Assembly (NCBI GenBank): GCA_010093815.1
Contig: ML996574.1
Origin: Pseudovirgaria hyperparasitica
Taxonomy: Eukaryota
DNA length: 64,000 nt
Direction: 5' to 3' (one strand)
Made by a program: the position numbers and the translations under genes. Each line of letters opens with the position of its first letter. The first letter of the stretch is position 1. The notes beneath the pieces are model-generated. The model worked only from the letters and a program-made list of their open reading frames with translations, was not told the DNA's origin and did not search any database. This document shows, in pieces, positions 1 through 64,000 of the stretch.

Positions 1-1084
1 CTTAACTATAACTATAACCTTTCTCTAGAATAGCTATAATCTACTTATAGTAGTCTACGCCTTAAGAATAATAGAGATTCTAGTATATAGAGTAGTTCTA
101 GTTCTACTCTAGTAATCTATATAGAAAGAATAGTAGAAAGTATATTAGAAGATATATTATATAGAGATTACTTATCTAGTATAGAGTACTATCTATATAT
201 TAGAGTATAATATTATACTATTCTATAACTAGCTTACTCTATAATCTAACTAGAAGAAGATCTATAATCTTATTATAGTTTAGTATATTCTATCTTCTTA
301 TATTCTAGTTATAGTTCTTAATAATACTAATACTAAGACTAAGGGTAGGCTAGTTATATAGTATTTATCTATTTATATAAAATATCTAGATAAATAGATT
401 TATATAGTAGAGAATCTTCTTAATATACTATAGAATATTATTATAGAGATTCTAAAATATAGTATAATATAACCTACTCTACTTAGTCTAGTTATTATAG
501 ATATATAGCTATATATACTTTAGATTATTATAATTTAGTTATAGATTACTTATAAAATAGAGAAGCTTACTCTTTATAACTAGAGTATATATATCTTAAT
601 AGCTATTTCTTAGAAGAGTATTATATAGTATACTATTCTTAATATTAATCTTTATAGAAATAAATAATACTAACTAGTTATAGTATTATATACTCTATTA
701 GAGCTTCTCTATTATATAGTTTTAAATAATAGTACTATTCTAGGTCTATTATATCTATAAGAGAAGCTAGTATAAGACTAGAGAATATTCTAGTAGTACT
801 AGAATCTATACTTTATTAAAACTATAGTAAAATATCTAAATCTCTCTATTTACTCTTATTACTAGAATCTCTTTATACTAAAAGAGAGTATTATAGAATC
901 TATATATTATACTTAGATAGTAGAGAATATACTAAAAGTTACTTATAATAGAGTAGATAATATAGATATATAGAGTAGCTAGCCTAAGTTTATAGTAGTA
1001 GATATCTATTATATAGTATAGTAATTAATTATTTACTACTTTACAATACTAATATATAGATATTTAGTTTATCTAGAATTAATA

Positions 1085-1390
1085 TTATAGTATCTACTTA
1101 AGGGGATCTAGAGAAGACTTCTAATTATAATATAACTATTAGTATAGAGTATAGAGTATATATTACTAAGATAGTAACTCTAGTCTTATAATATACTCTA
1201 CCTAAGAATAATATTATAGTATTTACTAGAGAGTATCTAAGAAAGAGTTCTAGTTATAATATAACTACTAGTAAGAGATAGATAGTATCTATTATTAAGA
1301 TAGTAATTTCTATATTATAATAATTTAACTCTCTCTATATAAATAACTTTATAGTATCTACTATAAGAGATCTAGAGAGAAGTCTTTCTC
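1085..1390 (+). repeat. Degenerate tandem repeat, ~129-135 bp period, 2.3 copies
   Basis: ttatagtat(c/t)tact... recurs at 1085, 1214 and 1349; the first two units also share ttataatataacta and taagatagtaa. Periods of 129 and 135 are multiples of 3. Confidence 0.55.
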
Positions 1391-2150
1391 TATAACTAAA
1401 GATAGCTATTATAAAGTAGATATTAGTTCTAACTATAGTATAGAAGAAATTCTAAATATACTATCTAATAGATATTTATCTATTATAATACTTACTAATC
1501 TATCTATAGAACTATTTATTATCTAGAACTATTATAGATTAAATTAAATTAGCTTTTAAATAGATTAAGATCTAGCTAGCTATATACTAAAGAGAGTATA
1601 CTATAGTATATATAGAAGACTATTAGTATAGTATAGAGTTATTTAGAGAGTATTTAGATTACTTATAATATAATAGAATAATAATTAGAAGATATAATAG
1701 AGTTAGTATTAATATTAGTAGATTTAGCTCTTAAAATATAATTATTATAGAGAATAAAGTATAAAGAGAATAATAATTTAATATTATAGAGAACTAGAGA
1801 GAAGAAGTTAGTATAAATACTATTATAATATAATAATCTAAGAGAATATAAATAGAAATTAGTATAGAGTATCTAAAACTATTATAGAGATAGAAGTAGA
1901 GAATAACTCTAAAGATAGATTATATTATAGATTAGACTACTATTAAATAAATTTAGACTTCTTAAATAGTATAATAGATTAAGAAGAGAGAATAGAGAGA
2001 AGAGAAAAAAATTAAAGTTAGAGTCTTAGATATACTAGAAGCTAGAAGAACTATAGCTAAGATAAATTTTTAACTCTTAAATCTACTATTAAATATAATA
2101 CTAGAGACTTATAAATTAATCTTATCAATAATTATAGCTCTATATATAAT

Positions 2151-2329
2151 AAAAAGTATATAAAAATACTTATTCTAAGTAAAGATAAAAAATAATTAGA
2201 TAGATTTTTAATTAAGAGTATAGTTAATTTATTATATAGAAAAAGATATTTTTTTATTATAATTCTAGTATAGATACTAGTAGAAGCTAGTAAAAATATT
2301 ATATCTTTTTATTATTTCTTTAGAATTTA
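2151..2329 (+). repeat. ~180-bp dispersed repeat, copy 1 (homologous to 34602-34780)
   Basis: Collinear blocks aaaaagtatataaaaatacttatt / tagattttta / tagttaattta / attatatctttttat / gaattta are shared with 34602-34780. Confidence 0.8.
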
Positions 2330-2880
2330 TACTAGATCTATTATAGCTAGTTAATATTATTATATAAGTAGTATACTCTATTATTAGAGTAGTAGCTTTA
2401 AGATTTAGTTCTTTTATAGTATAGATAGTTAATATATAGAGTCTATTATCTTATAAATAGTTAATAAAGTATATAAGTTAGTATTTCTTAGAAGTAAACC
2501 TTACTCTCTAGTATTTTATCTATTAGATATATCTAGTATATTAGAATAAATATTTCTATTATTTATAAGATTAGTTTAAAGAGATTTATATTATATAAAT
2601 ACTATAGCTAATTATTATATATATTATATATTTTATAAGTCTAATAAGATATAAACCTAGTAGTATAGATTATATTTATATACTTATATTTCTTATTATT
2701 AGTCTTTTTTAGAGATTAAGTTAATAGAAGACTTAATAAAATTAATATAAGAGAATTTTAGATAGAAAAGCTATTAGAAATATACTTTAACTCTATTAGA
2801 AAGAACTCTAGATTTAATATTAAGATAGTATTCTATAGAACTTATATATAAATATCTTTAAATTTTAATATCTTATTATT

Positions 2881-3420
2881 AATAGAAGAGAAGAAGATAT
2901 ATTTTAAGTTTCTTACTATATCTATACTAGAATTAAAATATTAGACTTATTCTTAAGTTTAAAGAGAGTATATCTATTAGTAATATATATATAGCTTATA
3001 TTATTATAGAGATTCTAGTAGTCTATATAGATAGTACTCTATTAAAATTAGAGTATAAGACTATTTTTAATATTAATATCTCTTTATTAATAGAGAGAGA
3101 GAAAATATCTTTTATCTTTCTTAGTAGATCTATAGTAGAATTCTAAGAAGAGTATTATTCTAAAGTTTTATATAAGTATAGCTATTATTAATAGCTATAT
3201 ATAGATTATCTTTTATCTAGAATCTAGTAGTCTATAGAGATAGTACCTTATTAAATTAAAAGTATTTAAACTTTAATACCTCTTATAAATAGAACTAGAA
3301 GAAATATTCTTTATCTTTCTTAATAAATCTATAGTAGAATTCTATAAAGGGTATTATTCTAAAATTTTAAGAGAGTATAGCTATTACTAATAGCTATATA
3401 TAGCTTATCTTATATAAAAA
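2881..3420 (+). repeat. Degenerate tandem repeat, ~200-208 bp period, ~2.7 copies
   Basis: Units begin near 2881, 3089 and 3289. They share motifs such as tctata(c/g)tagaatt, ttattct, agtata(t/g)ctatta and tatatatag(c/a)ttat; units 2 and 3 are the most similar. Confidence 0.7.
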
Positions 3421-4449
3421 GTAGTAGTATTCTATATAAAGTTAACTAGTATAGACTCTAAATTTAGTACTAAGCTATTTATATACTATTTATATCTTAT
3501 AAGTATAAATAGGGAGTTAATAATATATATATATAGTCTATTCACGCCCTATTAATAAGTAAGTAAATACCTAGTATATAGCTACCTAATTAACTAGGGA
3601 TATACCGGTCCTAGAGGGGTATAAATAATATACTAACTAGTAGACTAAACTATCTCTTCTATATACTCGACTATAAATCTAATATCTAAGGAGGTATAGA
3701 GATAGATAGAAGTTAACGTATAAACCGTAATAATAGACTAGAGAATAGTACCTAACTTACTATATGATTATATATATCGCGTCTAGTCTAAAATAATAAT
3801 AATTACTACCATAAGGTAATAATGAAAATCACTACTATAAGATAATAAGGATTACTACTACTACGGTAGTAATTATCATCACCACGACGGGGCTTATTCA
3901 TAGTATGGTAGTTATCTACCCGGCACTAAGGGCATAGGTATAAAGGGAGCTATCAACTAAGGAATCAAACTATCCTCCGTAAATAACCTATAACAGGTTA
4001 AATGGGCGGATTCTCTTTAAAATCGTTAATTATAAAGGGTGTATAATCCACGACCCAATGGCGTGCGTTAAGTCCAGTCACGAAGGCCTATTAGGGGAGG
4101 GGGGGTAATGTATACAATAATGATGATAACTATCACTACGGAACGATGATAATCATTACCACGATAGGTGGTTAGGGAAGCCTAGTATTAAGAAACAGTT
4201 TCCTATGAGCCCGGTGGAAACAGGTCGAACAACGCTCACTTATAAGCGGTCCGCTTGTAGCTTAACCCTACGCTACTAAAGTTAAGACTATTATATAGTT
4301 CGTTATATGCTATTCCAGACGACATATCTAGAAGGTTTACCGTTCTATATACGCCGACGTACGGACCTATAAGAGTAGCGTTTATAGTATATTAAATCTC
4401 AGGGTATTCAAAGGTCATAGAAGCGTCTGGAATCGGCGATTCCAGGTAC

Positions 4450-6568
4450 TTATTTATATTAAGTGATGAAGTTCGTAGATGCGTACGAAAATATAAAGAA
4501 CTAAGAATTAATAAGACGGCTGAATGCCCACTCTTTTAGTATTACGGTCTAGCTATTAGTCTACGGCTATAGTATTATAGTCATAAGCCTACCCCAGTAC
4601 TAGATTATAATTTACTAATAACTACTTGAATCTTATACGCATGTCCGCACTTAAGAAAAACCCAACCCTTTAACTACTTAAGTCCATGTCGATATTATTA
4701 GGGTCGGTCGAATCTACCAACGAGGGCGGCGGGAAATCTAGGTTAGATCTAGGGAACGCTATATTATAGTAAAGTTCTTCAACTGCGTGTTCGTCCTTAA
4801 AAGGGCCATAATTAGCGAGATACTATACCTAGGTAGTAAGCGGCCGGTCTTAGTTAATGATAATGCCACTATTAGGCATGCTAGGCTGTGTATCGATCGT
4901 TGGCTATTTAGATAGATCTAAGATCCGCGACCCAGAATCACCCTCACCATCCGATGCGATAGCATCGGTGCCCTTGGGAGATATATACGATGACGTGGTA
5001 GTAATAGTCGGCATGGTCAGCGTAATTAAAGGAAAAACAGGAGGAGGGTTAAGGTCCGTAGAAGGTCCTAGAATCGGCGATTCCACACGTTCCTTGGAAA
5101 CAGTACCAGAGTCTACGAGGGGGTCTAGGGAGTTTATCTATGTAGTATTGTCGGGCACATCATCCAAAACCTTAGAGGCGTCTATAATCGCCGATTCTAG
5201 TGCCTCCTCTAGTATCTCGTCACTAAGTTTAACGCGCTTAACGGCCTTACTTAAATCGCTATGCGACGCTATACGCTTCTTCCTTATAGTTACTTCGGCT
5301 ATAGAAGACTTTTCGGCGGTGTCGGCTAGCGGCTTCATGCGACGTAATAAATCCTCTTCGTCACTCTCGTCGACTTCCTTAGGCGGGTCAAGGTCGGGAT
5401 CGTCATACTTCAGCTCATCCCGAACTTACTATATGGCGAGCTAATACGCAAAGCCAATATTAGACCAATGATCATGGAAAATTGGACGACCGAGCGACTC
5501 CCTAAGTTGGCGAAGTACGGCGAGTTATCGCTCCCGATAATTAGTAGGAGTCTCGAATCTAGGTTCTTTACATACGGGCTAGGCGAGCCAAAGACGAAGA
5601 CCCTCTACGAGAATTTTAGGGCTCCACACAAGTCTCTCGAGCCGCTCATAGGGTGGAATCAAACGGTAGTATTCCTTGGAGCTATGGAAGTGTAGATCGA
5701 TGCAGGTATTAGGTCCACAGCCGCCCGCTCTGGCACCACCTAGTATATATGTAATCTTCGCGATAAAAGTAAATCTAGCATAGAGCTTGCCTTAATTCTC
5801 GAGACGCGAAATTCTCTCCGCTACAGCCAACCAGAACTACGTAACGTAGTAGTATCCAACCAAGCGGTAGATAATAGGTTTACCTATTACTAGTCGATCG
5901 ATAAAGAAAGCTATCGCCCAAGGTCGTAGACACCCACTAGGAAGCTTTGGGTCGTTAGAGATTGTGAAGTCACCATCGTTTTTTTTGCGCTTTAGCGCTT
6001 TAGCCTTTTTTACAGCTGCGGCTATAACTAGAGTAGTGCTAGTCGGCTTTGCGGTGTCGGTTTAGTTTACCTTTGATCTTTTCGATGGCGTTCTAACTAC
6101 TTTCCGGGCTTTGGATTTTAACGGTATTCGCGGTGGTAGCAAGTTAGAGGCATCGGGTTCGGAGTCCGGATTATTAGGAAGTTCGCCATCTGCAGGCGGA
6201 GGTATAGAACCCAAATCATTAGTATTATCTTCGGGTTCCTTTGCCGAAGATAGTTCCGTAGTAGGGTGTAGCGTTTCTATAGTCGGCTCTTTTACTACTA
6301 TACTATTCTTAAGTGGCGGTGCGGTCTTAGACGTTTTGCCGGTCTTATTTATAACAGGATCGGCGGTATTTTTAGTCTTAGAACCCTTCTTCTTCTTCTT
6401 CGCGGGGGATAGTTTATCGGTTACTAGAGGACGGGCTACCACAGCTCGACCATGTATAACGTTATCCCTGATTATATCCTCGACGAAACGTGTACGGTTA
6501 GTATAAACTTCCTAAGACAGAGCTAACTTAACACTAGCGGCGCGAGCCGCATGTACACGAGGTGTCAT
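4450..6568 (-). pseudogene. Element gene A: ~700-aa unknown protein with basic Lys run (possible NLS), low-complexity segments and a C-terminal LKCGH (possible RING-like) motif
   Basis: ATG at 6568 (MTPRVHAARA...). ORF-track pieces 6062-6442, 5138-5338 and 4904-5086 appear to be parts of this gene, separated by TAA/TAG; a small intron is possible. 3' end uncertain. Confidence 0.55.
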
Positions 6569-6596
6569 CGGTGTGTATTAGATAGGTAGTTCTACG

Positions 6597-6724
6597 GCAG
6601 ACGGTTAGTATAGAACATGTATATCTTAAGAAGGGCCTGGAATCGTCGATCGCAGACGGTTATAGGGAACATGTATATCTTAAGAGGGGTCTAGAATCGT
6701 CGATCCCAGACGGTTATAGGGAAA
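6597..6724. repeat. ~54-bp tandem repeat (2.3 copies), each unit carrying the 19-bp palindrome
   Basis: agacggtta...gaacatgtatatcttaaga(a/g)ggg(c/t)ct(g/a)gaatcgtcgatc(g/c)c occurs twice, followed by a third agacggttatagggaa. Confidence 0.85.
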
Positions 6725-6769
6725 GACTATAGAGTGTATATAATGACGAATGCGCGGGTATTGGAATCG

Positions 6770-7700
6770 CTAATCCCAAGGATCACTAAAGCCGGGATTC
6801 AACATACCTAGAAACTTAATGGCGCGCGTTTCGATCGACGGGAATACAATACTAAAGAATATTAGTGGATGATAGTAATTCGTATGATTAGAAACCCACT
6901 AGACAATAGGTGCAATGTTAAGCATATCCTCCGCCAATGGCACGACGAGTAAGATATCGAATAGTATTTTATTATTATTAGAGTCCTCGAAAGCCATTCG
7001 TATACCGAGAAGGGTAGAATAGGCTCCGGCGTCCATAGCCTATCTATACTTCGATGTTCCGAGGACAGGACAAAGAATCCGAGCGACGCTACTAACATCC
7101 GGGTCCCAATAATTAACCGTAGTTTCGACGATGCTTTTATACAAACCTCTTAGGACGTCACGACGTTTTTTCATATCTAACTTCGTCTTTACGCATATTA
7201 GTATAGCCACGTGTATAATGATTTTTGCATTAAGATTATATGGCTCCGTTACCAGAATTTCCTCGGATTCCAAAACCTTATAATCCGCGAGGGCGGCCAC
7301 GAGTTCCGGACCGGCTCCTTTACGGATAACTACGTTAATACCACCGAAACGATTAGCATCCAATTACCTCTACGCAGCGTTCACTAAACAGACGTCCTTC
7401 TCCAGCATCTGCATAATATTACCGACCACGAACTTTACGCTGTTCATGCGTGACGGCATTGGTTTTTTATAAGATTAATAGAAACGATCGTTCCCTACTA
7501 GATTATTCAGGTCTTAAAGTGTCCATTAGGCATGGCGTATGGATCTAGAAGTTTTGGCCGGTTCCGAAGGTCTAGCATCTTCCACGGGTAGCGGAGCTAA
7601 TTATACCGCCTTCTCTTTTCCTTTGCTTGGCTTGGTCGGAAGGCTCTAATCGCCTGCTATTTTATTAAACCTATATAATCTATTTAGAGGCGTCTGTGAA
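6770..7700 (-). pseudogene. Element gene B: unknown protein, RIP-broken
   Basis: The frame of ORF 7040-7363 continues on both sides through TAG/TAA (MPSRMNSVKFVVGNIMQMLEKDV... upstream, ...MDAGAYSTLLGIRMAF... downstream). No family recognised; start uncertain. Confidence 0.4.
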
Positions 7701-8351
7701 TTGCGATTACTAATGAGATGAACGAACGAATTGTAAGACTTGTTAACGTATACGAGAGTAAGTAAGTTAATATAGAAGAGAGGAAATTATAAGGTGGTAT
7801 ATATTCATATACCTTCGTGCGAATACCAAGCTAGTCTCGTTTAGGCAGTGACATTATAAAAGTAAATAGAGGTTAATGAACCGGACACAATATAGATAAG
7901 TAGTAAAGTAAAGTAATACTAAGTAAATGAAATGAACCCTCCCTTACGTCGCGTAAGTCGGAATAATATAATACTAGTTCGAAGCCCATACTCACGTATA
8001 CTAAGATGTTACTAGGAGTAAAAGGCTGTCGGCGCTCGACGTTTCCAGACGCCTCTAGTACGGAGTGGAACCACGTTTTAAAGGTATGGAAAACAAGTAT
8101 AGGAATGCTTAACGGAGCGTGTGAGACAGTATTAGAAATTATAATGATATTTAACTAGGCGTCGATTATGAAAGTAAGGAGATATAATAAGCCATGAGGA
8201 CAACCATCCTTATATAGACTATTAAAGGAAAGATACTAGTAGCCACGAACACAATGAAATAACCAGTGGAATATAAATACACGCTGTTAAAGAAAAGTAC
8301 CAACCATAGACGCGACTAGAAACGCCGATTCCAATCCCTCCTAGAAGACGG

Positions 8352-11300
8352 TTAAGCCTTATCATCATCTCCACCTGTGTTTATTAGTATCTCATCTATT
8401 ATAAACTACTCTACCATATAAGTAGTCCAGTCCTTATTAACGAATCGTTCGGCAGCGTGTTCTATTAGGAAGAGATCTTCATAGTCTTCGATCAACTACA
8501 TTATGCGGATCGTAGGCTCTAATATAGATCTTAATAATGTTATTTTCTCGCTGGCTTCTCGCAGCGAATGGATCCTGTCTCTACTATCTACCTCGTCCTC
8601 ACCATGACCATAGGTACTACGCTTAGTAGGGTCCTCATCTAGGCGGTTATTAGAGCGGCGCATAGTATCACTAATAATGTCAAATATACCAGTAGCCCTC
8701 TCCGTTAGATCGGTGACACCTAGCCCCTCGCTTTAGTTAATAACGACACCACGGTTGAATATTAGGAGGCGTTTTATGACTTCAAGCACGGGAACAGCCA
8801 TGGATTCCGGTTTACATAGCTTCTTAAACTCCGGATCGTCTTCATGGATAATTAGATCGAAATCGTGGTACACATCTCTAATTATAGGATACCAGCCCTT
8901 AAGAATAGGCGGAATAATAACATCGAGAGTAGTGTCGAGGGTACCGTCCACGAGACTAGATAGAGTAGTAAACATCTTAGGCAATGCTCGGCGAGTCATG
9001 GCCATGGACATTTCAGATGCCCATGTGTTTAGCATGTAGTACTTAGAAAGCAGGGTCGGTAAGAGCTATTCAAGTCGAAATATGCGACCTAAGAGCTGCC
9101 GCAGGAGAGTGAGATTGGCTGGATAAGAAAAGAAATGAACATTTCTATTCACCTTCTATAAATTAAAACCAACCCCTATAATTCCGCATATATTAACGAA
9201 CCAATCGATCCGGGAGGGAACTCTATTAATGTCGTCCTAATAGGTATTATCGCCGTCTAAGAACGCACTAGGATCGGCGATTCCAGGCGCCTCTAGTAGG
9301 TCGTCCTCATCACCGGCAATATCGTTAGGCGTGGTCTTATTAAAGGCAGAGTCCATCTTCTAGTTAAATAGTCTATACTTTTATTATCTAGTTGGCGCGT
9401 CGTCTTCGGCAAAGACGCGTCCGACGTACTTAAAGCCCATTAGCCGTAACATGTAACATACTAACTCACGCTCAATAGGATATTACACCTATACGATGCC
9501 CTTCTCCTGGTACTTAAAGTACTGCGTTATAGCTTGTATAGCGAGTGCTACGAGCCGAGGGGACCAGTCAAACAGAATACCTAGTAGTGCCACTAGCACG
9601 TTCTCTACTTCGTTAACTAGCTTAGTAAGTCCACCCTTAGGATGGCTTCGATCACGAGCTTAGGCGATATTTAGTAGGAAAGCGTATATCCAACGCGGGC
9701 TCTCGTTCTTAGAGCTAGGACGAGGGAATTTTGGCTTCTATTCATTATCTTTCCTTAACGCTACTGTGTCCCTACGCATGAAAAAGTGTAAATACCCAAT
9801 ATAGACAATAGTAGACATCAGCACTAAGTTCCGCTATATGCGGGAGTTCAGGCTCAATTCCGAGGGTCGGTAAGGATTCGGCTAAATAAGCTTCTTTTAG
9901 GTCTCCTCGCTAATCGTGTCGTACTTAGCCTACACCTCTAGTAGATACGCCACTTTAATCTATACCCTTTCGGCCCGCGGAATATAGTTACGGATCAAAG
10001 TAGCATTATTATCACCATACCGTGAGTCGTTCGTGCGGCGAAGTACAAATACTCCGTATATTATACTTAAGTACTAGCCTTGCACCAGCTCTAATGGCGG
10101 CTTGGGATTATTACGGCCGGAACCCAGGCACTAGTACTCAAAGGCCGGAGAAGTTAGATACATACCTAGGACACGATCTAGTTTTTCCTGCGAAACGTCC
10201 GGATATAGTCTTACTATCATCGATAGAAACTTATATAGGTTAGACTTCGCCTTAAATGGCGGCTATATACCGGAAATACCGTTGAAATAATCGTCGAGGG
10301 ATGCGCTCTATTATATGACTTTAAGAAGACCCTATATATCACCAGCGAAGTTATAGACGGGAGTACCAGTCACGAGGACGTAGTGTTTAATGTTAAGCTC
10401 GCAGATGGACTGGTTAGTCGTAGAGTTAACATTCCGGAAGCCGTGTGCTTCGTTAGCTACCGCATAGTCGAAGCACTAAGCGAGGTTCTAAGGGGCATTA
10501 TATAGAAAATGCTGCTTCTCCATATATTTCATTTCTACCAATGCGACGGCGTCCTAATTTCTAGATTTAATATTCTAGAACTCCGCGTACCCTCGTATTT
10601 CCTCCCTCTACCTAGTAAGGCTATAACGGGCGTTGAACGTTACGTAGAATATTAAGATAATAGTGCGGGCGTTAATCTCCTCCGGTCTAAAGTACTAACT
10701 CTTCTATATTAAGATACCTACTAAACGCGTAGTACCAGTAGCTGATTTCCCGACCCTACTATCGCTGTGACTAGTAATGACACGGAAGAGCGAGGAAAAG
10801 TCCGCAATCTGCTCGGCGGTTTAGGTAAGGAGATTTACGGGTACTAATAGTAGGGCGGGCTTCGGAGGAGACACTAGGATACCCTTCTCGCGATTGGCGA
10901 TGCGCTCGTTAATCAACTACATTTCAGTTAGATATGTGTAGGCGCGTCTAGAATCGGCGATTCTAGAGGCCACTAGGGGAAGGAACTTACATGTAGCCAG
11001 TGCGCCAAAAGTATAAATGTTTTACCTAGTCCAACACCATCTACCAATACCACACCCCGTGAAACCGAACTATCCATGCTCTTTCGGAGCTACTAAGCTC
11101 CTATAAGTTACTACTAATATAGAGTAACGCCAGGATTCATGTTAAGAATCCGAGGTTTTCGGGTACTAGTGACTTGGAGACCCACCGCGGCTGTAATATA
11201 GTCTTATGGTTAGGCGGCGCCGTTATTACTCTAGTCATTTAACCAATCCTATAGTTTACTTCTCTTCTCGCTGCCCGACTTTAACTGATCTATAATTAGC

Positions 11301-12838
11301 ACTATATCACTAAGATCCGTGTTAATACGTGCGGTGATTGCCGCCTTATTATTATTCGCTTAAATAACCTCGTTAGTTTCAATCTCGGAGATCTTTTAAG
11401 TACCGCTTAAGCCCTTCATAAGATTCTTAATAGTAAGGTAAGAGTGGTACGGACACGTTCCTAGTTTAAGATAATCCGGATTAACGACGTCACGATCCTT
11501 ATAAGTTACCGTAAGCGTGGCCTAGAGCTCTTCTTCGGAGGGGAGACTCTCGAGATATGACCTAGCGAATGTACGCCGATCGCCTATATTAATGCCCTCG
11601 TCTTCGACTATAAATTCTAGATTATTATAGGTATCTATCGATGCTCCCGATGGATTTAGACCGCGTTTCTATATATTAGTCCACGCCTTAGTATAGTACT
11701 CGGGCAATTTTTTCCTTAGTGCCTTTATAGGCTTCAAGGAACGTTTTAGTTTTACTAGGGCAGCTATAGGTCCTTCTTTTATAGTAGCATCTAGTATAGC
11801 TAGTGCGTCTGGCATGGGTGCGTCGAGGAGCGAGTTCGGATCTATCGCTTAGATGTCTTCCATCAGGTCCTAATCTGCAGCATCGCTAGTATTCTCACCA
11901 AGTTCCCCATTCCGGTTAGTGGTAGAGTTACCATCGGCGGCTTAGTATTGATCTAAACGCCTTCTAGCTTTTTTCTTAGAAGGGCCTATAATCGTCGATC
12001 CTAGACGGGCCTATAGAGTAATTAGTGGATAAGTAGGGGGAACCTAGTTAGCAGGAACTTTCCGAGGCATTATAGACATCTACCTCGCGTTAGCATAGAC
12101 AATTTTTATGCGAAAGTTGTCCTCGTATTCTTGCCCTTGGTTACGGGCATGGCGTCGGTATTTAAGTACATCGTTAAATAGAAGATATTTATCGTTCTCC
12201 GATATACGCATTCGCGAAAGAGGATTCGTACGATTAGAAGACAGCTTAAGATCCATCCGGAGAATAAGAGACGCGCGCTACTAGTAATCTTCCCATTCAC
12301 TACGACTAGCGGCTGTTGCTACAAGGTAATGGGCACGGTCTTCTTTAATAAGTTCCATAGCTAAAGTGAACTAGCTAAACGGATGCGAACCTTCCAGAAT
12401 CCGCGGGTCAAAGAACTCTACATAGTATTCATTAAGCAAGGCGTTAACTTCAGGATCCTAGAATAAAATGGCTACTTTAACCACGCTAATTCCGAGGTCA
12501 GAGGCAATCTTACTAAGGCGACGGTCCTTTTCCAGCCTAGGTTCCTTTTTACACTCCTATCTAGCCTCTTTTCCCGGCTTTAGCTCGATAGGTGCGCCTT
12601 TTCCTACTTCGCCTGCTTCCTCCTCTATAGCAGCGACCTCGAGAAATCGCTCCATGGCTTTAGGATTGTAGCCTATTAAGCTACTACCTACGATAAGAGC
12701 GGATAAGGTAGCATATTTCTTCTATAACGCTGCTCTGGTTTCGCGAATCTCTTTAGTAGCTACATCTAAAAACGGATCGAGAAAATCATTATCTTCTTCC
12801 TCTTATGCTTAAATATTAACTAGAAGAAAAGGAGCCAT
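8352..12838 (-). pseudogene. Element gene C: SNF2/SWI2-family (SF2) ATPase/helicase, ~1,470 aa, with a 74-nt intron at 10917-10990; RIP-broken
   Basis: Motif I RGVVLVDGVGLGKT (~11020-11060), Ia PALLLVP, II VA(N<D)EAHGFRN (~10450), III VLVTGTP, V GVGFNL*, VI QLLGRIFRL (~9080). Intron GTAAGT...CTAAC...TAG in phase 0. Long N-terminal extension from ATG 12838. Confidence 0.85.
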
Positions 12839-13269
12839 AATCTCTAGAAGGGTCTGTAAACGGCGATCGGTGGGTTGAATATATATATATCGAAAAAATG
12901 AGATTACGTAAGAAAATAGTAAAATGATATAGAAGAGATGGAGAGAGTTAACGGAAATAATATATATAAATATATATTTTGGGTCTTGTCACGTGTTATT
13001 ATACAACCTCCTTACGTTACGTCATGACGTGTCACAAGTGAAGTGAATTAACCTATCGGTTTTATTAGAAATTCCAGCCCCTACTCTAGGAATCGCTATT
13101 TACAGGGTGCCCTATAGTTAAGGTCGTAGATCCTAGTTCTTATACTCTTATACTAAATGCGCAACTGCGTTGCTGGGAGAATCCTTTTCACGTCTCCCTC
13201 TTTATATTCTATTTAATATAGGGCGACGTGGATTAAGAGCACTGACTCACGGACGTTATCTATGGGCAT

Positions 13270-16200
13270 TAAGATACTCTATAGACTTTGCATACTTCTA
13301 GACTTAAACTATGATAACTATAAATCCCACCGACCCTATCGACTAACATCCACAACCAGTGGAGTGCCCTAATTAAATTCCAGAATGGCATTCGTAATTT
13401 CATACGCCCCCTCTCGCCGCTTGCGCTATAGCTAACGGGCTAATTCACTAGAGTCCCATGCACCTTCTCTTATTACCATTGGTAGTTAGCCCGTTTTCGA
13501 AATTCCAAACCCTTCCAACCGGGTAGCCTATCGTCTAGATAGGTGGACTACCATTACGCTAAGAGCTCAATATAAACCGAATTTCTATACGCACTTAATA
13601 TTTCCCGGGAGCCGACGGAACCCTAGTTGTCCCTCCGGTCTAGGCTCCCACCATAGATATAGAATTTATGGCCAGTGATAGGTGAAGCAGTACACGTGTT
13701 TAGGCATGACATCACTCTTTCGCATTTAGTCGGCCAGTACACGCTCAACCATGTCTATAAGTCGTCTGTTGTCTAAGTAGTGCGTAGTATAGACTCTACT
13801 ATTAGTACCGCATGCATCGCAATAACTAGCCCACCATCGTCTCTACTCGGATAATGACTGGACGAGACTTATATATTATCTATTTTATAGACGACGTTCT
13901 TATGCTACCAGTTTCATGGACTATTATTATATGAACATTCGTTAATTATAAGTGTCCTCGCCCACGCAATCTTCGTCCGGACGCGCACTAGGAAGTTCTA
14001 ATACCCGCCCTTTCGCTGGTCTTCCTGCCTCGCCTATACTATTACCATATATACGTGCTCGTTTCATCTTATTCCACGTGCAAGGCGGCTAGCGCGACGG
14101 TTAATCGGTCTAGGGTAGGTCGGGTTAACTATTTAAGGAACCCACGGGCGAGCTACTAGGAAGGTCTAGGATCGCCAATTCTAGATCCTCCTAGAGGGTC
14201 TCTAAATGTAGCAGGAATATCGATAGGGTAGGATCGTACACATCGCACTTCTCTTTAACCCCGTCATAGCTCTTTCTACCAAACGACCCGTCGAGATACT
14301 CGTCTAGAAACACCCTACGACACCCTGTCTAGTTCATGTAAGCAAGTGTTATCGCGTCCTTAGTAGTGGCTTCTCCTATCTTTACGAAGATAGCGAGGCT
14401 TCTCGTTAGGTGGTCGCGACCGGCCCGGCCGCTTTCTTATACATAGTCCAGGAATGAAGAAGGAGCGCCTAAGTATATCACGACGCGAATGGCAGCCAGG
14501 TCAACACCTAGGCCGAGAGCGTTTATAGCAACCATGATACCTTCTTCTTTAGCGATAAATCCGTTAAGGATCTACTCCTTAGCTATACTCTCTCGATAGT
14601 ACGCATCATAACCAAGCTCCCCTACGAGGCTAATAGCTTACGTGACCATAGGCGTGAAGACGAGACATCTACCGGTAATGCCCTATCTAACACGTCGCAC
14701 GTATTCCGCTTAACTACGGGTACCTCGAGCCTTCTTAGGTAGGCTCCCAAGCGTATACACAATATTAGGCCGAGTTATAGCTTCGCGGTAGATGAACACA
14801 TCTCTAGCGTTCACACGTATGGCTTTCCATAGCCCTGCTTCATCATCGGGTGGCAGGGTTGCACTTAGAAGTATAATCTACATCTCTAGGTCGACCATTA
14901 TTTAGATGTCGCGAAAGGCCGGCCGGAACTGGTCGTTATTAATGATATAGTGGCACTTATCGACAATCACACGGTCGAGTAGTCCTAGGCTGTTTATATA
15001 GTTCATGAACTGCATGAACGGTTCGCCTTTTATAGACTCGGGCGTAATAATAATAATAGACGTCCCGTAAGGGGGGTGCGTAGAGTCGAATGCTTCTATA
15101 GTAATACCACCATTATAATAACGGCGGATAAGGTCATCTCGAAGGGCCTTTAGCGGGATAATAACTAGTATTACTCCGTCTAGTACCATTAACGTAGCCA
15201 ACATGAAAGGTAGACTTTTACCTAAGGTAGTCGGCTATATAACTAGTATCGGACTACGGCCTTCGACTAGCCCGGTAAATACCTTTTCTTATTAGGGTCG
15301 CATTCTAGCGTTTTCGTCACGGAGTACGACCTTAACAGCCTTATACGGGTCCTTCTCCCGGAGTGCAGCCTAACGGTAAGCCCGTGCTTATGAAATTCGC
15401 GTCTAGCTAGGCGCAACCTTATTGAATACAGGCACCCCGATCTCGTGCTGCTATACGCGACTAACCTAGAAGTACCTCTCTATTGCCGTCTTTGCCGCAC
15501 TAAACGGGCTACTTATATCACGACTATACGCGATCTAGGCAATCTTTATACTATAACCAGCTTACTTATTAAGAATAGCGGTTAGACTATTATCTCGGGT
15601 ACCCGGATTCTGGTCCTCGTCCTATAGACCATCCTTATCGGCCTCGTCCACATGGTTAATCTCGTACTTCTGAAGCTTGCGCTTTATAATTATAATCGCG
15701 ACTTAACGATAGTCTATGATACCCATGTTAACTACTCCTATACTAAGATATATCTATTCCCTTATCGCATGGCTTATGCGCTCGCTAGTCTAGTACGGCG
15801 ATAGCTATATATATATAGGGACGACTGTCTATGTTAGATCCATGAATCTCTCGAGTTGTTCCTTCCACGGGATGACTAACCAAAGATACCATGTTAGAAT
15901 ATTATATACGACCGGCGGTAGATATCGAAGAATCAGGCGGATATCTCCTTTACGTGTATACCCTTTATGGTACTTTGTCATAATGCAAAGCTTATTACCA
16001 TAAAGAATAATATTACGTATATCACCCTGTCGCGTATTACGGTACCGTATACTTAGGATTTCTGGTCCGCGTGCAGGCTGTCCAGCTATTATATAGATAA
16101 GAATAAGTAGCTGACTAAGAAAGACTCGAATCTATTCGAGCCAGTCTTATACTTTTTATATATCTAACTCTCCTCTAGTAAAGAATGCTAACTATATATT

Positions 16201-17976
16201 CTAGTCCTTTTTAACTCGCCTTCTAAACCATAAGGACTACTTCTAGAGGCACGCTAACTAAAGGAAGCTATACCCGATTATGTTATCAGCCGTATTATCC
16301 GTGAGTGACTACCATGGGATTACTAGTGCTCCCTCTATAGAAGATAGTAGAAGAATATTAGTATATAATGTTCGCGCTGTTCGATTTATTAAGCTAGAGA
16401 CCATCCCTCTAAATGCATTTATTGGAATTGTATATGCATTATACGTAAGTGTATCATCAACCCACTATATCTTTGCGTCTATGGCTGTGTTACCCACGAT
16501 TTTAAGACCGTAAGCTCTAAGTTATATCTACTATCCAACTACACCGCGACTACCGCGGAGGAGATACTAGTTAATAAATGGTAAGAGATATCCGAGGACA
16601 TCTATAGTACCACCCGCTTACTTATGGAAGACTTCCTAGATGGCCTACTCAAGGATAATAAGGCGGGAGAACTTAATAAGTGCTAATAGAGTAGACGTAT
16701 AGTTCTATGGTGAAAGGAAGCCCCCGTTTCGATCTACATATAGTAGGCCGGATAATGGGACTAGTACGGCCTCGAATAAGTGCATATGTGGCGTCTATCG
16801 TAGTAATATAATAATAAGCTATATATAAAGGTAGGCGATGCGAGAAAGAGGGCGGGTTTAGATACTAAACACCTCGTATAGTTTTGCCCGACGTGTTTCT
16901 AGATCCCACTCGCTAAGATTACCTTCTACTCCACGATAGTCGTTGGTTACGCTCGTCTCGGGTTTAGAGTCGGAGCTACTATCACTCTCGCCGGATGGCT
17001 ATTCCGTAGTGATATAGTCCAGAAGCCGAGTAATACACGCCTTAGTCTTAGCGTTAAAGACTAAAGCCGGGAGGTAGTAGGGATTCTAGTACACTTGGAT
17101 GGCCCCGATAATAAGACGCTAAAGATGCTTCGAGTAATCGCGGAATATTTTCTAGTTCCGATAACGTGCGAGAGGTTACTATAGCCCGGGCTCTATTATA
17201 GAACGCGCTACTTCTAGGCATAGTAGTCTATCGTAAGCGCCTACTGTCTCATAGGCTTAGTAGAATAGAACTCTTAGACTAGATAATACTATCTTCAGCG
17301 GCCCTTCGGTAGGCACCTCTAGGATATCGGTAAGTGCGAGGACATCCATGCCTTAGAAGTAGTTAATGAATTTTATACGTTCCAGCCATGGATCAACTTC
17401 GTCGATAGCGCCGGTTTATACTATACGACCTTCGTCTTTAAGGACGTTCTGCTAATTTAACTAGAGCTAATCGAGTATAGTGTTAATTAGTGTACGAGTG
17501 TATGTAGTAGTACGTGTTATAATCGGGATAAGGCGGTTCAACCGGCCTATATTATATAGGCATTAGTATGGTACATTATCTCTATATCCACGTGTCTTAT
17601 CGTCCGCTCTAGGTGGAGCCCCCCTACGCCCATTGAAGAACGCTATATGTTCGTTTTTAATGTGTGATTTAAGATTCTTTAAAAGGCCAAGAACTAATCC
17701 GTAGTTCTCGATAATGCATTAGAACCCTCTCTTAACCGGAATATACCTTATAGGCCGTGATAGGGCAGCGGGTATTCGAAGGTCGTCGATTATAGTGGCG
17801 GTATGACTAAGCGAGTAAATATGGCTTTTAATAATCTTACGATACTTCGGTCTCATTCCTCGGTATTCTTAAAGGAGGTGGCGGTCTAGCGCGGATGGGA
17901 GGATGGCGCGCTTGTAATCTCGATAGATGATTACTCCGGTGTCAAGGTCGACGACTAGTAGTAAATCTACGGACAT
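13270..17976 (-). pseudogene. Element gene D: Zn-finger/DUF3505-like + tyrosine-recombinase-like + RecQ helicase + C-terminal Cys-rich fusion (telomere-linked-helicase type), ~1,550 aa; RIP-broken
   Basis: N-terminal GVII(C)RD(C)KRAILPSALDRH. Central GQPARGPEILSIRYRN...TKYHKG...LRYLP...DYR*...*AG(H)S...AY. RecQ motifs PTTLGKS, VIVD(K<E)CH, LLSATLPP, ALGLGVD, *ESGRAGRD, then CRR..LDEYLDG...CDV(C). 3' end approximate. Confidence 0.85.
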
Positions 17977-18218
17977 CTATATATATTCGTATAGTGTTAG
18001 TAGGTTAGCGTCGGGAGTAGACTATGATATATATAATTATGTTCCTATAGATGGGTGTGGAAACGGCGATTCTAGACGGCTCTAGAGTAAGGAGTTTTCA
18101 GGTCCTTTGGTTTTCGACGGCCGTGCCGTAGGAAATCAATAGCTGCCACTAGCCCCGATCTTTAGCTAAGGTGTTCCACTATTAGTGTAGTCGCTACTGA
18201 ATTAGTGTATTTCATTCT

Positions 18219-19811
18219 CTAATCTACCTCATCATTATCTATAGTGCGCATGTCCTATGGCGTACTTAGCCCCAGGCTATGGTCTTATAGATTAATTAGA
18301 TTTATAAACTACTCTAGCGCTATATTCGTAATATTTTCCGAGGTTATTCTCTCGATCGGGAACTGCCTAGGTGGCGCAATGTCTCCATTCAAAATCTAAT
18401 GTAAATATGGCTTAATACCATAATAAAGTCGTCTAAGCCATGGATAACATCGGTCTACGAGGCCTAGGAAGTCCTCTAGTATACTAACCCTTATCTTCTA
18501 GAAGAAAGAGTCCGTAATTTCGGGTGGTAGTAGAACGAATAACCCGTCGCCAAACCTCTTGCGGATTAACGCCTAGTGCGCGCCATGACTTAACCAATCG
18601 TTCATTTATTTCCACTGTCTTGTCCGCTTAAAGGCCTCCCCTTACTATGTACATATGTCGATATCTAGGTCCTGCGGTTATTCTAGACTTGGCGCATGAT
18701 CTTCCATGAGTTAATTAATACGGGCATATAGGCGAGCCTTTATAATTGACCGGATGCCTTGCCTAGTGCTAAGGGTGAATATGCGGTCTATTTTTAGTGC
18801 CTCCTTAGCAGCGTTTATAGCTTCATATATATCCGCGAGTACTAGGCGACGTCTAATCCCGATAAGACGCGATGTGTGTACTAGCTTAACGATCTTAAAG
18901 TAGAGTGTACTAGCCTGGTCTATGAATATACGCACTAAGCGTTCCCTAGTCGACGTTATATCCCTAATAATAACCTATAGGGGATTAAGGCTATGAGGCG
19001 CTATGTCTACCGTCTTACCGTCTCGCCATTCTTATAGTAGTAATCTAAAGTAAAGTAGCGTTAACGGTGAACCGATCTCTAATACGCGATTAAGGAGTTG
19101 TCTAACCATGTTTGTATCTTTAGGGAAGTATTATAATATGCCTATCTAATGAAGATAACTTGTATTTACACGGAGCTATGCTTCATGTTCGTTCCGTGAC
19201 GACGGGCTATCGGGGTTAGTAAATGGCTCCATAACCTCCCTAAGCATAGCCTCATGCTTTGCTCTTAACTTAGCCCGGATTTTATTACTTACCCTCGTGG
19301 TCGTTAGCGGAGTTCTCGTAGTTAACTATTCGTTCTAGTTAGATGCATCGTTACGGCGCCGCTTTCTAGGGGTATATATAGACTAACGCTCTTCTTCGTC
19401 GTCCTCTTCTCGCTCTTAATCGGTATTATAGGCTATTATCTCTGGTTGCGCTGGTACTATACGAAGAGCTACCGTGGTGCTAGGAGTTATATAAGATTAT
19501 TAAGAGGGTAGGGGAGATGTCGGAGGCGGCAGGCATGTGTTAGGAACGAAATCGTCTTCTTTATCGTTATTAGGCGAGTTATTATTCATATTAGTAACGT
19601 ATAAATGGGCTGGAATCTATTGCTCGTTCAGCTAACGAGCCGCTACCTCTAGTAATTATACGATAAATAGTGGCGGGCTAGGAAACGATAACGGTCGGAA
19701 GAAGGCGGCTTAAGCTCTATCGCTCCCGCCGATGGGGAAAAGTTTAAATATAATGTCCCATGCTTAACGTATACCATCTATATTAGGAAGCGGTACTAAG
19801 GGGGGTGCCAT
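18219..19811 (-). pseudogene. Element gene E: ~530-aa unknown protein with Pro/acidic N-terminal half; RIP-broken
   Basis: A single frame runs from ATG 19811 (MAPPLVPLP...) and includes ORF 18711-18935 and WLSHGAH*ALIRKRFGDGLFVLLP. Only TAA/TAG interruptions. Confidence 0.6.
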
Positions 19812-20249
19812 AGCTTATAAAGTTCGTGAGTAGTAGAATGGATTAGAATCGGCGATTCTAGAGGTGTCTTAGAGTACGCGATTCTATAAGGATTACTAAG
19901 GTCCTTAGACGTATGCGTAGGTCGGCGTGTAGCATACCTAGGTACCGATCGCGCACGGTTGGGAAAATCAAAGTGAAAATCGCGAAAAATGCGTAGTTTT
20001 CATGCATATTCTTCGCCACCCCCTCCGTGAAAATGATAATTATAAGTTAGCCAGACATAACTTTTGACCATGCGATTTCTTAATATATAAAAATTATTCG
20101 GATGTAGGCGTGGGAAGGGCTGCCTTTCGACTCTGCCTTACGGTGTCTTTCGACTACCTAGTTTTTCTACCAAGAGTCGTGCATGGTTACCGCCTAGGCC
20201 CGTGCAACGTTCTTTCGTATATCGAAAGAACGGCTCCTGATTGTTAGAT

Positions 20250-20810
20250 TCTAATAAAGTATATTATTTTAACGACGCTCTAATAGCTTCTACTATTTCT
20301 CTAGACGCTCTAGACGCGTAAAGGCGGTCTAAGCGCTCTACTAAGCTTTTCGCTAAGTAGCGGCCGTATATTCTTTCTCTAACTTAAGATAAGTCTTTTT
20401 AGAACGAACCTTCTTATCTAGAAATATTACTTACTAGCTCTAATAAGAGGAAAGGGAACTTATAAGATAATTTACTTAAAGCCTTAATTCTATACTTACT
20501 CCCTAAGTAACTCTAATAAATATACTCTAAACACTTATTAGACTTTACGAATACCGCCCTATAAGTTAAACTATATTTCTTATAGAATAAGTAAGGGAAA
20601 GGTATTTCGTTACCTTTATAATTAATTAAAATAGATAAAGTAACTCTTCGTTTCGCTAGATTAGATTTAGGAGACTTAACTAATTTTATAACTCTAGATA
20701 TAACGGAAGAAAAGGAAGAAGGGCTCCTTACCGAAGAAAATTAGAATAACCCTCTATTTATAAGTAACTATAGAAGTACTTTAGGACGAAGTACCTTAGA
20801 AGGGGTATTA
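20250..20810 (+). mobile_element. 3' internal fragment of an LTR retrotransposon ending in a polypurine tract
   Basis: ...ttaggacgaagtaccttagaaggggta lies just before an LTR-like repeat, resembling Gypsy 3' ends. No protein motif recognised with confidence. Confidence 0.5.
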
Positions 20811-21232
20811 TATAATAAATTACTAGCTAGAGCCATAGAAGGATACGTAGACTCTAGTACGAGTAGTATAAGAGGTAGTATAGTACGTAGGAGAGGTGCC
20901 TATAATATAATAGATAGCCTTAGGTAGTAACCTAAGGCTAAGATAGATACCTATAGAAAGAGCTAATTATAGGTACTTAGAATAGGTATTCTAAGTAGTC
21001 TATATAGTAATTAGGAATAGAACCTTAATATTCTAAGTAACGTACTAAACGCTTAGAATAAGTATTCTAATTAGAAGACCTTAGTAGAACTATATAGACC
21101 CTTTAGACCTAACCTCTAGAGATAGTTCTATAGTAATTAATTTAAACTTATACTAATACAATTACTACTTCACTCGTCTACCAGCTAGTTACCATTTATA
21201 CCCTATTAATACTTACTATAAACCTACTTACA
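20811..21232 (+). repeat. LTR family A, copy 1 (~422 bp)
   Basis: Begins tataa (TGTAA after RIP) and ends ttaca. Near-identical inverted copy at 31886-32307. Confidence 0.8.
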
Positions 21233-21339
21233 CTCCTCTAAGCCTTCTAAGTACCTTTACCTTAAGAAAAGCTAGAATACTCTATATAATGGACTACTTA
21301 AGGGATAGACCGTATCCTCCTCTAGGAAGGTTTATTATA
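21233..21339 (+). repeat. 3' fragment of LTR family B
   Basis: Reverse complement aligns with 31203-31310 (tataataaaccttcct...tagagtattctagcttttct...cttagaaggct). Confidence 0.75.
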
Positions 21340-24300
21340 CTATCTATAGATAATAGGCTATTAATAGTTGGTAGTTCGTTCTAAGCTATCGTACTAGGCT
21401 TTTCTAAAAATTTAATATAAAGAGCTTATCTCTATTAGATATAATACTATTAGATAAACTATAGTTTACTATAACTACTTATAGAAATATATAGACTATT
21501 TCTTCTACGTCTATATTCTTTTAATAGAGTATAAAGTAGGCGTACTTCGTAAGTTTATTAACTACTACTAGTATAGTATTATACTATACTTATAAAACTA
21601 GTTCTCTTAAGAGTAGTAGATCTATTATAAAGTCTATAGAGATTATTTCCTAAGTATATAATAGTAGGGGAATTAGTTAAAGTTCTCCGTATAGTTTATA
21701 TCTATTAGATTAGCTTTTACTATATAGAATATAGTTCTATATAACTTCCTTAATTACTTATCTTTCCTTATAAGTTATATAGTATCTCTTAAATCTTTTA
21801 TAAGTTTTTATTTCTCCTTAATATCTATATATTAGGTCTTTATAGAACTCTTTAATAAAATAGTAGGCCTTATCCCTTAGAATTATACTCCTTCCCTTAG
21901 AGTTCTTAAGTATAAATTCTTTCCGTATTACTATAATATATTACGTTAGTTTAAGGTTTTCTTCTTTAGTAATCTCTAATATAGTCTATTCTATAGTAGG
22001 TTCTTTTCGCTTATATTCTACTTATTAGCTAAGGGCGTTAGCTCTTCCGTTTTTAGATCCTTTATAATATATAATTTAGATATTAAATTCTATAAGAAGC
22101 TTATACTAACTAATTTATTTCTTTTAGAGTTCTTTCGTAGTAGTAAAGGTAGTTAGATTTTTATAGTTAGTATATACTTTTACTATATAGTCTAATCTAT
22201 AGAGGTAGCTTCTCTATTCCTTAAGATACTTAATTATAATATAGAGTTCTTTTTTATAGATTAGCTAATTTATTTCTAATCCTCGGAATTTTTAGAAGTA
22301 GAATACTATAGAATATCTTTTCTCTTATTTATCTATCTAGGTTAACTACCCTCTAATAGTAAATTCTAATATATCTATCTCGACTTTATAGGGTTTTTCT
22401 ATTTAATATATCTTTAATATAGGTTTAGTTATAATAGACTCTTTTAATTATTAAAATACTTATTCTTACTTTAGTCCCTATTTAAATATTATATTCTTCT
22501 TTATAAGCTTATATAATAGAGCCGTTTTTATAGAATAGTTATATATAAATTATCTATAAAAGTTCATAAATCCGGTAAATCCTCAGATTTCCTTAACTAT
22601 CTTAGATTATTTCTAGTTCTTAATAGCCTTAATCTTCTTTAGGTCTATTTATATTTCTCTAGATATAATTTTAAATTCTAAAAATATAACTTTCTATATA
22701 TAGAAGATACTCTTCTTTAATTCTACTAGTAGATTTACTATCTATAATTTCTAAAGTACCTTATATATATATTCTCTATACTCTAATAGATTTCTTAAAT
22801 AAATTAATATATTATCTAGATAGACTATTATAAAGTAGTTAAGGTATTCTCTTAGTATATTATTAATTAGTACTTAGAATATAGCTAGTATATTAGTTAG
22901 CCTAAATAGTATTACTAGATATTTATAGTAGCCGTATTAAGTCCGAAAAGCTATTTTCTATTTATCTTCTTCTACTATATATATAAGATTATATACTTCT
23001 TATAAGTCTATTATAGTAAAGTACTAAGCTTCTATAAGTTAGTTCTATAATGTATTAATTTAGGGTAGAGGGTATCTATTTTTAATAGTAATATTATTTA
23101 AGTATTAATAGTCTATATAGAGTTATTTACTCCTATCTTTCTTTAGTATAAAGAGTATTAGATATTCTATAGATAATTTAGAGGGTCGGATATATTCTTT
23201 TACTTCTATTTTCTTAATATATTATCGCGTTATCTCTAGTTATTTTTTAGTAAGTCGGTATATACTTTTAAACGTAGATACTATTTCTAGTTAGAGTATT
23301 ATTATATAATTATACGGGCTACGCTTTAGTAGTCCCGTCTTAAGTTCTTCTTTAAAGATAATATAGTATTAGTAGTATTTCTTTAGTACGAGTACGTTAT
23401 TTATTTTTTAAATCTATTTATCTATAGATATATCTTATTATACTATATATTTCTTACGTAAGGGTCCGCTCTTTATATTACCTTACTTATTATTAAGCTT
23501 CCGAATATAGTAGATAGACTTCCTAATTATTAGCGCCTTTATAGATTTATTAATCTCTATCTCTTCTTTAATAGTTTCTAAGGGTCTTAATATTCTCTAG
23601 GGTATAATTTCCTTAGTTTTCTAGTTAATTATAGGGTTAACTTCTTTAAGCTATAGTATTTCTAGAATTAAGTCGTATTATTCTAGCTCCGCTATATCTA
23701 GTTATAATTATTAGTATTCTACTATTAAGACTAAATCTAGAGGTTCTATTTCTAAGTATAATAATAATAATAATATTAGTAAACTAGGTAGAGTACCACT
23801 CTATAGGCGCATGCCTCCTCTAGTCTAAGCTACTATATAAGAAGAAACCTACGAATAGGAAAAACTCCCTTATATCCATAACTACGCTCTATCTATCCTC
23901 TCGTTCTTTATATATATATAGCCCTAGGGGCTACCTATGGGCCTATAGCCTATATTATAATAGTTTACCCTTAGGTAGCACGTATAGATACGGAGATTAT
24001 TAGTTAAGGGCTACCCTTAACTAATAATCGCGGTTCTCCCGGGGTTCTTCCGACGTATACCGGGGTTCTTCTAGTATATATTAGGCTTCTTCCGGTATAT
24101 ATACGCGGGTCTACTAGAACTAGGGGAGAGGAAGGTATATAAGCATCTATCGGGCGACGTCCTTAGAGTACTTATTAAGCTATCGTGTAATATCGGAGGT
24201 CCTCGTTATATAGACGAGGGCTTATCTTAGGATATAGAGGCTAGAGCACGTCGCGAGGTAGTGGCGTATTATACCTCTCCGGCCGCAGTCCTCGCACTAG

Positions 24301-27300
24301 AGAGATATATCTAGGACACCTCTCTAGTAGAGATAATATAGAAGACCTATGGCGCCTATTCGGGCTTAGAGGAGTATAGATACTTAGGCCTTCGTTAGCC
24401 CTTTATATATCTATTTACTCGGTTCCTTCTAAGGCCCTCGGATCTATTCTAGATACCTATTCTATTAGGAGGCCCACTAGGCTTTAAGTACCTCCCTCTA
24501 TTTATCCTAGATCTACGACCGTATAACGCGGCTAAGCTTCTTAGAGCTCTATTAGCTCGGGACGGTATCCGGGTTATTTCGAACCTCCTATATAGTCTAG
24601 CTCGAGTCCGCCTCTATATGGTATTTATATTATACTCGAGTTTATTCTATAGTAGGGAGGGCCTAGTAATACGCGCGGATACGTGTGCGTAGTACGGCGA
24701 AGGTATATACTCTATCTCCTCCACGTTCTTATGCTTATTATTTAGTAAAGTATATAAGTCTCTATATCTAGTAGAAGTCCTATATACTTATTACGTTTAT
24801 CTCGCGTTAGAGGAGTATTATATTAGTAGCTTTATATACGCCGGAGATAAGGCGGAGTATACGGTTTTATATAGACTTAAGCTTTACCCGCCAAGCTTAT
24901 ATAAGGGCCGTATACTAGTACTCGTGTCCGTATATAAAGGCTAGGCGTACTAGGGAGACGTATAGCTGTCTCACCTTATCCTGGGCTATTCTCTATATAG
25001 ATGCCGTAATCCGGCGTATAGCGGTTTCTACCTAGAGGGCTCTAGAGACGGCGTGTGCCACCTATGGTCCCTATTTTAGCTTATTATTAATTATAACGCC
25101 GAGTGCTCGTATACTCTATACTAGTAGTTCTATAAAGGCGTCGATTTAGGGACGACGTGCCCCCTCCCTAGTAGCCTATTCTCTATAGCGGTTAATAAAG
25201 TATATAAGCTAGTATTTTTTAGGTGCGAATTTTACTCCGTGGCGCTTTACCCACTAGATGCATTTCTTGTAGTCTTATTCGAGTCGTATACATGTTCTAC
25301 TAGTACTACTATCGACCGTAAGGAGGTATATATCGTCCGCGTATCCGACTACCTCTATATATTCTATTCTCTAAAGGAGGTCTACTATAAAGAAGAGGAA
25401 GAGGATCGGGGAGATGGTACTCCCTTACGGGATGCCGTATACCGTCTCCTTATATTCGCTTCGGTATCCGGGGATATATATTTAAGTAGTCCTTTACGCG
25501 AGGAAGGACTATATAAATTATATAATCTACTTAGGTATTCGCCTTATCCGGAGGTTATAGATAAGTCTTATATGGTTTACCTTATTAAACGCCCCTACTA
25601 TATCTAGGGAGAGTAGCGTAACGACTCGTCCTTATTTCTATATAGTCTAGATAACCTCGAGGATGTGTTAAATAGCTATAATTAGGGAGCTTTCTACCTT
25701 CGCCTTCTGGTTTACTAGGAGAAGGCCGTGTACCTATACTACTATACTTATCTTCTTAGTAATCGTAGCTTCTAGTACCTTACTAAGGTAGAAGAGAAGG
25801 GCGATCGACCTCCATCCCTTCGGCGTGTTTAGACTCTTCCCTAGTTTTAGGAGTATAACTATATATATAGTTCGGAAGCTCTATAGGTAGTATCCTATAC
25901 GGGCGCACGCTCGGAATATATAGCCTATAATTAGTAAGGTCGCCTATATAGTCCTCTTAAGGCATCGATTTAGAATTCCGTCTAGTCTAGGCGCTTTATC
26001 GTTCGGGAGTATCTTAATAGCGCCGAGTATATCGTCGTCCGTAATTTCCCTAGGGATACTCACGGCTTCCGGGTATTCCGTGCCGTCGATATCTAATAGA
26101 TCTACGGGTTCTAGGAGAGGGAATATAACCTCTTATAGGATCTCTATTTTCTTAAGGCTCGTGGAGTATATCTTTTCTTAATATATAAGAGGGGGTATAA
26201 GTAGTATAGGTGTCGGGGAGGCGGTGCTTTTAGCCTATTTTACTATATACCATAGTCTAGTAGTATTACGTGTGTGTCTATCCGTAACTATACGCTACTA
26301 TTTATGTCGCTTATTACGGAGGACCTTATCTCGTTATCTTCTCGCCTCTCTCTATTCATTCTACGCTTTAGATATACGGTTATAGTATACGCGTATATAT
26401 AATCTCCGGACTTCTCGCCTATACTCTCGTACTTAAGGTATACTTTTCGGGTCTAGGGGTCTATATATTTAGTACGGCACGTGTTTATCTCTTACTCCCT
26501 AGTACGCCTATAGGAGTATATTCACGGCCTGGTCGATGGCCGGGCTATTAGATACGTCGACTATAGACGGGTCTAGAATTATCGATTCCAGGTCCTTTAG
26601 GTACTTTTTCTAGTTAGTATCCTTCTATAGCTATCGCCCTCGTTAGTCTTAAGAGATAGATATATCTATTACGGTCTCTATATATTCGTAGTCGGAGTCT
26701 ATCTATATAAGGCTTAGGCGGTAGTATTAAGTCCTATTATAAATATATCTAGTGGCTAGGGTAAGGTCGAGTGTAGATCCGCCCTTATCTTATTTATATT
26801 TTCGCTAGATAATCTATTCTACTAGTATAAGAAGGTATAGAAAGCCGTGATATCGGGTACGTAGTTCTCTAGCTCGAAGCTCTTCGCGGGTAACGGTTAG
26901 TCTACCCTACTAGCTATAATAGAGGTTAAAGTCTCCTAGGAGGATATATTATCCTAGCTTGGTAGTACTCTTAAGCATGTTATCTGCCTAAAGCGATCGG
27001 TTCTAATTATATATATTATATATATAGAGGAGTCTAATATTCATCTAGAGGTATAGTATTATCCAGAGGTTATCCCGTTTAGTATACGACTATAATAAGA
27101 GTAGAATAGACTTATAGATATAGAAGAGGACTCTCCTCTCCGGTCCTAGGGGGTATATTATATAATATTCTAGGTGTGTTATTGGTTTATTCGTCTGGTA
27201 GTATTTATATAGCTCCTATATAGCGAGTATTATAGCTCCGGTCTCCTTAAGGAGTATCGCCTAGTTCTTATATTTATACTATACGTTTATCTATATAATT

Positions 27301-30300
27301 AGGAGTATATCTTAGTCTCTTATTAGGTGCTAGGGAATGTATAGGCCTATATATTCGTTCCTCTAAGACGCGACTATCCTTATACGGCGGCGGCCTTAGT
27401 AATTCCTTAGGGCCGTCCTATTATTAGCTTTCTCGGGATAGTTTACTATTCCTAACCGCTTCCTCGTAAGGAGGTAGTCTATAGTAGTAGTATTATAGTA
27501 AAGAGAGGAACGGTAGTAGGTCGCATCGTTTATAGCTACCTTACTCTCTTTATCCGGATTAAGTAGATATATTCGGTAATCTATTTACGTTTTATACACG
27601 TAGCCGACTATAACGGGTGCTTACCGTCGTAGTTAGAGTACTTCGCCGTGTCCCTATCCCTCTAGCCCTCTCCTCGTGTCCTATAGGGGCACTCCTAGGT
27701 ACTATATTCTTATCGATACTATCTATACCTAGTCTTTTAGGAGTACCGCTATGCCGTATACCCGTATCCCTAATAGTTAAAGCACTATATTATCGCCCAT
27801 GCTCTATCCCATAGTTCCGCCATAAGAAGCTCCCCTTCCGCTAGGAATCCCTCTTATATAATTTAATACGCGAGGGCGGGGTTCTTAAGCTCTACTATTA
27901 TAGTAGAGTATACCTTCGATCTGGTTTTAATCCCTTATATATTCTTCTACCATGCTCTTATAATCTTAATCTCTAGGTATTTTCGCTCGTTTAACTATTC
28001 TATCCGCGTGATATCCTCTTCTCTAATAATCTATCCGCTTACGGGTATAGAGTATACCTATATCGGGTATATAGCCGCCCTAATAGAGGCGCCTAGAAAG
28101 ATACTACTAATCGCGTTCGGATCGCGCGAGATAGTCTACTACGCGATATTCGTTATCGTAGTAAGTACTACTCCTCCTAGCGTGAGTTTAGCGGCGATAA
28201 CGTTTAACTATATTCCCTTTTATTTATTAATCTTACTTACTATATCCTTTAGGGATACTTACTAGACCTATACTAGGGTGTCCTTATCCTAGATTACGAC
28301 GTATATACTATACGCCACGTCGCCGGTCTAGGGGGCCCGTAGTATAGCCTCCGGTGTTACTACTATTTATATCTATATACTAGGGCGCTTACCTTAAGTA
28401 AGTTCCTCCTAGATTCTATATAGGCTAGCCTCTATTTAGTCGAGCCTACCCTCTAGTCCTCCTAGTTATATCTTCTTCTCCTCCTCCGTAATTCCCTTTA
28501 GATTCTAGATAAGGTCCTAGAATATATATAGAAGGGTCTTCTAGCCCTCTCCGGCTTCCTTCTCTATATATACTACCTAGTAGTTAATATAATCTAGGAG
28601 GGTTTCCCCTCTCGGGGTCTTCTTTATTCCGTCTATCTATAGCGGCGTACGCCTTTAGGTATGTTCTACGTTTTAGATAGGTATATAGTTACCCTCGGTA
28701 ATGTCGCTATATGGCCTTTTCTATTATACCGGTAGGGGTATATCCGGTATATACCGGGGTATATTAGTGCCTAAGGCCGCTATATTTATTAGTTAAGGGC
28801 TACCCTTAACTAATAAAAGGGGGTCGGCGTATTAGCGTTCTAGTAGCGTGGTCCGTGCCTCTATCTCCGTAAGGATTTTAAGAGGGTATATATATATCTT
28901 TACACGGCGATAGCGTCTTGGTTTTAACGCTACACGTACGTGCGTATAGTAGTAGTTAGTATACTTAGTATACTCTATCGATTAAGGTGTATATCTCGCT
29001 GTATTACCCCGAATGGACCAAGTTAGCCTCTTAGGGATATAAAAGAAGTTTTCTATTTCTAAGTATACTATTCTATTAGTATATTCTATATTAAGTCCTT
29101 TAAATATAGATAGCTTATATAGTTCTTCTTTACTATTATAGGGTATTTTTAGTTTATCTACTATAGTTAGAGAGATAAAATTAGACTATACTCCGCTATT
29201 AATTAGTACTTTAATAGAGTATCTTTAATAGAGCTAAATTTTAAGAGATATTTATATTTCGTTGTCTAAGCTACTAATAGATATAAGAGATTTTCTTTTT
29301 AGCTTAGTTATTTCTCTTAGTACGTCTAGCCTTCCTAGTTTTTTTATAGCTTACTAAGTTCTTATTCCATTTCTTATATAAATTAGATTATAGATTAAAC
29401 TTATTTCTTAATTTCGCCTAAATCTACTTAAAGGTTATACTATATAATAGTCTTAGATATTAAATAAGTTCGGTACGTAACGTCCGGGTATTAGATATAT
29501 TAGTTCTCTAGATAAATCTTATTTTCTATCTATTTTAATATAAAGTAGTTTTTATTAGCTTCCTTAGTAATTATTTTATACTATTATATATCTTTATCTC
29601 TAAAGACTTTTAGAATTACTTAATTTTAATAATATTATAGAAACTATTTCTAGGTTTATTTCTTATAAAGGTAGCGAAGATAGTTATTATAAATATAAGT
29701 AACCTAGGAAGTCTTACCGTGTTCCTTATAGTAGGGTAAAATAAGTTAGTTATCTTCTAATTAGATTTCTACGCCTCTTCTAGATAGATCTCTATTATTC
29801 TTATCTATATACTTTCTATAGTAATAGATAATATAGTAAGTAATAGAGTCTTATATTATTATTAACTTATTATATAGTTTCTCTATAGTAAGGGTTTCTT
29901 TCTTACTATCTTCTTCTATAGTACTTCCTTTAATTATTACTTCTTTAGATATTATTTCTTTAGTTAATTTAGATCTTCTTATTACTTCTAAGTACTTCTA
30001 TAGTTCTACTTTTTTATAAAGTAATAGGGGTTATTTACTAGCTATTAAAATATTTCTTTTCTTTAGATACTAATCTATACTATCTTTTTCTAACTTATAT
30101 ATAAAATAGAGGTTATTAGTATAACTAGTCTATAATATAGCTATATAAGGTACTTCTTCCTTTTCTATAGTAAAGTTCCCTTATCTTAGTACCGGGTCTT
30201 TAATCTAACTTTTCTTATTCTTATTTTTCGGATATTCGCGTATATAGTATCTCTTTTTCTTATAGTAGAGATACTTACCTTTCTTCTTTAGTTACTCCTT

Positions 30301-31806
30301 TTCTTTATTAGATAGTTATTTTATCTATAAGGCGCTAAGCTCTATAGGTATAGGTCTATTATAGAATTCCTTATATAAGTAGTTTAGGGCTTTATTAATA
30401 TAGCTCTTTCTTATATCTTATTTAAGTATAGATTAAAAGACCTTCTTCCCTCTTTTCTCGTAGTATGTCTTATATAGTAAGTTATTAATCTAGACTATAA
30501 GCTTAATATACTCCTAGAGATTAGTAGAATAGTCTCTCTCTCTAGAGATTTCGTCCTTAATATTATTATATAATCTAGTATAGAACTAGAGAATTAGGGG
30601 TTTATTATTCTATTCTAGCTAACTAGAGATTTATTAGAACTTTAAAGTATAGTTAGACACGGATTTTATCTAGACTATTTACTAGATCCGTCTCTTAGCT
30701 ATTCTTTATTTATCTATATCTCTAAAAGTTATCTTAATATATTCCTTAAATTCTTTAAAGTATTTAAAGACCTTAGTAGTATTATTCTATTAATTCTATA
30801 GATTATTTTCTATAAAGTCCCTTAAATAGGGCTTAAACTATATAAGTATATCTCCCTTTAGTAGTCTAGTAGTAAATATAACTTATTCTTCTAGGTTCTA
30901 AATTTAATAGGCCTAGAGGTATATTCTAATCTATATTAGAAATCCTTAGAGTTTACTTCGCTTATCTTTAAAAGATTCTAGGATTTTTCTTTTAAAGCTC
31001 TCTTTAGCTTTTCTAAGTTTAACGTTTTCCCTCTAGAGCTCTACGACTTACTCCCCTAGTTCTATAATAAGATATTTAACTTATTCTATAGTTAGTACTT
31101 ATAGGGTAGTTCACGAAGATAAGGATTATCTATTATTTACTATTTTATATTTAAATAGATAGCGTGAATACTTACTTTAGAGTCTAAGATAAGTAATTAA
31201 ACTATAATAAACCTTCCTTAATAAGGGTACGGCTTATCCCTAAAGTAGTCTATTCTATAGAGTATTCTAGCTTTTCTAAAGGTAAAGATTCTTAGAAGGC
31301 TCTAAGAGATATAAGTGTAAAAAGGGCAGGTATAAATAGATATATAATATTCCTTATATAAGGAATATATATCTAAATAGAGTTATATAATAGGATCTAG
31401 CCGTAATAGACTATTATATAATAAACGGATCGGCGGAGTATAGCTTAAAGATAATAAGAATATAGTATAATTCTTAAAGTAAAGACTAGATAGAGAGAGA
31501 ACTAAATACATAGAGAGACCGTTCCTTATATATTCCTCCTTATACATTCTAGATCCTTCTCTTAATTAATAATAGAAATCTTCTAGACCTCTAGACGTAC
31601 GTATACATTCTATAGCTCTAGTAGTTTCCTTAGAATAGAATAGAGTAGAGTAGAACTCTATAGAACTTATAGACTCTATAGTAGAACCTAATAGAACTCT
31701 ATAGAAGTTCGTGTTTCTAAAGACCTCTAGAAGTTTCTAGAGGGTTCTAGAAACTTCTATAAGAGTATAGAGTATTTATATATATAAGTAGATAATATTA
31801 GTAATA
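21340..31806 (-). mobile_element. Ty3/Gypsy LTR retrotransposon (5' LTR ~31203-31806, gag, protease, RT-RNaseH, integrase truncated at 21340), split by a LINE at 23761-29050; RIP-degraded
   Basis: Gag-like frame at ~30800-31000, protease LI(D)SG(A) at ~29190-29210, YDLIL..WLKEVNP at ~23650, and integrase ISIDFI...LTKYAYF...S(D)RDKLF...AY(H)(P)(Q)(T) at 21340-21650. Right end of the LTR is approximate. Confidence 0.85.
23761..29050 (-). mobile_element. Full-length Tad1-like LINE (ORF1 with CCHC knuckles; ORF2 APE-RT-RNaseH-CCHC), 5.29 kb, 17-bp TSD; RIP-broken
   Basis: TSD ttctatttctaagtata at 23744-23760 and 29051-29067. (ATT)n-type 3' tail at 23761-23775. RT motifs GIP*GSTISPILFLFF and GYADDIYLL (~25330-25440), APE ILLGDFNL (~26930), RNaseH-like FIYTD (~24930), ORF1 CFN(C)*GYG(H) (~27770). 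Confidence 0.92.
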
Positions 31807-31885
31807 TTAATTACTAATATTAAGCTATTCCTAATAAGGAAGTATCTTATATAAACTTATTAGATATAGTAGAGGTTAAGTTTAT

Positions 31886-32307
31886 AATAAGTAGGTTTAT
31901 AGTAAGTATTAATAGGGTATAAATAGTAACTAGCTAGTAGGCGAGTAAAGTAGTAATTATATTAGTATAAGTTTAAATTAATTACTATAGAACTATCTCT
32001 AGAGGTTAGGTCTAAGGGATCTATATAGTTCTACTAAGGTCCTCTAATTAGAATACTTATTCTAAGTATTTAGTATATTACTTAGAATACTAATATTCTA
32101 TTTCTAATTACTAGGTAGATTACTTAGAATACCTATTCTAAGTACCTATAATTAGCTCTTTCTATAGGTATCTATCTCGGCCTTAGGTTACTACCTAAGG
32201 CTATCTATTATATTATAGGTATCTCTTCTATATACTATACTATCTCTTACGCTACTCGTGCTAGAGTCTACGTATCCTTCTATGGCTCTAGCTAGTAATT
32301 TATTATA
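31886..32307 (-). repeat. LTR family A, copy 2 (inverted relative to 20811-21232)
   Basis: Reverse complement matches 20811-21232 along its whole length, mostly with transition differences. Confidence 0.85.
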
Positions 32308-33829
32308 GTTCTAGATAAATCTAATTTTATTACTATCGTTTATAAATAGATAGAAGAATTAGCTATATTAATAAGTCTATATATAGAAACTCTTTCTACT
32401 TTTACTATTAAAGTAAGATAGTTTCTTAGGTTAGAGTAATTAAGATAGTAGTAGACTAGAATAGACTATTTTAGTTAGTATAGATCTATATAAATATAGA
32501 TTAGTTATTACTAGAACTAAAGCGCGTAATATAGCTTTAAGTCTTATAATATATCCTTAAGCTTTATTAAGTTTACGTAGTTATTACTTAAGTTAAGTCT
32601 AATATTACCTCTCTTTATATAGTCTAGTATATATATTATTATAAGATATAGTTAACGTTAGACGATTCTAATAGATTAAGTTATTAATATTAATAGGGTC
32701 TAGTCTTATATTAAGGTTAGATCTAGTATAGTTTAAACTAGACTAAGATAGAGTATAGTAGACTCTATTCTTATATTCTATAATATCTTCTATAGTTATA
32801 CGGAATATTATATAAGTTATTAGTATAATAGTCTATAAGGTATAGTTATTAGTAGAGGTAGTTATAGATAGACTATTCTTCTTATTTAAGTAGAGAGAAG
32901 GTCTACTATAAGAGGTGGTACTACGAGTATTATAATAAGTAGTTAGAGCTATTTCTATAAACTATTATTATACTATATAAAGAGAAATTAAAATATAAGG
33001 ATTATAGACATAGAATAGTAGTCTAATAGGTTATAGAAGGATTTAGAAATATATTTAAAAGGGTAGTCTACTCTTATAATAAGGTTAATTTCTAAAGAGT
33101 AGAAATTAAGTATATATAGTCTACTTATATAGTACTCTCGCTTAATCTAGCTAACTTAACCTAGATCTATCTATTATAAGACCGTACTAGACTATAGTAG
33201 TCTAGTTAAGTCTATTCTAGTATTAGTTCTAATACTAATTTATATAGATTATTATAGATTATTATTATTACTAGCTATATATAGTATAAAAATTAGTAAA
33301 CTATATAAATTATACTAAAACTATAGTAAATCTATATAAATCTATATCTATAAGAATTAGATAATATATCTAATAATCTAAAAAACTCTATAATAAGTTA
33401 TAAAGTTTTTTAAAGAAAGAAATATTTCTTAGAAAAGATTTAAATATAGATAGTATCTAGACTTATCTAATTATATTACGTAATACGCTAGGTCTAATTA
33501 GGTAATTCTATCTATATAAAAATTTAGAATAGATAAAATCTAGTTTATTAGAAAAACGCTTATATAATTCTTAGATTAGTAGATATCTATATATATCTAA
33601 GATAAAGTATAGAGAACGACTAAGGTCTTATAAGACTTAGAATAGAAATATAGAGATAGATAATAATCTAGATTACTAAGGGTAGCTTCCTAAAGAAAGA
33701 GGATAATTATTAGAACTTAGTCTTAGATATAACCTAATCTATATATATCTTAGCTAATATAGTTAGAAGGTAGCGTAAAGGATAGTAAATAGTTATATAC
33801 TAGATAGATTAGCGTCTCTTTATATATAT

Positions 33830-34586
33830 ACTCTTAGATTTCTACTAAAAGGGTTTAATAGTAATTTATTCTATAATAGAATATACTCTATTATTCTATC
33901 TAACTATACTACTATCTAATAACTCTATTCTTATATTCTTAGTAGACTAGCCTTAATTTAGTCTAGTCTAGACTCTAGACTTACTTCTAGTATCTATTTT
34001 ACTTCTATAGTAAGCTTTTTAATATTCTAGACTAGACTCTAGAAGATATTAAGAAGAGTAGTCTCTTCTTTCTTAATCTCTCTCTCTATATATACTATCT
34101 AGTATTTAATCTTATCTATAAGAGTATCTCTAAGTAGAGTTCTCTTTATCTTAGTTATCTATAGTATTTTATACTCTTAGTTATTTTTTATTTTTTAGAT
34201 AGTAGATTAGTTATTCTAGAATATACTACTATATAGCTATTTCTATTATACTAATAGTAGGGGTATACCTAGTAGAAGCTAGGGTATATTAGTATCTAAG
34301 ACTACTATAATTATTAGTTAAGGGCTATCCTTAACTAATAAAAGAGAGTTAGTATATTAGTATTTATTAGTAGTAGTCTATACTTATTACTCTAAAGAGT
34401 TTTTAAGTATATATATATAGTATCTCTATATATTAGTACCATTATATATTATATACTATATATATATATATATATATATATTAAAGGTTATTATACTTAG
34501 TATACTCTATAAATTAATATATATAGATTACTATATCGCTCTAAATTAACTAGTTTTAGTCCCTTAGAGTGTAAGAAGTTTTTTTA
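33830..34586 (-). mobile_element. 5' fragment (5'UTR + start of ORF1) of a second, more heavily RIPed Tad1-like LINE
   Basis: Shares the ttattagttaagggcta(c/t)ccttaactaataa hairpin, tatacttagtatactctat and the 5' terminus aacttctt with 28740-29050. Left end approximate. Confidence 0.7.
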
Positions 34587-34601
34587 GATAGATAGTAGGG
34601 T

Positions 34602-34780
34602 AAAAAGTATATAAAAATACTTATTATAGATAGAGCTATAAAACTAGTAACTAGATTTTTAAATTAGACTCTAGTTAATTTAATATATAGTAAAAGATGA
34701 ATTTTTGGACGTGATTTTAGTAAGGGCGTTAGCGGAGCTAGATAAAACATTATATCTTTTTATAATTCCCTTGGAATTTA
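34602..34780 (+). repeat. ~180-bp dispersed repeat, copy 2, at the AT/GC boundary
   Basis: Collinear with 2151-2329; right half less RIPed. Confidence 0.8.
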
Positions 34781-34979
34781 ACGTATTTCATGACGTTACG
34801 GCTACTATGTACGATAATATTTAAAGAGCTTATTTACTATGGAACAACGTTATATCGCGCACGAGCGTGCATGCCAAGAGTTGTACTGAAAAAGTTTCGG
34901 ACGGATGTTTAACAATAACTCCTAAGTAAGAAAGTCTTTGTTCTAAGCTGGCTATGATAGTCTATTAGACCTATGCATA

Positions 34980-36429
34980 TTATATAACCTTCTCTACTTC
35001 TATTACACTCTCGGAAATACCGTCAGATGCAGGGTACGTTGCGGCGATTTTTAGACCAGCTCGTTCGATTAGTGTCTTCCACTGTCGCTCGCTTCGCTCG
35101 CCGACCGCCAGGAGCGACATCATGTTCATATCTTGAGTTGATGCCCAGACGCTTGAACCAGTCTCGGGGATACATATCTCATGTACTATGAGCTTCGAAT
35201 AGCCTGGAGTCATTACGTCTGCTAAATGCTTTAACAGCTCCACATTCTTCTCGTCGGGAAAGTCATGCATAACTTACCTGAGATAATATGCGCGAGCACC
35301 TGGACGGTGTTAGCAAGTGATCTCGACATGTGCTGTCATGGGACATAGGTTGGACAGGAAGTACCTCTGGTGACCTCGGGCTGAGATGTGAAAATGTCAT
35401 GAGCCAAGTGTTCAATATCCAACTCCGGCCTTTTTGGTGCTTTCGCGATCACGTCAGGCGTATCTTGTACATAGAGCTTCCCTGGAAGCTCCTTGAATGC
35501 CTCTTTGAGAGCGACGGTACGTTGTCCGAAGTTTCCGCCAACGTCGACGAGCATGGCGGTGTCTCGCGCGGCCTGATAACCATCAATCAAGGCTTGCACT
35601 GGATATTGACGGAAGAATTGAGTACTGCCTTGAGCGAGTCCCGTGATTAAGATGCTGAATCCAGCTCCACTTTGAACTCCTCTTGCGGCCTGTTCTCCGA
35701 AAATCTCATAAAGAGATTTTCCCTTGACGTCAAACGCGTGCTGTACTGCAGTATCCAGTGCGTTGCTCGGGTTTAAATAGCCTGACGAGCTAAGAAAGCC
35801 CGGTAAAGCCTCATAGGTCTTCTTCATGAAGATTGCGCTATCAATGTGTTAACGGTAGGCAAGCGTGTACCTCTGAGTCGAGTCTTCTTACCTATCTCCC
35901 AGCCCAACTTCAGCGAATTTGGCAAACGAAGGGCTCAGCGCATACTGATTTGTGGTCCTTTCTTTCACTGCGCCATGTGCCACCAGACCTTTGAGGATGC
36001 GACCTAGGGGCGTTATTTGCTCGTGCTCTTAGTAGCAAGACCTCTACGACTTACCGAGGAGTACATCATCGACTTTTACTATCTCGGCAAGTTCCTCTGA
36101 CTTCCACGGTGTTGGTCGACTAGCAAGAAGAGGGAAGAGTTTGAGGTCCCAGGCAACGTTGAAATATGCATGCTCTGCAGGCTGTATAGCGTCGTCTGTC
36201 AGCATAGAAGGTATGTCTAGAGCAATGCTGCAAAAGGGGAGGGCCGGTATACCTGATTACAAATGACACGCGCCAGCATATCGGCGGGCTGCTCAATTGC
36301 CCGGCTAAGTGCTGTGCTTGCATCATAAAGGCGAGAGTGTAGCTCCGGGTTATCTTTTAGTCCGGCTGGACTCCTCGTGAAAGCTTCAATGTGAGCTACG
36401 AGCTCTGCTGGGGTAATCGAAGAAGACAT
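34980..36429 (-). CDS. Fungal SAM-dependent O-methyltransferase (family 2), multi-exon
   Basis: Exon 1 MSSSITPAELV...ICNQ, SAM motif MLVDVGGNFG, then HDIFT.QP and YYLR..MHDFPDE...KLIVHE...ERSERQW. GT-AG introns link the ORF-track pieces. Confidence 0.88.
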
Positions 36430-37021
36430 GCTGTTGAGTAGACGAGAGAACCAAGGTCTGCGAATTAAGAGGAAGAAGAGGAAGAAGAGGAAGAAACAAG
36501 ACTAATGAGCTCAGATGCCCGGGGAGAGTAGGGTCGTAACGTGTCACAGGACCTACGCTGATTTTGGCATCCCTTGAGTCGCGGGCGGTTAGCATCATAT
36601 GAATGCATTTGGGGCAGGGCCCCGTGTCCTCGACATATAACATCCAACCACAGGTACATGCTATTCTGCTCTCGTACGTAGTGATATGGCACTAACGATG
36701 GCTTTCGGTTGGTTGCAGTTTTACGCCAATATACATGGGTCTGACCGGCTTCGTGATGCATGTGCATACCGTGACAACTGTGCCACCAAAGAATACAAGG
36801 AGGTCCTGGCCGTGTCACGATTATTCAGCCCGAGGCATTCATCCACCGTGCCTCTCTTGGCGCTTTTGGCTCGTCGCACATACTACGTACGTATATTGAG
36901 AATCTACGACCCTCTCTTAGCTACCTGACGATGTACTCTATACAGTATTAAAATGTCGTCCTTCTGCTTCCTACCCTATCACGTGCTCTCTATGTGGCCC
37001 ATAAAAGGCCCACTGAAGGCC

Positions 37022-38340
37022 GATCAAGCTCGACTGAGCAAAAAACCTCCATGCTAGAAGCTTTGGAAAACTGCTTCTGGATCGTAGGCCGCAGCAACAT
37101 CTTCAAGCCTCTAGAACGTCCCCGATCTGTAGCTTTTCAGTGAGCCGTTCATTTTGAAGTCTTTCCTTCGGGGCATACCTGAGAGGAGTCTTTTCTGGAC
37201 CAAGCCCGATTGCCGCCGCCAGCAATGCTACTGTGCCATTTGTCGGAGGCGCAAATGCCATGACTGGATCCAGTTTCCGGAAAGGCTCATTGGCTGTAGG
37301 CCACTCTGTCCATTCTGCATAGAAGAGACCAGTGTACAGACCAGTGGGATTGAAATTCAGGAAGAAGCCCAATTTAGGATCCGCCTCCATGTACGCGTGC
37401 AGTTGTTCAACGCCCTCCAATGCCATGCTGGTTTCATTGTGAGTGTACATGACGAGAGAGTACCAGATCTGATGTAACGGAACCGTATATAGGTCAACCC
37501 GAGTTATAACTCCTGCATTGGTCTATCGTCAGTCTTTGAAGAATGCAAGTGGGGTATCGTACCGTAATTATTACCACCACCTCTCAGCAAAGAAGAGATC
37601 AGGGTTCTCGTCAGCATTAGCAGTGATAACAGTCGAGTTGGACAAAACAACCTGTGTCGGTGATCAGGCACGTTGCTGTCGAGAGAAAGTCATACTTACT
37701 TCGAATTCCTTCACGTTGTCATAGGCTAATCCGTATAGGTTCCCGAAGTATGGCATGCCTCCTAGAAGATATGAGTACAGATCACATCAGGTCGAATCAA
37801 TCTCACCTCCCAGAATAACGCCGGCGACACCCACATCGCCATCTCTTCCTCCGATAGCACTGACATTATATTTGTCCGTTGCGTTATATACATCTATAAA
37901 ACTCGCACCTAGTCCAGTACTAACAATCCCTCTAGATACATCGACTGATACTTTATCGCCGGCAGCTTCGAGGTCTATTAAGACTCCGTTTTCTATGCTC
38001 GCGAATCTGGGATTTGGGTTGTGCCCCCTGTTTCGGATAGCAAATTTGGACTGGGTGCAAGTCGCAACCTTGAGTGCCGCCAGCACCTCAGTTGTTGTTT
38101 GAACTTGAACAAAGCAAGAAGCGGGAAGCCAACAAGTTTGGGACCTTGTACATGTGAGACTCTTTCATTCATCTCGGGAGAGTTTTTACCAGTTCACATC
38201 TGTTTCAGGGGTATAAGAAGGGTTTCCAGAGCTTATAGTGCGGTTTCCAAACAATGTCTGGAATATCTTGCACGCAGCTGTGCTCTCACCAGTAGTACCT
38301 AACGTCTCCTCGGCGCCATCAATGATTGAAGCGCTTCTCT
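37022..38340 (-). pseudogene. FAD-binding (BBE/PCMH-type) oxidoreductase pseudogene
   Basis: FAIRNRGHNPN, GGRDGDVGVAGVILGG, YGLAYDNVKEFE. A frameshift at ~37585 takes the GGGNNYG motif out of frame and gives TAA. The C-terminal YDPEAVFQ...GGF is reached after an apparent large deletion and contains a stop. Start uncertain. Confidence 0.75.
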
Positions 38341-38864
38341 TGATAGTGGCAACGAGTCGCGAAGAAGCGCCTGATTCGAGATTGGGGCTATATGCCGGGA
38401 TACTGTTCAGAAGCTGGGTCGAGAGAGGATCCCCAATATGCTCTTCCTCCTTCCCAAGTTCGTAACCCACTCTAGATCCACGGTGGGCGGAAACTGAAGT
38501 GCAAATTGCAAAGTTTAAAGTTCGCGATGAGGTCGGCACGTAGTTTATGCTAGCCATGTTACTACCTGATGCAAGACCCTCCATCTAACACTATCTAACA
38601 TTCCTTTTTTTGAGATGCATCCATCCAACCTGAGTCGCCCTAAGAGAAACCAGACGCCTCCACTCCTTTCCTTACACCTATCAAAATGATAGTTCTACTC
38701 GTCTCTGTATTCCCTCGGCCTCTTCGATACTCCCCTATCGGGACGTGTTCGGAGCGGTGTGTCCCCTGCGTCAACAGCCGATTGACTTAAAAATAAAGTA
38801 AACATGTCCATCCAAACTGTCCCGTGCCATTCAAGACAATCTGCATCGCGGTGTCAATTTTCTG

Positions 38865-40157
38865 CTACTCATACATGAACCAAGCGTGTTTCCCAATTTC
38901 CGCAGCAGTGAGACGACGGCTAGGCTGAAAAACCAGGACGCTTTCGAGCAGTTGGAGAAAAATGGTGTGCTGATCTTGCAAGAGCTCCGGTACGTGTTTA
39001 CGAATTTGGGAGTCCAAGGTGCACTCTCGCTTGATCTGGTCATCAAACCACCGGTGTTTTCCTTCTATGTTCGCTAGTAGTCTTTCTTTATCGCAATATG
39101 ATTCTTGCCATTCTTCTGGTAGGGCTCCAATTGTTTCAGTGGCCATTGCCAACGCCTCCTCGTGGGAACCAAATGCTGTGAGGATTAGCGCCCGAAACGT
39201 GTAAATCTCGAACATAAGACAACCAAGAGCCCAGAGGTCAACAGCATAGGAAGGGGGGTACCCGAACTGCATCTCCGGGCTCGAGAATGACACAGGGGTT
39301 CCAAGCCCTTCAGGTACGTTGTTTCCGAAGAACGCTTCACCGAAGTCGGTTATAAGAACGTTACCAGACAGTTGTTCTATGTCGAGGCGAGAGTAGTTAA
39401 GCGCTTCGACAACATTAGTAGGAGCGAATCCTGGTGCAGGCGTGCCATCGAGGAGTAGGAGCGGAGTCGTCCTAGGCGGTTCCAAATAACGATAAATCTC
39501 ATCTGCTGTCCACTCTCGAAGACCTTTAATTTCGAAAAGCACGTTGGAATCTGTGAGATCTGGATTCTAATAAGTCAAGGGAATTTCATTCAAACCCGGG
39601 ATATAGCGCTGACCGCCGTGGCATATACCGGCTGAGTGAAGGGCTGCAAGGCCTTCAGCTAGGTTTTGGGAGGCGACTTTTTGAAATGAAAGTGGAGGTC
39701 GTTTGCAGTACATGCTTAAATGACTGAGGCTCGGCCCGCCAATATCTAATACCAAACATTGATGAACCCCATTGGGCCCGCAAATTGTAAATGTTTCGTA
39801 GAGGTTTGTGATTTGAGCGCTGGCTGCAGAATTTTTAAGATGCTTTAAGACATTCACCTCATGATCCGATGCGTCTGCTCTGAGGACTTTGAGCGCAACA
39901 TTTCGATTTTCCTCCAAATCCCGCGCCAGCCAGACGAGTGCGAAGCCTCCGTTTCCCAGTTTGTGAATGATTTTGAACTTTTGCCCAATCATATCGTTCA
40001 GGTCAATAGGGTGATGCCCACCAGGTCGATACATATTCACATCCTCGACATGGTCAAAGGCTGGACTCCGGAACAGCGACCGCTGCAGGCGTGAGGAGGA
40101 TGGCGGCGGGGGTGGCGGTGGCGGCGGTGGCGAGTTTCCAGCATTTTCAGGAGTCAT
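38865..40157 (-). CDS. SRPK-like (CMGC group) Ser/Thr protein kinase, one intron (~39560-39615)
   Basis: YRPGGHHPI, KLGNGGFALVWLARD, VALKV, ICHG|DLTDSNVLF, TDFGEA, SPE, DLWALGC. Confidence 0.88.
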
Positions 40158-40319
40158 ATTCGATGGATGAACGGGTATGAAGCAGAAAGGATCCTTGATG
40201 CTCTGAACTGGGGACTTGTTGCTTTGTATCAAGCGCGATCAAAGGATGAGAAGCGGCACGGTTTGATGCAGCCTGCAGGCGGGAGTGTCAATGGACTAGC
40301 GTACTCCGATCGGGCATAA

Positions 40320-40525
40320 ATAGAAATTATAGTTATCTCTATTTAAGTCTCTTTCTCTCGATTCTTTCTAAGATATCTACTATTTGAAGATTTTCTAGTA
40401 TAACTTATCTCTTTACTCTTTTACGCTCTATTCTTTTTATATAAAGTAAGAGTCTATATGGAAGTATAACTACATAACTCTCTAGAGTCTTAGTTCTAGA
40501 GTTGTTATAGAAATATAATTCCTTT
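40320..40525. repeat. Short AT-rich, RIP-like relic in an intergenic region
   Basis: Local TpA-rich, CpA-poor island between the kinase and ALDH genes. Confidence 0.5.
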
Positions 40526-40735
40526 TAAAAGCGGGGTGTGGGTAAAAAAACACGTGTAACACGTGCCAAGAGTTACGGATCCATCCCGATCTAGCGCAAA
40601 ACCGAACCTCAATCGGCAGGGTGGCATAAATATCAAATGTACAAAGAAACAGTTTTCATAATAGCACGCAGATTCCATCAACCCGCCTCTGGGATCTTTC
40701 CTCGCACAATAATATAACACTCCGAGCACCCCAGC

Positions 40736-42514
40736 ATGACGTTACCATCATGTCCGCTTTGGATAGCAGGTGAGGAGCGCATTACGCGACTCGGTGAACA
40801 GTTAGTCTTGCATTCACGGTGGCCCAAACCTCACTCACGACAACTTGCATGTAGAATACCAGTCGAAGATCCAGCAACCGGAGATATTATAGCTTCGTAC
40901 GTCATGTCGTCAGCTTATTCTCAGCAGTGGCAAGCTCACATTCACAGCTGTAATGGAGCATCCTCGGAAGACGTCAACGAGGCTGTGAGAGTTGCGCACG
41001 AATGTTTCAAGTCAGGTATCTGGTCGAAATCGTCGCGGGACCATAGAGCTCAAGTGCTTGAGCGGGCTGCAGATCTCTTGAATCAACGTCTGCCCAGTCT
41101 GATCTTACTTGAGTCAAGACAAACTGGTAGAGCCATTCGTGAGATGAAAGCGCAAGTTCCATCTCTGGTGCGATGGTTCAAATACTACGCAGCATTAATT
41201 AAGACCGAAGAGCGTTCTGTCCTGCCCACCACCGGGAAGTTACACAACTGGATCGACAGAAAGCCCCTTGGCGTTGTCGCCCAGATCGCGCCCTTCAACC
41301 ATCCATTACTAATCGCTGTGAAGAAGATTGCCCCGGCTTTAGCGGCAGGCAATAGTGTCATTCTGAAACCATCCGAACTCACTCCTCTGACCTCAATCGA
41401 ACTTGGAAAGATACTGCAAGAGGCTGGTCTGCCACATGGTGCATTCTCTGTACTTACAGGCTATGGTCATACCACTGGAAAAGCACTTGTTGAGCACCCA
41501 CTCATCAAAAAAGTAGACATTACAGGTGGAACTCCAGCTGGGCGCATGGTAGGTGCCATCGCCGGTCGTAATCTGGCATCATTCACTGCTGAGCTCGGCG
41601 GTAAGGCACCAGTTGTGATCTTTGAAAAGGCCGATATAGATACGGCAGTGAACGGTATAGTTTTCGCGTCGTTTATTGCCTCTGGTCAAACCTGCATTGC
41701 TGCTACTCGTATTCTTGTCGAGAAAACCATTTTGAAAGAAGTGCTCAGCAAGCTCAAGACGAAGACAAGGTCAATTGCCCAACGTATAGGCTCACCTCAA
41801 AACCCAGAATCGACAATGGGGCCGTTAATTTCAGCAAAACAGCTTTCCATTGTGGAAGACCTCGTTGATGACGCTGTGCGGAATGGTGTTTCAGTTATAG
41901 CTGGGGCAAAGAGACTGTCCGGGACGTCTGAACTTGATGGAACGGACTTTTCAAAAGGTTATTTTTACCCACCAACGATACTTACAGATAGTATAAGTTG
42001 TAACATTGTCGACACCCGCATTTGGAGGGAAGAGGCATTTGGACCCGTGATTGTTGTCATTGGGTTCGAAGGGGAGGAAGAGGCGCTCAGGCTTGCGAAC
42101 GATAGCGAGTTTGGCCTGGGGGCTGCTATCTGGACTGAAGATTTATCCCAAGCTTTCCGCTTATCAAACGACATCGACGCAGGTATCTGCTGGAGTCAGT
42201 GTCATTGTCTCGCTCTTGATGCTCTCCTGTCATGCTAATCCATCGAACAGTTAATACGCACCATCGGAACGATCCAAGCAGCCCTTGGGGCGGGGTTAAG
42301 AACTCGGGTGTGGGTGTTGAGAATGGTGTTGGTAAGTCGTCTAGGAGGACATACATGAATGAATGGGTAAATGCAACTAATGGTGTTTGTTTCAGATGCA
42401 TACCATGCCTATACCACAACCAAAAGTACTATTATCAACTACGCGACTACGGTTGAAAGACTCTCTTCAGATGACTGGTTCAGCGAAGCGAAAGCAGAAG
42501 CACGGTATGGCTAA
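40736..42514 (+). CDS. NAD(P)-dependent aldehyde dehydrogenase, ~4 introns
   Basis: PFNHP, KPSELTP, TGGT..G, catalytic ELGGK and SGQTC, EEAFGP, PWGGVKNSG. Introns near 40802, 40897, 42195 and 42332; stop 42512-42514. Confidence 0.93.
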
Positions 42515-43410
42515 TTAAAGACCAAGATACAAATACGATTGGACACATGCCAGGCGCCACTCATGTACATCCACTAATAGGTCTCTGTCATTTACCCTGA
42601 ATCATTACATACGTTGCACGGAACGTCCTATAAAGTACCTCTGGGTTTACGTGAATCACCTAGGGTCATGTGAGGGAACGATTTAAACCCCTTCAATACA
42701 CCGAACAGTCTCGTGTTTAGACGTTAGTGTGGCATGTTTATGGCTTCGAGTGATATAAAGGTGAAGCAAGCTGTTGTTCCCGCTTCATGGTCTGGTAAGT
42801 TCCCCAGAACATACTACGATGGCTTTTCCGTAGCTGCAATCGTGTCCTACCGCACGTCAATCTATTTACGCGGGCCTTGGATAGAGCACATCTCATTTGG
42901 AAAAAGGTTCCTAATGCGAAGCAGTAGAGCAAAGGAAGAGGTCAATGATTCGATGGAGCGAACATATACTCAAGCATGTCCGACTAAATCATTACGCTCT
43001 TCAACCTCTGTGCTTCGTGGTCAGCCCTCAGGACGCCTATCAACTCTTGACCGAACGTCAAGTGAGCCTTTTCCATACTCTCCCGACCAAATAAACGAGA
43101 ACATAGACACATTCACGCACATAGCATTTTGTTGCTCGCGCTTCACCGGCATCCATAGCCCTTCACCACGTTTTCGGAAACTAGGTGTCAAGCCGAATGC
43201 TAGTATACAGATCAGTGCGCGGCATTTGTTAGGCTGACAGTGCAAAGGAGCCCTAGGTAAGGGGTTTTACAAGACTAGCAGCTAGGGGCGAGGCGCCTAA
43301 TGTGCATCGAGAGCAAGTATTTGCCTGTTTGAAGTTGATAGTAAGCGGGCTTACTTTAAACACAGTCTTGGAGCATCGCCTCGAAACGAATAGTGTGAAT
43401 GATCTAGCGC

Positions 43411-45460
43411 TTAGCAGACCCTCAAACCACAGCATTCGACGCTGCCGCCATGCACAACAACCTCGCGTCCGAAGTACATTCTGGCAACGTCCGACACGAA
43501 TTCCACACTATTGGTACTCCAAACATCCAATCCCATGCGTCCAATGTCGTCTGTACCAATGTGAATTACCTCTTTATCGTCCACTTCACTCTCACCCGTT
43601 GTGTTCTCATCTGCGTCCTCAATGATGTCCACAAGTGTTGATACCAACTGACCTGTAAGACGATGGAAGTACGCGATGATCCCAGTATGAAGGCCAGCAT
43701 CCTCAGCATGTATACCTGCATGACTGGAAGAAATGCTCCTCGATTTGCCATTGCTATTGGCACGAGTGATTCCAGGCTTCATTGGTACATGGTCCACGAG
43801 ATGTCCTATAATGTGCCTTTCTTTCTCGTCTTCTTCGGCTAAAGCAGTATCGTGTTCACCAGCTGATGCCCACCACATGAAACCGGAGTAGGCTAACTGA
43901 CTCCAGGTCATAGGTTCGATCAGATTTTCATCATAGCCAGGGTCGTCCATTGATGATTCTCTTGATGTGGCAGACTGAAGAATTGAGCGTGAGTAATCGT
44001 CTTCGGGGTCTTCGCTATCATTTTCATCATCGTCGCCATCTTCATATGTCGTTACTGAATCGCGGATCTTGGTAAATTCACTGTGAAGTAAGTTCCACCG
44101 ACGAAGATCTCGTTGCGTAGCCTTGATAACAGAGCCATCAGCTGTCCTGATTATCGGCCACCCTCTTTGTTCTGGTACGTGTTCGGAAACCGGAGGCAAC
44201 TCAACCATAATATCGTACAGCTCTTTCTTCAGCGCAAGTATTTCGTCGGTTGTGCATGCGAGGAATCCAAACGGTCCGTAGGTGTGGTCACCTTCATCTG
44301 CTGGCCGCTCTCTCATGGCTTCCCTTATCGCTGTAGCCTCTCTCTCTAGTAACGGTATGTCATGAATGCCAATCTGAAAAAGAGGTCGTATCCTCTGCAG
44401 TCTTTCTGTATCTTGCGAGAGTAATTCTGAGAGAGACGAAGGCATGTTGGAAAGTATAGATATATCAAAGACTTAGATCTTGTTAGTTGAGGTTTAGTAG
44501 TAAGTGGCAGTAACGTACCAAACTCGCATGCTCGCTTTACAGGTGGAGCCGTCATGAGCACTATCCGTTTCCTTAGCAATGCTACTCTCCACAGAGGAAA
44601 TATGAGGGGCCCAAAAGTGTCCACAAATTCCATCATAGACAAAGCAGGGTGAAATAAAGGAAGTGTCTTGTCGTCAGTAATGACGTTGATCAGGTTCGAT
44701 AACGCTCGTCTTCGGCTATGCTGTTTTGGCGAAGTGTTTCCAAGACTCCCATTAGATATCTCTGTAACATGTGCTTCGTCCTCGACATACGCCTTGTGTT
44801 CCTCCCAAAATTGTTCGAGAATGTCTGTTCGTAAACAATCGTGCGCCAAGATGCTGTAGATGTATCAGCAAATGCCAGGCTTTAGATTCCAAGACTAACC
44901 GAGCCATGTCGCGGAGTCGCTGAGCATGCAACCAGCCTCTGCCAAGTCTAGCATTGCCGTTACTCAACGGAATAAGGATCCCGACTGCAACCAGTGCTGC
45001 ATTTCGCTCTTCCTCCCCTGCCGGCGCATTCACAAAAGCGCTAAGCCCGGCATACTGGTCTTCAACAAAGTATCTTCTAGGGTCTCAGTTCATGAGCGTA
45101 TACTTATGCCTGAAAGCTTACACCAGATCCTCTTTCACTCCGTGCAGGCCAGAAGGAAGCGATTTGAACTCGACCGAGCCATCAAGCGGTACTGCGTCAA
45201 GCCATGTCAGCGTAATGTTAATGATTAGTCCACAGTTGATACATACCACCAGGCGCGCTCCGTTTCCAAGTAATGGTATAGCTAGCGCATATCAGGCTGG
45301 GCAGGCTCTCGACGTGCAAGTGTTGTAATCGGTGAACTATGCCCACTTACCCAATCTTTAGATCGAACTTGATCAGGAAAGCCGCGGAGAGAGGTGGCGG
45401 CCCGGATGGGTCCAAGGCCGCTGACTTAATCATGCTCACATCATCGTGTTGAATAGCCAT
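43411..45460 (-). CDS. DENN-related Anr2/DENND11-like protein (DUF2347/DUF4484 type), multi-exon
   Basis: FLIKFDLKIG, VEFKSLPSGLH, YAGLSAFVN, RLGRGWLH, HPALSM..F...FGPLIFPLWR.ALLRKR, WSQLAYSGFMWWASAG, IIAYFHRLT, MGLDVWS. Confidence 0.8.
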
Positions 45461-45750
45461 TATCTCTGGGGCATCGTAGGGGTGGCATAGATGCGTGACA
45501 TGGGAACAGTTGGATTGTTGATTCACGGCAATGGATGCGCCAAGATGAGTACCACTTCAACATGGTAGGTGGTTCGAGGGCAATATTAGGGCTAGGCTTA
45601 ATCCGGCCTGTGGTGTGGGGATTCCATTCCAAAGCACTGCACGAAACACCGCCTGAAGTCAAGGTTTATCTATGGTGTATAGTCGTTATTCTTAAACGGT
45701 GCTAACTGATCTAGAAGCGTACATGATCACGCAAGCAGAGCTGACCGGCT

Positions 45751-48700
45751 TTACTGTAACATACTATCAAGGCTTTCCCCCAAAGTCTCCTCGATCATCT
45801 TAATCCATCTCTGTGTCTCTTTTTCCACATCCTCATCATCATCTTCTTGTAATTCGGCAATGAAAGGTATCATCTCTGCTAATAGACCCAGCCAATCTTC
45901 TCCAAGAGTCTCGGTCAAACATTGTTCACACCTGACTGCAGCAAGACGGATTGCTGGATTGTCTGAGCGGAACATCTGCATGATGAACGAGTTCAGTTCC
46001 TTGAGCAGGTCTGCTGACGATGCGGCACTTGCTAGAGCCGTTACAGTGGGAATAATGAGGGCAGAAACTTTCGTCGGCAGAGTCTTAGCTAAAAGGCCCG
46101 TGATAGGGCCTGCTAGAGCGGTGAAATGTGACGGGGATTGCCAAAAATCTGTAGGAGTCAATAATGTTGCACATGGTTGTGAATCATCATGCTTACCATC
46201 TTCGTCGTGTTCGAAGCTCTTCTGGAGCGCTCGCAGAACGTTTCCAGTCAGCTTCTCACCTTCTGGTCCGGAGACAGGGTTTATCAAGATATGTGCAGAA
46301 TGGTCTAGGACTGAGCCAGAATAATTTGTGACAATCGATCTCAAGCGATCGAAGAAGATGATCAAGAAGCTATAGAAGCTGATTGACCGGCGCATACGGC
46401 CTGACTGGTCCTTACTGGACAGATCCGTTTGCGCCCAAGCAGCGAAACGGGAGAAGAAGGGTCGAAACGTGGCATCGTTAAGTTTCAGGACCATAGAGAT
46501 GGTAGCATCAGTAATGAAACGCTCAATAGCTTCGACTTCTTCCTCATCAAGTTTGCGTTTCTCTGAAGCTGTCGCATTCGTGTTTCGCAGGTCAAACCCT
46601 TGAAGCAAAGCCTGAAACAAAGCCTCGCTGTTCTTCAAAACGACTGACTTCGTGCTGTTTTTAAGTGACATATCTAGTGCCTTAATATGTTCTAGTAGGC
46701 CCAGGTATCCTGAATTGACGGCGCTAGGCCAAGTTTGGTTCAGAGCCTGAAACCGTTCCTTTGGTTCAACTACTGTGCTCAGCAGTAGATAGAATTGACG
46801 GCGCCACTGTTCTGTCTCCTCCTCTCCTTCATCGCTTGCTGCAGATCTATGTGAGAGCTCTAGCGCTGCTTTAATGTAATCGCCGATGAAGATGAAGGGC
46901 AGATGCTCAACCACTGCGCAAATGAGACCGTATGCAGCATTTTGGAGCGATGAATTTGAGGTTAAGCCCTCACGGAGCTGATCAAACGCAATGGATAAAG
47001 TTGCCGGAACCAAAGGAATAAAAGAGTTTCCAAGTACCTCAACGATCGACGACAAGCAATGTAATGCGATAATCTTAAGGCGCACGTTGCTTGACTTCAG
47101 TATTTGAGATCCCAGAATTGTTCGTCCCGTGCTCAAGATTGCATCGCTGTCTTTCTTCCCGAATGATGTTGATATCTGATCAACACAAGCTATGGCTAGC
47201 TCTTTTAGTGTAAGATTGCTTGAATCATCCAAAATCCGAAGTACTTGTGGTAGAAAAGCTATGTATTCCCGGACAGCTCGCAGGTCCTTGTGTTTCACTG
47301 CTTTTGCTCGTGTTTGAATAGCTTTCAAGGCGGTTCGCTTGATATCTTCATCTGATCGAGAAAGTAGTTCTTGCGCAATTCTTACGAGTTCGATTGGAGG
47401 TGGTAGATTCAAAGTTGCGAGAATGACCTGTCGAGATATGGAAAGCATATCTTTCTGTGACGCAAGTGTTGATGAAATTGCAATAGCTTTTTCAATCAGA
47501 GTAATCGTGGCTTTCCTTACGGCTTTCTCGTGGTCTCCACCATCTTTGAAAGCTTTGGCAAGAGGCCCGCGAAGGCTCGTGTTGTCCGCTGACCTGCCAA
47601 TGTTCAGAAGGAGATTTTCGAATGTTTTGGTAGACTCTTGAGGACTCTTCTCATTGAGATTAAATAATGCATCTCCTAGCTGTCTCTTTGTTTTTGGTTT
47701 CATGGCGTCCTCGAGTATATCCAATGATTGTTTTAGCGCGTTCATGGCAATCAAAGGATCAAAGAGACGTAGCAACTCAGGTATAAATCGTTGCACGGTA
47801 GTATCGACCGGATGTCGGTCGAACAGGAGAGTCAGGGTAGGCGCAAGTGCATCATCCGGCCCAAGGGTCTCAATAAGCTGACTGAAAAGATTAAGACGAC
47901 GATGGGATGGGATATGCTCGAAAGCTGCTGTGAAGCTCAATAGTAGCTCAGCTATTCCCAAAACGAAATTGCGGTTTTTCTTGCGGAGAGAAGCAGCCAA
48001 GGGAGGGACAATACACCGAACAGTCTAGTAGTGAACATTAGCATACTCGAAAAGGTACGTTCAGAGGAGTGCATGTACCTGATCAATAACGTGGGCCGTG
48101 TAGTCATCGCCCTGTCGAAGTAACGTCGACCCCATGAAAGTAAATATTGGCATAACGCTATGAAGAACCGTCTCAGGAAGCCACGAGGCCAAGCTAGAGA
48201 TGAGTAGTAAAGCTGCATTTTGGACCTGGGGGCCATTGGTGCGGCGCACACAGTCGACCAGTAAGTCGGCCCTGATGACAGAAGGGTCAAACCCGGATGG
48301 GGATGTTCCCTACTCAAGTCAGTATGCTAGACTTGCATGATCATTTGATTTGGCGTACCTTGGCTGCGTTGACTATTGATAGCAATGACCCAATGTTTAA
48401 ATTCTGTAGATAGACCATGTTCGAGTTTGAGACTGTTCGGTAATGCTGAAGCTCACCAAGGACGTAGAACAAGCCCTTGAGTAACTCGACATGGCCTTCT
48501 TGTTTGGAATTGTCGACTATCTCCAGTATGATAGTGACACGTCTCAAGTTTATGCTAAGCTGGTCGGCAGGCAACGGTCGCGAATCTGAAAGTTTTTGCC
48601 TTTTCATTGCCTCTGGGGATCCACTGGGCTCTTGACGACGCTTTCTGGCTACCTGGTTGGGCGAACCTACGTCCTCCGAAGGTTGGCCTACTATCTTGTA

Positions 48701-51385
48701 TTCGTGGCCAGTGCACGGAGGGATACTTTCCAAGAGGCCCACTAAGGTATGAACTGGAAGTGGCACCGCCCGTATGATTTCAAGAGCAGCTCCGGATGAG
48801 TTGATCTGACTTGACTCATTGGAAGACTTGAGACTGAGATCTAGAAGAAAGGTCGCCATTGCATCTCTCGCAGAAGCCTTCATCTGGGGCCAAAGCTCCT
48901 TGACTCGTTCAAAAGCTCTCTCCAACGTTTCTGCTCTTGCTTTGAGTGCATCTCCCGATAAAATTGATCGCAGCAATTGCATCGCCCCATTATCACGAGG
49001 ATGTATCACAGTCAAATGTTGCTCGTCAACCTTTCGGAGGTCCAGATGCTCTTGTGTAGCGAGCTGACGTGCCGTCTTCTCCTTCAAGCTAAACCAGCTG
49101 CGCGCAGAAGGGATGAGATACTTCGAGCGGGCGTAAGCGGCAGATTTCCCGATCGAGTGGATCATGTCATAAACATTGATCCGCACTCTTAACGGAGATT
49201 TTGTAGCATGGCTGGCAAGAAAATTCGCCAGGGAAGTGCGGAGCGCAGATTTGAGTTCTATTGTCGTTTCCGCTTTCATTTCTGTCTTGTCCTTGCCAGA
49301 CAGTGCCAATTTGATCAATTGCCGAATGCGAGCTTCATCAAGAATACATTCTTCCAGGTATGGTGTCAGAACTAAGCTTGCAACCTTTAATGCATCGTCC
49401 AATAACAACCATTCCAGTCCAGCTTTGCCGTCTGGATATATACTGGTCCCCCAAAACTTGACGCCATTATTCTTTTTTGCAAGCTTGAGCGCTTTCTCAA
49501 AAGCGATCGTGGCTTCTGAGGCCGATCGACGGACAGTTGGTGATTCATCGGCCAACGCATTCAGCAAGTATGGTATGAGAATCTGAGGGTCAGCTCGGCC
49601 GGCCATAGTATTAAGACACTTAGTGATTTGCGTCCAGGCCGAACCTCGGACCACTGCAGGGTACTGTGTTGAGGTCATGTGTAGTAGCAGAGCGTTCATG
49701 AACTCGTTTTCTTTGTCCTGATAAGACGCAAGGCATGGGAGTGACATGATCACATCTGGTGTTTTCCTGATAGCGACTGCTAAAACGTAAGCGCGAGCAA
49801 ATTCCTTGAACAATGGCATCCCGACGACTTCTATGAGAGCTGTTGGTAGCGTCTCCGGTTCCGCATTTTGAAGCATGCCCAACAGAATATTAAGTTGACC
49901 CTCACGAGTATCTGCTCCGTCCTCTTCCGTCATATCCACGTCACCCATATTCACATCCTGTAATCCGGTCGAGATGGATAAGACTTGTCCGAGCTTTAGT
50001 TCCAATGTATCCACATCCGTGCTTTCCCCGTCTAATATTGACTGAATAAGTTTCGGACCGGCTGTATTCGATATCTGGTTGAGCATCGACGCAAGAGAAT
50101 GTCCAATGGCAGGCGAGTAGGCGGGGTCCTTCGATGCAAGGCGAACGACAGCTTTGAGTATGGGTTTGAGGTGATTGTCTACAATTAGACCGCGACTGAT
50201 CAGATTACCCACAAGCTCGATTCGAGCTTCATCAAGATTAGCTGGTTTTTCAAGGATACCGAGGATGACACCGAGAGAGAGTCGGTCGACTCGACATTGT
50301 TGGGACACAGCGGCTAACTTCAGATCTAGATTCGCAATCTTGAGAGATCGTTTGAGCACTTTCTTGGGAAGTCTCGTTGCTTTTCGTTCTTGTGCGATCA
50401 CTGCAAGACAAACGAGGCAGCTGTCCTCGATTGCGTCCTGGTGACTACTCATAGCAGCTTCCAGCATACCATCCAAAACCCTATCCTCAAGAATGGTCTT
50501 GGACACGAAGACCATGATTACCATATAGCACGCTACCATCATTTCCTGGCAGTGCTTAAAAGACAATCCCTCATTGAGAACTGGAAGAATAAACATTAAT
50601 ATGTCCTCCTCTTTCTGTCGCTGCACAACTCCTCGCCCAGAGCGCGCCATCGTAACCATGCTATCTAGAGCTTGGGTCGCCAGACTCGCCCAGAATGATA
50701 ACAAGATCGGAGACTGCTGATGCTCCCGTACCAATTTGAGAGTGTAGCTATTTATAGCTGAGAACAGGGGCCTATTGGTCGTTGCAGCTGATGTGATTGC
50801 CGTTCGCGGTGGATTCTGATACGAAGCAAGATAGGGTTGTAGGAATCTATACGAATGCGGCAGGTGGCGTGGTATTATCGATAGGAGCGTCTGGAAAATG
50901 GGAGTCTCGTGGTATGGGAGGAAAGTTGTCAAAGTATACTCTATGTTGTGTTCGTGTATTCTCGGGAATGATTAGCATGACATGAGGGCCGGCGTCCTAT
51001 GTGCTTACCGAAACCTCCGCACTAACCACTCTACAGCTTTCAGTGCAGGTTTAAGCAGAAGTCTGCCGCTGACCTGACCAAGGAAGCTTTCGATAACGTT
51101 GTCCAAATTCCTATTCTCCTCTGCAGTCATCTGCATCCTGTCCTCGGTCTTGCTCTGATCGCTGAAGAGATTCTTCGAGAATGAGGCGAAAGCATTGTCG
51201 ATAGAGCATAGCTCTTTAAACCCTTCTACACAAATCTGAAAGATCGTATCAAAGTCCTGCGACACTGCGATTTTCGGATCGAACAGCAATGATTTTCCAT
51301 GAGCCGTCCGCTGCGCTTTGAGGTCAAGTGTATTGGTGGTGTTCGCGTTAATAGCAGCCAGTTGCTGCTGGAGAGTTGTCGCCAT
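45751..51385 (-). CDS. UTP10: U3 snoRNA-associated protein 10 (HEATR1), multi-exon
   Basis: N-terminal MATTLQQQLAAI...KSLLFDPK.A..QDFDTIF, LEWLVRRF-type motif, FLPYHETPIF, BP28CT-like MVLKLNDATFRPFF, C-terminal LLAEMIPFIAELQEDDDEDVE...IEETLGESL. Confidence 0.95.
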
Positions 51386-51635
51386 GATCTTACTTTTGTA
51401 TTGTGAATCGGCGTCTGAGCATGTTGTTTTACCCTACTCTTCGACTGTAAGTGTTTGCTGCGATCATTTCGATGAGGTTGCGCCTGTAGTAGAATTTCGT
51501 TGCCAAGATTTAAATTAAAGCGGGGCCACTTGAGCTCAGGCACTCCACCCGTCCCCACTCAGCTACGGCATCCATCTATTGCAACCTATCCGAGGATCAA
51601 GGTGTGTCGAGTCGGTGGCATCTTGCATTGAACAA

Positions 51636-54600
51636 ATGGACCTACAGGTCAGTATTTACTTGTCTTATCGCGTCTATACTTAAGTATTTACCCCTCTAAT
51701 TATCAGTCCATTAGCCTGCTACCGTGCCCAAATTCTCGAGTTTCCAACGCAAAGTCGCTCCCCCAACAGATGACACGCGATCTAGCCCACCTCTGAAGAC
51801 CTCCGCAACGCAGCTGAGCCAATATGAGCTAAAGGAACACCGTGAGCATAGCTCTAAAGGCTCCAGAGCTGAGATTAAGAGACACAGGACACGAGATCAG
51901 TCGCGAGACAGACACCAGGCACGACACGAGAGACCACGAGGATCTCATGAAAGAAGACGCCGGATAGACCATCGTACTCATGAAGATGTGAGGGAGGCAC
52001 ACGCACTCGCAGTCAAGCCAAGTCAACCTGACACTGTGGGTGTAACTCCAGGCTTCGACGAATCTAACCAGCCATACTACATCGATCGTAGAGGCGATCC
52101 CCATAATGCAACATACGGCGGCTTAAATACGCATAGTGTTCCTCCCTACTATCGAGCAGGTGGTGGCTCTATTGTCGGACTATGTAAGACCCGTCGGATT
52201 CAAGAGAATTTGAGCTCAGGGCGCGGGATTACTTTATCTTACGAATGTTCGCACGCCAGTCTTAACAGAAAACTTCTGTCGAAACAGTATGCAAAGCAGT
52301 CCAGCGACATCAAGCATCGGATCACACGTGCCACGTCGCTTAGGACCGGCATTGATCACAACGCGGATTATATTAGTACATCGTTCGGAAGAAAAAGAAA
52401 ACGTTGGTCAACTTCACCAATGGACACGCGGCGTCTCACCAATGCTTCCCATATCGCGTGGCGCTCAGCAAGCTCAGATGAAGAACTGTCTGGCTCTGAT
52501 CCTGAGGATTGCACTTCGGATTTCTTATATGCGGATGGTGTTAAGGAGAGAAATGCCGAGCTGTCCCGACTGACTAAAGAAAAGCCCAAATCTTTAGATG
52601 GTTGGCTACAGCTTATTGAGCACCAGGATAAAATGATTCGACTCCATCATGGCGCCATATCTCGTAGGTTAACAAAAGCTGAAATTCGAAACGTCGCAGA
52701 GATCAGGATCTCTGTATACGAGCAAGCCTTACGTAGTATCGACACGGATCATACCAATCGGGTTTCTCTTTGTCTCGGGCTCCTTGAAGAAGGCAGTAAA
52801 GTCTGGGAGGCCACGAAGATAACCAAACAATGGCGGCAACTGCTAGAGGAGTTCCCGGACCACATTGAAGTTTGGCTCAAGTATCTCAACTTTTTACAGA
52901 CAGACTTTCGCGAATTTCGGCTGGATACGGTACGTGAGGACTATCATAACTGCTTGCAGATGCTTTCAGACTTGAGAGAAAAGACTCCGCAGCCAGGGGT
53001 TTCAACATGCAAGCTTCAGCGAATTCAGCTCTACATTCTTGCACGACTTACTAAAATGATCAGTGAATCCGGTTACCACGAACAAGCCCTAGCCATATGG
53101 CAAGTGATCATCGAAAATAACTTTCTCCGACCTGCCGGTGTGGAGGACCCAATTCAGTCTTTGATACTGTTTGAAGAATTCTGGGACAGCGAGGTTGCGC
53201 GGGTCGGTGAACTCGGGGCCACTGGCTGGTGTAACTTTCGAGAAGTATCAGTGTTGCCAAAAACTGATCGACAAGATCTCGCTGCAGACGAAGTATCTAA
53301 GTCGCCCTTGAGCGCATTCTACCAGCTTGAGACTTCACACATGCAAACCATCGATGTCCCTGGTCGTACCAGCGACAAGGCTGCCGAGGAGGACCCTTAT
53401 CACGTTGTGCTTTTCTCTGATATCTCTGTGTACCTGTCTCTCGTTGGTCATGGGCTCCCGATGACAAGAGTCGTAGAAGCTTTCCTTGCGTTCTGGGATC
53501 TTCCGCCACTCCCAGGCCCGAACGAGACCCCTTTCGATTCTCGTGATGTCTTCTTGCGCAAAGGAACTATTCACAAGAAAGTCGACTCACCAAAAGATGG
53601 TGGGCCACTCGGCCATTTCGTAGAGACTATGGGAACAGTGTCCAGTCTTCCAATTAGAAGGAGACAAACAACCATTTACGATCTTTTCAGCGATGCGTTC
53701 CACACGTTCGCCAATACACGTAGCAAGATTTTTGTCAAAACAGTCTTGCAACATCTATCGTCGCTCACAAAAGACGAGGCCATTCTGGAATACTCTATGG
53801 CGTTTACAGTAAAATTCTTTCCTCAAGAAGCGGATGCGTTCGCCAGGCGGATTCTCCAACGATGTCCCTCCAGTCTAAGACTTTACAACGCCTACGCTCT
53901 TGTGGAATGCCGCATGGGCAACAAAGAAACCGCAAGTCGAGTTTTCGGTACAGCCATCCGTATGAGTGCCAAACTGCCGGTAGGCGCACGAAAAGATGTT
54001 ATCTTGCTTCGCCATAGCTCGATTTGGGAGTCGTTACATCAGGGTGATCTGATTGCTGTCCAGTCAGAACTTCTAGCTATTGCAAGCCCGAATATCTCCG
54101 AATCAAATCAAGATATCAACATTGCGAGCTTCCTCCCAGCTCGCACTAGTCTGATTAACGCCCGAGATGAGCACTACGCAGTCCATGATTATGACAGGGC
54201 TGTCCTCTACACAGACTGCCTCGCTGTTTTAATATACCTCTACTCTGATCAAGACCTTTCTCTCGCCATTGATGTCTACCGCACAGCCCATGACCATTTC
54301 TCAACACTCAATCTCGCCATCTCTCGGTTCAATGAAATTAACCATCAAGCCTGCACCCGTCTGCTCGCGTACCATGCATCTCGCTGGCGCTCCTTTAAGC
54401 CATCTCTACTGCGCGATACTCTCACAGCGAGTCTCAAACTGTTTCCAGACAACACAGACCTGCTGTCTCTTTTCGCCGCTAACGAAAGCCGCTTTCGTAT
54501 CGACGGACGTGTGCGCACCCTCATGGACGATATATCCCTGCACTCTGACAATGGTAGCATTATAATGCATATGTTCGCAATCTCCACTGAAATACAACGG

Positions 54601-54987
54601 GGGGTGCAGGGTGGTAGCACTGCATACTCTGTTCGCGCGGCGTTTGAGCGTGCTGTTTTACAGCCTCACGTTCAAAGTAATGCGAGTCTATGGACAAGCT
54701 ATGTCATGTTTGAAACTTTGGAGGCAGGGAAAAGCCATACAAAGGATGCGAGGGACCGAGTTAAAGGGGTCTTCTTTAGAGGCATGTTCTGCATCCCGTG
54801 GTGTAAGAGCTATATGATGCTAGCGTTTGCGCCGGAGCTGAAAGGGTTGATAGGAGTTGAGGATTTGAGGAAGGTTTGGCGTGTGATGGGAGAGAAACAA
54901 ATACGCGTGTTTGTCGACTTGGATGACATTTTCGCGAAGGTGGGCGAAGAGGGTCGGATCGACATACATGGAGTTTTAGATGAGTAG
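51636..54987 (+). CDS. NRDE2: NRDE-2/Nrl1-family nuclear RNA processing/RNAi factor; short first exon MDLQ plus intron
   Basis: YYIDRRGD..N.TYG......VP.Y.R.G.G, GY.E.ALA.WQ...E.NF..P, FEEFWDSEVARVGE.GA.GW, EEDPYHVVLFSDI, HAT-like repeats, PWCK. Confidence 0.88.
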
Positions 54988-55578
54988 GAATGGGTTCTCT
55001 GTACCGCTGCATAATTGGTAGCTTCAAGTATATACATGGGCTATTAAGTCAACAGTAGTCCTCCACACTGACCCCAAGTCCCAACACCACTCCATTGCAA
55101 CCCCACATACTTTTTCCTCAAGTATTGGGTATCTGACGTCAGGTCCTTCTGTCCGTCTTACTAAAAATCTTGTCGTGAGAATTACCTTAAGCGCCCTTTA
55201 ATCTACTTCGTACGTGGTTTGAGTCTGGTGGGGCTTAAGCTTCTGGGTATTTATAACTTTTGCGGCCATGACTAAAGTTGACAGATAGATGAATATATCA
55301 GGAGAAGAGAGACAGTCTAATTTAAAGCTAAGGAGGTCCGAGAGATAGTCTATGTAGGTCAGGTTCGGCGCTCTTATTCAAATATGATGTACCCTCATGG
55401 GCCAAATTCTGGAGAACAATGTTTTTGTCTACGACGTGGTGCTGTGGCAGCTCTGCCTAGATAATATTCACTATATTTGTGACTTTGGCCCCGGTATCGC
55501 ACCACGTTGCCAAGGCCATACTTCTGTTAACTATAGAAGGACCTTGCGTATCAGTTCAATGTCAAGGTAAACCTCACA

Positions 55579-57816
55579 CTATAATAGAAGCATTGCAGCA
55601 ACACTGATAGCCACAATTGACCAAACCGTAGCGTGCACTATAAATCTATACGCTCCAGCTGTATGTAGCGTTCCCGGGCTGAATAATCCCCCATTAATAC
55701 AACCGGTGACGACGAGTGACGAAACGGCGCCTTCGAGCTCTTGCAGTGGCGTGACAAACGCCATCTGACTCCAAGAAAATAGCTTGTTTCGCCCTCCGTA
55801 AACAAACACCTCGAACCTACCTTTGAACTGACCATCCACCCATACTCTGCTTCCTCCGATTCTGTCCGTTTGTATTTGTATCCGACTTGGCACGGTAATA
55901 TGAACAATCTCATGTGTCGAGGTCGTCACATTCGTCCATATCCGCCCTGGATGTCCACTATCATATCCGTCCGTGCTGGCGACTGACCGAAGAGGGTACT
56001 CGTAGCCATCAGCGGTATATATAAGCATCCCGTCGCCGCGTAAGGTGAGCATACTGTCATTGGAGCGGAGTGTGAAAGGACCGGTAGCGTCCATGGTCAA
56101 CGTGTTGTTCAGGCCCTTGCTCCCGTATCCTAGTTCATACGTCTCATTCCTAGTCTTCGGTGCAGTCCAGCTTATCAACGGCTGCGTACAGTCGGAATTA
56201 TTGACGCCTAAGATGTTCCGGTCCAGATTCTGGCATGGTGCGGCGGCGGAGAGAAGGTGTACGGATTCGGCAAGGGAAGATATATCCAGAGGGGTGCCGC
56301 GTGAGCCACTCCAGGCGCGTGATGCAACTATGGGTAGTCCAGAGCGGATGGCGTAGAAAGCTTCAAGCTGGGTTGTAGCGTCCGGGCCATTGTCGTTCCA
56401 TGCGGCCATAATAGCACCCCGGTTATTCGGTGAGGCTGAAGGGAGCTGCTCAGTGTTGTTTACAGGATTGTAAAGGGATGGTTCCCACTGGACGTCCGGC
56501 TGGTTTCCGAAGTTGAGAATTCGGCTGGTGTTGAAGAGCTGCGGGTAAGCGGCGGGAAGAATGGGCATATGGTCGTTCTTGAGCGTAACGTATGCCCACC
56601 AATCTTCCGAGTTGATTATGTTATAGCTACTACGATCGAGCTGGACGGGATCGGATTGGCCGTATTGCCAGTGCTGTATTGTAATATCATTGGATATAGT
56701 GAAGTTTTTGGATGGCTCGTATGTTCCCCAGATGCGGATTCGTTTTCCGGCCGTTGAATTTACAAACTGAGACATGCTATTGACGAATCGTATGTAATCA
56801 TCTGCAAGATCTGAGTCGTACTCGTCTGCTCCGATATGAACCTCTTTCGTCTGGAACCATGGCAGAAATTCAGACCAGATAGCCTGCACTGTGGGTATGG
56901 AATCAGGATGAGAGAGATTGAGTAGATCTTTCTTGGCCAACGCAAGGTCCGGTTTCCACTTCGTGATGGCCAGACAGTGACCAGGCGCCTCAATCTCAGG
57001 GATGATAGTCACTCCGCGTTGTGCGCAGTGCATCTGCAGGTCTTCGAAGACAGCTCGAGAGAGAGTTTCGTTTGCTCGTTCGATGATTGACCTGAGCTCT
57101 ACGCTTTCAGGCATGAATGAAAAGTGGGAATAAACCTCGTACCAAGTCTCGTTGTGGCCGCGACTAAGAGGATAGTTGTCAGACGCATGGTAGTGGAACT
57201 CTGACATCTTGAACCAGGATGCGTATGTGCACAGCTCTTTCAATGTGGATGGTGCGTACCACTTCCTTCCAGCATCTAACATGTAACCTCTGGTTTCATA
57301 GGCCGGGGCATCGACAATCTTCCCTATAGAGATCGACTCGCTTTGCACCATTTGTTGCAGCAGAGTCCGTGTTCCCCACCACATACCTCGAGCGCCAGAA
57401 CCACCGATGAAGATATGACCTGACTGAACAACGATCTCGTATCCCTCTGTTGTAGGTTCACCATTTGCATAGGTTAAATCGTCCGGTGAGCCAGAGTACG
57501 ACCCCAGGAAGATACCTGAGGCATTCCTATGGATCTCATCGATAGTCTCGAGGGCCCAACCGTCTCCTAACAACGAATTGAGATCCTTCACAAAAGTCGT
57601 AGCGAATTCTTCCGCGGAGGGCGGAATCAATGTTAGTCCGTCCGTGTCTCTAGTCGAAGCGAAAGCCGAATGCAGAAAGATCGATTTTGGCAGACTGGAG
57701 AATGACTGAAATCCGCTGGAGCCGTTGTTCCATTCAACTGGAGGTAATGTCTGCAGGGCTAACGCAATGGAACTAAATACCGACCATGATATGTAGATAG
57801 TCAACATCATGGTCAT
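55579..57816 (-). CDS. Secreted glycoside hydrolase family 20 (beta-N-acetylhexosaminidase-like) with hydrophobic C-terminus (possible GPI anchor)
   Basis: Signal-peptide-like N-terminus from ATG 57816; RGYMLDAGRK, HYHASDN, IPEIEAPGH, catalytic HIGADE, AWND. Confidence 0.9.
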   Translation of the reverse strand: MTMMLTIYISWSVFSSIALALQTLPPVEWNNGSSGFQSFSSLPKSIFLHSAFASTRDTDGLTLIPPSAEEFATTFVKDLNSLLGDGWALETIDEIHRNASGIFLGSYSGSPDDLTYANGEPTTEGYEIVVQSGHIFIGGSGARGMWWGTRTLLQQMVQSESISIGKIVDAPAYETRGYMLDAGRKWYAPSTLKELCTYASWFKMSEFHYHASDNYPLSRGHNETWYEVYSHFSFMPESVELRSIIERANETLSRAVFEDLQMHCAQRGVTIIPEIEAPGHCLAITKWKPDLALAKKDLLNLSHPDSIPTVQAIWSEFLPWFQTKEVHIGADEYDSDLADDYIRFVNSMSQFVNSTAGKRIRIWGTYEPSKNFTISNDITIQHWQYGQSDPVQLDRSSYNIINSEDWWAYVTLKNDHMPILPAAYPQLFNTSRILNFGNQPDVQWEPSLYNPVNNTEQLPSASPNNRGAIMAAWNDNGPDATTQLEAFYAIRSGLPIVASRAWSGSRGTPLDISSLAESVHLLSAAAPCQNLDRNILGVNNSDCTQPLISWTAPKTRNETYELGYGSKGLNNTLTMDATGPFTLRSNDSMLTLRGDGMLIYTADGYEYPLRSVASTDGYDSGHPGRIWTNVTTSTHEIVHITVPSRIQIQTDRIGGSRVWVDGQFKGRFEVFVYGGRNKLFSWSQMAFVTPLQELEGAVSSLVVTGCINGGLFSPGTLHTAGAYRFIVHATVWSIVAISVAAMLLL

Positions 57817-58384
57817 CTTCCCAGCAGTACTAAGATGTAGATCTGAATCAGCGCAATGACGCCTGTGCTGGCTATGTAAGCTAGATGGGTCATAGAACGC
57901 GCATTCTACGGTTGACGATGATCGTTGATGGTTCGCTTGTGTAGACTGACTTTTGACAAGCCCAAGGTCACATCTCACCCTGGCAATGCCGAATATGCAC
58001 AAGCGTGAAGTGGCACAGCATTCATGCAGCAGGCTGCTTTGGCGCCAGCATCACATATGACATTGCCTAAGGCGTTCTGAGCATTGCGCACTGGCGATAT
58101 ATTATGGATCCATGTATTTCAGACTGTTTATTCATGAATCCTGTATGTATAAGGCGCCTACATGAATAGTAATATCATAACCCATTGCTCATGAACACTG
58201 GCAAGGAAACGTCCATTGATCTATTGATTGTTGTTTCAAGGCCAGCCATCCAAATCAGGTCTAGCTCTCCAAAATTGACACTTTGATGCCTCGCCGCCTT
58301 AGGGACCAAGCGCCAGAAAAGTTGTCTTACACAGATGTGTATAATGAGATTCCTACAGCCACGCGACGTCAGGACGGAGCGGGC

Positions 58385-60320
58385 ATGTCTTTATACTACG
58401 AGGCCGCATCCGTTTTCGAAAATTTTGACCATGGCAGCGACTCCTTAAAGACCCGAATATATACCAATAAGGGCTTCCAAAGCCGTCCGGGACATCTATA
58501 CGCTCTGGTGAGCGAGACCGCAAAATGGTCACCTATATTGAAGGAAGTCATAGATAGAAGTGGACTATTGAGGCTTGAGCGAAAGGTACGGTATCTCTAT
58601 ATAAGATCTGCTGTCACACGTCCTGATGCAAATACAGCTCTCACCGGCTCTAGCGCTACTGTTGACGCACGATCTTCTTCTTGCCAAACGAGGCGTTATG
58701 GCTCCATCGACTCACGCACTCAAGCTTGCTATAACCAGGCACAAGGCTCGATTGAGCGCGGAATTTACGAAGATTCGGGTCAAACGCGGGTTCGCCTCCG
58801 TCGACAAATGGCATCAACATGTAAATGCTAAAGACGAAGCGAACGGGAAAGAAGGCTCAATACCCCGCCCGCGATGGCTTCGCCTCAATACCATACTACC
58901 TGGCGACAGGGTTAAAGAGCGAGAAGAAGCGTTCGGAGCATGGGAGCAAGCAAAGACCCTGACATCGGTTTCTCATGCCGGAAAAACGAATATTTACTAT
59001 GTAGACGAGACAGTTCCAGATCTTATTGCTGTACCAAAGGATCACCCCCTGGCCGATATCCAGCTCAGTCGGCTTGCACCGAGCGTTATATATCAAGACA
59101 AAGCTTCATGTTTTCCGGCTCTGCTACTTGACCCCGGCTCTGGCAACGGAGATGTCATTGATGCGTGCGCGGCACCTGGTAATAAGACTACACATCTTGC
59201 TGCTCTGATCCAAACCTCCTCAGGTATAAACCGAGCAAACCGTGTCATAGCTTTCGAAAAAAGTGCAGAGCGATCTGCCATCCTGAGACGAATGGTAGAG
59301 GCGGCCACATCGTCTTCGAAGGAAGCAAAAGGTTTAGTAAAAATCAATGCGTCTACAGACTTTCTCAATAGTGACCCGACCAGCAAAACATTCTCGAATG
59401 TGCAGGCTCTCCTGCTTGATCCGAGCTGCTCTGGCAGTGGGATGCCCCGCGACGATAAACCTTTCGTCTTTGAGTTGCCTGAGGTAGTCGGTTCGAAAAC
59501 TCATCCTGAAGCTACCAAAGCAAGGAAAGGTAAACGTAAACGCGACGAAGACATGCACGAGGAACTAGCGGGACCTGTAGAAAAGAAATATCAAAGGTCC
59601 GGGCGTAAATTACAACCTAATGCAGAACAAAACACAGAAACAGAGCCAAGTTCCCCCGACGATATGCAACAACGACTGACGGGTCTGTCTGCATTCCAAC
59701 TTCGCCTCATAGAGCATGCAATGAAATTCCCAGCCGCTCGCAGAATCACTTATTCGACTTGCTCAGTGCATTGGGCAGAGAACGAAAGCGTCGTTATGCG
59801 AGCTTTGGCGACAGATATTGCGAAAAAGGCTGGCTGGCATATTCTTCGTCGTGAGAAACAATACCCTACGCTCAGAGACTGGGCTCACAGAGGGATCAAG
59901 AGTCGCGATGAGGCCTCCGATTTCACTGAAGAGCTAGACCCCGACCTCGGGACAGAGGACAGAAGCTTGATCTTGGACTCCTGCATACGATGTAACAAAG
60001 GTACGGAGGACGGCACCCACGGATTTTTCGTCGCTGGGTTCGTACGCGATGTGTCTGTCATGAAGTCTGCAAAGCACAGAGAAAGGATACTTGAGAGCCA
60101 ATTGCTCGAGCAAAAAGAGATGCCAGAATCCACTTCCATGGCCGTGGACGAAACGTCGACGATACTCGTGGATCCTTACACATCCCTAGAAGTTGAAATG
60201 TCCACACGAGCGGCAAAGCTTGAACCACAGATAGGGAAAAAGTTCAAAGGAACTCACCAGGAGAGAGGACGTAGAGAAAAAGAAAGCAAAGGCAAGAATA
60301 GTAAAAGACGCTCTGGCTGA
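58385..60320 (+). CDS. RCM1: 25S rRNA cytosine-C5 methyltransferase (NSUN5/Rcm1), one intron (~58586-58639)
   Basis: MSLYYEAA, PRWLRLNT, QDKASCFPA, DACAAPGNKT, LLDPSCSGSG, YSTCSVH..ENE.VV, GFFVA. Confidence 0.92.
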
Positions 60321-61892
60321 TTTGACAACCCAGTAAGCATCTGAGAAAGATGCAGGTGAAGAAGTGGGCACTCCACCCAGCCAAAACGACCTTGAAACGG
60401 GATGCGCAGCAATAATGCAGCTGATGAAGTAGTGGAAGATGTATGGAGAGGTGTTAATAGCAAGGGGTGAGGCGAAACATGTAGCGAACATAGCAGAAGC
60501 AACAACCCAATGATATATCGCGTCGCTCGCCGATGGTAGGTTCAAATGGGGGAAACCGAATCAAGACGAGAAAACGAAAGCCCGAATCTTACACAGGCTC
60601 ACTCTTGAAAGACCGAAGGTGCGAGGTGTATGGCAAAGCCCAAAGATAGACAGTGTATTAAGAGAGCTGCGAAGAGAGAATGAAATGGGTCCGATAATTA
60701 GATCCTGATGGAGGCTGACCCTTTTGGCTTTTGGAGGTCTAAAAAAATTGGTGCGGACACATATTAATAGTACAACGAATTGCACCGAACACTCTGTTTA
60801 TACCCCTGCGCTATTCTCAATCCCAAAATCTCTGCCAATCTCTGCCCCTAAGTCCATCACCTGACGCTCTTCGACCCCAACACCTCTGCAAAGACCCACA
60901 AACTCTCCACATTCACCCTATGCACCACATCCGCACTCGATTCTCCTTCGCGTGCGCCCGGCAAGCATCCTCAATCAGCACAACCTTCTCCCTACAGAAT
61001 TCAAGACCCAGAAATGCGCAGCCATGCATACACTCGTACTCACACACTGATCCGTCGTCAAGCCAGCCAGAAACAAGATGCCTACATGTTCATCTCGCGG
61101 ATAACGCTCAAGCTGCGTGCTGATAAATATGTTGTTCATGCTCTCCGTAAAGACGCGCTCATCCGGGTATAGCGTGGCAAAGGACGTGAAATGCGTACTT
61201 GGATCAGTGGGGGCTCAAGTAAAGAGGGGAGGGCAGACGTTTAGAGTGATAGCGGACATGATTGAGTTGCGGTGAAGCGCCGATCAAAGCGCTGGGATCG
61301 TGGCGTGCCTGGTAGAATAGGGACAGGAGAGGAGATATCACAGCCGCAAGGGTGGCTGGCGTTGCAGTTTGTGCCGGCGAGCCAGGGTGAGGGAATCGTA
61401 GATGCTGATGTGCATGTCGATGAGGAGGAGCGGCGTAGGCAGGGGGCCGGGCAGTAGACATGTCTATGGACGAGGTGAGGGTTGGGAGAGTGTAAGGGAT
61501 CGGGAATGACATGCGCGGGCAAAAGAGATCCTCTAAATGCTTACGCGGAGCTATGTTATTCGAAGGGTGATCACAAGCCGGGCCAAGACTTGTTCATACT
61601 GCGATTTCGGGCCATGTCTTAGGGTAGCCAGGTTATACAGGCGAATTAATCTAGGTATGTACGTTCTTTCCGTATGTTTCTTCTGCATGTTTTAACATGC
61701 AACACTTCTTGTTCTATAGTACCGCTATAGCGTTAACATGTTCGACATTACCATCACCACACTGGATCAAGGGGGGGTCAGGGCATCAAGCGAACATAAC
61801 ACACGCCAATTCTTCTATGTCCAAGCATATGATTGCCTCAAGAGGTCAAGAAGCAAAATGATATGGCATGCCTGCCTTTTAACCTGCTTAAT

Positions 61893-62873
61893 TTACCTCC
61901 TCGTCTCGCCATGCGCACTCTCACCAATCTCCACCGGGCCAGCTGGCTCCGGATCCGCAAGCTCAGCGATCGTATTCTCATTCTGCTGGAACTTACCCCC
62001 GCCCATATGCGGTGACTGGGGTGACTGTGGAGTCCAACCGCCCGGATAAGGACTTCCGGACTGAGACATTGACGGAGTGTTGGCGTGTTTGGCGTACATC
62101 TGGTCAGGCTGTGGGGATCCAGGACCGAGATATGTGGAGCCGGAGACGTGTGAGTAGCGCGGATCTATGTTATAAAGTTATTATCGTGCTCAGACGAGGT
62201 GATCTGAAGACTGACCATCGTGCGAGCTGGTCATGGGTAAGTACACACCTTTGGGGTCGTAATTTGTTCCAGACCAGGCTCCCCCGTTAGGGTCTGGAGA
62301 ATGTACTGCGGAGTATGAGGGTGGATGTGTTGCGGCTGTGTTTGCGGATTTGGCGGCTTGTTTACGTCGATATAGAAACCAGATGAGCCCTGCGATTGCG
62401 AGGATTCCGACGACTCCTACGCCTACTGCTATGCCAACAATGGCACCTGTGGATAGACCACCGTCTGAGCCTCCATTCGAGTCGCTGGGCGCAGACGTGG
62501 CCGACGGAACAGCTGAAGAGAAAGTTGGGCCAGTACCTAGGAAGGATGTTCCATTGAGAGCGGCAGCTGTGAGATTGCCACTACAACCGCCCTGGCATCC
62601 AAACTCGGTGTCGGCACAGCATCCTATGAAGGGTGGGTTCGCATCTTTGCAGGTGAAGAATGATCCGCCATTAGGACATTCCTGGTCATTGAATTGACCG
62701 TACCAAGACGCATTGAAGCTCATCGGACGAAGGTCCTCTTCTGGAGGGCCTGTTGAGCTCCCACAGCCATTAGAGACAGAACAGCCGACGAACGGAAATG
62801 TGCTCCTTTCACACGCATACCAAGTTCCTCCCTCTGGACAGTAGGCGCCGAATGAGAGCCCCGATTGAGACAT
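61893..62873 (-). CDS. Fungal single-pass membrane protein with Cys-rich (CP.GG.W/F..C....F.GC) repeats and a Ser/Thr linker, one intron
   Basis: Two Cys-rich repeats and TM LSTGAIVGIAVGVGVVGILAIAGLIWFLYRRK. An intron at ~62165-62249 joins to a cytoplasmic tail containing AELA (ORF 61893-62099). Confidence 0.75.
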
Positions 62874-64000
62874 TCTGACGAGACGTAGGTTTCGGATTGG
62901 GCAAGGCTGAGAGAGAAATCAAGGAAGAACAAACAGCAGAAAGGTACCGGGCAGGCAGAGGTTAAAAGCACAGATGGATCCCGACCGGGAGGGAACTGCA
63001 GAGAGCCAAGCAAGGGAGGGATCCGCTTCGATACGACGGCCCACAGATTGCCACTGTATCTGTCTTGGTGAACAGCTCAATGAAGTCCAGATCTGCTTGG
63101 TATTGCTCGTTAGCGTGCTGCGTCGTGTTCTGATAATAACCGTGCCACAAACAGGGCTGTACAAAAGCTTGTGGGTAAGGTCTGCAGAATCAGGATAACG
63201 CCTGCATCTACGTATGATTCTATTCGAACTATTCCCACTCCATTGATAGCTCATATAGGAGAGCTTGAATGAGAATTAACTCACCTAATATTGCGATTGC
63301 ATGGATTGCCAATTCTCAGCCTGATGCAAGTTTGTCAAGGAGGTGAAAGCTGGGGAGCACATGAATGCTAGTGCTTCGCTACTCTCGGCTCGACAAGCAT
63401 CTAAATGAAGTGGGCACCCTGCGAAGAGGTTTCTCTCTTTTCGCTATAATATGATAGCACGCATGCTTGACCAGACAGCTGGCGCCCAATTACATGCATT
63501 GCCGACGCTTTGTATGCACCTAGTACACAAGATCAAGACCGGCCATGCCATGACCATACAATATGACGTTCGCTCAAGACATGTTGATGCACACGGCAAA
63601 TCCCACGCAGTGATGGGAACGCAAGGCGAGGTGGGAAGATGATAAACGGACATGCAGGGGAAGCTAGCCTGATCAGTCTAGCCCATTATCAAGTACCCAA
63701 TCAGACGAGCTGCAGGAGACGGGACACAACAACATGTTGACATCCATTCCTTGGTTTACCTGACACCTCGCAAAAGCCAAAGCTGGTTCATTTTTAGAAA
63801 CACCAACGGAGAGGTGTGGCAGCTGTCTCAAGTGCAGAGACCCACTGATCAGATGCGTCACGGTACGGGACGTGTATCCCCCGGAGTGCTCCACGCCCCA
63901 TGATAAAGGACCCGCATATCCATTCACTTCGTGCAACGACTTCCAAGGTCCACAGACTATGTCTGCCAGTAGTAGTATTCATGACCTACAACCGGAAACA

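What the first reader, a model, noticed from the sequence alone, without database searches (positions are those of the whole stretch)
4427..19861. About 15 dispersed copies of a 19-bp palindrome CTGGAATCG-N-CGATTCCAG across the element
Seen: perfect copy at 4427-4445 and variants starting at 5068, 5182, 6637, 6691, 6761, 8316, 9268, 10948, 11986, 12854, ~13087, 14166, 18057 and 19843; many differences are RIP-type. I noticed none in the 29 kb of host genes. Copies lie within ~100 bp upstream of four gene starts (A, C, D, E), near gene ends (4427, 8316), in an intron and inside coding frames. Inference: a dyad binding site for a dimeric protein (element-encoded Zn-finger/YR or a host factor) that coats the element, acting like a parS-style loading, anti-silencing or promoter code rather than a MITE.
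Basis: partly seen in the sequence, partly recalled or inferred. Interest (0 to 1): 0.87.

Follow-up and report, generated by a model that had tools for sequence, protein, structure and literature searches.

The report
Palindromic mini-repeats in fungal helicase element
A decayed, multi-copy fungal DNA element carrying helicase genes is peppered with copies of one ~40-base palindromic unit that sits between genes, in an intron and in frame inside genes. It looks more like a tiny self-spreading insertion than a simple control site, but this is not proven.

Summary
The palindrome CTGGAATCG-N-CGATTCCAG occurs 11 times at 3 or fewer mismatches, against 0.01 expected. Ten of these lie in 4427-19861. 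None lies in the 29 kb of host genes.

The 19-bp dyad is the core of a discrete ~37-41-bp near-palindromic unit. The units come in sub-variants that are shared between distant sites and occur in both orientations.

The carrier is a multi-copy, RIP-mutated block of five co-oriented genes on the minus strand:
- E, of unknown family
- D, an OrsD + RecQ-like helicase of the telomere-linked type
- C, SNF2-like
- B, Macro
- A, of unknown family

No tyrosine recombinase was found.

Ten of the 15 units lie in the ~20% of the block that is non-coding. The five others sit in variable linkers or the N-terminal region of ORFs, with the reading frame kept. The extra copy sits in frame in the linker of an unrelated LINE-like retroelement.

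Best reading (0.4): a miniature palindromic insertion unit, like Rickettsia palindromic elements (RPEs) or MITEs, whose arms bind whatever protein moved it. Main rival (0.3): an element-specific binding site for a dimeric regulator.

No target-site duplication, empty site or genome-wide count could be obtained. Interest is moderate.

The parts
4427..4445 (.). Palindrome core, perfect copy. It lies 11 nt after the first stop of gene A and reads W-N-R-R-F in A's frame.
5068..5086 (.). Copy (2 mismatches) inside the ORF of gene A, read in frame as V-E-S-P-I-L.
5182..5200 (.). Copy (3 mismatches) inside the ORF of gene A, in an acidic region, read in frame as L-E-S-A-I-I.
6597..6723 (.). 54-bp tandem repeat (2.3 copies) holding the copies at 6637-6655 and 6691-6709, which lie 69 and 123 nt upstream of the putative ATG of gene A.
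6761..6779 (.). Weak copy (5 mismatches) after gene B. It reads W-D-x-R-F in B's frame.
8316..8334 (.). Copy (3 mismatches) 20 nt after the first stop of gene C. It reads W-N-R-R-F in C's frame.
9268..9286 (.). Copy (2 mismatches) in frame (P-G-I-A-D-P) in gene C. It lies in a ~44-residue stretch of the Helicase_C region that is absent from 9 of 9 aligned distant homologues.
10948..10966 (.). Copy (2 mismatches) filling most of the 74-nt intron of gene C (10917-10990; GTAAGT...CTAAC...TAG).
11986..12004 (.). Copy (4 mismatches) in the N-terminal reading frame of gene C (L-G-S-T-I-I), just before a KKKARRR stretch.
12854..12872 (.). Degenerate copy between genes D and C, with the typical left flank TAGAAGGGT.
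13087..13105 (.). Doubtful, degenerate copy after gene D. It resembles an inverted 12854 unit.
14166..14184 (.). Copy (4 mismatches) in frame (L-E-L-A-I-L) in gene D. It lies in the poorly conserved linker between the helicase/Zn module and the C-terminal Cys-rich domain.
18057..18075 (.). Copy (3 mismatches) at the end of gene E, whose first stop lies inside it. It is 81 nt upstream of the putative ATG of gene D.
19843..19861 (.). Copy (3 mismatches) 254 nt upstream of the putative ATG of gene E.
26573..26591 (.). It is read in frame (L-E-S-I-I-L) in the linker between the endonuclease motif and the reverse transcriptase of a LINE-like ORF on the minus strand.
18075..19589 (-). Gene E: a RIP-broken ORF of ~505 codons with no family found.
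13368..17976 (-). Gene D: OrsD (PF12013) + DEAD + Helicase_C, a RecQ-like helicase with the telomere-linked-helicase architecture. It is RIP-broken and its 3' limit is approximate.
8355..12079 (-). Gene C: an SNF2-related helicase in two exons, RIP-broken. The start is putative.
6902..7459 (-). Gene B: Macro domain (PF01661). The start is uncertain.
4457..6568 (-). Gene A: a ~704-codon ORF with a Lys-rich N-terminus and no family found.
25121..26936 (-). LINE-like ORF2 segment from the GDFN endonuclease motif (26913-26936) to RVT_1 (about 25121-25820). This is the context of the copy at 26573.

Best explanation
The 19-bp dyad is the conserved core of a discrete near-palindromic repeat unit of about 37-41 bp. 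The unit has two 18-nt inverted arms round one central base. Each arm carries two similar half-sites (outer TAGAAG-like, inner CTGGAA) about 10 bp apart.

Shown:
- The units are copies of each other. They have sharp edges, shared sub-variants and both orientations.
- They were in place before the carrier element multiplied in this genome.
- They occupy positions that tolerate extra DNA: spacers, one intron, and variable linkers of ORFs where the reading frame is kept.
- One copy lies in an unrelated LINE-like ORF.

Inferred:
- The unit spread as a miniature palindromic insertion sequence, in the manner of Rickettsia palindromic elements, mitochondrial GC-cluster or double-hairpin elements, or a minimal MITE made of two terminal inverted repeats.
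- Its arms are the binding site of the transposase- or recombinase-like protein that moved it.
- Selection removed copies from conserved coding sequence.
- Any promoter, terminator or chromatin role is secondary.

The carrier is a multi-copy, RIP-mutated five-gene block of the telomere-linked-helicase kind. In this genome it is dead.
For: 1. Unit and edges. Conservation and (transition-tolerant) palindromy run to +/-18 nt and then stop. The copy at 26573 resembles the others only over the central ~40 nt; beyond that, purine/pyrimidine identity is about 10 of 20 per bin, which is random.

2. Common descent.
- Units 6637, 6691 and 11986 share a central T, a GGGC left flank, ATC and an ACGG right flank, although 11986 lies 5.3 kb away from the other two.
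- Units 8316, 12854 and 18057 share AAACG.
- 5182 matches 9268 better when inverted (37 of 41) than direct (28 of 41). The same holds for 12854 and 13087 (33 against 22).

3. Placement.
- 10 of 15 copies lie in the 19.7% of the span that is non-coding (binomial P 1e-4; 3e-4 if the tandem pair counts once).
- The longest copy-free stretch (14185-18056) is the conserved body of gene D.
- 9268 lies in a ~44-residue stretch absent from 9 of 9 aligned SNF2 homologues.
- 14166 lies in a linker that does not align among 7 RecQ-like homologues.

4. Frame. In 6 of 6 in-ORF copies the same reading frame continues on both sides. This is expected if the unit adds a multiple of three bases.

5. Unrelated context. 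26573 sits in a LINE-like ORF (RVT_1, E 5e-19) that shows no similarity to the element.

6. The intron at 10948 is only 74 nt long and is mostly unit.

7. The unit is flanked by TA on both sides in most copies, which is compatible with a TA target.
Against: - No target-site duplication longer than TA/TAG was found at any tested boundary. That TA may simply belong to the palindrome.
- No empty site is known.
- Among the many copies of the element in the one sample that holds it, no contig lacks a unit. Only 1 indel (+ATC at 12790) lies inside 4.4-19.9 kb, and no joint skips a unit.
- Density is extreme and local: 15 copies in ~16 kb, against 0 in 29 kb of host DNA. An ordinary genome-wide MITE would not do this.
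- The 19-bp core is better conserved than the flanks, as expected for a site under selection.
- A unit of 37-41 bp is shorter than any eukaryotic MITE I can recall (recalled, not tested).
- No solitary arm or autonomous partner is seen in the window.
- In all 5 genes the copy at the 3' end is in the same reading frame of the palindrome (W-N-R-R-F). Random insertion does not explain this, although two of these five are the weakest copies.
- The copy in the LINE-like ORF could be native sequence of that element.
Confidence: 0.4

Rival explanations
1. The dyad is an element-specific cis-acting site. It is bound by a dimeric or tetrameric protein, either element-encoded (for example the OrsD zinc-finger end of helicase D, or the unknown proteins A or E) or supplied by the host. 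The sites serve as shared promoter, enhancer, boundary or silencing-control sites of the five-gene array, much as baculovirus hr palindromes serve IE-1. They multiplied within the element by short duplications or gene conversion.
For: - The core is more conserved than the flanks.
- Each unit has four half-sites with ~10-bp phasing and dyad symmetry.
- There are 15 copies in the element and none in 29 kb of host genes.
- Copies lie 69-254 nt upstream of the putative ATGs of A, D and E and at the ends of E, C and A.
- A 54-bp tandem duplication carrying the site lies just upstream of gene A.
- Positions are invariant among copies of the element.
- Telomere-linked-helicase regions of Magnaporthe oryzae carry their own 'helicase-associated repeats'. 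One of them (HAR-D) is interspersed and holds a 23-bp imperfect palindrome (PMC1635262, passages read).
Against: - Five copies lie inside ORFs and one in an intron, where promoter sites are not expected.
- Gene B has no copy within ~850 nt upstream, and gene C has none within ~770 nt of its putative ATG.
- Flanks and sub-variants are inherited together over ~40 bp and occur in both orientations.
- One copy lies in an unrelated LINE-like ORF.
- No DNA-binding partner was identified. Genes A and E have no family, and their models were too poor to use (pLDDT 36 and 39).
Confidence: 0.3
2. The unit acts at the RNA level. Transcribed at the end of each gene, it forms a hairpin that helps 3'-end formation or termination, or feeds RNA silencing.
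For: A copy lies at or within ~20 nt of the first stop of E, C and A, and after B and D. The perfect copy and three others fold clearly better than shuffles, so 4 of 16 units have z of -2.3 or lower.
Against: - 12 of 16 units fold no better than shuffles in their present state.
- The first copy (19843) lies upstream of the first gene, and others lie inside ORFs.
- Hairpin terminators are not a known feature of fungal RNA polymerase II genes (established knowledge).
- No Rfam family matches.
Confidence: 0.1
3. The units are recombination sites bounding gene cassettes, like integron attC sites. The five co-oriented genes would have been assembled or shuffled by a site-specific recombinase acting at the palindromes.
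For: Five genes lie on one strand, each followed by an imperfect palindrome. In 5 of 5 cases the palindrome is in the same reading frame relative to the ORF that ends there. Units 4427, 8316, 18057 and 26573 share the extended flank C[CT]ATAGA.
Against: - No tyrosine or serine recombinase domain was found in what was scanned.
- Many units lie inside genes.
- No variation in gene order or content was seen among copies.
- Nothing of this kind is known in fungal nuclei (recalled).
Confidence: 0.05

Closest known systems
Rickettsia palindromic elements (RPEs), and mitochondrial GC-cluster or double-hairpin elements of yeasts and Allomyces (recalled, not searched here)
   Same: Short palindromic units dispersed at high local density. 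They are found in spacers and also in frame inside protein-coding genes, at places where the protein tolerates extra residues.
   Different: Those live in bacterial or organelle genomes and are 100-150 bp (RPEs) or GC-rich clusters. This unit is ~40 bp, lies in nuclear fungal repeats, and mobility has not been shown here.
MITEs, for example the Fusarium mimp family (named in a search listing; its properties are recalled)
   Same: Terminal inverted repeats, no coding capacity, multiple copies, and possibly a TA target.
   Different: The unit is 37-41 bp and consists only of its two arms. No target duplication beyond TA is seen, no empty sites and no autonomous partner. Copies are concentrated in one element rather than spread across the genome, as far as the window shows.
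Baculovirus homologous regions (hr): ~30-bp imperfect palindromes bound by IE-1 dimers, acting as enhancers and origins (recalled)
   Same: Imperfect palindromes of similar size dispersed through one genetic element, at and between genes. This is the model for the binding-site rival.
   Different: The hr palindromes occur in tandem clusters in a viral genome. Here the units are mostly single, some lie inside ORFs, and no binding protein is known.
Helicase-associated repeats (HARs) of the Magnaporthe oryzae telomere-linked helicase region (PMC1635262, passages read)
   Same: Short repeats specific to a multi-copy block built round a RecQ-like telomere-linked helicase gene. HAR-D is interspersed and holds a 23-bp imperfect palindrome.
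   Different: HARs are mostly tandem arrays outside the gene and some carry telomere-like motifs. No sequence likeness to the present unit was tested, and no telomere repeat is present in this window.
Fungal telomere-linked RecQ helicase (TLH) subtelomeric repeats (for the carrier element)
   Same: Gene D has OrsD/DUF3505 + DEAD + Helicase_C in a ~1,400-1,500-residue protein. This is the architecture reported for Fusarium subtelomeric helicases (bioRxiv 10.1101/2023.02.05.527183, passages read). It is multi-copy and RIP-mutated.
   Different: The block also carries SNF2, Macro and two unknown genes. It lies between AT-rich RIP-mutated DNA ~15 kb from ordinary genes, and no telomere repeat is in the window.

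Membership tests
MITE (miniature inverted-repeat transposable element) | Terminal inverted repeats | tested here: met
   The two 18-nt arms pair. In 16 units, 9 to 16 units pair exactly at each core position (1-9), and pairing resumes at positions 15-17.
MITE (miniature inverted-repeat transposable element) | Target-site duplication flanking each copy | tested here: inconclusive
   Only TA/TAG recurs at the edges (6 of 16 units have an exact 2-nt match at half-length 16). No 3-9-nt duplication appears at any boundary, either exact or transition-tolerant. The TA may be part of the palindrome.
MITE (miniature inverted-repeat transposable element) | Copies at unrelated loci, and presence/absence differences between homologous sites | tested here: inconclusive
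   One copy lies in an unrelated LINE-like ORF. No unit-sized indel or joint was seen among the copies of the element in the two runs that hold it. The whole genome is not held.
RPE-like in-frame palindromic insertion | The unit lies inside ORFs, with the reading frame kept, at sites that are variable among homologues | tested here: met
   The frame is kept in 6 of 6 in-ORF copies. 9268 lies in a stretch absent from 9 of 9 homologues. 14166 lies in a non-alignable linker among 7 homologues. The gap in gene C is ~44 residues, much larger than one unit.
Dyad binding site of a dimeric regulator (hr- or parS-like) | Sequence-specific binding by a protein, with an effect on expression, replication or segregation | not testable with these tools
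   No binder was identified. OrsD is present. Genes A and E have no family and their models had pLDDT 36 and 39.
Dyad binding site of a dimeric regulator (hr- or parS-like) | Enrichment in the element relative to host DNA, and dyad symmetry | tested here: met
   11 matches against 0.01 expected. None in 34501-64000.
Integron-like cassette array | Site-specific (tyrosine) recombinase gene next to the array | tested here: not met
   No recombinase family was found in any of the following:
- stop-to-stop ORFs of 55 aa or more in six frames, 3.5-29.5 kb
- read-through minus frames of 4000-8400 and 12700-17599
- all six frames of 17500-20700
- genes C, E and A
The plus frames of 4000-17500 were not read through.
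Telomere-linked RecQ helicase subtelomeric repeat (carrier element) | RecQ-like helicase with OrsD/DUF3505 + DEAD + Helicase_C | tested here: met
   PF12013 E 1.4e-7; DEAD E 1e-9 and Helicase_C E 2.8e-8. The best relatives are fungal proteins of 1,320-1,542 residues, some named RecQ, and two of them carry PF12013.
Telomere-linked RecQ helicase subtelomeric repeat (carrier element) | Adjacency to telomere repeats | tested here: not met
   No (TTAGGG)n or its complement with 2 or more units occurs anywhere in the window. The position of the window in its chromosome is unknown.
   Same scans as for the integron row. Nothing was found.

The most novel reading that the evidence does not exclude
This would be a nuclear, eukaryotic counterpart of the Rickettsia palindromic elements. 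The unit is a ~39-bp (13-codon) palindromic mini-element that spreads within and between fungal repeat elements. Depending on its reading frame, it is either read through as an L-E-S-x-I-P loop inside proteins or marks the end of the ORF as W-N-R-R-F. In that case it would have shaped the 3' ends of all five genes of a helicase-bearing subtelomere-type element, and it may be moved by one of the element's own unknown proteins (A or E).
Probability: 0.12. Interest if true: 0.8.

Novelty: new variant of a known kind. Interest (0 to 1): 0.5.

Why it matters
If the unit is a mobile mini-palindrome, it would be the shortest eukaryotic nuclear insertion unit described. It would also be a rare case of in-frame palindromic insertions in eukaryotic genes.

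If instead it is a binding site, it would give a handle on how multi-copy telomere-linked-helicase blocks of fungi are controlled. That question has been open since such blocks were described.

Either way, the unit is a compact marker for finding this element family in other genomes. In this genome the element is inactivated by RIP, so function can only be studied in an intact relative.

Tried and rejected
**Searches for relatives**
- Metagenome contigs, exact pattern: 20 loci, each with a single match, GC 0.41-0.71, no second copy at 4 or fewer mismatches and no similarity to the window beyond the motif. I read these as chance hits.
- Viral contigs: 0 matches.
- Word-indexed protein search with gene C and gene E: nothing.
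- Exhaustive search with gene C: only 79 hits at E 1e-3 or better. The best is a 157-residue fragment at 84% identity, which I take to be a sibling copy. The next best has 30% identity.
- Names for these hits could not be fetched, because the database was switched off.
- The peptides encoded by the palindrome were sought in all 114 fetched proteins. They occur only in the sibling fragment. Two NRRF tetrapeptides were found, which I estimate (uncomputed) to be about chance level.

**Sequencing runs**
- No RNA holder is listed.
- Two runs of another sample with the same species label held next to none of the words and laid 0 and 1 contigs. This is no proof of absence.

**Checks on the sequence itself**
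- No terminal inverted repeats or LTRs of the 16-kb block were found.
- A transition-tolerant comparison of the 24-29 kb block with the element scored no better than controls. The test was crude.
- The weak hit at 32456 is not homologous in its flanks to 26573.
- The four in-ORF copies checked (5068, 5182, 11986, 14166) have no plausible intron around them: 3 have no donor site nearby, 14166 only one downstream of the unit. 9268 has only a weak donor at the edge of the unit itself.
- No Rfam family matches in 1-35000.

**Structure and function of genes E and A**
- Structure models of E (pLDDT 36) and of the core of A (pLDDT 39) were too poor to search with.
- The protein atlas would not take a read-through translation.

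**Ideas considered and dropped**
- Heat-shock-factor-type site (GAA/TTC units every 10 bp): the orientation of the units on the two arms does not fit the alternating HSE register (reasoned from recall).
- Excision footprints of a larger transposon: this would need the same 37-bp remnant to arise about 15 times.

**Literature and earlier notes**
- No paper in the searched library prints the 15-nt core in any of its four centre variants.
- Searches on TLH, RecQ, SNF2, OrsD, palindromes and Starship found no description of such a unit.
- Earlier notes of this scan hold nothing on this genome or sequence.

Full report
**Observation**

The palindrome CTGGAATCG-N-CGATTCCAG occurs 11 times in the window at 3 or fewer mismatches, against 0.01 expected from shuffles.
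- Ten of these lie in 4427-19861.
- At 5 or fewer mismatches, 6761, 11986 and 14166 join, plus 8030 and 32456.
12854 is backed by its flanks and a profile hit (E 2.3e-4). 13087 is backed only by its likeness to an inverted 12854.
- The host part (34.5-64 kb) has no copy, even when transitions are tolerated.
- Of 50 differences from the consensus, 16 are classic RIP changes, 19 are other transitions and 15 are transversions.
- RIP indices show that the element is mutated: TpA/ApT is 1.38 and (CpA+TpG)/(ApC+GpT) is 0.61. The host DNA is not (0.73 and 1.24).

**The unit**

- Conservation extends beyond the 19-bp core to about +/-18 nt: TAGA-r-ssGT, then the core, then AC-ss-y-TCTA. The whole is a ~37-bp imperfect palindrome.
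- Each arm has an outer TAGAAG-like motif and an inner CTGGAA motif about 10 bp apart.
- Outside ~40 nt the copies are unrelated.
- Sub-variants are shared by distant copies. 6637, 6691 and 11986 form one group, and 8316, 12854 and 18057 another.
- Some pairs match better when inverted: 5182 with 9268 (37 of 41 against 28 of 41), and 12854 with 13087 (33 against 22).
- The units therefore descend from one another and have an orientation.
- As single-stranded DNA, 4 of 16 units fold clearly better than shuffles in their present mutated state.

**The carrier element**

All recognisable genes lie on the minus strand and are broken by RIP-type stops.

| Gene | Coordinates | Content |
|---|---|---|
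| E | 19589-18075 | No family found |
| D | about 17976-13368 | OrsD, DEAD and Helicase_C |
| C | 12079-8355 | SNF2-related, with one 74-nt intron |
| B | about 7459-6902 | Macro |
| A | 6568-4457 | No family found |

- The best relatives of D are fungal RecQ-like proteins of 1,320-1,542 residues.
- C is very isolated: only 79 hits among 1.8 billion representatives.
- The OrsD/DUF3505 + DEAD + Helicase_C architecture is the one reported for Fusarium subtelomeric helicases (bioRxiv 10.1101/2023.02.05.527183, passages read).
- No telomere repeat is in the window, and no tyrosine recombinase was found in what I scanned.

Contigs of two runs from one sample were laid on 3500-21500.
- In run X1, 2,842 pieces fit at 80-100% identity.
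- They differ from the window mainly by C>T (605 places), G>A (567), A>G (208) and T>C (126).
- There is one indel inside the element, and no joint skips a unit.
- The block is therefore multi-copy, each copy was RIP-mutated independently, and the units predate its multiplication.

**Placement of the units**

- Ten of 15 units lie in the 19.7% of the span that is non-coding on my gene map (P about 1e-4).
- Units lie upstream of the ATGs of A (69, 123 and 193 nt), D (81 nt) and E (254 nt).
- Units lie at or just after the first stops of E, C and A.
- One unit fills most of C's intron.
- Five units lie inside ORFs: two in an acidic region of A; one in a ~44-residue stretch of C's Helicase_C region that is absent from 9 of 9 homologues; one near C's N-terminus; and one in a linker of D that does not align among 7 homologues.
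- The copy at 26573 lies in frame in the linker between the endonuclease motif and the reverse transcriptase of a LINE-like ORF.
- In all six in-ORF cases the same reading frame continues on both sides.
- Five of the six are read as L-E-S-x-I-(P/L) and one as G-I-x-D-(S/P).

**An unexplained regularity**

The copy at the 3' end of each of the five genes is read, in that gene's frame, as W-N-R-R-F or its mutated form. Two of these five (6761, 13087) are the weakest copies. After RIP this frame alone yields TAG, which may bias where ORFs appear to end. The pattern may mean that units in this frame ended ORFs, or that gene ends share a module. I could not decide between these.

**Interpretation**

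The evidence favours a small palindromic insertion unit filtered by selection, like RPEs or a minimal MITE:
- a discrete unit
- inherited sub-variants
- both orientations
- tolerance-shaped placement
- frame-preserving presence in ORFs
- a copy in an unrelated retroelement

Against this reading:
- no target duplication beyond TA
- no empty site
- no polymorphism among copies
- the extreme concentration in one element
- a core that is better conserved than its flanks

The two readings overlap, because the arms of a mobile unit must also bind a protein. I put 0.4 on the insertion unit, 0.3 on the resident binding site, 0.1 on an RNA hairpin and 0.05 on a cassette recombination site.

**Limits**

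- No genome is held for this window.
- No fungal genome collection could be searched for DNA.
- The one metagenome scan gave only chance hits.
- Names of the SNF2-search hits (P0001-P0079) could not be fetched.
- No RNA data are listed.
- My gene starts and ends rest on read-through of mutated ORFs and are approximate.

**Verdict**

The feature is real and of moderate interest. It is a new variant of known kinds of short palindromic repeats, in a dead copy of a telomere-linked-helicase-type element. Its mechanism is open, but it can be tested with genome-wide counts and with intact relatives.

Noticed in passing
window 23997-24027, 28786-28816, 34311-34341: A second, unrelated palindrome of ~31 nt (TTATTAGTTAAGGGCTACCCTTAACTAATAA type, 88-90% between copies) recurs at spacings of 4789 and 5525 nt. 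It sits at the edges of the LINE-like block or blocks and may be an end structure of that retroelement.
   Followed up: partly
window 25121-26936 (minus strand): The 24-29 kb block is a heavily RIP-mutated LINE-like retroelement. It has RVT_1 (E 5e-19), a YADD motif and a GDFN endonuclease motif, all in one frame.
   Followed up: partly
window 20811-21230 and 31888-32307: A 420-nt inverted repeat at 93% identity. In the laid runs, 20.3-21.5 kb has about ten to twenty-five times the summed depth of the helicase element, so it belongs to a much more abundant repeat.
   Followed up: no
window 2150-2329 and 34601-34780: A direct repeat (~180 nt, 77%) brackets the whole 32-kb repeat island next to the host genes. 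The island may be nested inside an older element.
   Followed up: no
window 4427, 6761, 8316, 13087, 18057 (minus-strand reading): At the 3' end of each of the five genes the palindrome is in the same frame (W-N-R-R-F). Five of the six in-ORF copies are in the L-E-S-x-I-P/L frame. After 8316 the same frame stays open for ~50 more codons.
   Followed up: partly
window 8355-12079 (gene C): The SNF2-like gene is very isolated. Only 79 of 1.84 billion representative proteins match at E 1e-3 or better. The best match that is not a sibling copy has 30% identity.
   Followed up: partly
window 4017-4035 and 8030-8058: Two possible further, badly decayed copies of the unit. 4017 appears only in the transition-tolerant scan. 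8036-8058 has nhmmer E 0.0035.
   Followed up: partly
window 1-3500, 20500-24000, 29000-34500: AT-rich stretches (GC 0.18-0.31) with a (CpA+TpG)/(ApC+GpT) ratio of 0.01-0.06. RIP there is close to saturation, so any units in them would no longer be recognisable.
   Followed up: no
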